64,000 bases of DNA from assembly GCA_964019335.1 (NCBI GenBank), contig OZ025729.1, positions 1 through 64,000 on the forward strand, given 5' to 3'. Within the stretch, counting starts at the first letter, position 1. Each line of letters opens with the position of its first letter. The position numbers and the translations under genes were made by a program. Shown in pieces: positions 1-64,000 of the stretch. The DNA is from Diplonema japonicum. Its lineage: Eukaryota > Protista > Euglenozoa: Diplonemea. The notes below the pieces were generated by a model. That model did not search any database. It was not told the DNA's origin and was given only the letters and a program-made list of their open reading frames with translations.

Positions 1-99
1 CCAAAGCATTCAGCGGTCAGGTTGAGGATTTTAAAAAAAAAAAAAAAATGGGGCTTTGATTGCAACACTAGGTGGCGTTAAGCGTGCAATGAAGCACGA

Positions 100-345
100 A
101 CTACCTACTTGATTACAGGGGGCGCTCCTCGGCCGAGCAGTAGCTTCTTCTGCGTTCCGCGTCTCAACCCTAGCCGGGGGTCCCGGGTAACCAAGATTCT
201 GCGCTCGTGCAGTTTGCTGCCTGTTCGTCACCCTGAGCATCTGCGTTACGTTCTTCCACTCGGGCGCTACCGGTGATGACCGACGAGGAGGTCAACAGCG
301 AACAACACATCTGATGTACTTCTTATATTTTCATGTTATCCCCTG
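100..345. repeat. Dispersed repeat family R1 (CpG-intact copy)
   Basis: Blocks such as ctacttgattacagggg, gtagcttcttctgcgttc, ggtaaccaagattctgc and gaacaacacatctgatgtacttcttatattt recur at about 43710-43810, 49810-50170, 50400-50535 and 51620-52100. Confidence 0.9.
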
Positions 346-1022
346 GTTGGGGACCACCTTGAGCCCTGCGGCGGCGGCCACCTCCCTAACCCACCCCTCC
401 GCCCCCCCCTAGGATCCCCGTGGTGGGGCGCACCTTGGCGTTCGTCCCACCGGTACCCGTATTGGAGGGTCTCCCTCCCTGAGTTACCAGACAGGGCCTC
501 CCACTTTCCTGAAAGCAGGGCTTTCGGGAAGGCAGGGGCCGGGCCCGTCCTCAACCCGGGAGGGTGTTCACCATACACCAGTACCCACCCCTTTTCTTCT
601 CCCTCTTTTCTTCCCTCTTTAACAATAGCAGGGTCGGCTGCAGGGGTCGTGGTCGCGGCGGTCGTGGCTGCGGCAGGGGCGGCTGCGGCGGTCTCGGTTG
701 CGGCGATCAGGGCGGCAGGGTCGGCTGCGGCGTTCAGGGCGGCTGGGGCTGCTGCAGCTGGGGCGGCCGTGGCTGTAGCAGGGGCGGCTGCTGCTCCCTT
801 GGTTGCGGCGGTCAAAACCGCGGTCTCTACTTGTGATTTTTTTATTTTATTTTTTTTTTCTAAAGGGGGGTGGGGGGATCTAGGGGGTGGGGATTCATAC
901 TGCCCAACCAGATAGTCTGGTTGGGTCGGCCCTGGCGTCGTGTGCAGCCTGGTGGCCTGTCGGGGTTCCTTCCCCCTGCGGTTTACGCGGTCACCTCCTC
1001 CTGCGTTCCGTCTTGTATCCAT
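336..1022 (-). CDS. Hypothetical Ala-rich low-complexity ORF downstream of the SL copy, possibly mobile-element derived
   Basis: ATG preceded by an A-run about 180 nt after the SL. No recognisable domain. The ORF ends at the edge of repeat R1. Confidence 0.2.
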   Translation of the reverse strand: MDTRRNAGGGDRVNRRGKEPRQATRLHTTPGPTQPDYLVGQYESPPPRSPHPPLEKKNKIKKSQVETAVLTAATKGAAAAPATATAAPAAAAPAALNAAADPAALIAATETAAAAPAAATTAATTTPAADPAIVKEGRKEGEEKGWVLVYGEHPPGLRTGPAPAFPKALLSGKWEALSGNSGRETLQYGYRWDERQGAPHHGDPRGGRRGGLGRWPPPQGSRWSPTRG

Positions 1023-1202
1023 TTTTTATTTTTTTTATTTTTTTTTAAAGTGTGAGTTGGGGGGAGGGGATCCTTTCGGTAAGCGGCGGGCAGGCCGACA
1101 GGCAAAACAACCCCCCCGGACGACGGCGACGACGGACGACGGACGACGGACGCAGCGGCAAACCCAGGCAGAGGCGGCAGGCACCAGCAGAACACGAACG
1201 AC

Positions 1203-1241
1203 CAATAAAGTACAGAAACTGTAGCTTTAGAATCGTTGGTG
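1203..1241 (-). ncRNA. Spliced-leader (mini-exon) sequence: SL RNA gene, orphon or retroposed SL
   Basis: Minus strand reads (C)ACCAACGATTCTAAAGCTACAGTTTCTGTACTTTATTG followed by GT. It is 39 nt long, and the 3' 19 nt (CAGTTTCTGTACTTTATTG) match the conserved kinetoplastid/diplonemid SL end. Confidence 0.85.
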
Positions 1242-1429
1242 GAGGGGTAGGTTAAATGATCCCAAAGTTTTGTACTTGGAAAAAAAAAATTTTTTTTTCC
1301 CCACCCTTAACGGGAAATTATTGGAAAAATCTTTTGCACTCAGAAATATTTTTTTGCACTGAAGAAATATTTTTTGTAGGTACAAAGGACTTTTTTTTTT
1401 TTTTTTGTGTTCAGGCCCCCTTTTTGCCC

Positions 1430-1703
1430 CTTGCAAGCGCACAGACACAAACACAGACAGACACACGCACGCACCCACACAGACACGAACACCAGACACA
1501 AGCACAGACACACACACGCACGCACACCCACACAAACACACACACAACACAGACACATGCAAGCACACAGGCACAGACACGAACACAACACAGACACACC
1601 CACACCCGCACCCGCACAGACACGAACACGAACACAACACAGACACACGCACGCACACAGGCACAGACGCAGACACACGCACCCACACTCGTTCACACAT
1701 ACA
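1430..1703. repeat. (CA)/(GT)-rich low-complexity tract upstream of the SL copy
   Basis: Runs of acac/cacg/agacac units. Confidence 0.9.
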
Positions 1704-2109
1704 GGGTGGTGGCTTCCCCCTGAGGTCGTCGGGGGAGGGAGGGCGGGGTCCGGAGGGCCCCGGGGAGGAGGAGGAAGGGGGGGCCACGGGAAGGGGGAAT
1801 TTTCTAAGTACAAAAAAAAATCTTTCTGGGGAAAAAAAGTTTTTTTTCCCTGGTTCGACTTCGGGTGGTTCAACTTTTTCCCCCTTTTCAAACCGAAAAG
1901 GCCTGCATACCACCGTGGGTTTTCCACTTTGGGGGAAATTTTTATGAGGGGGTTTTTGGGGATCACAGGGGCTAGACGAAATGTTACCAAAATTTTTGTA
2001 CTTATAAAATTTTTTTCGTTCTTAGAAAAAGATTTTTGTACTTAGAAAAAAAGATTTCTTTTCTTCCTTCTTTTTTTTTTTTTTTTCCAATTTTAAAAAA
2101 CCAAGTGGT

Positions 2110-3531
2110 TGCTTTATTTCTCGTGCGGGTTTGCGAGCTCCCACCCTGCTTGTAGACCGGAGCCCCCAACCACCACTTGATCAGAGCCCCAAACTCGTTG
2201 TCCGACAGCTGGTTGTGGAAGTCAGGCGTCGCCGTCAACCACGCCCCCGCATAGTGCATTGACTCCGACATCAACCTCGCCCTCGAGCGTGCATCTGCCT
2301 TCGCCAAGAGGTCCTCCAGCGCCTTCTCATCAAGCACCCTAGAGAGCCACCTCTGGCTGCAGATGTGGGGGGCCTTGGCCACCATGTCGGGTGTAATCTG
2401 CATGCCGCCTTTCGTCCTGTTGAACCACTCGAGCCAGCTCCCCCATACACCCCCTTCCAGCCCATGTTCGTATTTGGGATCCAGCTCCTTGCAGCTTCAT
2501 CGTTGACCTCGAAGCCATGTTGGCGCGCAGGTGCTCCTGGCAGCTTCTCATCCCAAGCCCGCCGACTTTTATGGACAGTTTCGCCTGCTGCCATTCTTTC
2601 GACCCGCTCTCGAACTGCATGCCGCACACCCTCGACATCGTCTTCCGCACCATCTCGTCGAACCTGTGCATGACCCCTCCCACATGCGAGTCTGGGACCA
2701 CTCTCATGTAGAACACCAGTTTGCTGTATGAGCTGCAGTACCGGAGAAGTGTGTACCCTGTCTGCCTCCCCACCTTGGTCAGCATGTCGAAGTTCTCTTC
2801 CAGCGCGTCCAAGCATTTGTTCAGAAAGGCTTGCGTGTACTCCGGCGATCCTATCGGCGCCCCCAGGAGCATGAAGTTCCTCTCTTTGTGGAAATTCTCT
2901 GCCGTCAGGCCATCGAAGCCTGTGTCCTCCACTGTCCGGGGGAGGTCGCCACTAACCCATATGAGCTCGCACTTCTGGGGTTTCACTTTCAGCCCTATCG
3001 TTGCTCAGCTCACACAAGATGTTGTACGCCTTTCTCACTTCATCCACATTCCCCACAAGGACGCCATCGTCCAGGTAGAACTGGAGGATGTCCAGGTTGC
3101 AGTCTTGTTTACCAGGGGTTGGATGGCCAGAGAGAACAGCAGCGGTCCCATCGGGTCCCCTTGTTGCACCCCTTCCTGGGACTTAATCATCTTCCCGTTG
3201 TAGTATAATTGGGAGGGCACCCAGTAGCACCAATCGGCCCACGCATACAGCCCTGACGCTTGCTCATAGGCCTGTGAGCACAGCTGTCTCCGACAAACAC
3301 TGTTGAAGGCGTTGGCGTAGTCGATCTTGAGGATCACCTTGTTTTCCTGCTTGTTGCCCCGTTCCCTGTCCACATACTGCCTGATGGTGTGTATAGCCGC
3401 CTCCATTCCAGCAGGGACCGATACCCCCACCTGGCCGCCTTTCCTCAGGTACGAAGAGGCCACTTCCGGAGGGATTCAGAAGGGATTTCCCCACCAGCCG
3501 ACGCAGCACACCCCCAACGGCTATGGGCCGC
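2110..3531 (-). mobile_element. Truncated, frameshifted non-LTR retrotransposon reverse transcriptase of the CRE/SLACS clade
   Basis: Motifs across several frames: RPIAVGGVLRRLVGK, EAAIH, LKIDYANAFNSV, GVQQGDPMGPLLFSLAIQP, YLDD, LGAPIGS, GGLGMRS, AGAWLTA. The downstream restriction-like endonuclease is absent. Confidence 0.88.
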
Positions 3532-4035
3532 TAACAGTTGAAGCAAGCAATTGAGGATTAAGATTAGTAATCAACAGCCAATGGTCTGTTTCTGTTTCTG
3601 TTTCTCTCCTCCTCTGTGCTGCTGCTGCTGCTTTCTTCACAATCTCTTCCTTCCACTTTTTTACAACGACCTTCCTAGCCGTGAAGTAGCCCCGCCCACG
3701 CCCGGTACTTCAGATGCAAGACCACGCAGCCTGCAGCAGCTTCGGTTCCGACACTTTTGTCAGAGTCCAGCATCTTTGCTATACTTAGTTTATCATAAGA
3801 AGCTGATAGTAAGTTTCATTTTATTTATTTCTTGTGTATCTGAGGTTTATTTTGTTGTTTCTTGTGCAGAAAAGGGAACGGGTACCCGAAATAAAGAAAA
3901 GATCAAAAGTGCAATATAGGGTTGTGACCTCATCCCCTTGCATCTATCGCTTTCTGCAGACAGAAATGAGACGCCCTCCAGTCCCCGAACTCCATTGATA
4001 TTAAGCCAAGTTTGTTGTAAAACAAACGTTTCTTT

Positions 4036-6162
4036 TCAGAGGGAAACGGTAGGGGTGAAGGACATCTGCATGCTGACCTCAAATAATTGCTGCCCTCTCA
4101 GAGATTTGACCTCTTGAAGTTCAGAGAAGTGCAGCTCCTCCGTTGCAGCGGGCCGACGGTGAGCAGCATAATAGCACAACCGCTTGTCGCTGCACGCTTT
4201 GGTGCTGAGAACGGTGCCCACTTCGAAAGCAGGGCCTAACACGGTGAGGAACTTTTGTCGCCTGTCACCGAAAGTGCCATGCAACACGCTGCTCGTCGAT
4301 AGCCCGATGTAAACGCCCTTGTTCTCTACTGTGTGGCCGATCAGTCGCACGAACGCCAAGGCGTTGTCAACATGAGTGTTGCACATCTTTGCGGTGTTCC
4401 AACCAACAGCAACCCTGCTGCCTTGCAACGAGACAGCCAGGCCATGCGTTCGTTCCACGCTTGTGAGAACTTCTGTCAACACAAAATTAAGATGTTTCCC
4501 AATCGCTGTATTTTCATAGTCTTCTATGAACAGCTCCACGGCCCCCGCCGTCGCAGCTTGGCATCGATGCAGTGTTTCCAACGCATATGGGATTGAGACA
4601 GACATCGAGGCGACGCTGCCCTTGCTTGACCCCACATCTTCGAGTCGCAATTGGGACGTAAACACCAGTTTTCTGTCCTCCTTTTTCAACAGCAGCTGTT
4701 GCTCCACAAAGTTTCTCCGCCCAGCTAACTCTTCAGGGAGAAGGAGGTATGGGTTCACTTTGCCTATCCCATTCAACATCGTGCTCCCCATTGGGATCAC
4801 CGACACGTTGTGCATTACGCCTGCTTTCTCGAACACCTCTGGCGTCACTGCTACAGCCCCACCGATACATACACTTTCCATACGAGCAGCTTTGTTCACA
4901 GTGCCCCCGAAGTAGTCGTATCTCCCTGTTAAGATGTTCAGCTGTGAATCTACAGGCCCCCAGTGGGCTCCAACCCGGACACGAAGACCACAAAAGGAAC
5001 TGTTTCCCTGTGCGCAAGGGTGTAGTGCCAGCAGTTCCGTTGGCCACTGGCTGTTCGCAAGCTTGGTTTGAACAGATAAGCCAAATCGAACAGCCTCCAG
5101 GGCGCCTTCAAAGGCGACCATGAAGGAGTCACCGATAGTCTTCACCTCGTAACCACTGTGTTCAGATATACACTCACGGATGCTCTGGTTGTGGACTCGT
5201 AGGCTTTTCCGCATCCCTTCGGGGCATGCTTCCCATATTGCAGTGGAGCTTTGGATGTCTGTAAAGACGATGGCAGCGGTCTGGTGTGAAAGGCCAGGTG
5301 GTGGTGCATCTGTAAGGAGGCTAGCACTAGCGTTGTGAAGGTCTTCGAAAAGAGCGTCGGGGAGGTAAGGACGGTAGATTTCCAAATTGGATACGATACG
5401 AGAAAAGGCATCGTGTAGGGGGGGTGGGAGCTTCGCGCTCGTGAGGACGGACTCGCTGGCTGGGATGTCGAAGCGGGACAAGGATGCAGCGATACGCTCA
5501 GCAGCTGATACAACACTATTCATCTTTTCGTACTCAGCGTAAAGCTTCTGCGCGAACCCACGCGTGAAATAGAAATCAAGACCAACAAGAAGTGCCTGCC
5601 CAGTTGTGTTGCTCAAGGCGGAGTCAAATGGAATCTTGCAAGGAAGTTCTTCACAATCAACAGCTTCTCGACGGGACTGTTGAGACGGCAGAAGCCCAAT
5701 GTCGTACAACCCAAACCGGAAGGACACCTCAATGAGGAGGACCACAAACCATACCATCAGAAGCACTACCATGTTTTTGGCCACGCGTGAAGGTAACTTA
5801 CAGACTAAACAAAGGTCGATTAAAAGTATGGTGTAAGGCCACCCACGATGCCCTTTAGTTGCAGATACATCGAACAAGTCGGACGCCAACATGGCACAAC
5901 ATATTACATACAAGACACCTTCCACAACTAACAACCTCAGCTTTCGCTCAATGATCAACTGCAGCAATAACGCCGTCAGAGACACGGTGGTCGCGATGGC
6001 GCTTAGTACATCCAGATTCCACTCAGAGTACAACATGATTGTGACTGCATATGACACAACTACGATCAGTGATCCTAAGGACAGTAATCTCTTACTCGAA
6101 GCTGTTCTTGCGTCATCAGTGGGCCGCAAGACCCGTGAGAATAACCAGAACGAAAACGGCAT
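4036..6162 (-). CDS. Membrane-bound class III adenylate/guanylate cyclase
   Basis: 708 aa with several N-terminal hydrophobic helices. Catalytic motifs IVFTDIQSST, YEVKTIGDSFM, LRVRVGAHWG and YDYFGGTVNKAARMES. A degenerate second cyclase-like region follows. Confidence 0.93.
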   Translation of the reverse strand: MPFSFWLFSRVLRPTDDARTASSKRLLSLGSLIVVVSYAVTIMLYSEWNLDVLSAIATTVSLTALLLQLIIERKLRLLVVEGVLYVICCAMLASDLFDVSATKGHRGWPYTILLIDLCLVCKLPSRVAKNMVVLLMVWFVVLLIEVSFRFGLYDIGLLPSQQSRREAVDCEELPCKIPFDSALSNTTGQALLVGLDFYFTRGFAQKLYAEYEKMNSVVSAAERIAASLSRFDIPASESVLTSAKLPPPLHDAFSRIVSNLEIYRPYLPDALFEDLHNASASLLTDAPPPGLSHQTAAIVFTDIQSSTAIWEACPEGMRKSLRVHNQSIRECISEHSGYEVKTIGDSFMVAFEGALEAVRFGLSVQTKLANSQWPTELLALHPCAQGNSSFCGLRVRVGAHWGPVDSQLNILTGRYDYFGGTVNKAARMESVCIGGAVAVTPEVFEKAGVMHNVSVIPMGSTMLNGIGKVNPYLLLPEELAGRRNFVEQQLLLKKEDRKLVFTSQLRLEDVGSSKGSVASMSVSIPYALETLHRCQAATAGAVELFIEDYENTAIGKHLNFVLTEVLTSVERTHGLAVSLQGSRVAVGWNTAKMCNTHVDNALAFVRLIGHTVENKGVYIGLSTSSVLHGTFGDRRQKFLTVLGPAFEVGTVLSTKACSDKRLCYYAAHRRPAATEELHFSELQEVKSLRGQQLFEVSMQMSFTPTVSL

Positions 6163-6350
6163 TGTTTTTTGTGTAACCCTCCCCCTTTTGTCGGAATGCG
6201 GGGGGGGGGGGGGGGGGGGGGGAAATAAAAAAGGGATAAAAAAATATAATAAAATAAGAAAAATATGTGGAACTTTTTTTCGATTTCAAAAAAAAACTGA
6301 TTTGGACAACTTTTTCCATAAAAAAGATATAGGGTTTTTTTTTTTATCAT

Positions 6351-6394
<44 letters not shown>

Positions 6395-7158
6395 GCTCAG
6401 ACACGGCAGGCATGATGTGGCGCTGGGGGTATTTTTCGCAGTTTTATTTCCTATTTTTTTCCCCCCAAATCTTGATTTCTTTTTATTCACATCTTTACTT
6501 TTCTAAACTCTCCATTTTCGGGAAAATGCGGCAGTTTGTGATTCCCCGAAACCGGCCTCGCAAACCGTTCCTCATTGACTTTTCCGTTAACTAGGCCATA
6601 GGCCATGCATTGCGGTGTAGTCTTACGTTGTCCCCTCTAATTCTGCAATTTCTTTTTTTTTTTTCTTTTTTAAACTTCTACTGCTTCTCTGTTGTAATTT
6701 CAGATTACTGCATATAAAGAAAGAAAACCAACACCCGATAGTGGATCGCACTTCTGAGGAATTGTTGGACAGAAAACTCTGTTTTGTCGTCTTTCGGGCA
6801 ACCATCACGTGCATTAGTTGAGCCTTTGCAAGACAGGCCCTTGCGTCCAATTGTTTTGTCCTGCTTTAGTGGTTGTTTGTTACTTAGGTAGGTGAAGAAG
6901 AATGTAATTGTAGTGATGATCCAGGAGGGAATAATCGGTTCGGCTTTTTTTTTTTTTGTTGCCTGTGAAGAAGCCTCCAGGATCACAGAATCGAATGACC
7001 ATTTGTCAGAGCAATCCGGAGAAAACTAGTTTAGCGTTCCCATTTAATTGTGTGCGCACGAGCGTTATTTTACAAAGATTATTTGTCTACCTAAATAAGA
7101 TTTTCTGCTTCGCTTCGAATAATTCGCTTTTCGACAATAGAATTAAAAAATGACGAAG

Positions 7159-7191
<33 letters not shown>

Positions 7192-7507
7192 AGAGTGCAA
7201 AAACAAGCAAAAAGTAGACTCTTGTTGAGCAACAACTCAAAAAGAAAAGGGAGAATTAAGAAAGGAAGAAAACAGTGAGCAAACAGGGAGGAAAAGAGGA
7301 TAAGAGGGGGGGGGGGGGGGGGGGGGGGGGATGAAGTAACCTATGACCGTATAGATAGATATCCTTTTTTTTTTTTTTTTTTTTTTCTCCCGTTGAGCCG
7401 AACTCTTTGGAGAGTGAAAGAATCGTTGTTTTAGTCTGTTCCCTCTTCTTATGATATGATCATCTAATAATTGAAAAATGGGTTAAGGGGGTCTTTGTGA
7501 GACGCCC

Positions 7508-9562
7508 CTAATCTAACCTAGCAGTGCCCCTAATCACGAAGAATAAATAATATGTGAAAAAGGGTGATAGCAGAAAGAATAGAGCCGACATCACGGACGA
7601 ATTCTGCACCTTGCTAGCTCCCACGTGTGCCCTTGGCTTCGCAACAGGCTTCACTTGAGCAGTCTTGGTCTTAAGACCCGTCTCCCCACCCTTCACGTTC
7701 TTTTCAGTTTCAACTTTCGTCTCTGGTGCTGCCACAGTCTTTTCTGTTTGTGTTTCGGACACCACGGGCTTCACCACAGGCTCCACGGGCTTCACTACGG
7801 GTTTCGTCTCAGGTTCCACGGCTTTCGTCGCAGACTCCACGGACTTTGTCTCTGCCTCCACGTGCTTCACTTCAGGTTCCACGGCTTTCGTCTCAGACTT
7901 CACGGACTTTGTCTCTGGCTCCACGGGCTTCACCTCAGGCTCCACAGCTTTCGTCTCAGGCTTCGCGGGTTTCGTCGCAGACTCCACGGACTTTGTCTCT
8001 GGCTCCACGGACTTCACTTCAGGCTCCACGGACTTCACTTCAGGTTCCACGGACTTCACCTCAGGCTCCACAGCTTTCGTCTCAGGCTCCACGGGCTTCA
8101 CCTCAGGCTCCACAGCTTTCGTCTCAGGCTTCGAGGCTTTCGTCGCAGACTCCACGGACTTTGTCTCTGCCTCCACGGGTTTCATTTCAGGTTCCACAGC
8201 TTTCGTCTCAGACTCCACGGACTTTGTCTCTGCCTCCACGGGCTTCATTTCAGGTTCCACAGCTTTCGTCTCAGGCTTCGCGGACTTTGTCTTTGGCTCT
8301 ACGGGCTTCACTTCAGGCTCCCTGGGCCTCACCTCAGGCACGGGCTTCATTTCAGGCTCCATGGGCTTCACCTCAGGCTCCACGGCTTTCGTCTCAGGCT
8401 TCACGGCTTTTGTTGCAGACTCCACGGACTTTGTCTCTGGCTCCACGGGCTTCACTTCAGGCTCCACGGCTTTCGTAGGTTTTGCCTCAGCTTCCGCGGG
8501 CTTTGCCACTTCAGGCTCTACGGGCTTCGTCTCAAATTCTGGAGACTTTGCCTCGGGCTCCACAGCTTTTGTAGCCTCTACAGGTTTTGTCTCTACAGGT
8601 TTTGTCTCTACAGGTTTTGTCTTGGACTTCACCTTTTGTTCTGAAGGTTTTTTTTCCAATTTCACAGCCTTCATCTCTGGCTCCACATTAGTCTCAGGCT
8701 TTGCGGATTTCGTCTCGGGCTCCCTTTTGGCCAAAAGGGTTTTCTTCGTCACTTTCTTTTTTGCCATTCTTGCATCCTTGGCGCCACGCTCGGCCAAGAA
8801 CCCCACCACCTCGTCGTGCCCCGCCACTGTGGCGGACTTGAGGGGCGTAGTGCCCTTTTTGTTTGGGAGGTTCACGTCTGCGCCGCCGTCGAGGAGGGTG
8901 ATGCAGGCAGCCAAGTGGCCGTTAGCTGCGGCGATCTGGAGTGGGGACAGGGTGGTGGCTTTCACCTGAGTGAGGGTGTTGGGGCAAGCCCCGAGTGTGA
9001 GGAGCATCGCGAGCTCATCGACGATGTTGTTGGCGGCCGCATGCATGAGGAGCGACTGCAGGTCAAAGGCCTGCAGCTCGTCCCTTGTGATGTCGTTGGC
9101 GGTGATGTAGGTAGGCTTTGTGTACTGCAGCAGGTCAGGGACTTCGCTGTTCTTCCTGTGCTTTGTCACCACCGTGCTGCCACGGGTGTCGGGGAGACAC
9201 TTCACAGCCCCCATCTCAAGGAGGTAAGTAACTGCCCCGGGCTCACCAGCTTGCGCCGCTGCCATGAGAGGGGTCCTGCCCGTCGGAGTGGACAGGTTCA
9301 CCTCTGCCCCACTGTCCAGGAGGGCCATGCATGTGTCGACGTGTCCTTTACTGGCAGCTGCGTGAAGGGCTGACGTCCAGGTGCCGCCCTTCCTGATTTG
9401 TACAACTTCGTTGAGATTGCTGTTCATATCCAAAAGCTCAAGGCAGACCTGAGTTTCCCCAGTCATAGCTGCAGTCACTAGTTGCTTGCTGGCGAGGGCG
9501 TCATGCTTGAAGGCGCGGTTCGTGCGCTGCAGAGCTACGTACACGCTTCGGAAACGGAACAT
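7508..9562 (-). CDS. Ankyrin-repeat protein with a long K(P/S/A)VEPE repeat stalk and C-terminal transmembrane anchor
   Basis: Ankyrin motifs SALHAAASKGH, TPLMAAAQAG, SPLQIAAANGH and TPLKSATVAGH. 21-bp tandem repeats at about 7760-8720. Hydrophobic C-terminus. Arg-rich N-terminus resembling a mitochondrial presequence. Confidence 0.9.
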   Translation of the reverse strand: MFRFRSVYVALQRTNRAFKHDALASKQLVTAAMTGETQVCLELLDMNSNLNEVVQIRKGGTWTSALHAAASKGHVDTCMALLDSGAEVNLSTPTGRTPLMAAAQAGEPGAVTYLLEMGAVKCLPDTRGSTVVTKHRKNSEVPDLLQYTKPTYITANDITRDELQAFDLQSLLMHAAANNIVDELAMLLTLGACPNTLTQVKATTLSPLQIAAANGHLAACITLLDGGADVNLPNKKGTTPLKSATVAGHDEVVGFLAERGAKDARMAKKKVTKKTLLAKREPETKSAKPETNVEPEMKAVKLEKKPSEQKVKSKTKPVETKPVETKPVEATKAVEPEAKSPEFETKPVEPEVAKPAEAEAKPTKAVEPEVKPVEPETKSVESATKAVKPETKAVEPEVKPMEPEMKPVPEVRPREPEVKPVEPKTKSAKPETKAVEPEMKPVEAETKSVESETKAVEPEMKPVEAETKSVESATKASKPETKAVEPEVKPVEPETKAVEPEVKSVEPEVKSVEPEVKSVEPETKSVESATKPAKPETKAVEPEVKPVEPETKSVKSETKAVEPEVKHVEAETKSVESATKAVEPETKPVVKPVEPVVKPVVSETQTEKTVAAPETKVETEKNVKGGETGLKTKTAQVKPVAKPRAHVGASKVQNSSVMSALFFLLSPFFTYYLFFVIRGTARLD

Positions 9563-11415
9563 TGTATCGGAACCCCTTTTTTTCTTTCTTTACAACAACA
9601 AAAGAAATCCCCCCTCTCACACCACCCGAGATCTGTGTTATTATTGTGATTATCGACATATGGGGGGGGGGGGGGGGGGGGAATGAATGAGAACAAAATA
9701 GGAAATGAACAAGAAAAAAAAAGGACGCTGTCCTTTCCCTTCCTTTCCTATACAAAGGGAGAAAAAAAGGGGGGTGATAATGAATGACTTGCTAACGGAG
9801 CTTTGACACATCGGAGTCTAGTCAACTTTTTTTGGGAGGGGTATTTTTGAGGATTTTTTTTTGCAGTTTTTTTTTGGCCGGGAGGAGATTTTCAAAAAAA
9901 AAGAAGGGGGAAAAATCAGAGATTGGAAAAATGCAGGAGACTCACTCCCCTCTTCAACATATTTCGCTTCTAGAACGGCCAACAGAGAGCCAGTTTGGAA
10001 GGCGTGAAACGAGAGAAGGAAGAAAAGCTACAAAGAACTTCCAGCACACGGCATAGACTATAGGTATAACGTAAAGGTCATTGCTTTCAATGTCTTACAA
10101 CATCAAATGCTTCCATGTTCTTTCTTTCATTCTTTTTGCTTTTTTTTTTTCTTTGCCCCCTTTGTTTTTTTTTCGCACCCACTTCCTTGTTTTCTCCAGC
10201 CAGAAAACCGAGACTATAGATAGAGGGTGGATTCAAAAAACAAGAAGGGGGGGAAAGAAAATATAAATAAAAGGGGGGGGATGCTCTGATTATGTGCTTT
10301 AACTTTTTCACTTAGTTACCCCATCCCCCGCCCCCCTTTACCGCTCCAACTTCACAGCCCTACCTCCCATATCACCACCTTCCCCCTGGAAGTCGGTGAG
10401 GAGGAAAGAAAGAAAGAGAAGCCGGTTGACAGATTAGCAGGTATTTGGAGGGGAAGAGGGGGGATAGGAAAAAGAAAGGCTTTATAAACGAAGGAAGACA
10501 AAGAAATAGAAACAAACCGAGGTTTCGTACGAAACACAACGGGAAGATAAAAGGGAGGGAAAGGGGAGAAAAAGAAGAAACAAATTTGATAAACTGGGTG
10601 TGCGGGGGCGTAAAATTTTAATTAATCATTCTTTATGACTTATACCGTTGTTGAGCAAAAAAAGTTTTTTTAAACACTGTAAAAAAAACTTTGCTCGACA
10701 CAAGTTGCATAATAAGCCAATAAGATTTTACTTGAAATGGGATAAAATAATATTCTAACAAAAAGAAAAAGATAAAGGAGGGTGCAATCTCTCTCTTTTC
10801 TTTTCTTTTTTTTTTCCCTTTTTTTTTGAGCAATTTTGAACCGGGAAACAAAGGAAAGAAAAGAAGTTCTTGGAACAAAGAAAGAAAAAGAAAGGAAAAA
10901 AAACTATTATTGTGCAGATAGCAAAAGAATAAAAAGGCTATGTTTGTGGGCAAATCCCACTCGACACAACCTTTATTTTTTCCCCTTCTTTTTTCTTTTT
11001 TCCCTCCTTGTTCTTCTATTCCCCTCTACCCATTTACACGCTTCCATATTTTGGCTGAGATTGCTTTCCCCCCCTTCTTTCGTTTCTTTTTTGAAATCGA
11101 ACAAGATCTGCAGTTGTGCAGAAGCATCATCCTATTTCGAAATGTGATTTATTTCACTTTTTTTTGGGGGGATTTTTTTTTTCTTTTTTTTTTGTTTTCC
11201 GACTTGCCTCCTCGGTGCAAGCAGCCGAGGTATAGCTCTGTCGGGTCAGAAAAGGTAAGTTTACCTTTATCCTTTTTTTTTTCTAAAGCCAAGAGGAGCG
11301 AGGGGACTGTCATTGTATTTGTTGACCAACTGGGGAGGGGAGGGGAGGGACACTTTGGGGAGAAAAATTTTTCCCTCTTTTTCTGTGCACATTCAAGGGA
11401 ATTCTAAAAGACCTC

Positions 11416-12930
11416 TTACAACACGGTGAATGCGCTCAACAAAGCAACCAAAACAAGGGACGCACTCAAAGCACTAGCGGAGCCTGAGAGTTCCATAGGC
11501 GCGGGCTGCTGGGGCACGGGGGCGGGGGCAGGGGTCACCGGCTTCTTACAGATCTCATCGTAGTTACAGCCCGTAGAGTAGGGGTACGCCTGCTTGATGT
11601 CCGCCACGCTGCAGAAGTCAACGTCTGTAGCAGTCCCGCAGCGGGGCCACTTGATGTGGTACTCGTTGTGGCGCAGGCCGACCTTGTGCGATGTGGCGTT
11701 GGTGGTGTCGTCAGTGCACTCATGCAGGATCAAGTTGATGTTGGCACCCATGGGGGCAATCTCAGATGTTTTCCACTGCCTCTTCTCAGCCTCGGTCCAC
11801 GCCATGTCAGGCGTGGGGTTGACACCGTCCTTGAAGAGCCCCAGCGCAGTGACCATAGGCATGATGGTGTCCGAGTGCCCGAACCTGAAGTTCGCACGGA
11901 TGGCGTTGTCGCCAGCGACACGACCGGAGATCTCGCTGATCATCTCAGAAAAGAGGGGGCAGGCGAGCCTGTCGTAGTAGGACGACCCGTAGCCTGTCTC
12001 GTGGTACTCGGACATGTCCTTGAGGAAGGCGTACATTGCGAAGTCGTCGTTGCTGAAGACGTCGCAAGCGTTGTTGGTGTACTTCTTGAGGATGATGGAC
12101 TCGTACTGGCACACCTTGTAGAACAGCTTGACGTCCTTGTGGGTCATCTCCTTCACGGTCTCGTTCCACTGGAGCGCGTCAACGACACGGGGGACAACCT
12201 CCGCAGTTATGTTGGCGTCCTCGAAGATGTCCTCGTAGGTGTTGGCGGGGTGGTCGTCGTTCCCGTTCACAAGCACCTCGTACCCAGCGCAGTTGTCGGT
12301 GGGGCGAAGGACCTTGTCGCCATCAGAGATGGTGAGGTCGTCGTTCCAGTCGGTGTTGCCGTTCCACACGACAGCCATGTGGACAGCCTCAAGGTCGTTA
12401 GGGCCGAGCTTACCGGTGCCAGAAGCCTGCTGGACGGCGGCAAGGGAGAATGCCGACGCGGAGGAGCCTGTGCGGGTCTTGTAGGTGTGCTGGAACTTGA
12501 CCTCTGCCGGGTTGTACTCCCCGAAGTTGAGGTCGGTATTGAACTCATCGAACATCCTGGACCCCATCCCGTACAGCTCCTCGCGGCCCGTGTCCACTAG
12601 CTGGTCGAAACGGTTCCTGGGGAACGGGTTCTCGTAGTTCCTAAGGAACTTCAAGCTGTCCTTGTTGATGGCGTGGCCGTAGTCCTTCATCAGCTTCGCA
12701 AAATCGTCGAAGTCCTCCGCGTCAGTGTACCTGGAACCATGCCTCCCCACATGCTGCATCATGATGGGCTTGCAGGTCTGGCCGTTGGAACTAGGAGGTA
12801 TGTAGGTCCTCGCCTTGCCCCAGTACGGAGTCTTCGTCCCCAAAGGCCATGGAGTAGCCATGGTCGGCACATTCACAGGCTGCCCTAGTGACACCATTGC
12901 GGTGCTTGCAAAGAGAGCTGCTTTTAACAT
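11416..12930 (-). CDS. Secreted/GPI-anchored histidine acid phosphatase (MINPP1/phytase-like)
   Basis: Signal peptide, RHGSRY catalytic motif, FGHSDTIMP (MINPP-type GHAET equivalent), PMGANI, and a GPI-signal-like hydrophobic tail. Confidence 0.9.
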   Translation of the reverse strand: MLKAALFASTAMVSLGQPVNVPTMATPWPLGTKTPYWGKARTYIPPSSNGQTCKPIMMQHVGRHGSRYTDAEDFDDFAKLMKDYGHAINKDSLKFLRNYENPFPRNRFDQLVDTGREELYGMGSRMFDEFNTDLNFGEYNPAEVKFQHTYKTRTGSSASAFSLAAVQQASGTGKLGPNDLEAVHMAVVWNGNTDWNDDLTISDGDKVLRPTDNCAGYEVLVNGNDDHPANTYEDIFEDANITAEVVPRVVDALQWNETVKEMTHKDVKLFYKVCQYESIILKKYTNNACDVFSNDDFAMYAFLKDMSEYHETGYGSSYYDRLACPLFSEMISEISGRVAGDNAIRANFRFGHSDTIMPMVTALGLFKDGVNPTPDMAWTEAEKRQWKTSEIAPMGANINLILHECTDDTTNATSHKVGLRHNEYHIKWPRCGTATDVDFCSVADIKQAYPYSTGCNYDEICKKPVTPAPAPVPQQPAPMELSGSASALSASLVLVALLSAFTVL

Positions 12931-13020
12931 GGTTTTGTTTTTTTTTTTTCTCCCTTTTGTCGAGAATCTGTGAAGGGGAGTTTTTTTTTTTTTTTATTTT
13001 TTATTTTTTTTATTTAATTC

Positions 13021-13495
13021 GAGCCGGGTTTTCAAGGGTGGGAGTGAAAATAATATTTCACTATATTCACTCACAGCTTATAGAAATAAGGCCCAGGAGT
13101 GACATAATGTACAGAAGTGATATAATGTTACATTATGTCACTCCTGCACCTATTTTAAGCCAAACTCCTTAGAAACACAGAAAACTATGGGAAGAAAGCC
13201 TAAGGCGATGGGGAGGATTACACGTCTCGGGGGTGCTAGTCAGTCTGCCCAACCCATCCCAGAATCAAGATTCTGCAGTGGGCCCCCGCATCCACCATAC
13301 ATGCAACCTCAGATGGTTCCGGCGGTAGCGATGCACAGGATAAGCAACATCAACATTAATGTTAAGACTGAACTGGTAACTTGAAACCCCCTTGTAGCTT
13401 GTAATACCCAACCTTTTTTGCTGCCTCTCAGTTTTGATTTCTTCTTGTGACGTGTGCCCTGCACCTGTAACCTCCCACCCTTTCAAACCCGGCTC
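13021..13495. mobile_element. Non-autonomous TIR element (MITE-like)
   Basis: gagccgggttttcaagggtgggag (13021-13044) is the near-perfect reverse complement of ctcccaccctttcaaacccggctc (13472-13495). The flanking tatttaat/attaaata extends the symmetry. Confidence 0.7.
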
Positions 13496-13513
13496 TTATT
13501 AAATAAAACAACA

Positions 13514-13702
13514 TATTAAATGAAAATAAGTGCATTATTTCACTTGTGGTGGCGGGTTTAACTCGAAATTATTACCACACTCGCTACGCTCGTGAAGTAA
13601 TTCGGATCTTACTACACTCGCTTCGCTCGTGAACTAAGATCCCTACTCGTTAAACCCCCTGCCACCACGCGTGAAATAATGCTATCTTATTTTCATTTAA
13701 TA
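13514..13702. mobile_element. Palindromic MITE with about 50-bp imperfect terminal inverted repeats
   Basis: tattaaatgaaaataagtgcattatttcacttgtggtggc pairs with gccaccacgcgtgaaataatgctatcttattttcatttaata. Two internal actcgct(a/t)cgctcgt motifs. Confidence 0.8.
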
Positions 13703-13953
13703 AATAGTTATTTCCTTTTGTTAGATCGGTGTTTTTCAATACTTCTTTTAAAAGGGGGGGTGTAGTCTTTTGTTAAAAACGAGGGAAAATAGTGGGGGGG
13801 GCATGGTTTCTTTAAGGTTTTAAGGAAAAAAAAAAGGAAAATTGAAATTAAAAAACTGGAAAGAAAAAAAGAAATAGGAAGGAGGGACACTGTATTTTCT
13901 TTCTTTTTTTTTTCTTCCCTGTTTTGTTTCCTCTTATTGCGGTGTAAAACAAC

Positions 13954-13983
<30 letters not shown>

Positions 13984-13986
<3 letters not shown>

Positions 13987-14641
13987 CTTATTCAACATTT
14001 TCACCCTCACGATTTCGATGGGTGTTATCAGCATGTGGATCCCTCCTCCGGGTGCTGTCGGCTTCAGGACCGCCCGGTCTATCGCATCCATTCCGGAGAC
14101 AACCTTTCCGAAGACGGCGTAGCCCGTGGGCCGTTGCGACCCTTGCTGCGCGTTGAGGTTGCCGTTGTTCTTGATATTAATAAAGAACTCAGTAGAAGCA
14201 CTGTTAGGGTCGTTCTGCAGAATTTTGTTTTTTTCTTCTCCCCCCCTTAAAAAAATGCACACCGTCCTTGCCATGGAAATAGTTCCTCTGTCATTGGGGA
14301 GATTCGCCTCAAGTTTGATAGGTGAATAGGGTGGCTTCCTATGTTGCCCGTCCATGTCCCTGCCGCCACCTTGCAGCACAAACCCTGGCTCTGCCCTGTA
14401 GAACACGCACCCGTTGTAGAAGTGCTTTCGGATTAANNNNNNNNNNNNNNNNNNNNNNNNNNNNNNNNNNNNNNNNNNNNNNNNNNNNNNNNNNNNNNNN
14501 NNNNNNNNNNNNNNNNNNNNNNNNNNNNNNNNNNNNNNNNNNNNNNNNNNNNNNNNNNNNNNNNNNNNNNNNNNNNNNNNNNNNNNNNNNNNNNNNNNNN
14601 NNNNNNNNNNNNNNNNNNNNNNNNNNNNNNNNNNNNAATGC
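13984..14641 (-). CDS. Cyclophilin-type peptidyl-prolyl isomerase (partial; spans an assembly gap; 48-nt intron at 14215-14262)
   Basis: FYNGCVFYRAEPGFVLQGGG, RGTISMART|NDPNSASTEFFIN and GYAVFGKVVSGMD. Removing a GT..AG 48-nt insert restores the MARTxDPNSA motif. The 5' exons are uncertain. Confidence 0.88.
14437..14636. other. Assembly gap (200 N)
   Basis: Run of N. Confidence 1.
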
Positions 14642-14705
14642 CTGTGGTACAAGGGAAAAAAAAAGAGGAGACACCTGCAGGGGGGGTGGTACGTAACTGA
14701 GGGGG

Positions 14706-14737
<32 letters not shown>

Positions 14738-14924
14738 GGAAGAGAAAAAAAAAAAGGAAATCAACAAGAACATATGTTGAAAACCCATAAGCCCCAACAT
14801 GGTGGCAAGCACCCCGAGGAAGAAGAAAGGAGGGGGAAGAGCAACGTGCTAAATCGGCACGGGAGAAATTACCTGACCTCACAAGTTCCGTAGGTCGAAA
14901 TGGTCTGTTTCCACCCGCAATTTC

Positions 14925-15745
14925 AGCGGTGCCTGCGGTGGCTGTTTGTCGCGATGGAGATGGACAGCATCTGGGCGAGAAACATTACGTGGAGAAAAAA
15001 AAAAGGGGGGTGTAAAGTATACTACTTGTACTTGTATGAACCCGCGGCGGGAAAAAAAAAAAAAAAAAAAAAAAAAAACCATTACTGCAAAATATCGGGT
15101 ATTCGACATAATGGATAACTAGCACCCGGCGAAGGGCCAGAGACAAAAAAAAGGGGGAGGGAAACATAGGTCTCTTAATTGAAGAAAGGGAATATTTTTC
15201 GGTTCTTTTTTTTTTTTTTTTTTCTTTGTTGCGGGTTGCCCTTCGAATAAAAAAGAAAAGAAAAGAAGCACCAGCCTGCACCTCCCTTTAAGTGTCCAAA
15301 AGACAGGGAACGCGAGACACGGCTAACCGATTAGAAAAGAAGAAGAAGAAAGGAACCCCCTTAGCACGAGCTTGGAAAAGTAGTTGCTTTATTGAGACGG
15401 AAAAAGATTGGAGACAGAGAGGGGGCGGTCACTTCTCACCATCTTTTTCGGGTGTGCAACAGGAAAGATTTTTTGTTACAAATATTTATCTTTCAAAAAA
15501 TGATTTTATAACTATATACAACTTGTGCCGAGCAAAAAAACTTTCGCAGCTTTTTAAAAAACCTTTTTTGCTCGTGATATTCCTGTTTTGCCGTCATGCC
15601 TGCACCCAAGTGGTTCAATAAAGCCTCGTTTCTTAAGAAATTATTTTTGATAACTATATGAAACGTTGTGCCGAGCAAAAAAATTTTTCGCAGCTTTTTT
15701 TTTTTTTTTTTTTCTCTTTTGCGTGCGAACAACAAAGACATAGAA
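14925..15745. repeat. Dispersed repeat family R2 pieces (14925-14986 and 15480-15745)
   Basis: ggtggctgtttgtcgcgat..gcatctgggcgagaaacatt recurs at about 45370-45431. gattttataactatat..acttgtg.cgagcaaaaaa..ttcgcagc recurs at about 45185-45290 and is tandemly duplicated at 15645-15700. Confidence 0.85.
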
Positions 15746-15798
15746 ATCTACGGAATACCGACACGAAGGGGAACGGTGGTTTTTCCTCTCCTTCCCCA

Positions 15799-18700
15799 TC
15801 AAAAATTCACATGTTCGATGGCCTGCTCAGTGGGGCCGATTGACCGCGCACGCTTTAGGTTCAACTCTGTACGTGCTGTTCTCAGATGTTTCGCCCGCCC
15901 ACCGGCATCCCTCGGCAGTGAGAAGGAAGAGCTGACAGCCGTGTGCCTCGTGTCAGCAGAAGACCCTTTACCTATGGGAGTGTACATAGTGGTGGAGTGC
16001 GACTGCACGTCTTCAAGATCACCAGACATGTCTTCAAGAGGTTCATCGGGGTGCGCAGTGGCCCAGGCGTCTGCTTGAAGACGCTTACGCCTACCCGACA
16101 ATATAACATAGGCTTCTGTCATAAGGTCAATGACAGCTTTGACAAGCAAGCAGACTGCAGCCAAGGTGAAAAGCATGTTCGCTGAGCGAAAGCCCCATGC
16201 ATGGCTCCCAATATCGTTTTGTTTATACAGCTCAGCCGACATGAGGATCAGCCCGCTTGCTTGCATTCCCAACGTCACAAAATCTATCATGTTGTCCCTC
16301 CCCCTTGCGTGTGGGAGCAGCTGCGATTCGGCGACAAACAGCACCATGAAGATCAAGGCCATCGCGAGCTTCACATGCCCGCACCCTGTGAGGTCATCTG
16401 TTTGGATAGTCTGTATGCATGCCAATCCAAATGAAGCTGCGTACTCCACCACAGAGTACCACGCCACATGTTGCTGGAACCCTCTCATCACTGATGCCCA
16501 CCTGTTAACCCAATGTTCATCTTCCCCCTTGGATACCCATTCCCCCGGGCCTACAATCATGCAAAACATCTTCCCCCGCACTGGTTTCCTCTCGACGGCG
16601 TACACTGCTTTGCACGGGATATCCCTCACTATGACCCTGAACACTGCTATGGGGATCGCTATGCACACGGACAGCCCCACCAAGCCTAGCACTACCGACA
16701 TCGACACCACCTTCGCAGGGTACAAAATGAGCACCATCGAGCCTAACGCCGTGCCCTGGTACAGCCACTGGAATATGAATAGCGGTGCTGAAGGGAATCT
16801 TAGCCACCCTTGCGTGTCGAGACCCTCGAACAGTGTCGGGGCGACTTTAGAGCCGCAATTTTTGACTAAGATGAGGACGACTCTCCAGAAGGCTGCGAAG
16901 CCCAAGATTATCAAGGTGTTGCCTATGACGGCCCCCGCAGCCTCGCTGCCCCACACGGTCATTCTCGTGGGGTGCAGTGCAAATGGGAACTTCTGCTGCC
17001 TCCCCGTGGCCGTGCACATCCCCGATATCAGCACCAACCGAGTCGCTGCCCCTGCACCTGAACCCGCGATGGCTGCCCCACCCACTACAGCACCCCCGAT
17101 GGCACCCACAGTTTCCTCCCCTGCTAACGCGGGTGCCTCCGTCTCAGGAACAGGGGTGCTAAGGACCTTGGTGGGCACAGGCACAGGTGTGCTAGGTGAA
17201 AAGGTCTCCGGTGCACTGATCCGAGGTGTAGGGGTGTCCGGCGCACCTGTCATCCCTGGTGTGGGAGCTGCTGTCGCAGGGGCAGATGTTGAAGGGGAGT
17301 TGGTGCTGGGAACAAGCGTCGTCGGAGCGGTTGTGGGGGCCGCTGCAGGTGCTGCAGTGCTTGGGATGAGGGTCGGCATCGCTGGTGCAAAAGTAGGCAG
17401 AGGCGCAGGTGCGAAAGTTGGCTGCGCAGGCATCGCAGTATTCGGGGCAGGTGTTGAAGGTGCTGATGTGCTGGGAGCAAAAGTCACAGGAGATTGTGTA
17501 ACTGGCACCGGTGTGCTCGGGGCAGAAGAGGCAGGCGAGAAAGTCACAGGTGCCAACGTTGCAGGAGCAGATGTTTTAGGTGCAGATGTGGCTGGTGTAG
17601 TTGTGTCTGGTGCTAGTGTGCTAGGCGCTACCGTGTTTGGAACAAGAGTTGCAGGAGCGGGAGTATTGGGTGCAAGTGTGTCGGGGGGGGATGTCAACGG
17701 TGCTGGTGTATTCGGTGCAGTTGTGTCAGGGGCGAGGGTATCCGGTGCAAGGGTAGCAGGGCTGAGCGTGTCTGGGGATGAGGTCACAGGGGCAAGTGTG
17801 TTGGGCGCTTGTGTGTCAGGAACGAGGGTATCCGGGGACAGAGTGTTAGGTGCTGGGCTTAAAGGAGTGGGTGTGTCGGGTGCTGGGGTCACAGGTGCTG
17901 ATGTATCAGGCACGAGGGTATCTGGTGCAGAGGTGTCGGGAACAGGCGTCACAGGTACCAACGTATCCGGTGATTGTGTGCTTGGTGCAGAGGTGCTAGG
18001 TACCATCGTGTCGGGAACGAGGGTGGCCGGAGCCGACGAATCTGGCACTGTTTATTGATTTTTTACTTTTCTCTTTTCTTATACCTGGCGTTGACGGCAC
18101 TTGCGTGTTAGGAGCCGGTGTATCTGGGGCTGGGGTGGTGGGTGCGGGTGTTGCAGGCGCAGAAGTCGCCGGTGCAGGAGTATCAGGAGCTGGGGTGGAT
18201 GGAGCAGGAGTCGCTGGTGCAGGGGTAGTAGGCGCAGGAGTTGCAGGTGCTTGAGTGGCAGGTGCTGGTGTTGCAGGTACAGGAGTTGCAGGTGCAGGAG
18301 TCGCTGGTGCCAGTGTTACGGGTGCTGGGGTTGCAGGTGCAGGGGTGGCTGGTGCTGGGGTGGCCGGTGCAGGAGTCGCTGGTGCCAGTGTTGCAGGTGC
18401 AAGAGTCGCTGGAGCCGGAGTTGCGGGTGCAGGAGTGGCCGGTGCAGGGGTTGCAGGCGCTGGGGTTGCAGGTGCAGGAGTCACTGGAGCCGGAGTGGCC
18501 GGTGAAGGGGTTGCAGGCGCCGGTGTTGCAGGAGCAGGAGTCGCTGGAGCCAGAGTGGCCGGTGCAGGAGTTGCAGGTGCAGAAGTCGCTGGCGCTGGCG
18601 TGGCCGGTGCAGGAGTTGCAGGTGCCGGTGTTGCAGGTGCAGGGGTTGCAGGAGCAGGAGTCGCTGGAGCCGGAGTGGCCGGTGCAGGGGTTGCAGGTGC

Positions 18701-19519
18701 AGAAGTTGCTGGCGCTGGCGTGGCCGGTGCCGGTGTTGCAGGCGCTGGGGTTGCAGGTGCAGGAGTCGCTGGAGCTGGAGTTGCTGGTGCAGGAGTGGCC
18801 GGTGCAGGGGTTGCAGGTGCAGGGGTGGCTGGCGCTGGCGTGGCCGGTGCAGGAGTTGCTGGTGCAGGAGTCGCTGGAGCCGGAGTGGCTGGTGCAGGAG
18901 TTGCCGGTGCAGAAGTCGCTGGTGCTGGGGTTGCGGGCGCAGGGGTGGCCGGTGCAGGGGTAGCTGGAGCCAGCGTGTCGGGAACTGGAGTGGGTGGCAA
19001 ATAGGACTCAATCTTAAAGTGCTCGTATATGACATCACCCCCATTGCCACCCACATTTGTGTTAATCTTCGTGAACCCTGAAGGCGAGGCCTGGTTTGAC
19101 CTCACTGCCCGTGTATCTGTGATGTAGCGCTCGAACTTGAAGGAGCCTGTCTGGATGCAGATGTAGATGCAGTTCCCGCTCGCACCGTCGTTGAGGTTGG
19201 CACCTTTACGGGTCCAACCTGATGGACAGCTGGGTGTACAAGAGCCTGCACTCGCAAAACTGATATCAATCACCCTGTTAGGCCCCCCAGAGCCCCACAC
19301 ATACGTGGCGTACTTGCTGCAGAAGTGGATGTACTCGCCGCCTGCGTTGTCGTTAAGGTCGTAGTTATCCCGCACGTACCCAGACGGGCAGCCCACGCTG
19401 GAACTGCCGCCAGAGACAGATGTGAAGTCAACTAAGTACGTGATGGTGGGAAGCACGGCGCCAACAGGCGATACCATCAGCAGCAGCAGCAGTCCGCACA
19501 CCACTGCCAGCTGCGTCAT
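15799..19519 (-). CDS. Surface receptor-like protein: signal peptide, MABP-like beta-prism domain, (TPAPA)n mucin-like stalk, about 7-8 TM C-terminal domain; two exons (19519-18085, 18047-15799)
   Basis: Motifs CPSGY..DLNDNAGGEYIHFC and CPSGW..NLNDGASGNCIYIC. 15-bp repeats at about 18100-18990. Removing the 37-nt GT..AG intron at 18048-18084 joins ORFs 17996..19552 and 15799..18048 in frame (STP-V-PDSS). Confidence 0.88.
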
Positions 19520-19633
19520 CTTCACCTGTTCTACAGCCATTAAAACTAGCAAGCGAAAGAGATACTACTTTTTTTTGAACGAAGGTAATAATTACAACAC
19601 AGGAAAGGATAACAAAAAGAAATGAAACATAAT

Positions 19634-22600
19634 CTAATGCAGTGCGGGGCATGGCGAGGACGGGAGCACCGGGACCGCTTCTGTTTGAAGCTGAACGAGA
19701 TGGGGGCCGAGGCGCATCGTAGTGTCGAAGGCGGGGGAGGTGACGAGCATGGAGCCATCAACGTGGGCAATGACAGTGCCTAAGGCGGTGGGGTGATCCG
19801 GTAGTGTACAAATCACAGAACAGCCAATTGGGAAGCATCCCGAAGGTGAACCCGACTGCCCACGTGCGAATGGACCGCGCAGCACAACATTCGACGGCAA
19901 GAACAGCCTGACATACCCACTGTCTAGCTCTACCACGGTACACAGCATGCCTAGGTCAACATCTTTAGTGTGCCCTACAACAGTTCCGCCGTTGCCGTTG
20001 ATGTCCACAGCACCCTGCAGTCCGTGGATCACCACGTCAGCACCTACAGGCAAGTGGCCTTCTGGCGGTGGGTCGAGTGACTGTGCTGGTCTCCAAGGTA
20101 CCACTGCTTCCAACGGCAGCTCCTCAGCTTTGCTTTTAAACACGACGACCACCGTGGTGTCGCTGATATCCTCAACCCTGCCTGCTCGTCTCTTCCCTTC
20201 CCGCTCCCTCACAGTGTCGCCCACTGCTACCCACTCTTCTTCCTCGTTCTTTACAGCCACGATATGCAGCTGTGAAGAGGAAACAGCATGAACATCTCCT
20301 TCTACCCTCACGAGGATCTTTTCAAGACTACTCCCCACTACCACTCCACTCCTCCCTGACAGCTCAGGGTGGCTGTGAATCGACACGGCACAACCCACTG
20401 CGATTTCATCCTCGTACTTGGTAACGTTCGCCCCCCGCACCAAGAGCCGCTCTCCGCTGTTGCTGAGCAACGCAAGACACTGGCGTCCCTTTGCCTCTGC
20501 GTACCCGACGACACGGCAGAGCTTACCATTGTGCTGCGGGTGGTTGCGGAAAGAGTGGAGGACCACCTGACATCCCACGGGGTGTTCTGTTCTCGATGCG
20601 TCCGAGCTTGAGCCTTTCGACTCCACGACCTCCGAAAGAGGTTTCTTCATGGGCTGGTCCCCCCCTTCCACCCAGTCATCAGGCTCTTGCTGTTGCACTG
20701 TCGGTTTTTCACCTTCAGGCTCTGTGGGTGGTACTGTTGATTGCTCGCTTGGCTGCCGCTTGGCAAACCTTTGCATAACTCTCACCTTACTTGGGCCAAC
20801 CAACAGCTTCTCGCCGCCGCACGCTACCACTAAAGAAGGCCGTCTGCCTTCTTCTTGGTGCTCTACGACTTCGCCTTCACGTCCATTGTGTTCCGGGTGG
20901 CTCTTGAGCCCTTGTAACACCACCCACGTGCCCACAGGGACCAGTGTCGCTGCCGTACTTGTCTGCGAGCTGTGCATACTAGGGAGTTCAGGGAACTTCT
21001 TGGGCTCGACTTCTTCATCTAGCCTGGTGCATCTTCCTATGTCAACCTCGATGTCGGAGGTATCCAGCAGCGCTGACTGCGGACCTGCAACGACAAGCTC
21101 TTCTCCACACTGTACCTCCATGCACGTGGTGCCTGTGGGGCTTGTGACATGGCTTAGGACGACCCCTCGAGACATCCCTGGAACGGTGTGCAGCCACGCA
21201 GGGCGAATGGGCTGCACTTCGTTGGGGGGGACGCGTACCGTCACACCGCGAGTCGTGTGAATCGCAACCGAAGGCGATGGAAGGGAAGTATGAGATGTCA
21301 CCACACCAGCAGCACACTCGCCTGGCAGCCAGACCTCACTTCCAACAGGTGGGAGGGAGCGGAAAGTGTTCGGTGCGAGGCACCGGTGAGGGACCCACAC
21401 CCTCGCACCCGGAGGGTACAACACGTCAGTGGGCATCACATTGCTGGGGTTGACGATCAGTTGCCCTCCCAGACGAGACCCTTTCACCCCCACCACGTAC
21501 CGCGTGCTTGTGTGCCCAACCACAACACCTTGCAGCCCGTTGTACGAGGCGTTATCCTTAAGCGAGTGCAGGTGCACACTGCTACCTATTTTGCATTCAT
21601 GCAGATCGACTTTGAACCGCAGACCCGAGTGGAGGTGTGCCCTGTTCAACTGCTCGTGCATAGTAACTAGCTCCCTCATGCTGCACGTGTGTCTGACAAA
21701 AAGCTGCACGGCTGCTCTGTCTTGCTCGTCTGCGATACCCCTTAGCTTCTCGAATGCTTTGGTTTGGAAAGCGATGACCAACACTATACTAGAGGTGGCG
21801 CTCCGCCAGTCTTGCACGATGGTACGCCTGGAGGCGGCCTCGTTACTTTGCAGGAGACAGGAAGCTTCGAGGAGCAGGCGTGCAGTGTCTTGTGAAGCCT
21901 CAACGGCGATCCTGGAGCGAATCTCTTGTTTCTGCAACTGCGTGAAGATATGAGTGCGCTGCTGCTCGGCGAGGCGTGCAAACCCATCAGCCTCACCTGC
22001 CACCAGCCTTCTTCTGAAGTAAACCTCGTCGCGTGTCATGTCGGACCCATGCTTCCCGGTAAGCACACCCGACCCTTTCGGCGACGCCTCAGTCCCCCAC
22101 TCTGTCTCCTCATCCCACGACAGAGATGTCGCCACGCTGCACGGTTTAGCATTGTCACTGCTACTGCACGCCCCTACACGTGTCTTACTACCACGGCGGG
22201 GGCGGCTTTTTGGGAGGATAATGGTGGAAGCGATGGATGGGCTCTTGGCGACAGAGGCTGCATCTCCATCCCATGACACAGAAGAGGCGGCGCTGCGTGC
22301 CTTGCTGCCTCGGCGGGGGCGGGTTATTGGGAGGACGATAGTGGAGACGGCAGAGCTTTTTGGGCGGGGCGCGAAGGGGGGGAGGGAGGACGTGGTGGGA
22401 GGTATATGCAAAGGGAGCGAAACGTTGTCTTCAACTTCCATCTCCTCCTTCCTCCCCTTCCCGCCCTCGACCACCGACGGCCCGGTATCGACATGTGTTG
22501 TCATGCTCGTGGTGAGCCTGTCGGGCGTGATGGTGGGCGACACTGGCGACACCTCTATAGGACAGTGCGGCCGTCTGGGTGGTCTTCTTCTGTGAGGGTA

Positions 22601-22924
22601 TTTTGCCTTGTACACCGCTTCCATGCCTTTGAACACCACGCCGTCGTTCCTCACCCGTTGCCCTGCTGCAGCTGCGTCTTCGACTAGACCTTCGGCTGGT
22701 GCACATTCGTCCTGCAGTACTCTACCTGCTTCCTCGAGGAGCTGCTTCTGATACAACCCCACTACTTGTTTTCTTTCCAGCACGCGCTCCATCTCCCTTC
22801 TGAACCTGATCTCCTCCAAAGACGGTATCTGCGCCATTGGGCCTTCTTCCGGCTCTGTTCCATATTTGACACCAAGCGCCTCCACAGCAGCTAGTGCTTG
22901 TCCCAGCCCTTGTGGCACAGGCAT
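19634..22924 (-). CDS. Large protein with a coiled-coil region and multiple SH3/KOW-like beta-barrel repeats
   Basis: 1096-aa ORF. A G..V.(L/I).(G/S)L...P..NG..G.VVG motif recurs (GSSVHLHSLKDNASYNGLQGVVVG, GTWVVLQGLKSHPEHNGREGEVV, GCQVVLHSFRNHPQHNGKLCRVVG, GADVVIHGLQGAVDINGNGGTVVG). Confidence 0.8.
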   Translation of the reverse strand: MPVPQGLGQALAAVEALGVKYGTEPEEGPMAQIPSLEEIRFRREMERVLERKQVVGLYQKQLLEEAGRVLQDECAPAEGLVEDAAAAGQRVRNDGVVFKGMEAVYKAKYPHRRRPPRRPHCPIEVSPVSPTITPDRLTTSMTTHVDTGPSVVEGGKGRKEEMEVEDNVSLPLHIPPTTSSLPPFAPRPKSSAVSTIVLPITRPRRGSKARSAASSVSWDGDAASVAKSPSIASTIILPKSRPRRGSKTRVGACSSSDNAKPCSVATSLSWDEETEWGTEASPKGSGVLTGKHGSDMTRDEVYFRRRLVAGEADGFARLAEQQRTHIFTQLQKQEIRSRIAVEASQDTARLLLEASCLLQSNEAASRRTIVQDWRSATSSIVLVIAFQTKAFEKLRGIADEQDRAAVQLFVRHTCSMRELVTMHEQLNRAHLHSGLRFKVDLHECKIGSSVHLHSLKDNASYNGLQGVVVGHTSTRYVVGVKGSRLGGQLIVNPSNVMPTDVLYPPGARVWVPHRCLAPNTFRSLPPVGSEVWLPGECAAGVVTSHTSLPSPSVAIHTTRGVTVRVPPNEVQPIRPAWLHTVPGMSRGVVLSHVTSPTGTTCMEVQCGEELVVAGPQSALLDTSDIEVDIGRCTRLDEEVEPKKFPELPSMHSSQTSTAATLVPVGTWVVLQGLKSHPEHNGREGEVVEHQEEGRRPSLVVACGGEKLLVGPSKVRVMQRFAKRQPSEQSTVPPTEPEGEKPTVQQQEPDDWVEGGDQPMKKPLSEVVESKGSSSDASRTEHPVGCQVVLHSFRNHPQHNGKLCRVVGYAEAKGRQCLALLSNSGERLLVRGANVTKYEDEIAVGCAVSIHSHPELSGRSGVVVGSSLEKILVRVEGDVHAVSSSQLHIVAVKNEEEEWVAVGDTVREREGKRRAGRVEDISDTTVVVVFKSKAEELPLEAVVPWRPAQSLDPPPEGHLPVGADVVIHGLQGAVDINGNGGTVVGHTKDVDLGMLCTVVELDSGYVRLFLPSNVVLRGPFARGQSGSPSGCFPIGCSVICTLPDHPTALGTVIAHVDGSMLVTSPAFDTTMRLGPHLVQLQTEAVPVLPSSPCPALH

Positions 22925-22934
22925 TCTTACATGG

Positions 22935-22965
<31 letters not shown>

Positions 22966-23399
22966 CTTTGTATTATGCCCTGTGGTGTGTTCAAATAGGC
23001 CTTTTATGAAAATCTTTTGGTAATTGGAAGTGAAGAAAAGAAAAAAAAAAAAAAAGAAGTGTGTGGAACAGTCCCTTCCTCTTGACACTTTCAACAAAAG
23101 AAGCAATGGAAGAAGGGAGAGAGGGGGGGGGAAGAAGAAGAAGAAAGAAATACTGCAAATCTCTTAATTATTTCCCTTTTAAGAAAAAGGGGAAGGGATA
23201 TCCGATAAAAAAGAAGTTACTAACAGCATATAGTGACAGCAACGGCCACCCTTCGGTACATGGGTTTGCCCCCCTTTTTTTTTTTCTTCTTCTTCCAGAA
23301 ATGTCTTTTTTTTCTTCTTTCTTTCTTTCTTTCTTTCTTTTTTTTTTTTGTATGTATTTATTATTATTATTTTATTTTTATTTTTGCGATTGCACGAAA

Positions 23400-23448
<49 letters not shown>

Positions 23449-23908
23449 CCTTCTTTGTTTGCCTCGCTTGGCAGAGTCCCCACCCTTCCCCAACTGTAAC
23501 TGAAACCCCCAACGCAAAATAGGAGAGGGGGGATGGGGAAAAAAAAAATTCACTATGATAGGAACGAAGTGGTTAGCAACGGCCCGCCGCGGTGGCGTGC
23601 CTACCTTATGATGCTCCCCTTTTGGGGTCGTTCCCTGCAAAAAAAAAAAAAAAAGGGGGGCTAAAACACGCACATAAAAAAAAAAGGAATTAGTTATGTG
23701 AAGGAACAGTAAGGATATTTAACATAGAAAGTGCTTTTTCTTTTTTTTTTTCTTTCCCCCCCCCCTCCCCACTTAATTGAGTAACGCTCCCAATATTCTT
23801 TTTTTCTTGGTCACGAAGAGAATAACTTTCTAATGGCGCTGCCATCAGCGGCAGGCATATGAACACCTGGGCAAGGGAATACTCCATAAATAGGTTTTTC
23901 ATATTTCC

Positions 23909-23939
<31 letters not shown>

Positions 23940-25210
23940 TTCATCTTTTGTCATTCGAAGAAAAAAAGAAAAAAAAAAGAATCTCTCTTATCGATTTTAA
24001 CGTCAAGGTGACACAAGTCAAGCCACAGTCAGCTCCAAGTGTACTATAAAATAGTACATAGGGTGGGTGGGGGGTGTTGTAGTCAAACGACACATTATAG
24101 AGTGACGAAGCTCTAACCTGTGCGGCGCCACCTCTCAGACGCGAGTTCCCTCGGGTTTCGGAGGAACTGGCACCTGGCACAGACCTCTCTGGGAAAAGGA
24201 GAAAGAAAACTAATGGAACTAATGGCAAATACCAACAGCAAATTAGAAAAAAAAAGAGACATTTAAGGGTACCTGCGGTATGTGGCAGGACGCTGTGCTT
24301 AGAAAGAGAAAAAAAAAAAAACTGGTCGTCATGATAGAGTGTCAACGACCCCACCGCAGTGGCGAAAATAGCAACGGTTTAAGTATAGGAGCAAAAAAAA
24401 AAAAAAAAGAAAGAAAAAAAGAAAAAAATCACTATGATAGGAAACGAGGTGGCGTGCCTACCTTATGATGCTCCCCTTTTGGGGTTCTTGCATGACTGTG
24501 CCGAAAAAGCGCGCCTCTTTTTCTCCCTCAGCCATGTCGCCTGCAGCGTATCCAGGCCTTCTTGTCGGCGTTAATCGTCGTGCTGACGTTGACCCCCAAC
24601 GTCTTCTTTGTGCAGCATTCGAAGGCCATCGCGACCAGCGCTCCCTCCTCCGCCCACTGCAATACTCCCTGTGCTGCGGGTCAGCTTGAGCTTGTACACT
24701 TCCATGACCTTCGGTGCCTCGAAACGCCTCCCCAAAAAAAAAAAAAAAAAAAAAAACAGCAAAGGCGAAAGACTGGTCCAGAATGACGAAGAAACAGTTC
24801 GGCTCAGTGACTGATAAAAGAAAATACCGCAAAAAAAAGGGGGGGGGCTTACTTCTTGCAGATTTTCAATCGATCAGGGGGGGGAAGGGGAAAAAAAAAG
24901 AACCTTCACCTGTATTCTCGTTCGATCAGCCCAGCTGCATAGATATAGCTTTAGGTGACGGAAAAAAGAAGGGGAGGGGGGGAAGTAGGTTATAAGTCTT
25001 ACAAGAAGAAGAAAAAATAAAACTGAGCAAGTAGAGTGGGGGAGAAAAAAAACAAAGGTAACAAGGCCCATCTGTCCTCTGTTACAGCCGCCTTTTCAAC
25101 CATGGCACGAAGCTACTTTGCGCAACAAGCGCACCAGAAGGCAGGCGGATACTGTTGTGGCCGACTTGAGAGAAAGGGATGTGTGACAATATCTTCTTCT
25201 CCTTTCTTTT

Positions 25211-25246
<36 letters not shown>

Positions 25247-25844
25247 TTACTACAAAACAATGACAGCTACACGCAGCCATTGATGAAGATTTTTTTTTAT
25301 TTTTATTTTTTTTTATTGATTGGGAACACAGAAGAGGAGAGAGCATCATCGGTAGGATGCCCAAAGTCAACTCCAGAACCAGGCGAGCCAACGAGCGTAA
25401 GTTCCATTAAAAAAAGTAGAACAAGCTAGAGAGAAGGAAAAGGAGGAGGAGGAGGGGATACTATTTTGTTTTCCATCAAGCGGTGACAACTTAACAGAGG
25501 AAAGTTGTAGCAGCTGATGGGGGGGTTTTTTTTTTCTTACTGAGAGTTTTTTTTTCCTTTTTGAGAAATTATTTCATAAATAAGATAAACTCTATCTACT
25601 TAGGGAAAGGGGGGGTGGGAACACCAGCTTAGAAAGCACTGCAAAGCCATCATTTTCAATAATTCCTGGTATAAAAGGAGGCATCTAAGAAGAAAGAAAA
25701 AAAAAAAGGAGCGGGAGAAGAGAAGGAAAAAAAAAAAAAAAAAAAAAAGGGAGAGGAGAGGGGCAAGATCCCTGCAACAATCGTGTAACAAAAACGGTTC
25801 GAGATCATCAAAGGGAGGGGAGGAATATTTCGCCTCCCCTCTTC

Positions 25845-27965
25845 CTATGGAGCTAGCAGCCCACTTCTCTTCTCACCACTGCCCTCACCCAACTCAAAGA
25901 GCACCACGCCTGGTGACCCCTGTGACACAAAACTGTTTGGCGACTTAAGGCTAGACTTGAACCGGGAGGGCTCTAGTTCTTCGGTCAGGCCAAGTGAACA
26001 CTTCAAAAGACAGTCGTCTTTCTTTACCATGTGAGACCATTCTCGGGGAGGCTCGACCTGTGTGGAAACGAATGTAGCAGTGGCTGCTGCCTCTGTGGAG
26101 GGTGTGTTGCAGTCGATGCAGGACCGTACCGTCTCGCAGACGGACAGCGGGAGGGACATCCTCTTGGCAGAGCCCTTGCTGCTTTCCTTGATCAGCTCCC
26201 CCCACTTCCCCTTGGGTGAAAGGGTCAGCGTCGATCCCCGCCTCACAACGTTGGTACCCTCCTGCACAAAAACTGTCCCTATCTGGCTCGAATCCCTGCT
26301 AGCTTCTTCAGCGTCAACTGTGAAGTAATGGTGCTCGATAAGCTTCGTAGCTGTCGGTCGCAGTTCGGGATCCCTCTGCAGACAGGCTTTAAGGAATGTC
26401 TCGGATGCGCATGTCAAGCCGGATGGGAGTGTTATACCGGTGGAGTCTCCGTTTTCATTCACAATCCATCGCAGAACCCCAACTTGTGTTTTGATACCCA
26501 GGTGCATCCAAGGCGGCCTAGCACACAGCATCTCCATTACAGTGCACCCCAAGGACCAAATGTCAGCTTGCCAGTTGTGTCCCCGTGCTGTGATGACCTC
26601 AGGTGCCATCCAATAAGGTGTGCCCTGCACACCGGGGATCCCGTCTTTCGATTCGACGATCGCGGAGGCTCCGAAATCCGCTACTTTGACAAAGCCATCG
26701 ACTGTGAGGAGGATGTTCGCACATTTGATGTCCCGGTGGATAATGCCCTGTGCGTGGAGGTGTGCCAAGCCGAGGAGGATTTGATATGTGTATTGAACTG
26801 CCGTCGTTTCGTTCAAAGGCCCGAAGGTTCTGAGCAGCTTCTGAAGCGAACCGCCAGGGACGTACTCCATGAAGATGTTGATGGAGGACCCGACGCGTTC
26901 CGTGAAGAAGTACCTGACGACGTGGGTGTGGTCCAAGGGCTTCATGATCTCGATCTCCTTCTGCAGCTGCCGCATCTTGGCCATCACGTTGCTGTCGCCA
27001 GCGCAGAACTCCACGTTCTTGACGGCCATCAGCTCGCCTGTCTCAGAGTTGAGCCCGATGTGCACCTTCCCGAACCCGCCCTGCCCGATCAGGTCCCCTT
27101 TCTTCCAGTTGAACGTTTTCTTTATAATCTTTACAGGTGACGGGTTGTTGATGTTCGTTGTGAAGCTGCTGTCGCGGATCCTGGTCTTCGCCAATGTGCG
27201 TGGCTCTTCGCACCGCTCGTCGACTGCACTGGAACTCGTTTGCGAGGCCTTGTCGACGCTGCACATGAGCTGCAACCTGGGCTGCAGCGGCAGGGGCCCT
27301 GCTGGGGCGGCTTCTTCCTCTTCAGATTCAATGACCAACCCAGGCGGGCGGACCAACACATTCTGGTTTGTCTGACACACGATAACCGTCGCAGCATCTG
27401 TAGCATGATGCTGCTGTGTGCAGGCACACACAACATCATCCTTCGTAAGAGGAAGCACCGATGTCCGTTGTGAGAGCACCACAAGGTGTTGTGCAGCCAG
27501 CACAAGGATCATCATGCAGAGGACCAGAACAGCATGCGTCCACGCAGGGATCTTCTCGTTCGGAAGGTGCTCTTCAAACACAGCTGCACTTGTAATGACC
27601 GCCACGCTGACAACCCCAAGACTGTAGCCGTATTGCTTTCCATGAGCAGCTGTTGCCAGAACAGGGATTGTGACTAGCATCACAACGAAACCCATGCTTC
27701 CCACCCCGCCCAGTAAGGCCACACCTGCTACCCCTGTTCCGTATGTGTGCAGCAGAGCTAGCCAGCATACCAGTGAGAGGCCCCTCTGACGCTTTGCGAT
27801 GACGCATCCTGCTAGCAGCGCAAGCGTCACCCCGCCTTCCTGCCCCAGTATCACCTTCCCTGCACCCGCACCCTCCTGGAACATCAACGGGAGCAGTGCT
27901 GTGAAGACGGAGGTACACCACCAGCTCATCAGCTTCGTGAGATTTCTATCGATTTGCCCTGCCAT
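25845..27965 (-). CDS. STE11/MAP3K-like Ser/Thr kinase with N-terminal multipass transmembrane region
   Basis: WKKGDLIGQGGFGKV, MAVK, HRDIKCANIL, DFG and GTPYWMAPE. About 5-6 hydrophobic helices upstream. ATG at 27965 follows a pyrimidine tract and AG. Confidence 0.92.
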   Translation of the reverse strand: MAGQIDRNLTKLMSWWCTSVFTALLPLMFQEGAGAGKVILGQEGGVTLALLAGCVIAKRQRGLSLVCWLALLHTYGTGVAGVALLGGVGSMGFVVMLVTIPVLATAAHGKQYGYSLGVVSVAVITSAAVFEEHLPNEKIPAWTHAVLVLCMMILVLAAQHLVVLSQRTSVLPLTKDDVVCACTQQHHATDAATVIVCQTNQNVLVRPPGLVIESEEEEAAPAGPLPLQPRLQLMCSVDKASQTSSSAVDERCEEPRTLAKTRIRDSSFTTNINNPSPVKIIKKTFNWKKGDLIGQGGFGKVHIGLNSETGELMAVKNVEFCAGDSNVMAKMRQLQKEIEIMKPLDHTHVVRYFFTERVGSSINIFMEYVPGGSLQKLLRTFGPLNETTAVQYTYQILLGLAHLHAQGIIHRDIKCANILLTVDGFVKVADFGASAIVESKDGIPGVQGTPYWMAPEVITARGHNWQADIWSLGCTVMEMLCARPPWMHLGIKTQVGVLRWIVNENGDSTGITLPSGLTCASETFLKACLQRDPELRPTATKLIEHHYFTVDAEEASRDSSQIGTVFVQEGTNVVRRGSTLTLSPKGKWGELIKESSKGSAKRMSLPLSVCETVRSCIDCNTPSTEAAATATFVSTQVEPPREWSHMVKKDDCLLKCSLGLTEELEPSRFKSSLKSPNSFVSQGSPGVVLFELGEGSGEKRSGLLAP

Positions 27966-29024
27966 ACCATGCCGGGTAGGGGGCTCCTGTGGTGGTGGTG
28001 GTGCAAAGGGCAGGAAACAAGAAAGAAAGAAAGGAAAAAAAAAAGACGCAATTCCCAGCTCGCTCGAATATAAAAGAAAAGCTGGGAGGGTCCCCAGCTG
28101 GGCGAGGTTCTTGGCAAGAAGGGGCGGCAACGAGTCCACTTTGACCTCCGAGATCTGAGAACTTTCAAAGAAGTTTCAAGAAACAAAACAAAAATAACAA
28201 AAAAAGAAACGTGTCGTGTGGTTGGAGACGTTTCTTAAATCGGCCCGATTTTCTTCCCCCCACCCCACTTTTTTCCCCTCTTGACAATGGAGCAGAAAAA
28301 AAAGCTTTACTAAACTAGGGACGGGTGCTTCACAACCCAGAAGAAAGCTAAGATCAACTGTCAGGAGAAAAAAAAAAAAAAAAAAAAAAAAGGGAGGGGG
28401 GAGGATTTCGCTATAGTCGTTTTTTTTTTCTTTATATTCGCCCTTACTAGGTAGCGGACATGGATAGCAGAGAAGCAAGAAGAAGAGACAAGAAGAAAGA
28501 CGCAAGATATCGAAAATCTAACCAACATTTTTTATTATTCATATCTTTTTCTTAGTGAGAGGGGAAAAAAAAAGGGGAGGGAGAATTGCCAGAAATCTAT
28601 TTCCCCCTCTAAACAATAAAGGAAGGAGGGGAGGGGTGGGAACATCGTTAGAGAATTGTTAGTTAGAAAGTGAAAGAGAGAAAAGAAAGAACGAAAAAAA
28701 AACATAGTTCAGTGGTTCTTTCTTTTTACTCCCCTCTTTTTTCTCTTCCTCCTTTTTTTTTTTTCCCTTCCCTGTAAAAGTAACAAGTTTCTATCCTTTG
28801 ATTTATTTGAAAAGGGACCAGAATAATGTGGTTCAGACAATTCTCACGTAAGATGAGATCGCAATATTATTTATTTTGCATTCTTTTTTTTTTTTCTTTT
28901 TCTTTTTAAAGGATTTATAAATAGATATCGAATGAACACGCACAAAAAAAAAAAGAAAAAAAAAGCTTATCTGTCGGTGGCATCAGTAAGCAAAGATACC
29001 TTAATCCACATCCAACAAGCCTTT

Positions 29025-29076
<52 letters not shown>

Positions 29077-29191
29077 CCCTTTTCCTTCAACCAATGCAGC
29101 AGTGTCTAACCTTGGGTCCATACTAGTCCTCATGCCGACAGGGACTGCCACACGAAAAAGAGAAAAAGAGCAAGAATACTTCATAAACAGT

Positions 29192-30406
29192 TTAGATTTT
29201 TGCTGCGAAACGAAGAGTTGCCTTCCCCCTGTTTCTGTTCACAGGAACGTGCGTGGCCAAGCGGTGTGCAGTGTGGAGGAACACAGGCCCCGCCTCAGGG
29301 GGACACAACGGCGCAACTTCATGAAGCATCCACACAGCCTTGAAGCAGTGCTCCTCATCCAGCAAACAAGCAGCCCGCTCGAAGCAATTGTCCCAACAGG
29401 CCTCAGAGGGGACACGAGGCAAGCTCCCCACCACCGCTGCATAATCCCCGTTCAAGAGGAACTTCAGCACTTGCGCTGTAGTTTCAAGGCCAGGGAAACC
29501 TTGTGCAGCATATGCAACAAAGTATGCCCTCAACCAAGACCCTACAAGATCTGCCTTCAGCTTGTAAGGAAGGTCATGCGCCACAGTGTGGTACAGTGAC
29601 CACAGTGAGGTGAAGCCGTGCAGGATGAAGAACTCGTTCTCACTCGCCAGCAGCACAGCCGCTGCGAAAATGAACATATCGTGCAGTGCAGGGAGCAGCT
29701 CGCCTTCGTTGGGGACTGTGGTGGCGCGGCGTAGAAGCGGGAACCGTTTATGCATCGCAAGGGTTTTCTTTTGGAACTCACCACCAGGACGCGAGTCAGG
29801 GTTTGCCACGATTTCCTTCGCCTCCTCCACCGCCGTGCACCACATGCTGAGCATCGACAGCAGCGCCTTCCCATCGCCTGTAACCACAGCAACCTCGTCA
29901 TGTTCCCGCCAAGTGTCGCAGTACATGTAAGCAAGACCTGATGTTACAGCACAAGGGATGCAAGATTCCATGCCAAGACCGAACAGCAGCATAGGGTGGA
30001 ACGCACCTGCGCCAACACCCTTTGACACAGCAGGGAGGCGGGCTGTGGTGAAGGCCGAGATTCCCTTCGTTATGCTGCCCTCTTTGCGGATTGCTTCCTC
30101 CAGCTCCTTGTCGAAGAATGCGGTCAGGCTCTCGTGGTTTTGTCTGTTGTGCATCATCTCCTCAGGGTCCCGCACCTCCTTCACAGGGCCGCTTGGCAGC
30201 GTTCCGATCCGCTTGTTGTATCTCTCGACAAGCTCGTTCACCTCCTCCTCTGTCCGCCCTGTTCGGCTATGTGACACAATGACCCATGCCACGTGGTTCG
30301 TGAGGGGGATCCCGAAGCCGATGTACTCAATAGAGTGCTTGCGTTCCTTCAGAAGCAGCTTCTCAACAGTCCCTGCAACTTGGGAGGCCTTCAAGGTGAA
30401 CGGCAT
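29192..30406 (-). CDS. Questin oxidase family (DUF4243-like) protein
   Basis: Conserved His motifs LTNHVAW, GAFHPML.FG.G, FFILHGFTS and DEEHCFKAV. Confidence 0.75.
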   Translation of the reverse strand: MPFTLKASQVAGTVEKLLLKERKHSIEYIGFGIPLTNHVAWVIVSHSRTGRTEEEVNELVERYNKRIGTLPSGPVKEVRDPEEMMHNRQNHESLTAFFDKELEEAIRKEGSITKGISAFTTARLPAVSKGVGAGAFHPMLLFGLGMESCIPCAVTSGLAYMYCDTWREHDEVAVVTGDGKALLSMLSMWCTAVEEAKEIVANPDSRPGGEFQKKTLAMHKRFPLLRRATTVPNEGELLPALHDMFIFAAAVLLASENEFFILHGFTSLWSLYHTVAHDLPYKLKADLVGSWLRAYFVAYAAQGFPGLETTAQVLKFLLNGDYAAVVGSLPRVPSEACWDNCFERAACLLDEEHCFKAVWMLHEVAPLCPPEAGPVFLHTAHRLATHVPVNRNRGKATLRFAAKI

Positions 30407-30534
30407 TTTTTTTTTGTTGTTGTGTTAGCCTCTTTATGTGGTCCCTGTGGTTGATTGTTGCAAGAATCTAATTGTACAAAAAAGGCAGGAAGCAAATAAA
30501 TAGATAGATGGAAATCGTAAGGGCGTTCGAGAAG

Positions 30535-31455
30535 TTAGTAACGCGGCACCGACGCCGCCCTCCTCCTGGGTGCCTTCTCTTCCTTGTCTAGTGACTTGTA
30601 TAATACGTAGGGGTGGCGCCGTGTTGCAAAGCTCTGCTTCCCACGCCCCCTCTCCCTCTCCCTCTCACGTGTTGCAAGTGTCTTGCGAATTCTCTCATCG
30701 ATATCTTCCTTCTGCTTGGAACACGTCAGCTGCTCTTTCGCTTCCAGCAGCTTAGAGAAGTCATGCACCGGTGTGGAGGTCTTATCAGGATGGGACTGGA
30801 GGGAGAGTGGCTTGAAAGCACGTTTCACATCGTCAACAGAAGAAAAGTGCGGAATCCCCAGCACAGAGTAGGGGTCGAAGAAGGGCAGCAGGCTGTCAGA
30901 AGGCTGTGCTTCCGTCTCGTCGTTGTCTTCCTCTTTACTCTCATCCTCAAGTATGAAATGCTCAAAGATCACATCAGGGAAAGGGCTGCCTATTACCAGC
31001 CGAGCTCCTTGCTCTACCGTGTGCATCACGATGGCAGTCTCATGGGTGGGAACTTTTGTCCCGCATGACGTGCAGAAGCCCTCCCCTGGGGAGAGAGTGT
31101 ATGAGCAGCCGCACACCCTTTCGGCCTCGATTCTTGCGGTGGGTACCACTTGCAAGGCCCTTCCGTGCTCGTTCGCTGCCTTCAACAGCCTGTCGTTGGT
31201 CTCTGATCCGCCCCTTGCCTTCACCACATTGCTCACTTGTGTTGCCCCCGCTGTTTCAATAACCAGTTCGAATCCCATCGTCCTTGCTTCACTATCGGGC
31301 AGCCCACATATCCTCCACCCCCTCGCGTCCCTCAACCCTGCTTCCCAACATCTGCCATCCTTATCTGTCTTCTTTACAATTACCATCTCGTCTCCTTCGC
31401 TACAGGTCACCCCTAAAGGGGTCGTCCCGGGAGGGATCGTAAAGGTGAGCCTCAT
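30535..31455 (-). CDS. J-domain (DnaJ) protein with N-terminal PDZ-like segment and Cys zinc ribbon
   Basis: DPYSVLGI..VKRAFKPLSLQSHPDK J-domain and a CGC..FCTSCG ribbon. Confidence 0.82.
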   Translation of the reverse strand: MRLTFTIPPGTTPLGVTCSEGDEMVIVKKTDKDGRCWEAGLRDARGWRICGLPDSEARTMGFELVIETAGATQVSNVVKARGGSETNDRLLKAANEHGRALQVVPTARIEAERVCGCSYTLSPGEGFCTSCGTKVPTHETAIVMHTVEQGARLVIGSPFPDVIFEHFILEDESKEEDNDETEAQPSDSLLPFFDPYSVLGIPHFSSVDDVKRAFKPLSLQSHPDKTSTPVHDFSKLLEAKEQLTCSKQKEDIDERIRKTLATRERERERGRGKQSFATRRHPYVLYKSLDKEEKAPRRRAASVPRY

Positions 31456-31899
31456 TCTTCTTTTCTTTTCCTGCCTGTGTGACTAAAGACGTGGAGAAAA
31501 AAAGGGGGGGAAGGAGGCAGAGGCCCCACTGTTTTTTTTCAATAAGCTCCCGCGCAAAAATGCACTGCTCACCTCATATATCCTGTTTTTCTACGAATTA
31601 CAGCACCAGTCTTCGTTTTTAGACCGCCCAAGCATCAGACTTATAACCCTGGGATGTGGGGAAATTGGGAAAAGATAAGGCTGCTGCGTTCAAAACTTTT
31701 TCCCCCCCCTTCATGGTGCTCCTCGCGTTCGTGAGTTCACCTGGTTTCTAGTGTGCTGCACCCTGACAAGCAGCCAGAACCAATGGAAGAAAGATTGGTC
31801 GTCGCATTCGGCGAGTTGATGGTTTCTATTTTGTTGCACCCAAAGAACCAAAGGAATATCAATATTCGTTGATTTTTTTATTCCCCATACAGTGCGATA

Positions 31900-32040
31900 C
31901 TGTTTTTTTTACATTTGAAGAAGCACAAGAAAGGTTGGTCATCGTATTCAAGTCGATGGCTTCTAGTTTTTGACACTCATATAAAAAATAATGATCAATA
32001 GTAGAAACATTGGGGAGGATGGTCGCATTTGTGACGAAAC
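31900..32040 (-). pseudogene. Relic LRR fragment of the Ubl-LRR family
   Basis: LPNVSTIDHYFLYECQKLEAIDLNTMTNL matches the 25-aa LRR consensus. No complete ORF. Confidence 0.6.
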
Positions 32041-32110
32041 GCATCGCCATAACACAGCCTGTGGAGTCCCCCACGTTCGAGTGTACGAGTACAACACTCA
32101 CTTCTTTTTT

Positions 32111-33751
32111 TTAAAAGGATTCGGGTTCAAGGGCAAGTGACAATATGTTACATATTTCCTCCACGTGCTCGCAGGGGTCCTCGAGGGGGAGGCCCCCAAC
32201 CAGAAGAGCGGTTTCGTAAAGAAGGCGCACGAGCTTCTCCACCTCCCTGCCGGTGATGTGTTCGTTCAACGCCTTAACGATTGGATGGAAGGGGTTGATC
32301 TCCAAGATGTGCCCTTCAGATACAGCGCAAGGGGATTGCACCAAACGGCCTGACAGAATCACACAGTGCACCTTGCCTTGGAGGATTTTTCGTATCGTTT
32401 CACAGAGTGGTGTGAAGTCACCGTCGGTGTTGGGTATTCCCTGAAATGCCAAAGCTGCTTCGCCAAGGTTTCTCAGCTTCTTGTTCTTGAAGTTGCTGAG
32501 CAAAAGCATTGTGCGGACATCGTCAGGTTTCTTCATGAACAGCACCTCCACACCCTCACGCTTGCACCGCTCCATGAGCGGCGAGGTCACAGCAGTGACG
32601 TAGTAGATGTCCTTCTGACCTGCCTTCATCCTCGTCACATAGTCTGCTAGCGATGTCAAGTGTCCCTCCATCGTCTTTGTCGAGGGGTATCTCATCAATC
32701 CAGCAAGCCGTGCGCGGTTGCTTGGGTTCTCTAGAAGGATGCCCTCGTTCAACTGCCATTCGATTGTACTGTACAGCAGAGAGTTGTAGTAGCTATAATG
32801 GTAGTTCGAGTCATTTGCGTTGGCCTCCAACATGTCCAGACACCCTCGCACAAGGTGCTGTCTCACCGTGGCTAGTACACCAGGGTTGTGGATCCCACGC
32901 GAGATGTTCAAAAGGGGGGTCTTCACATTCACAACGCCATCGATGAACTGCAACCAGGTGGGGACGAGGCCGGCACAGCTGTCTGTCACGAACACACCAT
33001 TCGCGAAAAGCTGCACGTGTGGCACCCGCGGGTCATGGGGCATGTACCGTGGGACAAACAGAACAGCACGGAAACTCACATCACCTTCCACAACAAGGTG
33101 TTTCACTTCCAGGTAGTTCAGGTTAATCGTAGTGCTTCTATAAAGGTGGCGGTACTCCTCAGAGCTCACGCTGTTGGGGTCCCTCTCCCATAGATGCAAG
33201 GTCTGTTTGTGGAATACGGTTTCCCTTTTCTTGTCACTAATGAGTTCAATCCGGTAGGTGACGTTGCACAGACGAACAACACTGAGCAGTTTTTGCTTTT
33301 CTAAGTACTCCAAACGGTCGGGCCGCAGGTGGCAGGTCACCCTTGTGCCTGTTTGCATGCGTGGCTTGGTGCGTGCCACTGTGAAGGTGCCACCTCCCAT
33401 GGACTCCCACTTGTAACATCCGTCGGTGTTATGCTTTGTCACCACAGTTACTTTACTGGAAACCATGAACGCGCTGAATAACCTAAAGCAACCTGCAACG
33501 TCACCCAGCTTCCTTATCAGCTCTGCTCTGGTCATACCGACGCCTGCATCTACCACAGTGATCGTTTTGTTTATGCTGTTAATTTCAATCCGTATCCCGT
33601 TCCTCTCTGTCCTTCCCTTCTTATCCAGTGCATCGCTGGCGTTTAAGACCAATTCCCGCAGGAAGGTCCCTTCATCTGCATAGAAAGCACTGGTAGCCCA
33701 GCTAACAAGCTGGTTCGTGTCAGCCTGGAACGTAAACACCTCTTGGCTCAT
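32111..33751 (-). CDS. Divergent HSP90-family protein lacking the ATP lid, charged linker and MEEVD
   Basis: EVFTFQAD, FLRELVLNASDALDK, DAGVGMT, WES.GGGTFTV, VEGDVSFRAVLFVP, LNISR, SLADYVTRMKAGQKDIYY, LEINPFHPIVK and LLYETALL. Confidence 0.88.
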   Translation of the reverse strand: MSQEVFTFQADTNQLVSWATSAFYADEGTFLRELVLNASDALDKKGRTERNGIRIEINSINKTITVVDAGVGMTRAELIRKLGDVAGCFRLFSAFMVSSKVTVVTKHNTDGCYKWESMGGGTFTVARTKPRMQTGTRVTCHLRPDRLEYLEKQKLLSVVRLCNVTYRIELISDKKRETVFHKQTLHLWERDPNSVSSEEYRHLYRSTTINLNYLEVKHLVVEGDVSFRAVLFVPRYMPHDPRVPHVQLFANGVFVTDSCAGLVPTWLQFIDGVVNVKTPLLNISRGIHNPGVLATVRQHLVRGCLDMLEANANDSNYHYSYYNSLLYSTIEWQLNEGILLENPSNRARLAGLMRYPSTKTMEGHLTSLADYVTRMKAGQKDIYYVTAVTSPLMERCKREGVEVLFMKKPDDVRTMLLLSNFKNKKLRNLGEAALAFQGIPNTDGDFTPLCETIRKILQGKVHCVILSGRLVQSPCAVSEGHILEINPFHPIVKALNEHITGREVEKLVRLLYETALLVGGLPLEDPCEHVEEICNILSLALEPESF

Positions 33752-34279
33752 GAGAGTTGGTTGTCTTTTCTTTAAAAAGAGGGGGGGGGTGTAAAAAAAA
33801 CCACCCGAACTGACAAGAACCAAAACAATAAGATCTCGGTGTGCGCACTATTTAATACTAACGCTCCATATTCGCTAAGTGGCCCACCAGAACCCGCATT
33901 TTGAAGAGCTAAAAAAATTTCTAATTGCTTTTTCTAGGGTTGGAATGGATTTATTTGCGTCGCGAATATGGAGCGTAACTATTTACTGCCGACAAGTAAT
34001 GATGTCACCGTTACCATTTTTACCATCGAGGGGTTTGCGGATCATTCTTCCATGTCTTTTCTTTTGCGTTAAAGGCACTTCTCCACCAGGTTTGTACAGG
34101 TTGCATAATCACCACTGCATTCTGTTGGATCTACCTAGGTGTTAAAAATGTAAAACCCCACGCAAATGCATAATATGTAACAAGGAAAAGGAGAAACCCG
34201 ACAAACTGTATTTTTTCGGTTTTGCTGTTTCTACTGCAAAGACCAATGGAATAGATATTCGTAAAGTTATAACCCAAAA

Positions 34280-34385
34280 GTGAACTTAACACTGCAATGC
34301 GGTTTCGTCCCTCTCCACCGGACCGCGGAACTAACAAGAGGCTTTGTAAAGGCCTAGGGACTCGTCAGCGATGAAGCCACCTCTC
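34280..34385 (-). ncRNA. Possible degenerate hammerhead ribozyme core
   Basis: Minus strand: CTGACGA-GTCCCT-(43 nt)-AGGGAC-GAAA-CCGCattGCAGT. The core boxes and 6-bp stem II are intact. Stem III, the cleavage triplet and stem I are imperfect. Confidence 0.4.
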
Positions 34386-35446
34386 GAGAGTTCAAAATAA
34401 CACCCCTTTTCTTTGCTTTGATTGAATCAATATTCGATGCATTTTTATTGGGAAGAGATGAAAACTGCACGGACCACCCAAGCACCTAATAATAATAATA
34501 AAAAGAGACCTAAAAAGAGAAAATGTTTCACGCGTCCTTCTCGCGGAAGAGCTGAGCACCTTCTGGACATTATTAGCTCCCGTCACGTGGCCTTCCTCTC
34601 ACTTTCTCGCATGGCTGGCTGCGTGCAGTGGACGGAGCGATTGATTTTGATGCCACATAAAGACCACGCTAGACATCTACAACAAGGTATATACAGAACC
34701 GTGGGGCCAGCTTAAGTTTTGTATTCAGAACCACCAACATGTTCTTCTGCAAGGAACCTGGAGGAGGGGGGAGTATGTCATGTTGGACCGAACGCAATAT
34801 CACAAAGAAACAACTGGTGGCCGTGACTATAAAGAATAGAAATTACTAGGCAACAGTAGGAAGGGGGGGGACTTTTTTTTCCCTCTCCTTCCGCTGTTTC
34901 TTCCTTTATTTTTCCCACCTGGGTTCTTTATCTCTTTGTTTTGTTTTAGACCAAAGAAGATGAAAGAAACGACCTAGCGGGACACAAGAAGAACAGGAAG
35001 GTGTCAGAGAGGGAGGGGTACATGGGGTGGTAAATAATAATAATATTTGCAATAACTTCTCTATTCTAGATTTAGAGTGGGGGGCGGAAATTAAAGGGGG
35101 GGGGGGGTACTATATTATAGACTGGTAAATGAAAAGGGTCTTTCTTTCTTCTTCTTTCTTTACAAAGAACCTCAGAAATTTTGAGTTTACATTTTGTGTT
35201 TGATAAGTTTAACACACCCACACCCAGGCTGCTGCTGTTGGTATGCTTACTAAAAAGTTTAGGTAGGGAGGGAAAAAAAAAAGCTCCCGCGCTTGGCTTC
35301 AAATATTTCTCCAAAAAAAAAAAAAGAAAAATGTGGTAGCAATGCTATTATTCAAGTCGAGACAGACCCAAGACTGAAGAAATTGGCCAACCCGTGGGTT
35401 GGAATCAGCAGCAGTAGGTACCTCGTTTTTATTATTATTATTCGGC

Positions 35447-35489
<43 letters not shown>

Positions 35490-35655
35490 GTGGCGGTGCA
35501 GGGGAGAAAGAAAAAAAAGAAAAAAAACTTTTTTGCAGGAAAAAGAGCTGGCGCTTTTATTGGGAAAAAAAGGGGGACTATGACTGAATAATAAAAAAAA
35601 AAAAAAAGCCTGCCGTGACTCTTCCTTTCGAAGGAAAAAAAAAAAAAAAAAAGAA

Positions 35656-35726
<71 letters not shown>

Positions 35727-35776
35727 AGAGCGGAAGAATGAAAGGAGAACAAAAAAAAAAAAAAAATTACACCTCT

Positions 35777-36883
35777 TTACTTGATCTCTTTTTTGCACGC
35801 AAACCCATACTTCTCGTTCACGATGGCAACAGCAGCACACATGTTCTTCATCTTCCTCTCCGCGATCTCAGACGGGAGCATCATCATACCGCAATCAGGC
35901 GACACCATAAGCTTCTTAGTCGGCAGTGCTTCGTACACGGCAGCCACACGGGCAGCTATCTCCTCAGGAACCTCAATCTTTGTTGACGCGATGGCGATGG
36001 TTCCAAGAACAAGACCCTTGTTCCGGAAAAGAGAAAACAGCCCAGTTTCGTTAGGACGGTGCGCGTCTTCCAAACAAATATAATCGTAAAGGTTAGACGG
36101 CCCATCCATGACCTCAAGCAGATCGAAGTATGCCTGGGGGTCAGCTCGCTTGTACTCCTTCTCATTATCGAGTGAAGACGGATATCCACAGCAAATGTGG
36201 ACGTGTGTTGTGACATGTGGGAAATTCTCCTTCACACTGTCGAAGCAAGCATTTAAATACTTCAGCCCTGTCTGTACTGCAAAAGACGGGTTTCTTGCGA
36301 AAACCGGTTCGTCAATTTGAATGTGTTCCACCCCCGACCCTGCAAGGTGCAGCACCTCACTGTTGATTGCGGCAGCCAGGTCCTTCAAATATTCCTCGTC
36401 GTTCTGGTAAAATTTGTTTAAAATGGTATCACGGATAGTCGTGGGGCCAGGGAGGGTCACTTTTAACCCAGATGCTGCTTCTTCGCCAACAAGCATTTTT
36501 GCCAGTACAGCTTCGGCTGCAAGAAAATGTTCTCTTGGTTGGATTTTTGAACGGACGACAGGAGCATGGTAAGAGTATGCCCCGCCCCTGCAGGACATTT
36601 CTTCAAGATCTTCGCAGTCAACGCCGTTTAGGTGGCAGCAGTGGTACGAGATGTAATCCCCTCTTCTCACTTCGCCGTCTGTGGGGTAGTCCACACCTGC
36701 CTCCACCTGCTGTTTCATAACGTCTCTCACGCCCCTCATCTCTTCGACCTCCTCCATTTTTGTCTTTTCCCTGGTGTATTTCGTGAACTCTTTCACAAAG
36801 ACAGAGACGTCTGTGTTGCGCCAGTCAGGGATCTTAAGATACCCTGGTTTTGGGTACGATCCAATCATCGTGGTTTTGATCAT
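35777..36883 (-). CDS. Cobalamin-independent methionine synthase, catalytic-domain-only (core) type
   Basis: TTMIGSYPKP, PTDGEVRR, KVTLPGPTT, IQIDEP, zinc ligands in HICCGY / CLED / SPDCG. At 368 aa it lacks the N-terminal half of MetE. Confidence 0.9.
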   Translation of the reverse strand: MIKTTMIGSYPKPGYLKIPDWRNTDVSVFVKEFTKYTREKTKMEEVEEMRGVRDVMKQQVEAGVDYPTDGEVRRGDYISYHCCHLNGVDCEDLEEMSCRGGAYSYHAPVVRSKIQPREHFLAAEAVLAKMLVGEEAASGLKVTLPGPTTIRDTILNKFYQNDEEYLKDLAAAINSEVLHLAGSGVEHIQIDEPVFARNPSFAVQTGLKYLNACFDSVKENFPHVTTHVHICCGYPSSLDNEKEYKRADPQAYFDLLEVMDGPSNLYDYICLEDAHRPNETGLFSLFRNKGLVLGTIAIASTKIEVPEEIAARVAAVYEALPTKKLMVSPDCGMMMLPSEIAERKMKNMCAAVAIVNEKYGFACKKEIK

Positions 36884-37699
36884 TTTTTTTTTTTTTTTTT
36901 TTTTGAGATTTGCGTTGATGGCCTGAGATTAGTTAATCAGATGATAACGAGCCGCATTATAAGTATGAGAGGGAAAGAAGGAAGAAGGGAAAAAAAAAAA
37001 AAAGGCTAGATACTACATTTTTTTTTTTTGATTTAAACATTCCACCAGACGGGGGAGAAATAAAGTAATCTCAGGTCTGGGACACAAAAAAAAAATTCGG
37101 TTTTTTTTTTTTTCTTTTTTTTTTCTTTTCTTTTTCTTTCTTCCTTGACTGAAAGAGCCGGGAGGTAGAAAAGAAGAAGAAAAAAAGGCGGGGCTATACA
37201 AGTCAATCTTGACTTGCTTTCACCAGGAGGGAGCGCCAGTATGGCGATTACGTTTGGTTCTTAGCTATGAAACGGTGCAAAAAACAACAACCGGAACTAA
37301 GAAAAAACTCAAAAGAGAAAGAAAGAAAGAAAGAAAAGAGAGACATTCAAAGGGTGCCTGCAGTATGTGGCAGGACTCCTGAAGGGTCTCTCTCTATCTC
37401 TTGATCGATCCTTTCTGCTATGGTGGCCTTCGGCCCCTCAAAAAAAAAAGAAAATTCAGACATTTTTTTATCATGGCCAGATGCGGCTTCAAAACAAAAA
37501 AAAAGGGAAAAAGGAAAAAAAAAATAGGGAGGAAAATATGTTTTTTTTTTTTTTTTTTTTTTTTTTTTCTTTCTTTTTTTTTTTTGTTCTTCTCTTCAAG
37601 TGGTGGGGATAAAATGGAGATATAAAGAAGTACTTCAGATGAAAGATGAGAGAAATAAATTAATCAAAAAAAAGAAAATACACAAAATTCGGTTTCAGC

Positions 37700-38668
37700 T
37701 CAGGACACAACGCATTCACAACAGGATTTCAGCTGCTCCTGAATTGTTGGGGGGTCAGCAGACGTTCTCATGAACCCGGATCCGACAGATGTAGTCGGTT
37801 TCTTGAAATGAGTCAGGTCGACGGGGCCAAGGGACGGGCAGTACCCGAGAAAGTTATCCCCGACAATTCTGATACGGTGAAGCTGGCTGACATCAATTGC
37901 TGTGAGGGAAGTACAGCTGCAGCAACAACTGTCGCCGACAGACGTCACGTTGCTTAACGGGCTGAGGTCCAACTCCTTCAGAGATTTACAGCAAAGCAAA
38001 AAACCATCCCCGATAGAGGTAACGTTTCCCAACGGGCTCAGATCTACCGATTCCAGAGCGTCACAGTTTGCAAGGAAGTGGTTGTCGATCCTCCTGACGT
38101 TCCCACACAGGGATAAATCAACTGTTCGGAGGGATGTGCACTTATACAAGAAACAATATCCAATGGATCCAATGTTCCTCAGGTCTGTCATGTCCAGCGT
38201 CACGAGGTCCTTGCACCATGATAGGAACTTGTCCTCGATGACGGTCACGTTCTGCTCTGGGTCTGTGATTTTTAGGTTGCGAAGGTTGTCCGGGATGTGT
38301 AGCTTCTCCAGGAACAGCCTTGTCCTTGCAGACACGTTGATCTCTAACACGGTCTCGGGGTCTTCCTGCAACCGCAGTGTTATGTCTTCCCGCCTTCCGG
38401 ACAGCTCCTGCACGGCCACGCACATGCGGTTCTCCTCCTTGCACAACATTAACAGCTCGCACCCTTGTTCCATCCCCAGCTGGTGCGCCTCCTCCTCGCC
38501 GCGTGTGTGCTTATCAAGCATCTCGCCTTCCAGGTGCAAGGTGAACTCAACTCTCACCTCGGAAACTGTTTCCGCCTTCTTATAAAGGTCCCCCACCGTG
38601 TCTGCTTCATCCAATTCTATCTCGTGTGCTGCGCCAGAAGGTGCTTTAATGAACACAGTGAGGCTCAT
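37700..38668 (-). CDS. Ubl-LRR family protein A with C-terminal CaaX box
   Basis: N-terminal ubiquitin-like fold (MSLTVFIKAPSG..DTVGDLY..L.LEG), about six 25-aa LRRs (VDLSPLGNVTSIGDGFLLCCKSL), ends CCECVVS. Confidence 0.88.
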   Translation of the reverse strand: MSLTVFIKAPSGAAHEIELDEADTVGDLYKKAETVSEVRVEFTLHLEGEMLDKHTRGEEEAHQLGMEQGCELLMLCKEENRMCVAVQELSGRREDITLRLQEDPETVLEINVSARTRLFLEKLHIPDNLRNLKITDPEQNVTVIEDKFLSWCKDLVTLDMTDLRNIGSIGYCFLYKCTSLRTVDLSLCGNVRRIDNHFLANCDALESVDLSPLGNVTSIGDGFLLCCKSLKELDLSPLSNVTSVGDSCCCSCTSLTAIDVSQLHRIRIVGDNFLGYCPSLGPVDLTHFKKPTTSVGSGFMRTSADPPTIQEQLKSCCECVVS

Positions 38669-38696
38669 TTTTTTTTTTTTTTCTTCTTTTGGGTGG

Positions 38697-38930
38697 AGTC
38701 CTAACTTGACCCCTAAGTTTCCAAAATGCTCAAAGTCCACCCCCTAAGTCTTCAAAACGCTCAGATCCCGCCCCCTAAGTTTCCAAAGTGTTCAAAGTCC
38801 GCCGCCTCAAGTTTTTAAATGTCCTAACTAGGCCCCTCACTAAGGGGACCAAATTTGAGCATTTAAAAACTTAGGGGTCAAAGATAGACCTTGAACAGTT
38901 CTCATACTAAGGGGGTGGGTTTTGAGCATT
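38697..38930. repeat. Fold-back element with about 30-bp tandem subterminal repeats
   Basis: cccctaagtttccaaaatgctcaaagtcc repeated about 4 times, then inverted copies (tttgagcatttaaaaacttaggggtcaa). Confidence 0.75.
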
Positions 38931-39075
38931 GCCTAGCAGCTTTCTCTTTTTTTTTTTTCTCCCCCCTCTTATTTTTTTTCCAGATAAGTCGTTGTTACTT
39001 TAAAAAGATAGGAAAAAAAAACAAGAAAGTAGGGCTAGGGAGGGAGGGGGGAACACTACAATCCCCAATGGGCTA

Positions 39076-39912
39076 TCAGGCTAGATCTTCCAATAGTGCA
39101 CAGAAGTCGCGTCCCCTGCTCACGGGGGGGAGCTGGCTGGTGTCGATCGAGTGGAAGCAGTGGCCTAGGAAGTTGTCCCCGACGCTGCGCAAGCTCTTCA
39201 GGTGGCGCAGGTTCAAAGGCTTCAACGAGACGCAGTTCGTCATAAAATTGCTCCCGATGACGGTTACCTTTTTCAAAGGTGTGAGGTCGATGTGCTTCAG
39301 TGCACCGCAGTTAGCAAGGAAGTGGTGCCCGACCTCCGAAACGTTCTGAAAAGGTGTAAGGTCAACAGACAGCAATGACCCGCATCTGTTCAGAAAGCAA
39401 GGGCCGACGGACTTCACGGACTGCAGCTCGGTCAGGTCCACAGTTGCGAGGTCGCACCAGGACAGAAAGTTTTCTTCGATTCTCGTTATTCTCCCGTCAG
39501 GGTCTGCCACCCGGAGGTGCCGCAAGCCTCGAGGGAGCATATCCTTCCACAGCTGCAGCGTGCTCACCCCATCAACGACGCCTACCACCAACACAAGGTT
39601 CGGGTCCTCCTTCACTCGTAGTGCGATCTCTGCAAGCCGCTCGCGCAGGTCCAACACCGAGACCCACATGACGTCTGTCCGGAGTTGCATCACCAGCTCG
39701 CATCCTTGTTCCATCCCCAACAGCTGCACCTCCTCCTGGCCACGTGCGTGTTTATCAAGCACCTCGCCTTCCAAGTGCAGGGCGAATGCTCCTTCGTCAA
39801 CCGCAGCAACCTCTGCAGCCTTGCTGTACAGATCCTTCACTGTGTCGGGGCCGTCGAGCTCCACCTCATGTGTTGTGCCTGACACCGTCTTGATGCACAC
39901 GGCGAGGCGCAT
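39076..39912 (-). CDS. Ubl-LRR family protein B
   Basis: Close paralogue of A (LHLEGEVLDKHARGQEEVQLLGMEQGCEL) with 4-5 LRRs. Confidence 0.88.
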   Translation of the reverse strand: MRLAVCIKTVSGTTHEVELDGPDTVKDLYSKAAEVAAVDEGAFALHLEGEVLDKHARGQEEVQLLGMEQGCELVMQLRTDVMWVSVLDLRERLAEIALRVKEDPNLVLVVGVVDGVSTLQLWKDMLPRGLRHLRVADPDGRITRIEENFLSWCDLATVDLTELQSVKSVGPCFLNRCGSLLSVDLTPFQNVSEVGHHFLANCGALKHIDLTPLKKVTVIGSNFMTNCVSLKPLNLRHLKSLRSVGDNFLGHCFHSIDTSQLPPVSRGRDFCALLEDLA

Positions 39913-40067
39913 GTTGCTGGAGAAGAGTTAAGTCAGATGGGAAGTGAAAGAAAACAAGGGAACAAGGGAACAAAGGGAGAAATAAACATGTATGCGAGCT
40001 GAGCTTAGTCTCCGTTCTGGTCCTGCTGCGGTGGTCTGCGACAGATACCAGCCCTGCAAGCCTTCGA

Positions 40068-40195
40068 TGCTGCTGATGGTTCGCTCCAGGAGTACCGGCC
40101 TCCTGTACGTCTCAGCACACACCACAGAATGTAAAAAGGGGGAAAGCCTCTTACAGCAGCTTCAGACTTAAGGGACTCTTGTGGAGGTCCAATAC
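40068..40195. repeat. Inverted repeat arm; partner at about 42660-42817
   Basis: gctgatggttcgctccaggagtaccggcctcctg..cagaatgtaaaaagggggaaagcctcttacagcagcttcagacttaag is reverse-complemented at about 42700-42817. Confidence 0.9.
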
Positions 40196-40793
40196 AGAAA
40201 GAGGAATCGTTCCTCCGGTCACTGAGGTACCGCAGTAGTACCGCTGTATCGCTTCGTATCTGCAGGTGCTGAAGTACATGCCTTGGGTTGTGTGGCACAA
40301 GGCCACGGAGAGGCTACTTGCTCCACCTGGTGAAACCACCTCCTTGGGATGCTGCGGAAAGAAGGAAGGAAGAGAAAGAAGAAAGAAAAACAGGGAAATT
40401 TTGATCAAATAAAAAGAATCTGGTTGCTTTACAATTACCTACCAAATAAAATACTTCTTCTGCGGCTGTTAAGTATTGAATTGCTTTAGGTGCTTTAAGT
40501 ACTTAGAAACTCAGACTGGGAGGAGGGAGATTTGGTTGCTTCACATTGCATTACCTATAAACAAAATACTTCTTCTGCGGCTGTTAAGTATTGAATTGCT
40601 AAGTACTTCGGAAACCTGGACTGGGAGGGGGGATGATAAATACAAGGGACAATTTAAGGGGAAGGGAAGCGTTAGGAGAAAGGGAAACAATATTCTTTTC
40701 TTTTTTTTTTTTTTTTTTTTCTCTTCATTTTTTCGTTTCATTAGGCAGGGTTTTTCTGTGCTCTTTCACATACAACAACCTAGTCCACCGAGA

Positions 40794-41362
40794 GGCTACT
40801 TGCTCCACCTCCATATTCGATGTATGGGATAAGGGACTCTCCAAGGGGGATGCTAACTGGCGCCACGCATAGGTAGAAAAAAAAAGAAGGAAGGAATGAA
40901 GAGGAAGAAAGAAGGAAAAAAAAAAAACAGGGAAATTTTGATCAAAAAAATAATAATTTGGTTGCTTCATAATTACCTATAAACAAAATACTTCTTCTGC
41001 GGCTGTTAAGTATTGAATTGCTAAGTACTTCGGAAACTTGGACTGGGAGGGGGGATGATAAATACAAGGGATGGGAGGAATTAAGGGGAAGGGAGGTAGG
41101 AGCTAGAGAAGGAAACAATATTCTTTTTTCTGTATTCTTTCGTACCACAGTTGAGTGCAATTCTTTCATAAAATGACAGTTGCCTCAGTCTTTGCTCTTG
41201 TCTTGGTGGTTACTGTCATTTCTCATACTTATTCGCGTTTTAAATATTTACAGCAACTTGCGTTAGTCTTCTACTTACTTAAAGTCTCAGGGAGGTGTAC
41301 TGGTGGTGTGTCTTTTTTTCTTCTTCCCCTTTCTTCTTCCAAATACAACACTGGGGTCTGAA
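40794..41362. repeat. Direct repeat copy 1 (copy 2 at about 42985-43551; partial copies at 40300-40700)
   Basis: About 450 bp nearly identical, plus a looser tail, on both sides of the dCMP deaminase gene. Confidence 0.92.
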
Positions 41363-41574
41363 TTGGTTTTGAATAATAGTAGAGGAATAGTTAGGCAACT
41401 TATAGTATTTAAATTTAATTAAAGTCTCATGGGGGGGGGGGGGGGTCTCGGAATTATTGACTATCCGCCCAACCCCCCAAGTGAAGTAAAATTGAGCCAA
41501 AGTTGAAGTAAAAACGAAGTATCTGCTTAACTTCGCTGATTCCCCCTTCTAGGGACTTTTTATTTAATCATCTA

Positions 41575-42363
41575 TCAACAAGGCCAATATATGCAGTCTG
41601 ACATTCTTTTTTTTTTTTTCTCTCTCTGAAGTTTTAAAATTTTTAAAAAGATTGTCCCCCTGGTAGCCAAAAATGGCTTAAGTATCTTCTTCTTCTTCTT
41701 TCCATTAAAAGTGGTAGGGGTCTTCTTTTTCCCGCATTCTACTCCCTGCTGGGAACCTTGGGGGGGGGGGGGGGGGGGGAGAGGGGTGGGGGTGAGACAG
41801 GGGGATAGCGATATTGTGATAGGCCCTTCGCGTGTCTGGACGAAAGGAGAGTAGGTCACCTTCGCCTCTCTCAGCATACGACGGGACGCGATCCAAGATG
41901 GGTGGTCATGATTTTTATCTGAAAGATACACTACATGCGTGATGCCAAACTCGATTATTATTTTCGCGCACTCGTGACAGGGGAACAGCACAACATACAT
42001 TGTCCCATCCTCAATGCACCGTGTGTGGCAGTTGGCAATCGCATTCACCTCAGCATGCACAACATACAGGTGTTTCGTTTCCAGCATGCTGTGGCTTACA
42101 GACAGCTCGGACTTATCCTTGTCACCTTTCTCCCAAGGGAAGGCTTCGTCACCACAGCCCTTGGGGAAGCGGTTGTGGCCGATCCCCACAATCCTCTTGT
42201 CTTTGTCCACAATGCAGGCCCCGACCTGCCTGTTCGGGTCCCTGCTTCGAAGGCTGGACAGCACTGCCACAGACATGAAATATTCATCCTGTGCCATGTA
42301 GTTGATGTGTGGGCCAGTAGTCTTCTGGCCAGCAGCAGCGAGGGTCCACATGTTGCGGCGCAT
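41575..42363 (-). CDS. DCTD: Deoxycytidylate (dCMP) deaminase
   Basis: YFMSVAVLSSLRSRDPNRQVGACIV, IGHN, HAEVNAI and PCHECAK zinc motifs. The true C-terminus is uncertain because of the G homopolymer at about 41760-41780. Confidence 0.92.
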   Translation of the reverse strand: MRRNMWTLAAAGQKTTGPHINYMAQDEYFMSVAVLSSLRSRDPNRQVGACIVDKDKRIVGIGHNRFPKGCGDEAFPWEKGDKDKSELSVSHSMLETKHLYVVHAEVNAIANCHTRCIEDGTMYVVLFPCHECAKIIIEFGITHVVYLSDKNHDHPSWIASRRMLREAKVTYSPFVQTREGPITISLSPCLTPTPLPPPPPPQGSQQGVECGKKKTPTTFNGKKKKKILKPFLATRGTIFLKILKLQREKKKKRMSDCIYWPC

Positions 42364-42984
42364 CGGGTTCTGCAATCTGTATAAAAATAATTTGATAAAT
42401 TTCGGGTGTGTGGAGTGGGTGTTCACAAATAAAAAAAAGAGTTACTTTTCTTTTGATCAGGAGGGGACAAAAAAAAGGAGAAAAGAAAATTGCATGGTGT
42501 CCCCTTCACATCAAAGCACTGAGCTCAGTGTTTGGGCTTAAGAAGGCACATGATGAGCTAAAGGACTACACCACTACAGTGACACGACCTCAAAGCGTAC
42601 AGTGCAGTTGGGAATACCCCGATGCCCCCTCAAACAGCCGTGCCATCACCGCAGACTATGCTGTATTGCCTGGACCTCCACAAGCCGCTGCCAAGTGAGT
42701 CCCTTCTTAAGTCTGAAGCTGCTGTAAGAGGCTTTCCCCCTTTTTACATTCTGTGGTATGTGCTGAGACGTACACACATATGACAGGAGGCCGGTACTCC
42801 TGGAGCGAACCATCAGCGCAAGTCCTGCCCCCGTTTGCATTCCCCTCCGAGGTGCGGGTACTGAGAAAAGTAGAAGCAGCAGCCCCCAAAAGTTTGAAAT
42901 GGGGAGAGGGGCCACAGAAGCAACCAACACCAACTGGAGAGTATGTTGCAGGAGGCATACTTCATTGGCACAGGGCCACAGAGT

Positions 42985-43551
42985 GGCTACTTGCTCCACC
43001 TCCATATTCGATGTATGGGATAAGGGACGCTCCAAGGGATGCTAACTGGCGCCATGCATAGGTAGAAAAAAAAAGAAGGAAGGAATGAAGAGGAAGAAAG
43101 AAGAAAAAAAAAAAACAGGGAAATTTTGATCAAAAAAATAATAATTTGGTTGCTTCATAATTACCTATAAACAAAATACTTCTTCTGCGGCTGTTAAGTA
43201 TTGAATTGCTAAGTACTTCGGAAACTTGGACTGGGAGGGGGGATGATAAATACAAGGGATGGGAGGAATTAAGGGGAAGGGAGGTAGGAGCTAGAGAAGG
43301 AAACAATATTCTTTTTTCTGTATTCTTTCGTACCACAGTTGAGTGCAATTCTTTCATAAAATGACAGTTGCCTCAGTCTTTGCTCTTGTCTTGGTGGTTA
43401 CTGTCATTTCTCATACTTATTCGCGTTTTAAATATATTTACTGCATTATAACATTTAAATTATTAAGAAAGTAACTTAGGTTAATATCTACTTACTTAAG
43501 GGAAGGGAGGTGTACTAGTGGTGTGTCTTCTAAATACAACTCGGGTCTGAA
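42985..43551. repeat. Direct repeat copy 2
   Basis: Matches 40794-41362 and gives an identical 75-aa shadow ORF in the ORF track. Confidence 0.92.
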
Positions 43552-43900
43552 CTAATCAACTTCACCTTCGTTTGCGTCTTTACTCTTAAGTGTCTTTTTC
43601 TTCTTTTTTTTTTTTTTTTTTTTGATCAATAATTAGGTATGCACCTTAGTATCTCCGATGGTTAAGTGTGTAGTTCTTCTGGCGGACAAGCAACTGCAGG
43701 CGCAGGCTCTGTCTACTTGATTACAGGGGGGTGCTCCTCGGCCGAGTTGTAGCTTCTTCTGCGTTCCGCGTTGTGTCCTTAATGCATGCGGTGTACAACT
43801 CAACCCTAGTGCAGTTTAAAAAAAAAAAAGAGAGAAAGCAAACATTTAGGGTGGTGGTGGGGAGTATAGTTTTCTTATTCTTATTCTTATTCTTAGAGTT

Positions 43901-45040
43901 TCATGGAGGGAGGGGGGGGGGGGGTGGTGGTGGCGGTGTTGCACGTTGCAAAAGCTGTACAACATCATTGTGCCCTGCCCTAAGTGCTGCCTGCAGTGGT
44001 GTTTTCTGTTTAACTAACACGGTTGGGTCAGCTCCGCTGTCAAGTAGTAGCTTGCACATTGCATAGTGTCCCCTCTCTGCAGCAAGGTAAAGGGGCATCT
44101 TCCAGAGACGCTTTTTTTTGAAATTTTTGTAAGCAGCGTTGGGGTCCGCACCCAGAAACAAGAGCATCTTCACCTCAGCTGTGAGGTTGCTACACAGGCA
44201 GGTGTAGTACACCTGTGATTTCTCATCTGTCTCCATTCTTTTCAAGGCACGCAGTGTGTTGTCTTTGCCCAGGTGGCGTCTGATCTTTGCTTCATTCCCT
44301 GTCACAGCTGCAAAACGAACCGAAGTCTGTCCGAAATTGTTCCTGATCCCCCTGACCGCCCCCCTGTCCAGTAGAAGCTTTGCAGATTCCATGTTACAGT
44401 TCCTTATTGCCACCATCAGTGGGGTGTCGCCTCTTTTGGTTTTAATGTTTACATCTGCACCGCGATGGACAAGCGTTTTGGACACTGCAGCACATTGTTG
44501 CACTTCGCTGCAGCATGGAGGAGCGACCATATACCTTTACCTGGCGTTGGGGCCCACGATGGGAAGCAGTTTCTCCAGCTCGATTGTGTTGCTGTTGACG
44601 ACCGCTTGGAAGGCTGCAGCAACACTCGCTTCATGTGACTTCAGGTACCTGCTCCCCACCGTGTTTGGCACCCCACATGGTGACTGTGCCACCTTCGTTC
44701 CGGACCCTGCTTTGGGGGACGGCAGCTCCTGCACTGTGAAGGTACCTTGCAACATCTGTATTCCTAGCTAGCTCGGCTGCCTGCTGTGGTGTTCCCATAT
44801 CGGTTCTCAGGTATAGGTCTGCCCCGTGTTCCACGAGGACCTTGCATGCTGCAAGGTTGCCCTCCAATGCGTTTATGTGCAAAAGCGACACAGACATGAG
44901 CTTGTTGGGGTTGATGCCGAGTGCCAGTAGCTCAGTCCTTCTGCACTCCTTAACATCTCCAATATCATGGGTGAAGGGTTGCCCCGTCCAGCAGTGGTCT
45001 TCTGCCCAGCAGCAGCGAGGGTCCACACGTTGCGGCACAT
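43901..45040 (-). pseudogene. Frameshifted ankyrin-repeat gene
   Basis: Ankyrin motifs spread over different frames (LLHINALEGNLAACKVLVEHGAD, SLLHAAAK, GDTPLMVAIRNCN, PLYLAAERGH) with stops between them. Confidence 0.75.
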
Positions 45041-45635
45041 CGGGTTCTGCAATCTGTATAAAGAAAAAAAGATAATAATTATTAGTAAAAAAAAGGTGGG
45101 TTTGAAATAACTTGAAAAATAACAAAGACATTAAAACACTGCACTTCTTTTTTTCTTCTTCTTTTCTTTTTGTTACGAATAATTATCATTTCAAAAAACG
45201 ATTTTATAACTATATGCAACTTGTGACGAGCAAAAAATCTTCGCAGCTTTTTTAAAAACTTTTTTTGCTCAAGCAAACAACAAAAAACTCGATAAAATTT
45301 CAGTGTGCATGGGGTGCTCACTGTTCAGGTAGAAATTCACACTAATCGGTCACCGTTCTGCGGTTGCTGTCTGGTGCCTGTGGTGGCTGTTTGTCGCGAT
45401 GAGATGGACGGCATCTGGGCGAGAAACATTGCTTGGAGTCGTGCTAGGTAGCTGAAATGATTTTAAGTTAGAATAGAGAAGCGAAGAAATAGATAAAAAG
45501 GGGTGGAAAAGAATAAATACTGCATACGAAAACAGAGAGTCGAATAAAAAAGGGAAAAGGGTGACTGACATCCTCAAGAGGAGCCTCCCACGTACCAGGA
45601 ATTAAGCAGAGGTTGCTTCCATGGCCCGTATCAGT

Positions 45636-46780
45636 CTATCGCCGGAAAGAATAATGAAAATAACGGAACGAAGTGAAGTAGGAAAAGAGAAAAGACGGCC
45701 TGGTCGCCAGGAAGTGCTGGTTCAGATGCATCGGCGGACGCAGTTTAACGTCATACCCGGGACCTAGGTAGGGGGTGGTTTGGCTCGAGGAGAAGAGTGG
45801 TCTCCTGTCATAGCCGTGTGCCGTCGGGCCCCCAAGATGTTGAAGGGTATGCACCCTTGACTTGGCCTTGGCGGGGAAGGCTGACCTTCCACAGCGTGCT
45901 GAGTATTTCTGGATGCGACCCACGATGTATCGCATCCTTGCAGCCTTCTCCGTGAGCAGGTCTTGATCGTCGAGGGGACCTATGAGTGACCGGCGGGTGG
46001 TCTGCTCATAGTCTGAGAAAATGTTTCTGTACTTTATTGTGAACAACAAAGACATATAGTCATTAAGAAAAAAGAATTCATATTGTCCCTTTCACCACTT
46101 TGCCTCAGCAATGCCGACCACAAAGAATGTGTGAGATCGACATTCTTTTTTTTTAAACTAAATACTGTAAATGAAAAATTACTGGAAAGAAAAAGATCCG
46201 GACTTCGAGGCTTCCAGTGATTTTCCCCTCCGTTATTACTCTTTATTCTTATTCCCTCTCGCAACCAGGGGCGAAGGGAAGATAATAATAACCTCAGCTT
46301 GCTAATTTCTAACGGGTGCCTTCTCACCTTTTGGGATCATTTATTTATTCTCTTCTCTTCCTGAAGATGTCGCTCCCTTCCTCTTCCTCTTCCTTTTCCA
46401 CATGCACCGTGTCTCTTTGTGTGAGGATCTGTGGTACTTGACAGACTCTCACCAATCGTCTTAGTGGCTCCATTTCCAGGGTGATTGTGACTACTGCTCT
46501 GTGCAATGGAACACACATGTCCTCTGTTCTGCATTCTTTCAGTGTGGTCACAGTGGCACTATTGAGTAGGATTTAGTCGGGTCTCGTTGATGCTGTACTA
46601 GTTATGTATGACGGTGGTGCCTCCAGCCCCTCCTTTCATGCTTGCATTGCTGCTGCATCGATCCAGTGGCTCTGGAGGGTGGTCTTCCTACTGGCGACTC
46701 GGCTACCATGGTGTTGAAGTCACCCGCCACGATGATTCATATGTCCCCAAGGAGAGCCCTGGCCTAGAGTAAACCAGCAG
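45636..46780 (-). mobile_element. Degenerate non-LTR retrotransposon remnants (APE endonuclease fragment and a possible post-RT fragment)
   Basis: IIVAGDFNT at about 46710-46738, followed by TRPD*ILL and HRAVVTI resembling APE motifs. The GC-rich fragment at 45636-46020 is less certain. Confidence 0.55.
46023..46039 (+). other. SL 3' fragment (retroposed SL relic)
   Basis: GTTTCTGTACTTTATTG, the last 17 nt of the SL, ending exactly at the splice junction and followed by tgaacaacaaagacata. Confidence 0.7.
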
Positions 46781-46795
46781 CATACCCCACCTTCG

Positions 46796-46879
46796 TCAGG
46801 CTCCCCACCGTCTCCTTCCCTGGCACTTCCACATCGTGAACCTGCCTCCCATCTTCACGAACACTGTCATATCGTTCAT
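46796..46879 (-). pseudogene. Truncated Ubl-LRR family start
   Basis: MTVFVKMGG, then after a frameshift HDVEVPGKETVGSL, matching the start of gene C. It is cut off next to the retroelement remnant. Confidence 0.7.
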
Positions 46880-47333
46880 TTTTTTTCTTTCTTGTGCTTC
46901 TGTTCTGTTTCCCTTACAAAACGAAGAAATATAAAGGAAAGTGAATCGAGACAAATGATAGCTGGCTCCATGCACCTCTTTCTCACTCCTCATTTTTTTT
47001 TTTTTTTAAACGCCTGAGTACTCATAACCGTACTGGTGTTCTCATTCCACCAGCTTTGTGGTTATTTGGCACTTTACACTTTTTCTTTTTTTATTCATCT
47101 TTTTGCCCCCCTCCCTAGTGTTTTTGGCTGGGGACCCCATAAATAGCCAGACCTCAGTACCCTTTCTTTTTTCTTTAATCACATAACAAGGGTGGGGAAA
47201 AGTTTGTTTGGAGGGGTCTTTTTTTTTTTTTTCACACTGCTGCATCTGCCTGACTTCCGGCGGGTTGCTCGGGTTGTTGTGGTAGGGGTGTCTCTATAAG
47301 AACACCATCGCTTCTTTGGGGATCCTCATGGTT

Positions 47334-49271
47334 TTACTTTGTTAAGAAGCTCCCCAGGATGTGGTTTTTGGGAAGTGATGAAGCCGTGATGTTTTGCAAT
47401 CTCGGGCACTTAGACAGAAAGTCATCACCAATTGAGGTAACGTTGGTGAAGGCTCCCAAATCCACGGCTTGCAATCCAGAGCATGAATACAGGAAGCCAC
47501 AGCCAATGGTGGTAACGTTGGTGAAGGATGTCAAATCCACAGTTTGCAGTCCAGAGCATAAATACAAGAAGTCATCGCCAATGGTGGTGACGTTGGTGAA
47601 GGCGGTCAAATCCACGGTTTGCAATCCATTAGTATGTGCTCTTTTCCTTTTCAATCGATTGCTATATACGGTTTGCAATCCAGAACATAAAGACAGGAAG
47701 CCACAACCTATGGTGGTAACGTTGGTGAAGGCTCTCAAATCCACGGCTTGCAATCCAGAGCATGAATACAAGAAGCCATTGCTAATTGAGGTAACGTTGG
47801 TGAAGGCTGTCAAATCCACGGCTTGCAATCTAGAGCAGCAATGCAGGAAGCGATTGCCAATTGAGGTAACGTTGGTGAAGACTGTCAAATCTACGGTTTG
47901 CAAACCAGAGCATGAAGACAGGAAGTCATCGCCAATTGAGGTAACGTTGGTGAAGGCTGTCAAATCCACGGTTTGCAATCCAGAGCATAGAGACAGGAAG
48001 TAATCGCCAATTGAGGTAACGTTGGTGAAGGCTCTCAAATCCACGGTTTGCAATTCAGAACATGAAGACAAGAAGCCATGGCCTATGGTGGTGACGTTGG
48101 TGAAGGCTGTCAAATCCACAGTTTGCAATCCAGAGCATTGAGATAGGAAGCGATTGCCAATTGAGGTAACGTTGGTGAAGACTGTCAAATCCACGGTTTG
48201 CAAACCAGAGCATGAAGACAGGAAGCCATTGCCAATTGAGGTAACGTTGGTGAAGGCTGTCAAATCCACAGTTTGCAATCCAGAACATGAAGACAGGAAG
48301 TGATCGCCAATTGAGGTAACGTTGGTGAAGACTGTCAAATCCACGGTTTGTAATCCAGAGCATGAAGACAGGAAGCCACGGCCTATGGTGGTGACGTTGG
48401 TGAAGGCTCTGAAATCCACGGTTTGCAATCCAGAGCATGAATACAGGAAGCGATTGCCAATTGAGGTAACATTGGTGAAGACTCTCAAATCCACAGTTTG
48501 CAATTCAGAGCATGAAGACAAGAAGCCACGGCCTATGGTGGTGACGTTGGTGAAGGCTGTCAAATCCACAGTTTGCAAACCAGAGCATGAAGACAGGAAG
48601 CGATCGCCAATGGTGGCAACGTTGGTGAAGACTGTCAAATCCACGGTTTGCAACATTGACTGTGACAGGAAGCCATCGCCGATAGAAGTAACATTGTTAA
48701 GGAAACTCGCATCCCCGAAGCTGATGGACGATGAGCCAAGGAGGCTAAGGAAGTTGTCACCAATGGTGTTGAGCCCCAACTTCAAATCGAGAGACTCCAG
48801 GGTGTCAAGCCGGGAAATGCTACCACGAAGAAAATTATCACCAATGTCCCTGACGCGGTTTGCAGAGTCGGTGACAACAAGGCTCCGAAGTCCAGAAGGG
48901 AGGTCCACCTGCCCAATGCACACCGCCTTGTCTGTCGAATCTCCCACATCGACTTCAAGAACCAGCTCAGGGTCTGCCACCACAAGCCTTTCAAGCTCCA
49001 GTTTCGCTTCAGGACTCTCCTTCAGCTCAGTCAGCCCTACCACTGTGCCAGGAACCACATCGACAACAGCCCCCTCCACAAGCTCGATCCCCTGAACATC
49101 TTCATCCCCAAACCTGCTCAGCACCTTTCCCTCCCAAACCAGTTTGAACATCCTTTCAAGCAAACCAGCAGCACACACCGCTTTCCTGTACAGGCTTCCT
49201 ACTGTCTCTGTCCCAGCCACCTCCACATCGTGAACCCCTGCTTTCGTCTTCACAAACACTGTGATGCTCAT
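47334..49271 (-). CDS. Ubl-LRR family protein C with 17 near-identical 25-aa LRRs
   Basis: 645 aa. N-terminal Ubl, then a 75-bp tandem array encoding LQTVDLTAFTNVTSIGxxFLxxCSG. Confidence 0.93.
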   Translation of the reverse strand: MSITVFVKTKAGVHDVEVAGTETVGSLYRKAVCAAGLLERMFKLVWEGKVLSRFGDEDVQGIELVEGAVVDVVPGTVVGLTELKESPEAKLELERLVVADPELVLEVDVGDSTDKAVCIGQVDLPSGLRSLVVTDSANRVRDIGDNFLRGSISRLDTLESLDLKLGLNTIGDNFLSLLGSSSISFGDASFLNNVTSIGDGFLSQSMLQTVDLTVFTNVATIGDRFLSSCSGLQTVDLTAFTNVTTIGRGFLSSCSELQTVDLRVFTNVTSIGNRFLYSCSGLQTVDFRAFTNVTTIGRGFLSSCSGLQTVDLTVFTNVTSIGDHFLSSCSGLQTVDLTAFTNVTSIGNGFLSSCSGLQTVDLTVFTNVTSIGNRFLSQCSGLQTVDLTAFTNVTTIGHGFLSSCSELQTVDLRAFTNVTSIGDYFLSLCSGLQTVDLTAFTNVTSIGDDFLSSCSGLQTVDLTVFTNVTSIGNRFLHCCSRLQAVDLTAFTNVTSISNGFLYSCSGLQAVDLRAFTNVTTIGCGFLSLCSGLQTVYSNRLKRKRAHTNGLQTVDLTAFTNVTTIGDDFLYLCSGLQTVDLTSFTNVTTIGCGFLYSCSGLQAVDLGAFTNVTSIGDDFLSKCPRLQNITASSLPKNHILGSFLTK

Positions 49272-49395
49272 TTTATTTTCTTCTGCTCTTATTTATATCC
49301 TCCCAATCCCCCTGAGCACGAAATTCTATTGAAGAATACCTTTTTCTTTTTTTTTTTTTTTTTTTTTTTTTTTGGTATACTATTTGTTGAAATAC

Positions 49396-49497
49396 AAGGT
49401 TGCCCTCCAATGCATTTATGTGCAAAAGCGACACAGACATGAGCTTGTTGGGGTCGATGCCAAGTGCCAGTAGCTCATTCAGTCCTTCGCACTCCTT
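49396..49497 (-). repeat. Duplicated fragment of the ankyrin pseudogene
   Basis: aaggttgccctccaatgc.tttatgtgcaaaagcgacacagacatgagcttgttgggg matches about 44853-44950. Confidence 0.9.
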
Positions 49498-50009
49498 ATC
49501 GGCCAGACTGACCAGACTGACCAGACTCGAAAATTTTCTGCAATTTTTGACACACCTGCAAACACTTTTTTTTCAAATATTTTTGGACAATGATTTTTTT
49601 TTTTTTTTTTTTTTTTTTTCTTCTTCTTCTTCTTCTTCTTTGTACCAGACATGCACAGCTACTCTGGTGCACTGCAGCTGCAGGTATGTACATATGTCTG
49701 GAAATGTTGTATTTGGATGTAACCCGGCTGTGGTGATCAACGTGGAATGCAGAAGAAGCTACAACCCAGCCGCGGTGAGAGATATATGAGTTAAAGGACC
49801 TGCACAAGACTACTTGATTACAGGGGGTACACCACAGCCGAGTTGTAGCTTCTTCTGCGGTCTGTGTTGTTTCCATAATCACTGTGGCCAAGCTGTAGCT
49901 TCTTCTGTGTTCCATGTCATGTCCTTAATGTGTGCAGTGTTCAGCTCAACCCCATCCAGGGCATCCCAGGTAACCAGATTCTGCTCAAAAAAAGGTAAGG
50001 AATTCCTTA

Positions 50010-50043
<34 letters not shown>

Positions 50044-51013
50044 CCTATTGTCCTTAATCACCACAGCCGGGTTGTAGCTTCTTCTGCATTCTGTGTTGTG
50101 TCCTTAATGTGTGCAGTGTTCAGCTCAACCCCAGCCAGGGCATCCCAGGTAACCAAGATTCTGCTCATGCAGGGGTGGGTCGTTTTGTTCCCTTCCACCA
50201 AACTGAATAGTCGGAACTTGGTGGAACGGCAGAACTGGAACTTGGCAGACAGGGCTCTAACCTATTTTTTTTTTTTTTTCTTTTTTTTTTTCCCCTTTTT
50301 TTTTTTTTTCTTTTTTTTTCCTCTTTGCATCATCAAGGTTGAAAGTGGTGACTATATCACCACAACACTGACAGCACAATATTCCATGTCGTGTCCTTAA
50401 TGTGCAGTGTGCAGCTCAACACCAGAGCATCTGCAATACGTTCCTCCACTCAGGTGCTACCAGTGATGACCAATGTGGAGGTCAACCACGAACAACACAT
50501 CTGATGTACTTCTTATATTTCCATGTTATCCCCACCACCTGAAAAAGGAAAGTAAACTCTTCACACTCACCATTGAAAGGATGGCTTCAAGACAGATATT
50601 GAAGATGTAGAGGGCATGTGCAGGATAGGTGTAGGAACAGACCATGGAAAAAACACACATCATGTAAAGATGTGCTTGGCTTGTCTGCCAACTGCTCCTC
50701 AGTCAGGACCCACTCCACCCTCCAGGGGAGACCACCAAGCAATGTCACAATGTCATCAACTACATTGTTAAAGATAAAACCTGTTGCCTTCCTATCCCTG
50801 AGGGTGAAAAAGACCAGCATTGGGTCTGTCTTCATCACCACTGCTTTGCCTCTCTCCCTCATCTCTACCCATCTGCACATAACTCTCAAACAAGCATAGG
50901 CCTCCAAAACGTGAATTGGCTCACCCTGCTGTGTCCACTTGAACTGGCCAACCTCACCACAGTCGACTGCAGAATGAAGGCCCCTCCCTTCATTGAGGCA
51001 TCACTCCACAGGG

Positions 51014-52121
51014 CAGTGTTGGTCAGTCCCATCCCATCCCCTAAAACGGAATACGGGCCTGGATGGGACTCACAGGACTCCACGGGACGGGACTCGACAG
51101 GACTCACGGGACTCACAGGACTCATGGGACTCTCCCCAACACTGTCATTATTTTTGATAGTTTTGCAACTTTTTTTTTTTTTTTTTTTTTTTTCCCTTTG
51201 GAAAATGGGGAAAAAAAAAAGAGAAAAAAATCCTTGATTTTTTTTGACATACATAATGTGTTTACCTTTTTTTTTTTTTCCTTCTTTTTTTTCTTGTCTT
51301 CTCACATTTTTTCACACACCTAAGCCAAGCTGTTGTTTCTGCTTTCTGCATCAAATGTTGTATTTTGATGTAATAGAAAAGGGGGGAAATAATAAATAAT
51401 ATGTACAAGAGGAGGGTATGTTTATACAACCTGTGTAAACAGATTGGTTCCTTGCTTTCAGCACCATGCCCCTAATGTGCAATGTACAGCTCAACCCCTG
51501 CATTGCACTGCCTGTTTGTTGCACAAATTTTCATGTTATCCCCCCCCCCCCTACCTGAAAATAATAGAAAGGAGATAAATATATGAGTTAAAGGAGGCCG
51601 GTGTTGGCAGCACCCTGCACAAGAACTGTCTACTTGATTACAGGGGGTGCACCACAGCTGAGTTGTAGCTTCTTCTGCGTTCTGCATCGTTTCCTTAATC
51701 ACCATGGCCAGGATGTAGCTTCTTCTGCATTCTACATCATGCCCTTAATCACTGCAGCCAGGTTGTAACTTCTTGCATTCCGTGTCATTTCCTTAACCAC
51801 CACAGCCGGGTTGTAGCTTCTTCTGTGTTCTGCGTTGTGTCCTTGATCACCACAGCCGAGTTGTAGCTTTTTGTGTTCTGTGTCATTTCCTTAATCACAA
51901 TGGCCAGACAGCCAGGTTGTAGCCTCTTCTGCATTCCATGTCGTGTCCTTAATGTGTGTGGTGTTCAGCTCAACCCCAGCCAGGGTGCCCCAGGTAACTA
52001 AGATTCTGCACTTGTGTGGTTTGCTCAGTGATGACAGATAAGGAGGTCAACAGTGAACAACACATCTGATGTTTTTCTTATATTTTCATGTTATCCCCAC
52101 CACCTGAAAAAGAAGATAAAA

Positions 52122-52171
<50 letters not shown>

Positions 52172-52571
52172 AACAGTCAGCACCCCTATGCACACTGAAA
52201 TTTTATTGTTTTTTTTTTCCTTTTTTTTTTTCCTTTTGTATATTGTGCACCAGGAGGTGCATTGTGACACCTGCTTTTCCCTGTGCAGCATAGTGGTACA
52301 TGTTATAAAACATGTGCTGTGTTGTGCACCCTGTGTTGCATACATCATGTGTGTCGAAAATTTGCAGTGTTGGGGTGGTTTGTAGGCCAACACTGCCCAT
52401 CCCTTTTTTTACTTTTTTTTTTTTGCATTGTACTTTTCTTGCAAAGGCCTCTTTTTAATATTTTTTTCAAAGCAGTCCCCTAAGTCCCCTCCAGACCCCT
52501 GAAAATTTCAGGGGACTCCTGTCCTGTCCCTTGGAGTCCCCTGAGTCCCTTGAGGGTCTGGACCAACACTG
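51014..52571. mobile_element. Non-autonomous DNA transposon with CAGTGTTGGTC TIRs and a 7-bp TSD, inserted at the RT/RNase H junction
   Basis: cagtgttggtc (51014) and gaccaacactg (52561-52571), with cacaggg on both sides. Excision restores EFEWEETLWSDASMK in frame. Confidence 0.88.
51650..51955. repeat. Tandem array of about 50-bp units (R1 subunit)
   Basis: cacagcc(g/a)ggttgtagcttcttctg..ttc....t..tccttaatcac, about 6 copies. Confidence 0.85.
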
Positions 52572-54352
52572 CACAGGGTCTCTTCCCATTCAAACTCTAC
52601 CTGCCTGACATCCACTGGGCTGTTTTCCACAATTGCAGCAATGACCCACTGCACATCCTTCATTGCTGCAGCCCACCATGTCACCCTGCTCTCCCAGCTT
52701 TCTTCACCACTACCTAGCTTCCTTGTATGCCTTGAGATCCACTGTTTCATGTGAATCACCTTCAAATGACTGATGTCAAGGGCCCTCATACCCCACATGA
52801 TGGCCCCTAGCACCTTCCATGTGGCCCTCAGTGTAAATTTTGTTGGTGCCATGAGGAACAATGCTGCTGCATCTGTAAACTTGCTTACCCATGACTGCTT
52901 CAGCAACACCAGCTTCTCCTTCAGGTCCAGCTGCCTCCCTCTGCTTTGGACAATGGTCTTCTTCCTTGAAAACAGCACCACAATGTACAGCTGTCTGCTT
53001 CAGCACACTAACCAGGCCAGCCACATCCTCCTTCTGTTCTGCATACAGGACAAAGTTGTCAATAAAACAAGTGCACCAGCCTTCATCCTTCGTGCCCTCA
53101 CACAAGCCTCACTTGCCAACAATGCTGCCACACTCTGTGCCACCCACACACTCCATGACCAGCCCATTGCCAGCACAACCAACCAGTACCATCCTGCAAC
53201 TGTACACAATGCAAAATACTCACAGAGGGGCCAAGCTCCAATCTGGTAGAACCATGATTTCCCATCCAGCTGCACAACATACTCGTTTTTCCTAAAGTAA
53301 TTCTCAATTACTCAGGGAGTACCACCTTGAAGAACAGGTGCGAGAAAGGGTCAAGGGAGGACCAGAAAGCTTTTTCTTTCATCCCTCTCTGCTTTTGTTT
53401 TACTTTTTATTCATACTTTAAAGGGGAAAGGGAAACTCAGTTGCACCCCATAACCCACAGGCACCTTCTGAAGCAGTCCCAGGTATAGGTACTCACCACC
53501 ATCTCCTTCACATCAGCAACAGATGACAGATCAACTGATGGAGGGTCCCTCTGTGCATTGCCCACCAGCAATGTATCCACCACCAGCCTCCTCTTCCCAC
53601 TTGGCTTTGGAACTGTGAACACTTTCACCATGTTTTTCACCTTCTCATCTGACCATCCCTTCTTCTCCAGCACACCTGCCTCCTCCAGCTGCCGACTTCT
53701 TTCCTGGCACCCCTACTGGCCAGAAATCTTCATGAGTGGGTAGAAACATGAGGAACAATGGCCTTCATTGCTGCCATGAACTTGGCATACTTCAGCACCA
53801 CAAACATCTTTCTCCCCTTCACAGCTTCCACATGCTCCAGCACCTTGTCCTTCCACTCTGCAGTCACCTCAACCTCCTCTTCTGTCTTCTTCTTGCCACA
53901 ATTGGTCTTGCCTACCTTGACAGTGAACCTTAACCTTAGGGACGTCACTGTGTTCTTGACCACAACAATCTGCCAGCTGTAGGACATCTGAGAAGCACAG
54001 TGCCATCAACCACATCTGTGCATCCAGCCCCCTGACCAGGCTCTTCACCTCCAGCATCATCAGCACCTTTGCTTGTGTCTGTGGCTGCCTTGCCCCTTGG
54101 CACTCCATTGAGTCAATGTACCACCTTAGGCCCTGTAGCTTCTCTTCCTTGCTGAACAATGCCACTGCTGAGGTTATGGAACGAGCATATCCAGCCCTTG
54201 CTTTTTTTTTTTTTTTTTAAATAAACCTCTTTTTTTTTTGGCTGGCCAAGCCCTCTCCTTTCTTTTTCTCCCTCCCTGGCCTCTGATCAACCCCAGGAAC
54301 CATGAGCCTCCTTGTGTAGAGGAGGGTGCTGACCAGGTGGTCAATCTCCAGA

Positions 54353-56445
54353 CAGTGTTGTTATGGGAAAAAACCCAGGGGGGTGGGGGGGCAAAAAAAA
54401 TTTTTTTTTCTAGGGACCCTCACTCATTTAGCACCCTCAAAACAGACTTTTTTGGAAATTTTTAGCCAAAAAAAAAATTTTTTTTTCCCAGGGGACCCCA
54501 AACTTGGGGTCATTTTTGACCCCAAAATTTTTTTTCTGGAAAAAGCCAAAAATCATGAAATTTATATTAAAAACACCTTAAAAACCCATTTCTGCAAACC
54601 AAAAAGTTCAGAAAGGTGTTTAGGTGGAATACACATCTCTAAACTATATTCTGAAGTAAAAAGTAAGTAAAAATCCAAAAGTTTCAGGGGGGTAACTCAT
54701 TCTCATAACAATGGGAGGGCAAAAAATAATTTTTTTTTTTTTGAACACCCAATTTGGTCCTGAAAATGGAATTCTGAACAGCCAATAGAAAGTTTTGACC
54801 CCACTTGGACTAAAAAAAATCTTTCAAAAATCACTTCAGGAATTTTCCTTAGGGTCTAAATGGCCACCTGAAAATCACAAAATCAAGCTTCATTTTAGAA
54901 TGGTATTTTTGGAATTTTGGCCTAATTTTGGGTGATGATAAGCAAAATGCTCCTTGAAGTAGGTTTCCCAGCTGTGGTTACCTAATTGAATTTTTTTTTT
55001 CTTCAAGGAATCAACTTTGTTCTGAAAATTTAAGATTTATATCATTCTAGCACCTTGTAACTCACTTTTCAGGAAACACACAATTTCACACATTTGAATT
55101 TATTCTTTAGTTTTTTTCTGAACCTATTTAATTTTTAAACCTAATAAAGAATGTGTAAATCTCCTAATCAAGATTTTTTAGTACCAGTGTTGCCAAAATG
55201 GGTTGGAAATTAAAGTACCCAGCTGTGGTTACTTAATCAAAAAAGAATTTAATAGTCCATTTAACCATGTATTCAAACCTTTTACCCTTACTTGGTTTTT
55301 TTTGTGGAATTTATTTCATTTTTTCGGTTCTTTGCCAGCAATAGCAGTCTTTCCTCTTGGCTGCAATCTCCTTCACCTCCAGTACTTTGCCAACAATAGC
55401 AAAGTGTGTCAGTGTGGCACCTTCTTCACCTCAATCCTAGGACCTTTCAACCCAATATTGCCAGCCATGCCCCCTTTCCACCCAAGGTAGGCTATCAGGT
55501 AGTCTTTTCTGACAGATTTGCTGGTTCTATTGGGGTGTCTTATTGGGTTAGGTTATTTTTTAAAACAACCTGCCAATAAAGTACAGCAAAAACAGGGGGG
55601 GAAATACAAAGAATGAGAAAGGTAAGTTATAAAGGAAAGAAAAATGACAGATGGACCATTACTAGGCCAAGTACAGGTGCCCTTTGTGAAAAAAATCTTA
55701 TTTTCTGAGGTAAAATATCACTTTTCAGGTGTTTTTGACAATTTCTTTTGTGAGGAAAAAAATTCTTTGGGCACTTTTTTTTTGACACATGACCATCTCA
55801 CTTTCACTATTAGCCTCATTGAGGTCTAGAATAGGTATTTTTGAGGGAAAAAAAATTTCTTTTTGAGAAAAAATCAATCTAAGGGTGTTTTTGGCCACTT
55901 TTTTTGGGAGGAAAAACAATTTTTTTGGACACTATTTTTTTTTTTTTTTTCCAGCACTGCACCCAATAAAGTACAGTAAAAAAAAAGGGGGGTAAATACA
56001 AAGAATGAGAAGGGTAAGTCATAAAGGAGAGAAAACCAACAGATAGACCATTACTAGGCCTGATATAGGTACCCTTATGGAAAAAAATCAATTTTTCTGA
56101 GGTAAAAAACCACTTTTCAGGTGTTTTTGACCACTTGTTCATGTGAAAAATAATTTTTTTTGGGCACCTTTTTTTTTTGACCCCCAAACTTCTCACTTTC
56201 ACCCCACTTCACTAAAAGCCTCTATTAAGGCCTAGGATAGGTACTTTTGAGAAAAAAAAATTTTTTTTTTGAAAAAAAATCAATTTTTGGGTGTCTTTGA
56301 CAACTTTTTTTGGGTGGAAAAAAATTTTTTTTGGACACTATAAAAAAAATTTTTTTTGCCCCCCCCACCCCCCACCCCCCTGGATTTGCCCCCCCATGCC
56401 CCCCTGAAAATCTTGGGGGGGCAACCCATTCTTGTAACAACACTG
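54353..56445. mobile_element. Second CAGTG-terminated non-autonomous DNA transposon, AT-rich with phased A/T tracts
   Basis: Ends cagtgttgttatggga and tcttgtaacaacactg, with inverted subterminal ggggtggggggg-caaaaaaaa blocks. No TSD visible. Confidence 0.7.
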
Positions 56446-57090
56446 CTATCAGGTAGTCTTTTCTGACAGATTTTCTGGTTCTATTGGGGTGTCTTGTTGG
56501 GTTAGGTTATTTTTTAAAACAACCTGCCAATAAAGTACACGGGGGGGAAATACAAAGAATGAGAAAGGTAAGTTATAAAGGAAAGAAAAATGACAGATGG
56601 ACCATTACTAGGCCAAGTACAGGTGCCCTTTGTGAAAAAAATCTTTTTTTCTGAGGTAAAATATCACTATTCAGGTGTTTTTGACAATTTTTTTTGTGAG
56701 GAAAAAAATTCTTTGGGCACTTTTTTTGACCCATGACCATCTCACTTTCACTATTAGCCTTATTAAGGTCTAGAATAGGTATTTTTGAGGGGAAAAAAAT
56801 TTTTTTTTGAGAAAAAATCAATTTAAGGGTGTTTTTGGCCACTTTTTTTGGGAGGAAAAACAATTTTTTTGGACACTTTTTTTTTTTTTTCCAGCACCCC
56901 ATGCACCCAATAAAGTACAGTAAAAAAAAAGGGGGGTAAATACAAAGAATGAGAAGGGTAAGTCATAAAGGTGAGAAAACCAACAGATAGCCCATTACTA
57001 GGCCTGATATAGGTACCCTTATGGAAAAAAATCAATTTTTCTGAGGTAAAAAACCACTTTTCAGGTGTTTTTGACCACTTGTTCATGTGA
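55490..57090. repeat. About 390-bp A/T-tract-rich repeat units in a higher-order duplication
   Basis: Units marked by ccaataaagtaca at 55574, 55964, 56528 and 56908. Segment 55491-56147 is repeated at 56445-57090. Confidence 0.9.
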
Positions 57091-57668
57091 AATAACTATT
57101 TATTGCCAACAAATAATGAGTCATTATTTAACTCGAGTTCCCGAATTTTTTGCACGAGGGCCTGCAGGGCCCGAGTGCAAAAAAACGGGTAACGAGTGTT
57201 AAATAATGGCTCATTTGGCGGCAAGTAAGTCGTTTTATTTCACTCTTCGTCATTTGAGTCACTCACTCTTCACTGCTTTCACTGCTGTTTTTTTTCACAC
57301 AGGTCAGCTTTTTGGGGATTTTCCTAAGGTAATACAGGGTAGCTATTTCGCCGTGGCATTTAAAGGGGAAGTAAGGCACTTATTCCCACTTTTAAGGGCT
57401 GGAATGGCCTCAGATGGCCAAAAATAGTCAAAATACCCCCACCCCAAAAAAATTTTTCAAGGGGTTGGGTGCATTTTTTTCCACGACAAGACCCATTTTT
57501 TCACTCTGAAGGGCCATTATTTAACTGCAAAATCTCATTATTTAACTAGTTAAATAATGGCGATTTCGCGTTAAATAATGGCCGTTTCGCGTTAAATAAT
57601 GGCCATTTCGCGTTAAATAATGAGGCCCCTAGTGAGTGAAGAAAATGACGAAGAGTGAAATAAAATAA
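57086..57668. mobile_element. Palindromic MITE-like element (CpG intact)
   Basis: Long hairpin centred on gggcctgcagggccc (about 57110-57216). ttatttcactcttcgtcatt pairs with aatgacgaagagtgaaataa. Three ttaaataatgg..tttcgcg tandem units. Confidence 0.72.
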
Positions 57669-57752
57669 TTTTTTTTGGGCACCTTTTTTTTTTGATGTGC
57701 AATGTGCTTTCATTCACTGGTATACCTTACTTAGTGTGGGAACTCCTTGAAT

Positions 57753-59018
57753 ATGAGCATCATGGTGTACATCCGAACGCCTTCTGAGAGGTATGAAGTT
57801 GAAATAAGCAGTGGTGAGACAATGCAGTGTTTGTATGAGAAGGCTGCCAGTGCCGCTGAGATGGAACCAGAGTGCTTTTGCTTGAGACACGAGGGGGCCG
57901 AGTTGGACAGGAACAGCACAGAAGAGGTACAGGACACAGCCCTTGTGGAGGGGTGCGAGGTGGTAGTGGCAAGTGTTGACAGCATTCATGTTGGTGTGGA
58001 AGATTTAGGGTCACAAACATTTCGCCACATGCTTCAAAAGCGACTGGGCTCCGACCCTGGCCTGCTTCTTACAGTAGACGTGTCCGGGCCGTGTGTGTTG
58101 GAACTTTGTGAAGAAGATCTTAAAAAGGTGAAGCACCTGAGATTAACGGACCATTCGGGGACTGTGACCTGTCTGAAGGCAATTCGTTGCAGTACCCTTG
58201 TCACTGCCAACTTCGACATGCCCAATGTCACCAGTATTGGGGATGGGTTTCTTAAGTCTTCTGTGAATCTCACTTCCCTGAACCTCACTGCAATGAGGAG
58301 AGTGTCCCTGATTGGGAAGGGCTTTCTCGAGTATTGTCAGTCGCTCACGGTGGTGGACCTTTCACCCCTCTGTGGCTTGTCTGAGATCCCAGAGTGTTTC
58401 ATGGCAGGCTGTGTGTCTTTGCAGTCCATCGACCTAGCACCCTTCAAGAAGGTTTCAAGGATCCGTGGGTGGTTTTTATCTGACTGCAGGTCGTTGAAGG
58501 AGATCGACACCACACCCATGCTGGACACAAGGGGTGTAGGCTGCTTCTCGTGTCACGAGGTCTTAGTGAGTGTTTTACGTTTTGTGTGGAGATTCCTCAA
58601 CTGTTGTTTCACCTTCGACTTTGAGCCCCTCAGCTTGGGGCTCACACCCGGTCAAGACAGAAAAGAGATCGGCCGTGACTTCATGAGCTACTGTTCCTCC
58701 CTCACTTCTGTTGACCTCACAGGCCTCCGGGGTGTGTGGCTCGACAAGGCTTGCTTTTTGAGAGGCTGCACACAACTTAAGCAGATAGACCTTACCCCAC
58801 TTAAAGGCTCACGCATCGGTGACATCGATGGTGCACTGGCGTCTGAAGTGAGCCGCAGACAAGCACGCCGCACCATGATAAACAGGATTAACTTTTTTAT
58901 AGCTTGTGCTCAGATTCTATGCATCGACACTTGGGTGACGCGAATGAATGTGGTGACTGTGGCTTGGATCTTGACTGTGACTTGGATCTTGATGATGGTG
59001 CACCTGGAGTGTTTTTAA
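57753..59018 (+). CDS. Ubl-LRR family protein D with hydrophobic C-terminus
   Basis: MSIMVYIRTPSERYEVEI..LYEKA..LRHEG..LVEGCEV Ubl, 25-aa LRRs, and a TM-like tail VVTVAWILTVTWILMMV. Confidence 0.88.
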   Translation: MSIMVYIRTPSERYEVEISSGETMQCLYEKAASAAEMEPECFCLRHEGAELDRNSTEEVQDTALVEGCEVVVASVDSIHVGVEDLGSQTFRHMLQKRLGSDPGLLLTVDVSGPCVLELCEEDLKKVKHLRLTDHSGTVTCLKAIRCSTLVTANFDMPNVTSIGDGFLKSSVNLTSLNLTAMRRVSLIGKGFLEYCQSLTVVDLSPLCGLSEIPECFMAGCVSLQSIDLAPFKKVSRIRGWFLSDCRSLKEIDTTPMLDTRGVGCFSCHEVLVSVLRFVWRFLNCCFTFDFEPLSLGLTPGQDRKEIGRDFMSYCSSLTSVDLTGLRGVWLDKACFLRGCTQLKQIDLTPLKGSRIGDIDGALASEVSRRQARRTMINRINFFIACAQILCIDTWVTRMNVVTVAWILTVTWILMMVHLECF

Positions 59019-59095
59019 CAGTCTATTGAGTGTTTTCTTTTTTCTTTTTGTATCCCCCCTTTCTTTTTAAAACTAATATATCCAAATCAAAAGAC

Positions 59096-60058
59096 ATGAG
59101 CATCACGGTGCACATCCGGACGCCTGACGGTGTGCACAGCATCGACTTGGATGGCTGCGACACAGTTAAGACACTGCATGAGAAAACAGCCACGGCCACT
59201 GGGTTCAAGACCCACAAGTTCTCCTTAGACTGGGAAGGTGCCACACTTCAAAGCAGCAACGAACCCGTGTGGCAAAGCGGGCTGGCGAACGGGAGCTGCT
59301 TGGCACTGGTGAAAACAGTCAAACTACATATAACAGCCGCGGACTTGTTGAAAGAAACGCAGGCCATCAAGGAACAAGCGATAGATGCCCCTGGCATGAC
59401 CCTGGTGATCGATGCATCGTCACAAGGCCAAAACACAACGCTGATGATAGATGGGTCTTCCTTCCCAAATGAGGTCGCAAGGGTGGTCTTCACGGACCAT
59501 GGCACGGTGGATACGATTGGTGATAATTTCTTGTGCGATACATCAGTGATGGAGGTGGAGTTCATGGGCTTTACAGGTGTCTCGAGACTGGGAACGAATT
59601 TTCTCCGCGGCAACAAATTTCTTCAGGGCCTTGACCTTGGGCCACTGTCTAATGTCAAATTTATCGGGTGTGGGTTTCTCAGTCGTTGTACTAGGCTGGC
59701 TTCTCTCGTCCTGCCTCCCCACGCGATCCACATCAACATGGAGTTCCTTTATGGGTGTTGTGCCCTCACCACACTTGACCTGACCCCACTCCGAGCTGTC
59801 GAGGTTATTCAGCACAGATTCATGGCAGGCTGCTCTGGGCTCACCCACCTTGACTTGACACCCCTTGCCTCAGTACAGCATATTGGAGGTTATTTCCTCT
59901 GTAATTGTGTGGGGCTGCGTGCTTTGGACATCTCACCCTTGAAGGATGTCGGCTTTATTGGGAGTGACTTTCTCGGTGGGTGTCCTAGGCTGAAAGAAGC
60001 CCAGGTTTTACAGGCCCATTGGAAAGGTCTCAGTTTGTGGTCGTCCTGGCCTCCTTAG
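59096..60058 (+). CDS. Ubl-LRR family protein E
   Basis: MSITVHIRTPDGVHSIDLDGCDTVKTL..LDWEG Ubl and LRRs LDLTPLxxVxxIGxxFLxxCxxL. Confidence 0.88.
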   Translation: MSITVHIRTPDGVHSIDLDGCDTVKTLHEKTATATGFKTHKFSLDWEGATLQSSNEPVWQSGLANGSCLALVKTVKLHITAADLLKETQAIKEQAIDAPGMTLVIDASSQGQNTTLMIDGSSFPNEVARVVFTDHGTVDTIGDNFLCDTSVMEVEFMGFTGVSRLGTNFLRGNKFLQGLDLGPLSNVKFIGCGFLSRCTRLASLVLPPHAIHINMEFLYGCCALTTLDLTPLRAVEVIQHRFMAGCSGLTHLDLTPLASVQHIGGYFLCNCVGLRALDISPLKDVGFIGSDFLGGCPRLKEAQVLQAHWKGLSLWSSWPP

Positions 60059-60277
60059 GTGCCGATTTTAGATATGTGGACCCACCTTTTATTTTTCCTT
60101 ACCTGCTATATGCGGGACAATACAGTTTAGTCCCATACACACCATTCCTTTTCTTCCCCCCCTCCTTTTTTTTTTCTTCTTTGCTAAAAAAAAAAATATA
60201 AAAAAAAACACACACACAAAAAAAGGAGGGGGGAAGGGGGAAAAGGAGGGAGGGAAGGGGGGGGGGGGAAGGGAAAC

Positions 60278-60838
60278 ATGCCGTTCACAGTTTTGGAGGA
60301 AGAACAAGAAATGGTGTCGCGGAGTGCGTGCCTGGAGGCAACGATAGAGGACCTACTGCTTGACATACAGAAAGGCGACCCCGAGAGAGTGAAAGAGCTG
60401 ATGGATGCCAACGGCCTCGGCCTCATGTGGCGTGATGAGGTAGGTGCGTGTGGGCGCACAGCGCTGCAAGTAGCATGCAGCTTCAACAATGTGTATGTGG
60501 TGGACCTCTTGATAAAATATGGGTGGTCAGTCCACAACACCGACTGCAGAGAGCGGGCCCCTCTGCACTACGCCGCCCTGAACGGGTGCACTGATGTGGC
60601 GCACCTTCTTCTCTCGCAAGGTGCAAGCTTTAAGTGCCAAGACAAATGGGGCCAGACACCCCTTCACCTTTCTTCCCAGTACGGTTACACAACCATGTGC
60701 CAAATGTTACTCGATGCTGGTTCAGACGGACGGAAGAAAGACGCTACTGGACTAACACCACTTGAGGTGGCCGCTACCCCTGCTGTGAGGGAGTTTATTC
60801 AGGAATCGATGAAGTCCATGAAAAGCATTAATAGATAG
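60278..60838 (+). CDS. Small ankyrin-repeat protein
   Basis: GRTALQVAC, APLHYAALNG, GQTPLHLSSQYG and GLTPLEVA. Confidence 0.9.
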   Translation: MPFTVLEEEQEMVSRSACLEATIEDLLLDIQKGDPERVKELMDANGLGLMWRDEVGACGRTALQVACSFNNVYVVDLLIKYGWSVHNTDCRERAPLHYAALNGCTDVAHLLLSQGASFKCQDKWGQTPLHLSSQYGYTTMCQMLLDAGSDGRKKDATGLTPLEVAATPAVREFIQESMKSMKSINR

Positions 60839-61164
60839 GGAGTGGGGGGGGTTTTTTTTTTTTCTCTTTTTCTTTTCTCTGCTTTCTTCTTTTCTTTTTC
60901 CTTTTTTTTTTTTTTATATTGTGCCGAGTAAGATGGTTTGGGCGGGTGGTGGTTTCCCCTCCCCCCTCTTTCTTTTACTTGAGCAGGCGAAAAAAAAAAA
61001 GAAAAAAAAAAGTAAAATAAAGAAAAGTGACATATTATCCCCCCCCCTTTTTTTTCCCGCTTTTTTGCTTTTAGCAGGTGGGAAAAAAAAAAAAAAAAAG
61101 ATTGCCTTTCTTCTTATCGCCTACGAATAACTCTTTTAAAGTGACTATTTTATTTCTCTTTTGG

Positions 61165-61211
<47 letters not shown>

Positions 61212-61481
61212 TCCGACTATTATTCCGTGATAACCCTGAACTCAAGGACCTATGAGAAGTAAGCATTTCTTGTACGCGAAAACAGTAGGATGTGTCCTCT
61301 TTTTTTTTTTTTTCCCCCCTTTTTTTCTTTCTTTTGCATCATTACAACTTTTTTTATTTTATTTCTTTATGGTATCGTGAAAGAAAAAATAAAAAGAAGA
61401 AAATAAAAAATAATTCCCAAAGGAAAAAAAAAAAAGAAAAATCCCTCATCCTTCCGTGGGGTTAGGAGAAGGGAAAAAAAA

Positions 61482-61514
<33 letters not shown>

Positions 61515-62478
61515 ACAAACAAAAAGAAATAAACTGCCCCTTTGCCATTGGCCCAACAAAAGGGTATGCATGAGTAAAGGTGGGCCGAAAAAGAAAAAGA
61601 AAAAAGGAAACAAAAGTTGATCACTGCCTCACTTGCCTTCCTTTAAAAAAGAGGGGGAAAAAATGAGGAAAAGGTGAAGGAAAAAAAAAAAAAAGAGAAA
61701 AAAACCCCTCCATCCATACTGCATATTGTAACCCTCTTAATTCTGCCCCCTGAAATAATTTCACATTGATGTCTTGCAGATCCAGCAAACATTGTTTGAT
61801 TGAAAGGAATAACCTGCTCCTTTTCAACCATTTTACCGATAAACAGGAAATGAATTAATAGGTCTACAGTATTTCTTCTTCTTCTTTTTTTTTTTTTTTT
61901 TAAAGTTTCTTTTTTTCTATTGTGTCCTATCTGCACCTCTTCCCTTCCCACCCCCCTTTTTTTTACGTTCTTTTTTTTTTCTTATTCATTTTATTTATTT
62001 ATTTTCTGTGGAGTCCTAGCTTTCTCTTTCTGACCGTTTCTCTCACTCTTCCCATCCCTCCCCCCATCTTTGTGTAACCAAAATATGCGAGAAAAAAAAG
62101 AAAAAAAAAAAAAAACTCGTATTGACGTGAGCAGTTTTCTCGTTCCGGCTGATCTGGGCTACCCATGCGAATCTTGCTCTTCGCATTAGGCCATTATTAT
62201 TATTATTATTTTTTTTTTTTTTTTAGGATAAAAGTTTTGTTAGGATTTTTTAAGGATATTGTAATGCCCACGTCCCCAGCGTGCTTCGGGTTTATTCTTT
62301 GTACTCCAGTGCACAAAAAAACTTCGGGAGTGGATTTTTTTTTTTTTTTTTTTTTTTTTTTGAAAGGCAATCCTGAGAAATAGCCTTAAAACTTGTATGG
62401 TTGGGTATAAAAAAAAAAAAAAAAGAAGAAGCATGTTGCACCCTCTTGGGGGGAGCAGAAAGCCACCTATCCTTGGGG

Positions 62479-62511
<33 letters not shown>

Positions 62512-62770
62512 AAAGGTGCCGTATTTGGACTTAATATGAAACGGAAAAAGTTTTTCGCCGTTTACACCCGCCTGGTGCCGCAGAGACAAACGGAAAAAAA
62601 AAAAAAAAATAATAAACAAACAAGAAATCATCCCCTAGTTTCCTGGAAGAAAGTTCCAAAATCAATCAGTTTTTTGAAATCGAAAAAAGTCATAATTTAT
62701 CCGTTTTTCAAACCATTTCTTTTTTGACGTTTTTTTTTCCCAACTACGGTAACCCTAACAAAAAAGAAAG

Positions 62771-62811
<41 letters not shown>

Positions 62812-63251
62812 TACTTACTGCCAACAAGTATCGGGTTTATCATCACCTCTCGAGGGACGGTACAGTCGATCCTTGGCGGCTGGTAGGTGGTTTAAGTTCA
62901 TGACACTCTGGAATTACTTCACCATCTGAGGCATATTATTTACCCGAACCCCCCCCCCCCCCCCCCGAAGTAATTTCAGAAGAATGAAATAATAATAAAA
63001 ACACACACACACACTTTTTTTCTCTCCCCCCCCTTTTTATTTATTTTTCTTTCTTGTTTCACTATTTTGTTTTCTTGCCGACTACCACTCCAAAGTCAGC
63101 GAGATGCTGTTTTTATTTATTTCACCACCCCTTTATGCACTCCCCCCATCAAATCGTCGTGTATTGCCCCCCCCCCCCCCCCCCCCCCCCCTCTGTTTTT
63201 TCTTCTTTTTGTTGTGCTCCGTCTCACCCATCTACAATTTTGAAGTTTTGG

Positions 63252-63292
<41 letters not shown>

Positions 63293-64000
63293 CATGCACC
63301 CTGTGGTCACTCTATCCACCACCCCTGAGGACAGTACAGTCTACACGGCACTACGGGAACAGTGCCAAGCGGCTTACAAGGTAAGAGTTGAGAGACAGAA
63401 AAAAGGCAGTTCACCGACATTTTGGGTCCCGAGCCGCGACACAGGGAACGAAGAGTGCACCCTCGACAAATGGGCAAGACTCGTGTACAAAGAGATGATA
63501 GGAGAGAAGGAAGGGGGCGCCGAATGGTGGGTTCTAGATCTGGACGGAGACGGCTGTGTGAAATGGCACTGGGACGGCGATTGGGAGTCGCTAGCACTGG
63601 GCCGCACACCTCCTGTTGCTACTGTAACTTATCTAACAACAGGTGGGTGTTGCACATCAGTGGTCAAGGCGAATCAGATGAAGGAAACAGATAGAAGTGA
63701 GAGCTTTTGGCTCTCCCCGCCAGTGGTCTCGAGACGGTTAGTCTTTGATGGTGCGGACCTGCACGGGTCGTTCCCTTCTGTGGGGTTCCCCCCGCACGCT
63801 TCTTGCCGGGTAACATTTCTCGTGAATTGTTGGGTAGGCCACCGCCCACACACGACGTGGTCCTTCCCGCCCGCTGCCATCCCATCTCTCCCGGTGTTCC
63901 CCTTCCCGTTGTCGTTGCTCCCTACATACCCTACCATCCTTCCTACTCGCAGCATCCACCCCACAGCGCTGCCGTTTATACAGCGGCATACTAAGTTCGG

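Follow-up and report, generated by a model that had tools for sequence, protein, structure and literature searches.

A ubiquitin-like/leucine-rich-repeat gene family of Diplonema japonicum that looks like an evolving intracellular recognition repertoire

The first 64,000 nucleotides of contig OZ025729.1 of the Diplonema japonicum assembly GCA_964019335.1 (the window) contain a gene whose protein consists for the greater part of tandem leucine-rich repeat (LRR) units that are nearly identical except at a few fixed codons. This raises the question of whether the variable residues spell out a code, are produced by a dedicated mutational process or reflect the diversification of a recognition surface. 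A first-pass annotation had described 17 tandem 75-bp units in which the two residues following I(G/S) are encoded as NRT-NRC, and both descriptions were borne out. All units lie in a single minus-strand open reading frame (Table 1), Tandem Repeats Finder detects the 75-bp period at 47428-47628 and at 47668-48653, each with 85 % matches, and the pair reads, in exact agreement with the annotation, DG, DR, RG, NR, RG, DH, NG, NR, HG, DY, DD, NR, NG, CG, DD, CG, DD. Its first codon is GAT, AAT, CAT, CGT or TGT and its second codon GGC, CGC, CAC, TAC or GAC, i.e. the third bases are T and C throughout in 17/17 units.

The unit scaffold, TNVT(S/T)IGxxFLxxCSGLQTVDLT(A/V)F, is 25 residues long, with the exception of unit 1 (24 aa) and of unit 14, which carries an in-frame 54-bp insert, and the hypervariable codons within each unit are 8, 9, 12 and 13. 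In a unit with its first base at window position s, codon 8 corresponds to s-21..s-23 and codon 9 to s-24..s-26. The second pair, which follows FL and had also been reported as variable, reads SQ, SS, SS, YS, SS, SS, SS, SQ, SS, SL, SS, HC, YS, SL, YL, YS, SK. Nine hydrophobic positions are invariant in each unit (V3, I6, F10, L11, C14, L17, V20, L22 and F25), and variation is confined to x8, x9, x12 and x13, to which other subfamilies add x15 and x16. The proposal that variation is concentrated at fixed positions of an LRR scaffold thus holds well beyond this gene, the same positions being variable in all subfamilies; they fall in an arc of ten residues that connects the short S-I strand with the LQTVDL strand. 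Across the family, 98 % of 334 units have NNT as codon 8, and about 90 % have NNC as codon 9. The residues found at the variable sites (D, N, H, Y, R, G, S, C and W) form an alphabet typical of binding surfaces, with Asp making up 54 % at unit position 8 and aliphatic residues nearly absent.

Table 1. Features of the array gene and of related family members, in window coordinates
Feature	Position	Strand	Basis or remark
Complete CDS	47334..49271	-	ORF list; 645 aa + stop; ubiquitin-like (Ubl) head, linker/cap, 17-unit LRR array, short tail
Ubiquitin-like (beta-grasp) head, aa 1-75	49047..49271	-	Profile of paralogue heads vs PDB; begins at residue 1
aa 76-191: linker specific to the family, N-terminal cap, two to three degenerate LRR units	48699..49046	-	
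Array, 17 units of 75 bp	47373..48698	-	Tandem Repeats Finder, translation, codon tables
Unit starts	48698, 48626, 48551, 48476, 48401, 48326, 48251, 48176, 48101, 48026, 47951, 47876, 47801, 47726, 47597, 47522, 47447	-	
In-frame 54-bp insert of unit 14, aa 536-553 (YSNRLKRKRAHTN + duplicated GLQTV)	47613..47666	-	
C-terminal tail (PKNHILGSFLTK)	47337..47372	-	Hydrophobic anchor absent
About 77 nt 5' of the ATG, still alignable with the closest paralogue	49272..49348	-	blastn
Frameshifted remnant of another family gene immediately downstream (MNDMTVFVK-subfamily head)	46690..46879	-	Three-frame translation
Ubl-LRR family gene, diverged older units, Met ~38668	37700..38740	-	LRR_5 4e-14; MSLTVFIKAPSG... 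then IGxxFLxxC units
Ubl-LRR family gene, diverged units	39076..39912	-	Pfam LRR_5 1.8e-8
Ubl-LRR family gene, diverged units, Met ~57753	57747..59018	+	Pfam LRR_5 2.5e-11
Ubl-LRR family gene, diverged units, Met ~59096	59030..60058	+	Pfam LRR_5 5.8e-8

The published assembly was built from 102x PacBio HiFi reads (PMC13598402), and the array, with a length of 1.3 kb, is well within a single HiFi read. Short-read contigs obtained from four runs of three studies provided multi-unit pieces, e.g. 47519-47765, 48379-48533 and 48624-49009, which match the assembly without differences, variable codons included. No single short-read contig spans the array, and the repeat number therefore depends on the HiFi assembly. 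In the read lay-out, apparent joints leave out 607, 765, 791 and 1176 bases. Since none of these lengths is a multiple of 75, we took the joints for cross-mapping contigs of paralogues rather than for alleles that have fewer units.

The array belongs to the BspA/TpLRR-type LRRs, as the 645-aa protein matches Pfam LRR_5 (PF13306) over five stretches (E 1.7e-51; 173.8 bits against a cut-off of 27.7). Its unit agrees with the repeat core V-T-x-I-G-x-x-A/F-F/L-x-x-C-x-x-L-x-x-I/V-x-L, in the same register as 4gt6 in the alignment, the TpLRR unit having 23 residues versus 25 in the Diplonema array. The PDB entries matched by sequence were 4gt6 and 4fs7, and a Foldseek search with the AlphaFold2 model returned 4fs7 as the best hit (E 8e-11, TM 0.60 on the target), followed by 4gt6 and 4h09. 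The mean pLDDT of this model is 81, with values above 90 throughout the LRR array and of 80-90 in the linker/cap region, which is kept across paralogues (alignment A3) and contains IGDNFL motifs at aa 143 and aa 170. Apart from LRR families and a weak ubiquitin match, Pfam revealed no domain of the NB-ARC, NACHT, F-box or TIR type, and FNIP (PF05725) gave no match at E up to 0.1. Neither a signal peptide nor a membrane segment was found in the 645-aa protein by sequence and hydropathy, the highest 19-residue hydropathy (1.54) being located within the Ubl and not in the tail. The sequences of the Ubl-LRR proteins thus point to soluble, intracellular proteins.

By prediction, the insert of unit 14 protrudes from the solenoid as a loop, its pLDDT being under 50 at aa 538-551. 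Nothing else in the genome matches it except for one 21-mer with one mismatch, and read contigs 47519-47765 and 47573-47744 confirm it without differences. A mobile element was ruled out by this uniqueness, and an intron was ruled out as the insert is in frame and offers no GT..AG pair that would restore a unit.

The ubiquitin-like nature of the head is indicated by the family rather than by the single protein. A profile of 12 paralogue heads matched polyubiquitin (E 8.5e-6), the Dsk2 UBL (E 9e-4) and the parkin UBL (E 0.013) in the PDB; the same profile also matched the Rad23 UBL and, weakly, midnolin. Pfam ubiquitin (PF00240) matched 11 of the 12 paralogue heads, with a best E of 2.1e-6. The head of the array gene alone scored 14.5-17.7 bits against PF00240, i.e. 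under the cut-off of 25.4, and its model shows beta-beta-alpha at aa 2-34 with low confidence (pLDDT 36-60). At the end of the beta-grasp the C-terminal Gly-Gly is absent, and the VVDVVPGTVVG found there continues straight into the linker; judging by its sequence, this head cannot be cleaved or conjugated. In the family heads Leu8 of the ubiquitin hydrophobic patch is replaced by Lys, Glu or Gly according to our reading of the alignment, which counts against the explanation that we favour below.

At least 150 copies of the head-plus-LRR design are present in the genome (150 scored matches of 277 candidates, for the 150-aa head), including further members in the window (Table 1). A D. japonicum transcript protein is 100 % identical to the genome over 484 aa, and some copies of the family are transcribed. 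A plain search of a 5.8-billion-protein database with the head region gave no matches, and an exhaustive profile search found the head, all source-checked matches being D. japonicum transcripts. A scan across the genomes of bacterial and archaeal species matched nothing but ordinary BspA-like proteins from the gut, and at 26-37 % identity these are not informative with regard to the origin of the family. We found no published description of the Ubl-LRR family in the literature. Elsewhere in the genome, a protein kinase has the same LRR type as its fusion partner, in keeping with a recognition module joined to various output heads.

As to how the gene was copied, blastn aligned the locus with its closest paralogue (L002, C103) at 88.7 % identity from position -77 through the CDS. 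The upstream homology stops in a sense-strand A-run, and blastn gave no alignment of the flanks past -77. The spliced leader is common to Euglenozoa, and the 3' part of it has 232 matches in the genome versus 0 in the control. A spliced-leader copy is present at 1 of 30 family loci, and with none at the 5' end of the array gene retroposition as its copying route is unsupported.

Diversifying selection, as suggested at first pass, is supported across the family, while the excess is modest in the array gene alone. Between units 2-16, pN and pS were 0.46 and 0 at codons 8-9, 0.31 and 0.12 at codons 12-13, and 0.06 and 0.25 at the remaining 21 codons, all of which are approximate values because the repeats within one gene are not independent. 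The nucleotide difference per site was 0.54 at positions 1-2 of codons 8-9 versus 0.11 in the scaffold. Variable-codon pN exceeded scaffold pS in 20/20 family genes tested; the ratio of the two is 4-7 in the main subfamily and ranges in the array gene from 1.1 (five codons) to 1.85 (codons 8-9).

These low values for the array gene, for which relaxed constraint is conceivable when this copy is taken alone, agree with drift at unconstrained surface sites, the scaffold being homogenised by concerted evolution and the proteins serving one structural or scaffolding role without any repertoire. Moreover, since 12 of the 25 codons of the gene lack synonymous variation, the constancy of third bases says little, which again favours drift. 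However, drift does not explain the ratios in the main subfamily or an excess in every gene tested, and it cannot lift diversity over the synonymous level if whole units are homogenised. The restricted and biased alphabet of the sites also argues against it, and the number of copies, together with 100 distinct variable words in 245 units, is hard to account for. We consequently regard drift as an unlikely explanation.

Regarding the order of the units, we found three-unit higher-order repeats, recurring unit types and conserved end units, a pattern which fits unequal crossover. The reshuffling by this mechanism that the first-pass annotation had proposed is in line with these block duplications, recurring types and conserved terminal units, which are as expected. 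The constant third base of the NRT-NRC codons is ordinary shared descent and nothing special in itself: the third base of scaffold codons 10 and 14 is just as fixed, and two subfamilies have the third base in common at around 9 of 14 comparable scaffold codons (hand count from codon tables). Therefore, third-base identity reflects inheritance, and the possible code seen in the NRT-NRC pattern is explained by one ancestral unit and the retention of amino-acid-changing substitutions only.

A per-repeat code could nevertheless reside in the residues themselves, with the di-residue of each unit reading one element of a nucleic acid or of an extended peptide, similar to TALE, PPR or PUF proteins. 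The very regular scaffold would suit such a code, as would the few recurring unit types in shuffled order and the single variable cluster per unit along the straight rod of the model. The fold, however, is an LRR solenoid and not a helical repeat, and the protein is acidic (pI 4.6; 4.95 for the LRR part), without any conserved Lys or Arg in the unit scaffold that could contact a phosphate backbone. In addition, Asp dominates at position 8, and the 8-9 pair is strongly linked to the residues at 12-13-15 (mutual information of 2.0 bits versus 1.15 in shuffles), as is expected from whole-unit duplication. The code raised in the earlier annotation hence finds no support, and we consider it quite improbable, the reading of an extended peptide being still conceivable.

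Targeted mutagenesis, i.e. by a diversity-generating retroelement, a deaminase process or somatic cassette assembly as in lampreys' variable lymphocyte receptors (VLRs), is brought to mind by the family-wide NNT/NNC pattern, which recalls the AAY-derived codons of diversity-generating retroelements, and by a gene with a cytidine/dCMP deaminase fold located 5 kb away. This neighbour, however, encodes a dCMP deaminase with a housekeeping role (human DCTD, E 5e-42), and an AID/APOBEC-like mutator was rejected on the basis of this match. Open reading frames of at least 90 aa at 49.5-57 kb all lack a Pfam domain, hence there is no reverse transcriptase nearby, and the genes downstream are ordinary. 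No template repeat was noticed in the vicinity of the gene. The fixed third bases, as shown by the scaffold codons, are inherited. Against a somatic process, the read contigs of all four runs match the assembly over the pieces compared; the gene is also complete in the germline assembly, and unit cassettes are absent from its flanks. Targeted mutagenesis is, in our view, highly improbable. The same applies to the reading of the protein as a surface-located or secreted adhesin comparable to Tannerella BspA or to the BspA-like proteins of Trichomonas. Such an adhesin would share the Pfam family and could make use of the N-x-S/T motif present in every unit, but it is at odds with a Ubl that starts at residue 1 and with the lack of a signal peptide, a hydrophobic segment and an anchor-like tail, while the N-x-S/T motif would also be in keeping with the structural Asn of the repeat.

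Among published systems, the FGxxFN LRRs of giant viruses and Dictyostelium come closest; for these, the accessible part of the report (PMC9525666) describes crystal structures (PDB 6NYR) in which variability is highest at the two residues following FG, located at the edge of the binding face. According to the same part, the FGxxFN/FNIP families of Cafeteria roenbergensis virus, Megavirus and Dictyostelium are likewise large and intracellular, with near-identical repeats, and as in Diplonema positions 8-9 after the hydrophobic-Gly motif vary the most. The heads vary in both cases, i.e. F-box in Megavirus and kinase in Polysphondylium versus ubiquitin-like or kinase in Diplonema. In contrast, FGxxFN units have 22 residues, a double Phe spine and a shifted Asn ladder, while the Diplonema units are of the BspA type with 25 residues and IGxxFL, and possess a second and a third variable pair. 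That part of the report (PMC9525666) describes no ubiquitin-like head for the FGxxFN families and contains no selection analysis.

By HMM and fold, the BspA-like/TpLRR proteins (PF13306; Tannerella BspA, Trichomonas vaginalis, Entamoeba; 4fs7, 4gt6, 4h09, 6mlx) belong to the same family, and the x positions of their IGxxAFxxC core vary as they do in the Diplonema units. BspA-like expansions are very large in some protists, such as T. vaginalis with 911 TvBspA (PMC2843621). These proteins are mostly surface-located or secreted with less uniform 23-residue repeats, whereas the Diplonema protein has near-identical 25-residue units, is predicted to be cytosolic and carries a ubiquitin-like head.

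The analogies offered at first pass (VLRs, TALE repeats and plant NLR LRRs) hold in part. Lamprey VLRs also display few diverse positions per unit on an LRR scaffold and shuffled unit cassettes, but they are put together somatically from cassettes in the flanks, occur as secreted or membrane-bound proteins, bear LRRNT/LRRCT caps and have their variation on the concave sheet. In Diplonema the diversity is germline and spread over a large number of genes, with no variation in the canonical LQTVDL strand; the analogy fails on somatic assembly, the array pieces being identical in four runs. TALE repeats are likewise near-identical tandem units that differ at a di-residue, yet they are helical repeats of 33-35 residues that wrap around DNA, with a basic scaffold and a demonstrated one-unit-one-base code, none of which applies to the Diplonema protein. 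Plant NLR LRRs are similarly under diversifying selection in large clustered families, and F-box-LRR (FBXL) receptors are similarly intracellular LRRs which select targets of the ubiquitin system. The Diplonema gene differs from both in LRR class and lacks F-box, NB-ARC, NACHT and TIR, and the NLR analogy in particular fails on domain content, with NB-ARC and NACHT absent. Finally, UBL shuttle/capture proteins (the UBL-UBA proteins Dsk2 and Rad23, and midnolin) also combine an integral N-terminal Ubl with a substrate-binding module, but this module is a UBA or Catch domain instead of an LRR, and they are single genes and not families of at least 150.

Taken together, we favour with moderate confidence the explanation that the array gene is one intact copy within a lineage-specific family that numbers at least 150 genes and encodes soluble intracellular proteins with a variable stripe diversified for recognition. 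The invariant hydrophobic residues would form the core of the rod, and the variable residues would align along it in a single stripe of about 80 Å, probably exposed, to judge from the pattern of hydrophobic residues, from the DSSP output and from the precedent of FGxxFN. Arrays would grow and be reshuffled by the duplication of units or blocks, by unequal crossover or conversion, so that their scaffolds stay alike, and amino-acid changes in the stripe would be kept by selection. The stripe would bind proteins, with separate paralogues having separate partners, and the Ubl head may link a captured partner to the ubiquitin-receptor machinery in the manner of UBL shuttle/capture proteins; most simply this would be the proteasome, a coupling that we can only infer. 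Likely drivers would be partners in intracellular conflict, for instance the two endosymbionts of the Holosporaceae, viruses or proteins derived from prey.

One may go further and imagine a capture-and-degrade immunity, although we consider it rather unlikely: germline-encoded stripes would seize foreign proteins, the Ubl head would pass them to proteasome or autophagy receptors without ubiquitylation, and the kinase-LRR proteins would represent a signalling arm. Candidate targets in such a system would be effectors of the Holosporaceae endosymbionts or viral proteins. Holosporaceae endosymbionts carry LRR proteins next to type VI secretion genes.

Few heterotrophic protists of the sea match the diplonemids in abundance and diversity, and to our knowledge there is next to no information on the ways in which diplonemids recognise intracellular bacteria, viruses or prey. 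For the array gene, the narrower result is that the NRT-NRC pattern is the outcome of descent and selection and not a code. The scaffold is also attractive for protein engineering, with 25-residue units that combine nine fixed core positions and four to six free surface positions. The Ubl-LRR family as a whole looks like an evolving intracellular recognition repertoire rather than a TALE-style code. With at least 150 genes and a clear signature of diversifying selection on one stripe of the solenoid, it is a strong candidate for a recognition system, and the fusion to a Ubl suggests a direct link between recognition and protein degradation.

Set in register, the translation of the Ubl-LRR gene gives 17 tandem LRR units behind a ubiquitin-like head, the first unit having 24 residues, and Tandem Repeats Finder reports a 75-bp period with 85 % identity for the array. 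From unit 1 to unit 17, the residue pairs after I(G/S), i.e. positions 8 and 9 of the 25-codon unit, read DG, DR, RG, NR, RG, DH, NG, NR, HG, DY, DD, NR, NG, CG, DD, CG and DD, and those after FL, i.e. positions 12 and 13, read SQ, SS, SS, YS, SS, SS, SS, SQ, SS, SL, SS, HC, YS, SL, YL, YS and SK. The first variable codon after I(G/S) is NRT (GAT, AAT, CAT, CGT or TGT) and the second NRC (GGC, CGC, CAC, TAC or GAC) in 17 of 17 units. Therefore, the first-pass annotation, which had listed the 75-bp units, their number, both sets of pairs and the codons, was correct in every detail. The insert in unit 14 encodes a basic loop with KRKR that is predicted to be disordered; a 12-bp direct repeat lies on both sides of it, and it is unique in the genome.

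Features of the window and dispersed spliced-leader exon copies
Feature	Position	Strand	Remarks
Ubl-LRR coding sequence, 645 residues	47334-49271	minus	single ORF (ORF listing)
In-frame 54-bp insert, LRR unit 14	47613-47666	minus	adds YSNRLKRKRAHTN and a duplicated GLQTV
Ubl-LRR family gene, older diverged units	37700-38740		
Ubl-LRR family gene, older diverged units	39076-39912		
Ubl-LRR family gene, older diverged units	57747-59018		
Ubl-LRR family gene, older diverged units	59030-60058		
dCMP deaminase gene	41575-42426	minus	human DCTD, E 5e-42; 5 kb downstream of the Ubl-LRR gene
Spliced-leader exon copy	1203-1221	minus	
Spliced-leader exon copy	46021-46039	plus	2 mismatches
Spliced-leader exon copies	genome loci L031 and L032, around position 1501		

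The published assembly combines 102-fold PacBio HiFi reads with Hi-C scaffolding (PMC13598402), and the array, at 1.3 kb, is far below the HiFi read size. Short-read contigs from four runs of three studies give multi-unit pieces of the array with zero differences (including 47339-47486, 47519-47765 across the insert, 48379-48533 and 48624-49009). No contig of these four runs covers the entire array, so that the HiFi assembly is the basis for the number of units. Joints in the lay-out of these contigs, with skips that are not multiples of 75, were taken for paralogue cross-mapping.

The clustering of variation at the hypervariable codons is real. Across units 2-16, non-synonymous diversity is 0.46 at codons 8 and 9 (synonymous 0) and 0.31 at codons 12 and 13 (synonymous 0.12), compared with 0.06 at the other 21 codons (synonymous 0.25). 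Per site, units differ by 0.54 at positions 1-2 of codons 8-9 vs 0.11 in the scaffold, and between units 7 and 11 only 1 of 63 scaffold bases differs vs two of the four bases at positions 1-2 of codons 8-9. The constancy of the third bases at codons 8-9 is less remarkable than it first appears: the two codons together hold only ~1.2 synonymous sites, so that few silent differences are expected, and 12 of the 25 codons of the gene lack synonymous variation. Family-wide, NNT occupies codon 8 in 98 % of 334 units and NNC codon 9 in around 90 %, and the scaffold codons 10 (TTC) and 14 (TGC) are fixed to the same degree as these third bases. Of 14 comparable scaffold codons, about 9 have the same third base in the two best-sampled subfamilies (counted manually from codon tables). 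We read the NNT/NNC pattern as descent from a single ancestral unit, with only those substitutions kept that change an amino acid, and a mutator is not needed for it.

The gene is an intact, somewhat older member of a large family. Its whole protein matched 145 places in its own genome and the 150-residue head alone gave at least 150 scored matches (277 candidates), clustered on few contigs (C85, C91, C95, C93, C66, C114 and others), and a frameshifted family head fragment lies directly 3' of the gene. In every subfamily the scaffold is near-invariant within a protein and the variable positions are common to all, with mainly D, N, H, Y, R, G, S, C and W used there. Non-synonymous diversity at codons 8, 9, 12, 13 and 15 exceeded scaffold synonymous diversity in all 20 family genes compared, the ratio being 4-7 in the main subfamily and 1.1 in the gene itself. 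The diversifying selection proposed earlier is therefore well supported by these codon comparisons for the family, but weakly for this copy. In the main subfamily, 245 units from 14 genes carry 100 distinct variable words; unit types recur, three-unit higher-order repeats occur, and the first and last units are conserved, which is the trace expected of unequal crossover within arrays and is in line with the reshuffling that had been suggested.

Near-identical 25-residue LRRs with the same variable positions also occur on contigs C6 (~317-321 kb, loci L010 and L020) and C107 (~216-219 kb, locus L025). In L020 they form a fusion with a protein kinase domain at the N-terminus (Pkinase, E 1.3e-36), and in L025 they are preceded by another N-terminal part. 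Among database proteins, P0090 (932 aa) has a canonical ubiquitin domain and a family-type Ubl near the N-terminus, with a second just before LRRs of the family type, and P0123, P0126, P0127 and P0140 (1000-2358 residues) contain 9-13 tandem domains matching the family head profile.

The repeats match Pfam LRR_5 (BspA type, E 1.7e-51) and, by sequence search, the solved BspA-type proteins 4gt6 and 4fs7. An AlphaFold2 model built with 20 paralogues has pLDDT >90 throughout the array; among solved structures it resembles 4fs7 most (E 8e-11), with 4gt6 and 4h09 next. Residues 1-75 form a ubiquitin-like domain according to the paralogue-head profile, the gene's own head being below the Pfam cut-off; 11 of 12 paralogue heads match the Pfam ubiquitin family, and their profile matches polyubiquitin (E 8.5e-6), the Dsk2 UBL (E 9e-4) and, more weakly, the parkin, Rad23 and midnolin UBLs. 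Since this domain begins at residue 1 and lacks the terminal Gly-Gly, it is a built-in head, not a modifier. The protein is acidic (pI 4.6), has no signal peptide, hydrophobic segment or anchor in its sequence, and is by this sequence soluble and intracellular.

Each modelled unit contains two short strands, one of three residues (T-V-D of LQTVDL) and one of two (S-I), as well as a bridge at T1; nine positions per unit are hydrophobic and invariant (V3, I6, F10, L11, C14, L17, V20, L22 and F25). Positions 8, 9, 12 and 13 all fall within the ten-residue arc from G7 to x16 that connects the S-I and LQTVDL strands (15 and 16 also vary in other subfamilies). Q, T and D, the residues exposed on the canonical LxxLxL strand, are invariant. 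The variable residues are thus predicted to be exposed and stacked as a single stripe along the rod. Crystal structures of the related FGxxFN repeats offer a parallel: the residue pair that follows FG is again the one that varies most, and it borders the binding face (PMC9525666).

The presence of a deaminase beside LRR genes of this hypervariable kind brings the lamprey system to mind. The likeness of the neighbouring gene to human DCTD identifies a housekeeping dCMP deaminase and rules it out as a mutator of that type. Upstream of the gene (window 49500-57100), a region with many T-runs, no ORF of at least 90 aa has any Pfam domain, reverse transcriptase included, and the variable codons in the matching short-read contigs do not differ from the assembly in any of the four runs; no targeted mutator was found on these three counts.

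Long sense-strand (minus) A-runs lie downstream and upstream of the gene (46980-47010, 47215-47235 and 49341-49373), and homology with the closest paralogue starts inside the upstream run, 77 nt before the ATG. A stretch of the spliced-leader exon, around 38 nt long (CCAACGATTCTAAAGCTACAGTTTCTGTACTTTATTG), is dispersed over 232 places on most contigs, often no more than a few kb from contig ends; in four aligned copies the common sequence ends directly after TTATTG and the downstream parts differ. Retroposition of trans-spliced mRNAs could account for these pieces, or they could be leader genes in scattered positions.

When 1.84 billion representatives were searched exhaustively with a profile of the family head, 165 proteins were retrieved. 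All full-head proteins whose source was looked up are Diplonema japonicum transcripts, so that the family is transcribed and, on these data, confined to this lineage; as a check that the genome is that of Diplonema japonicum, one transcript protein matches contig C106 with 100 % identity over 484 residues. Another diplonemid, Flectonema neradi, has the LRR type and lacks the head. The nearest LRR arrays outside diplonemids, including Holosporales proteins, show 43-52 % identity. The best outside matches (46-52 % identity) are bacterial (P0010, P0061 and P0001); they share the 25-residue IGxxFLxxC unit, and their scaffold is just as uniform; P0010 and P0061 are proteins from MAGs of Holosporales, the order of this host's own endosymbionts. 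The two Holosporaceae endosymbionts of Diplonema japonicum reportedly encode LRR proteins next to their type VI secretion genes (bioRxiv 10.1101/719211). Host-symbiont transfer, or mimicry, could account for the likeness of the bacterial matches.

No paper describing the Ubl-LRR family was found in a literature search. LRR expansions in which a variable pair follows Gly are already known for the BspA and FGxxFN types; what is new here is the ubiquitin-like head, together with the extreme scaffold uniformity and the diversifying selection that was measured. A per-repeat code, which the first-pass annotation had entertained, is unlikely in a TALE-like form for nucleic acid because the protein is an acidic LRR with Asp dominant at one variable position; an extended peptide might conceivably be read. 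Beyond the architecture, family size, position-specific diversity and traces of unit reshuffling, which are direct observations, we favour protein binding: the variable stripe would bind proteins, with partners that may differ between paralogues, and the head would link a bound partner to ubiquitin receptors, e.g. those of the proteasome, for which UBL shuttle and capture proteins may serve as a model. More speculatively, intracellular conflict partners may be the drivers.
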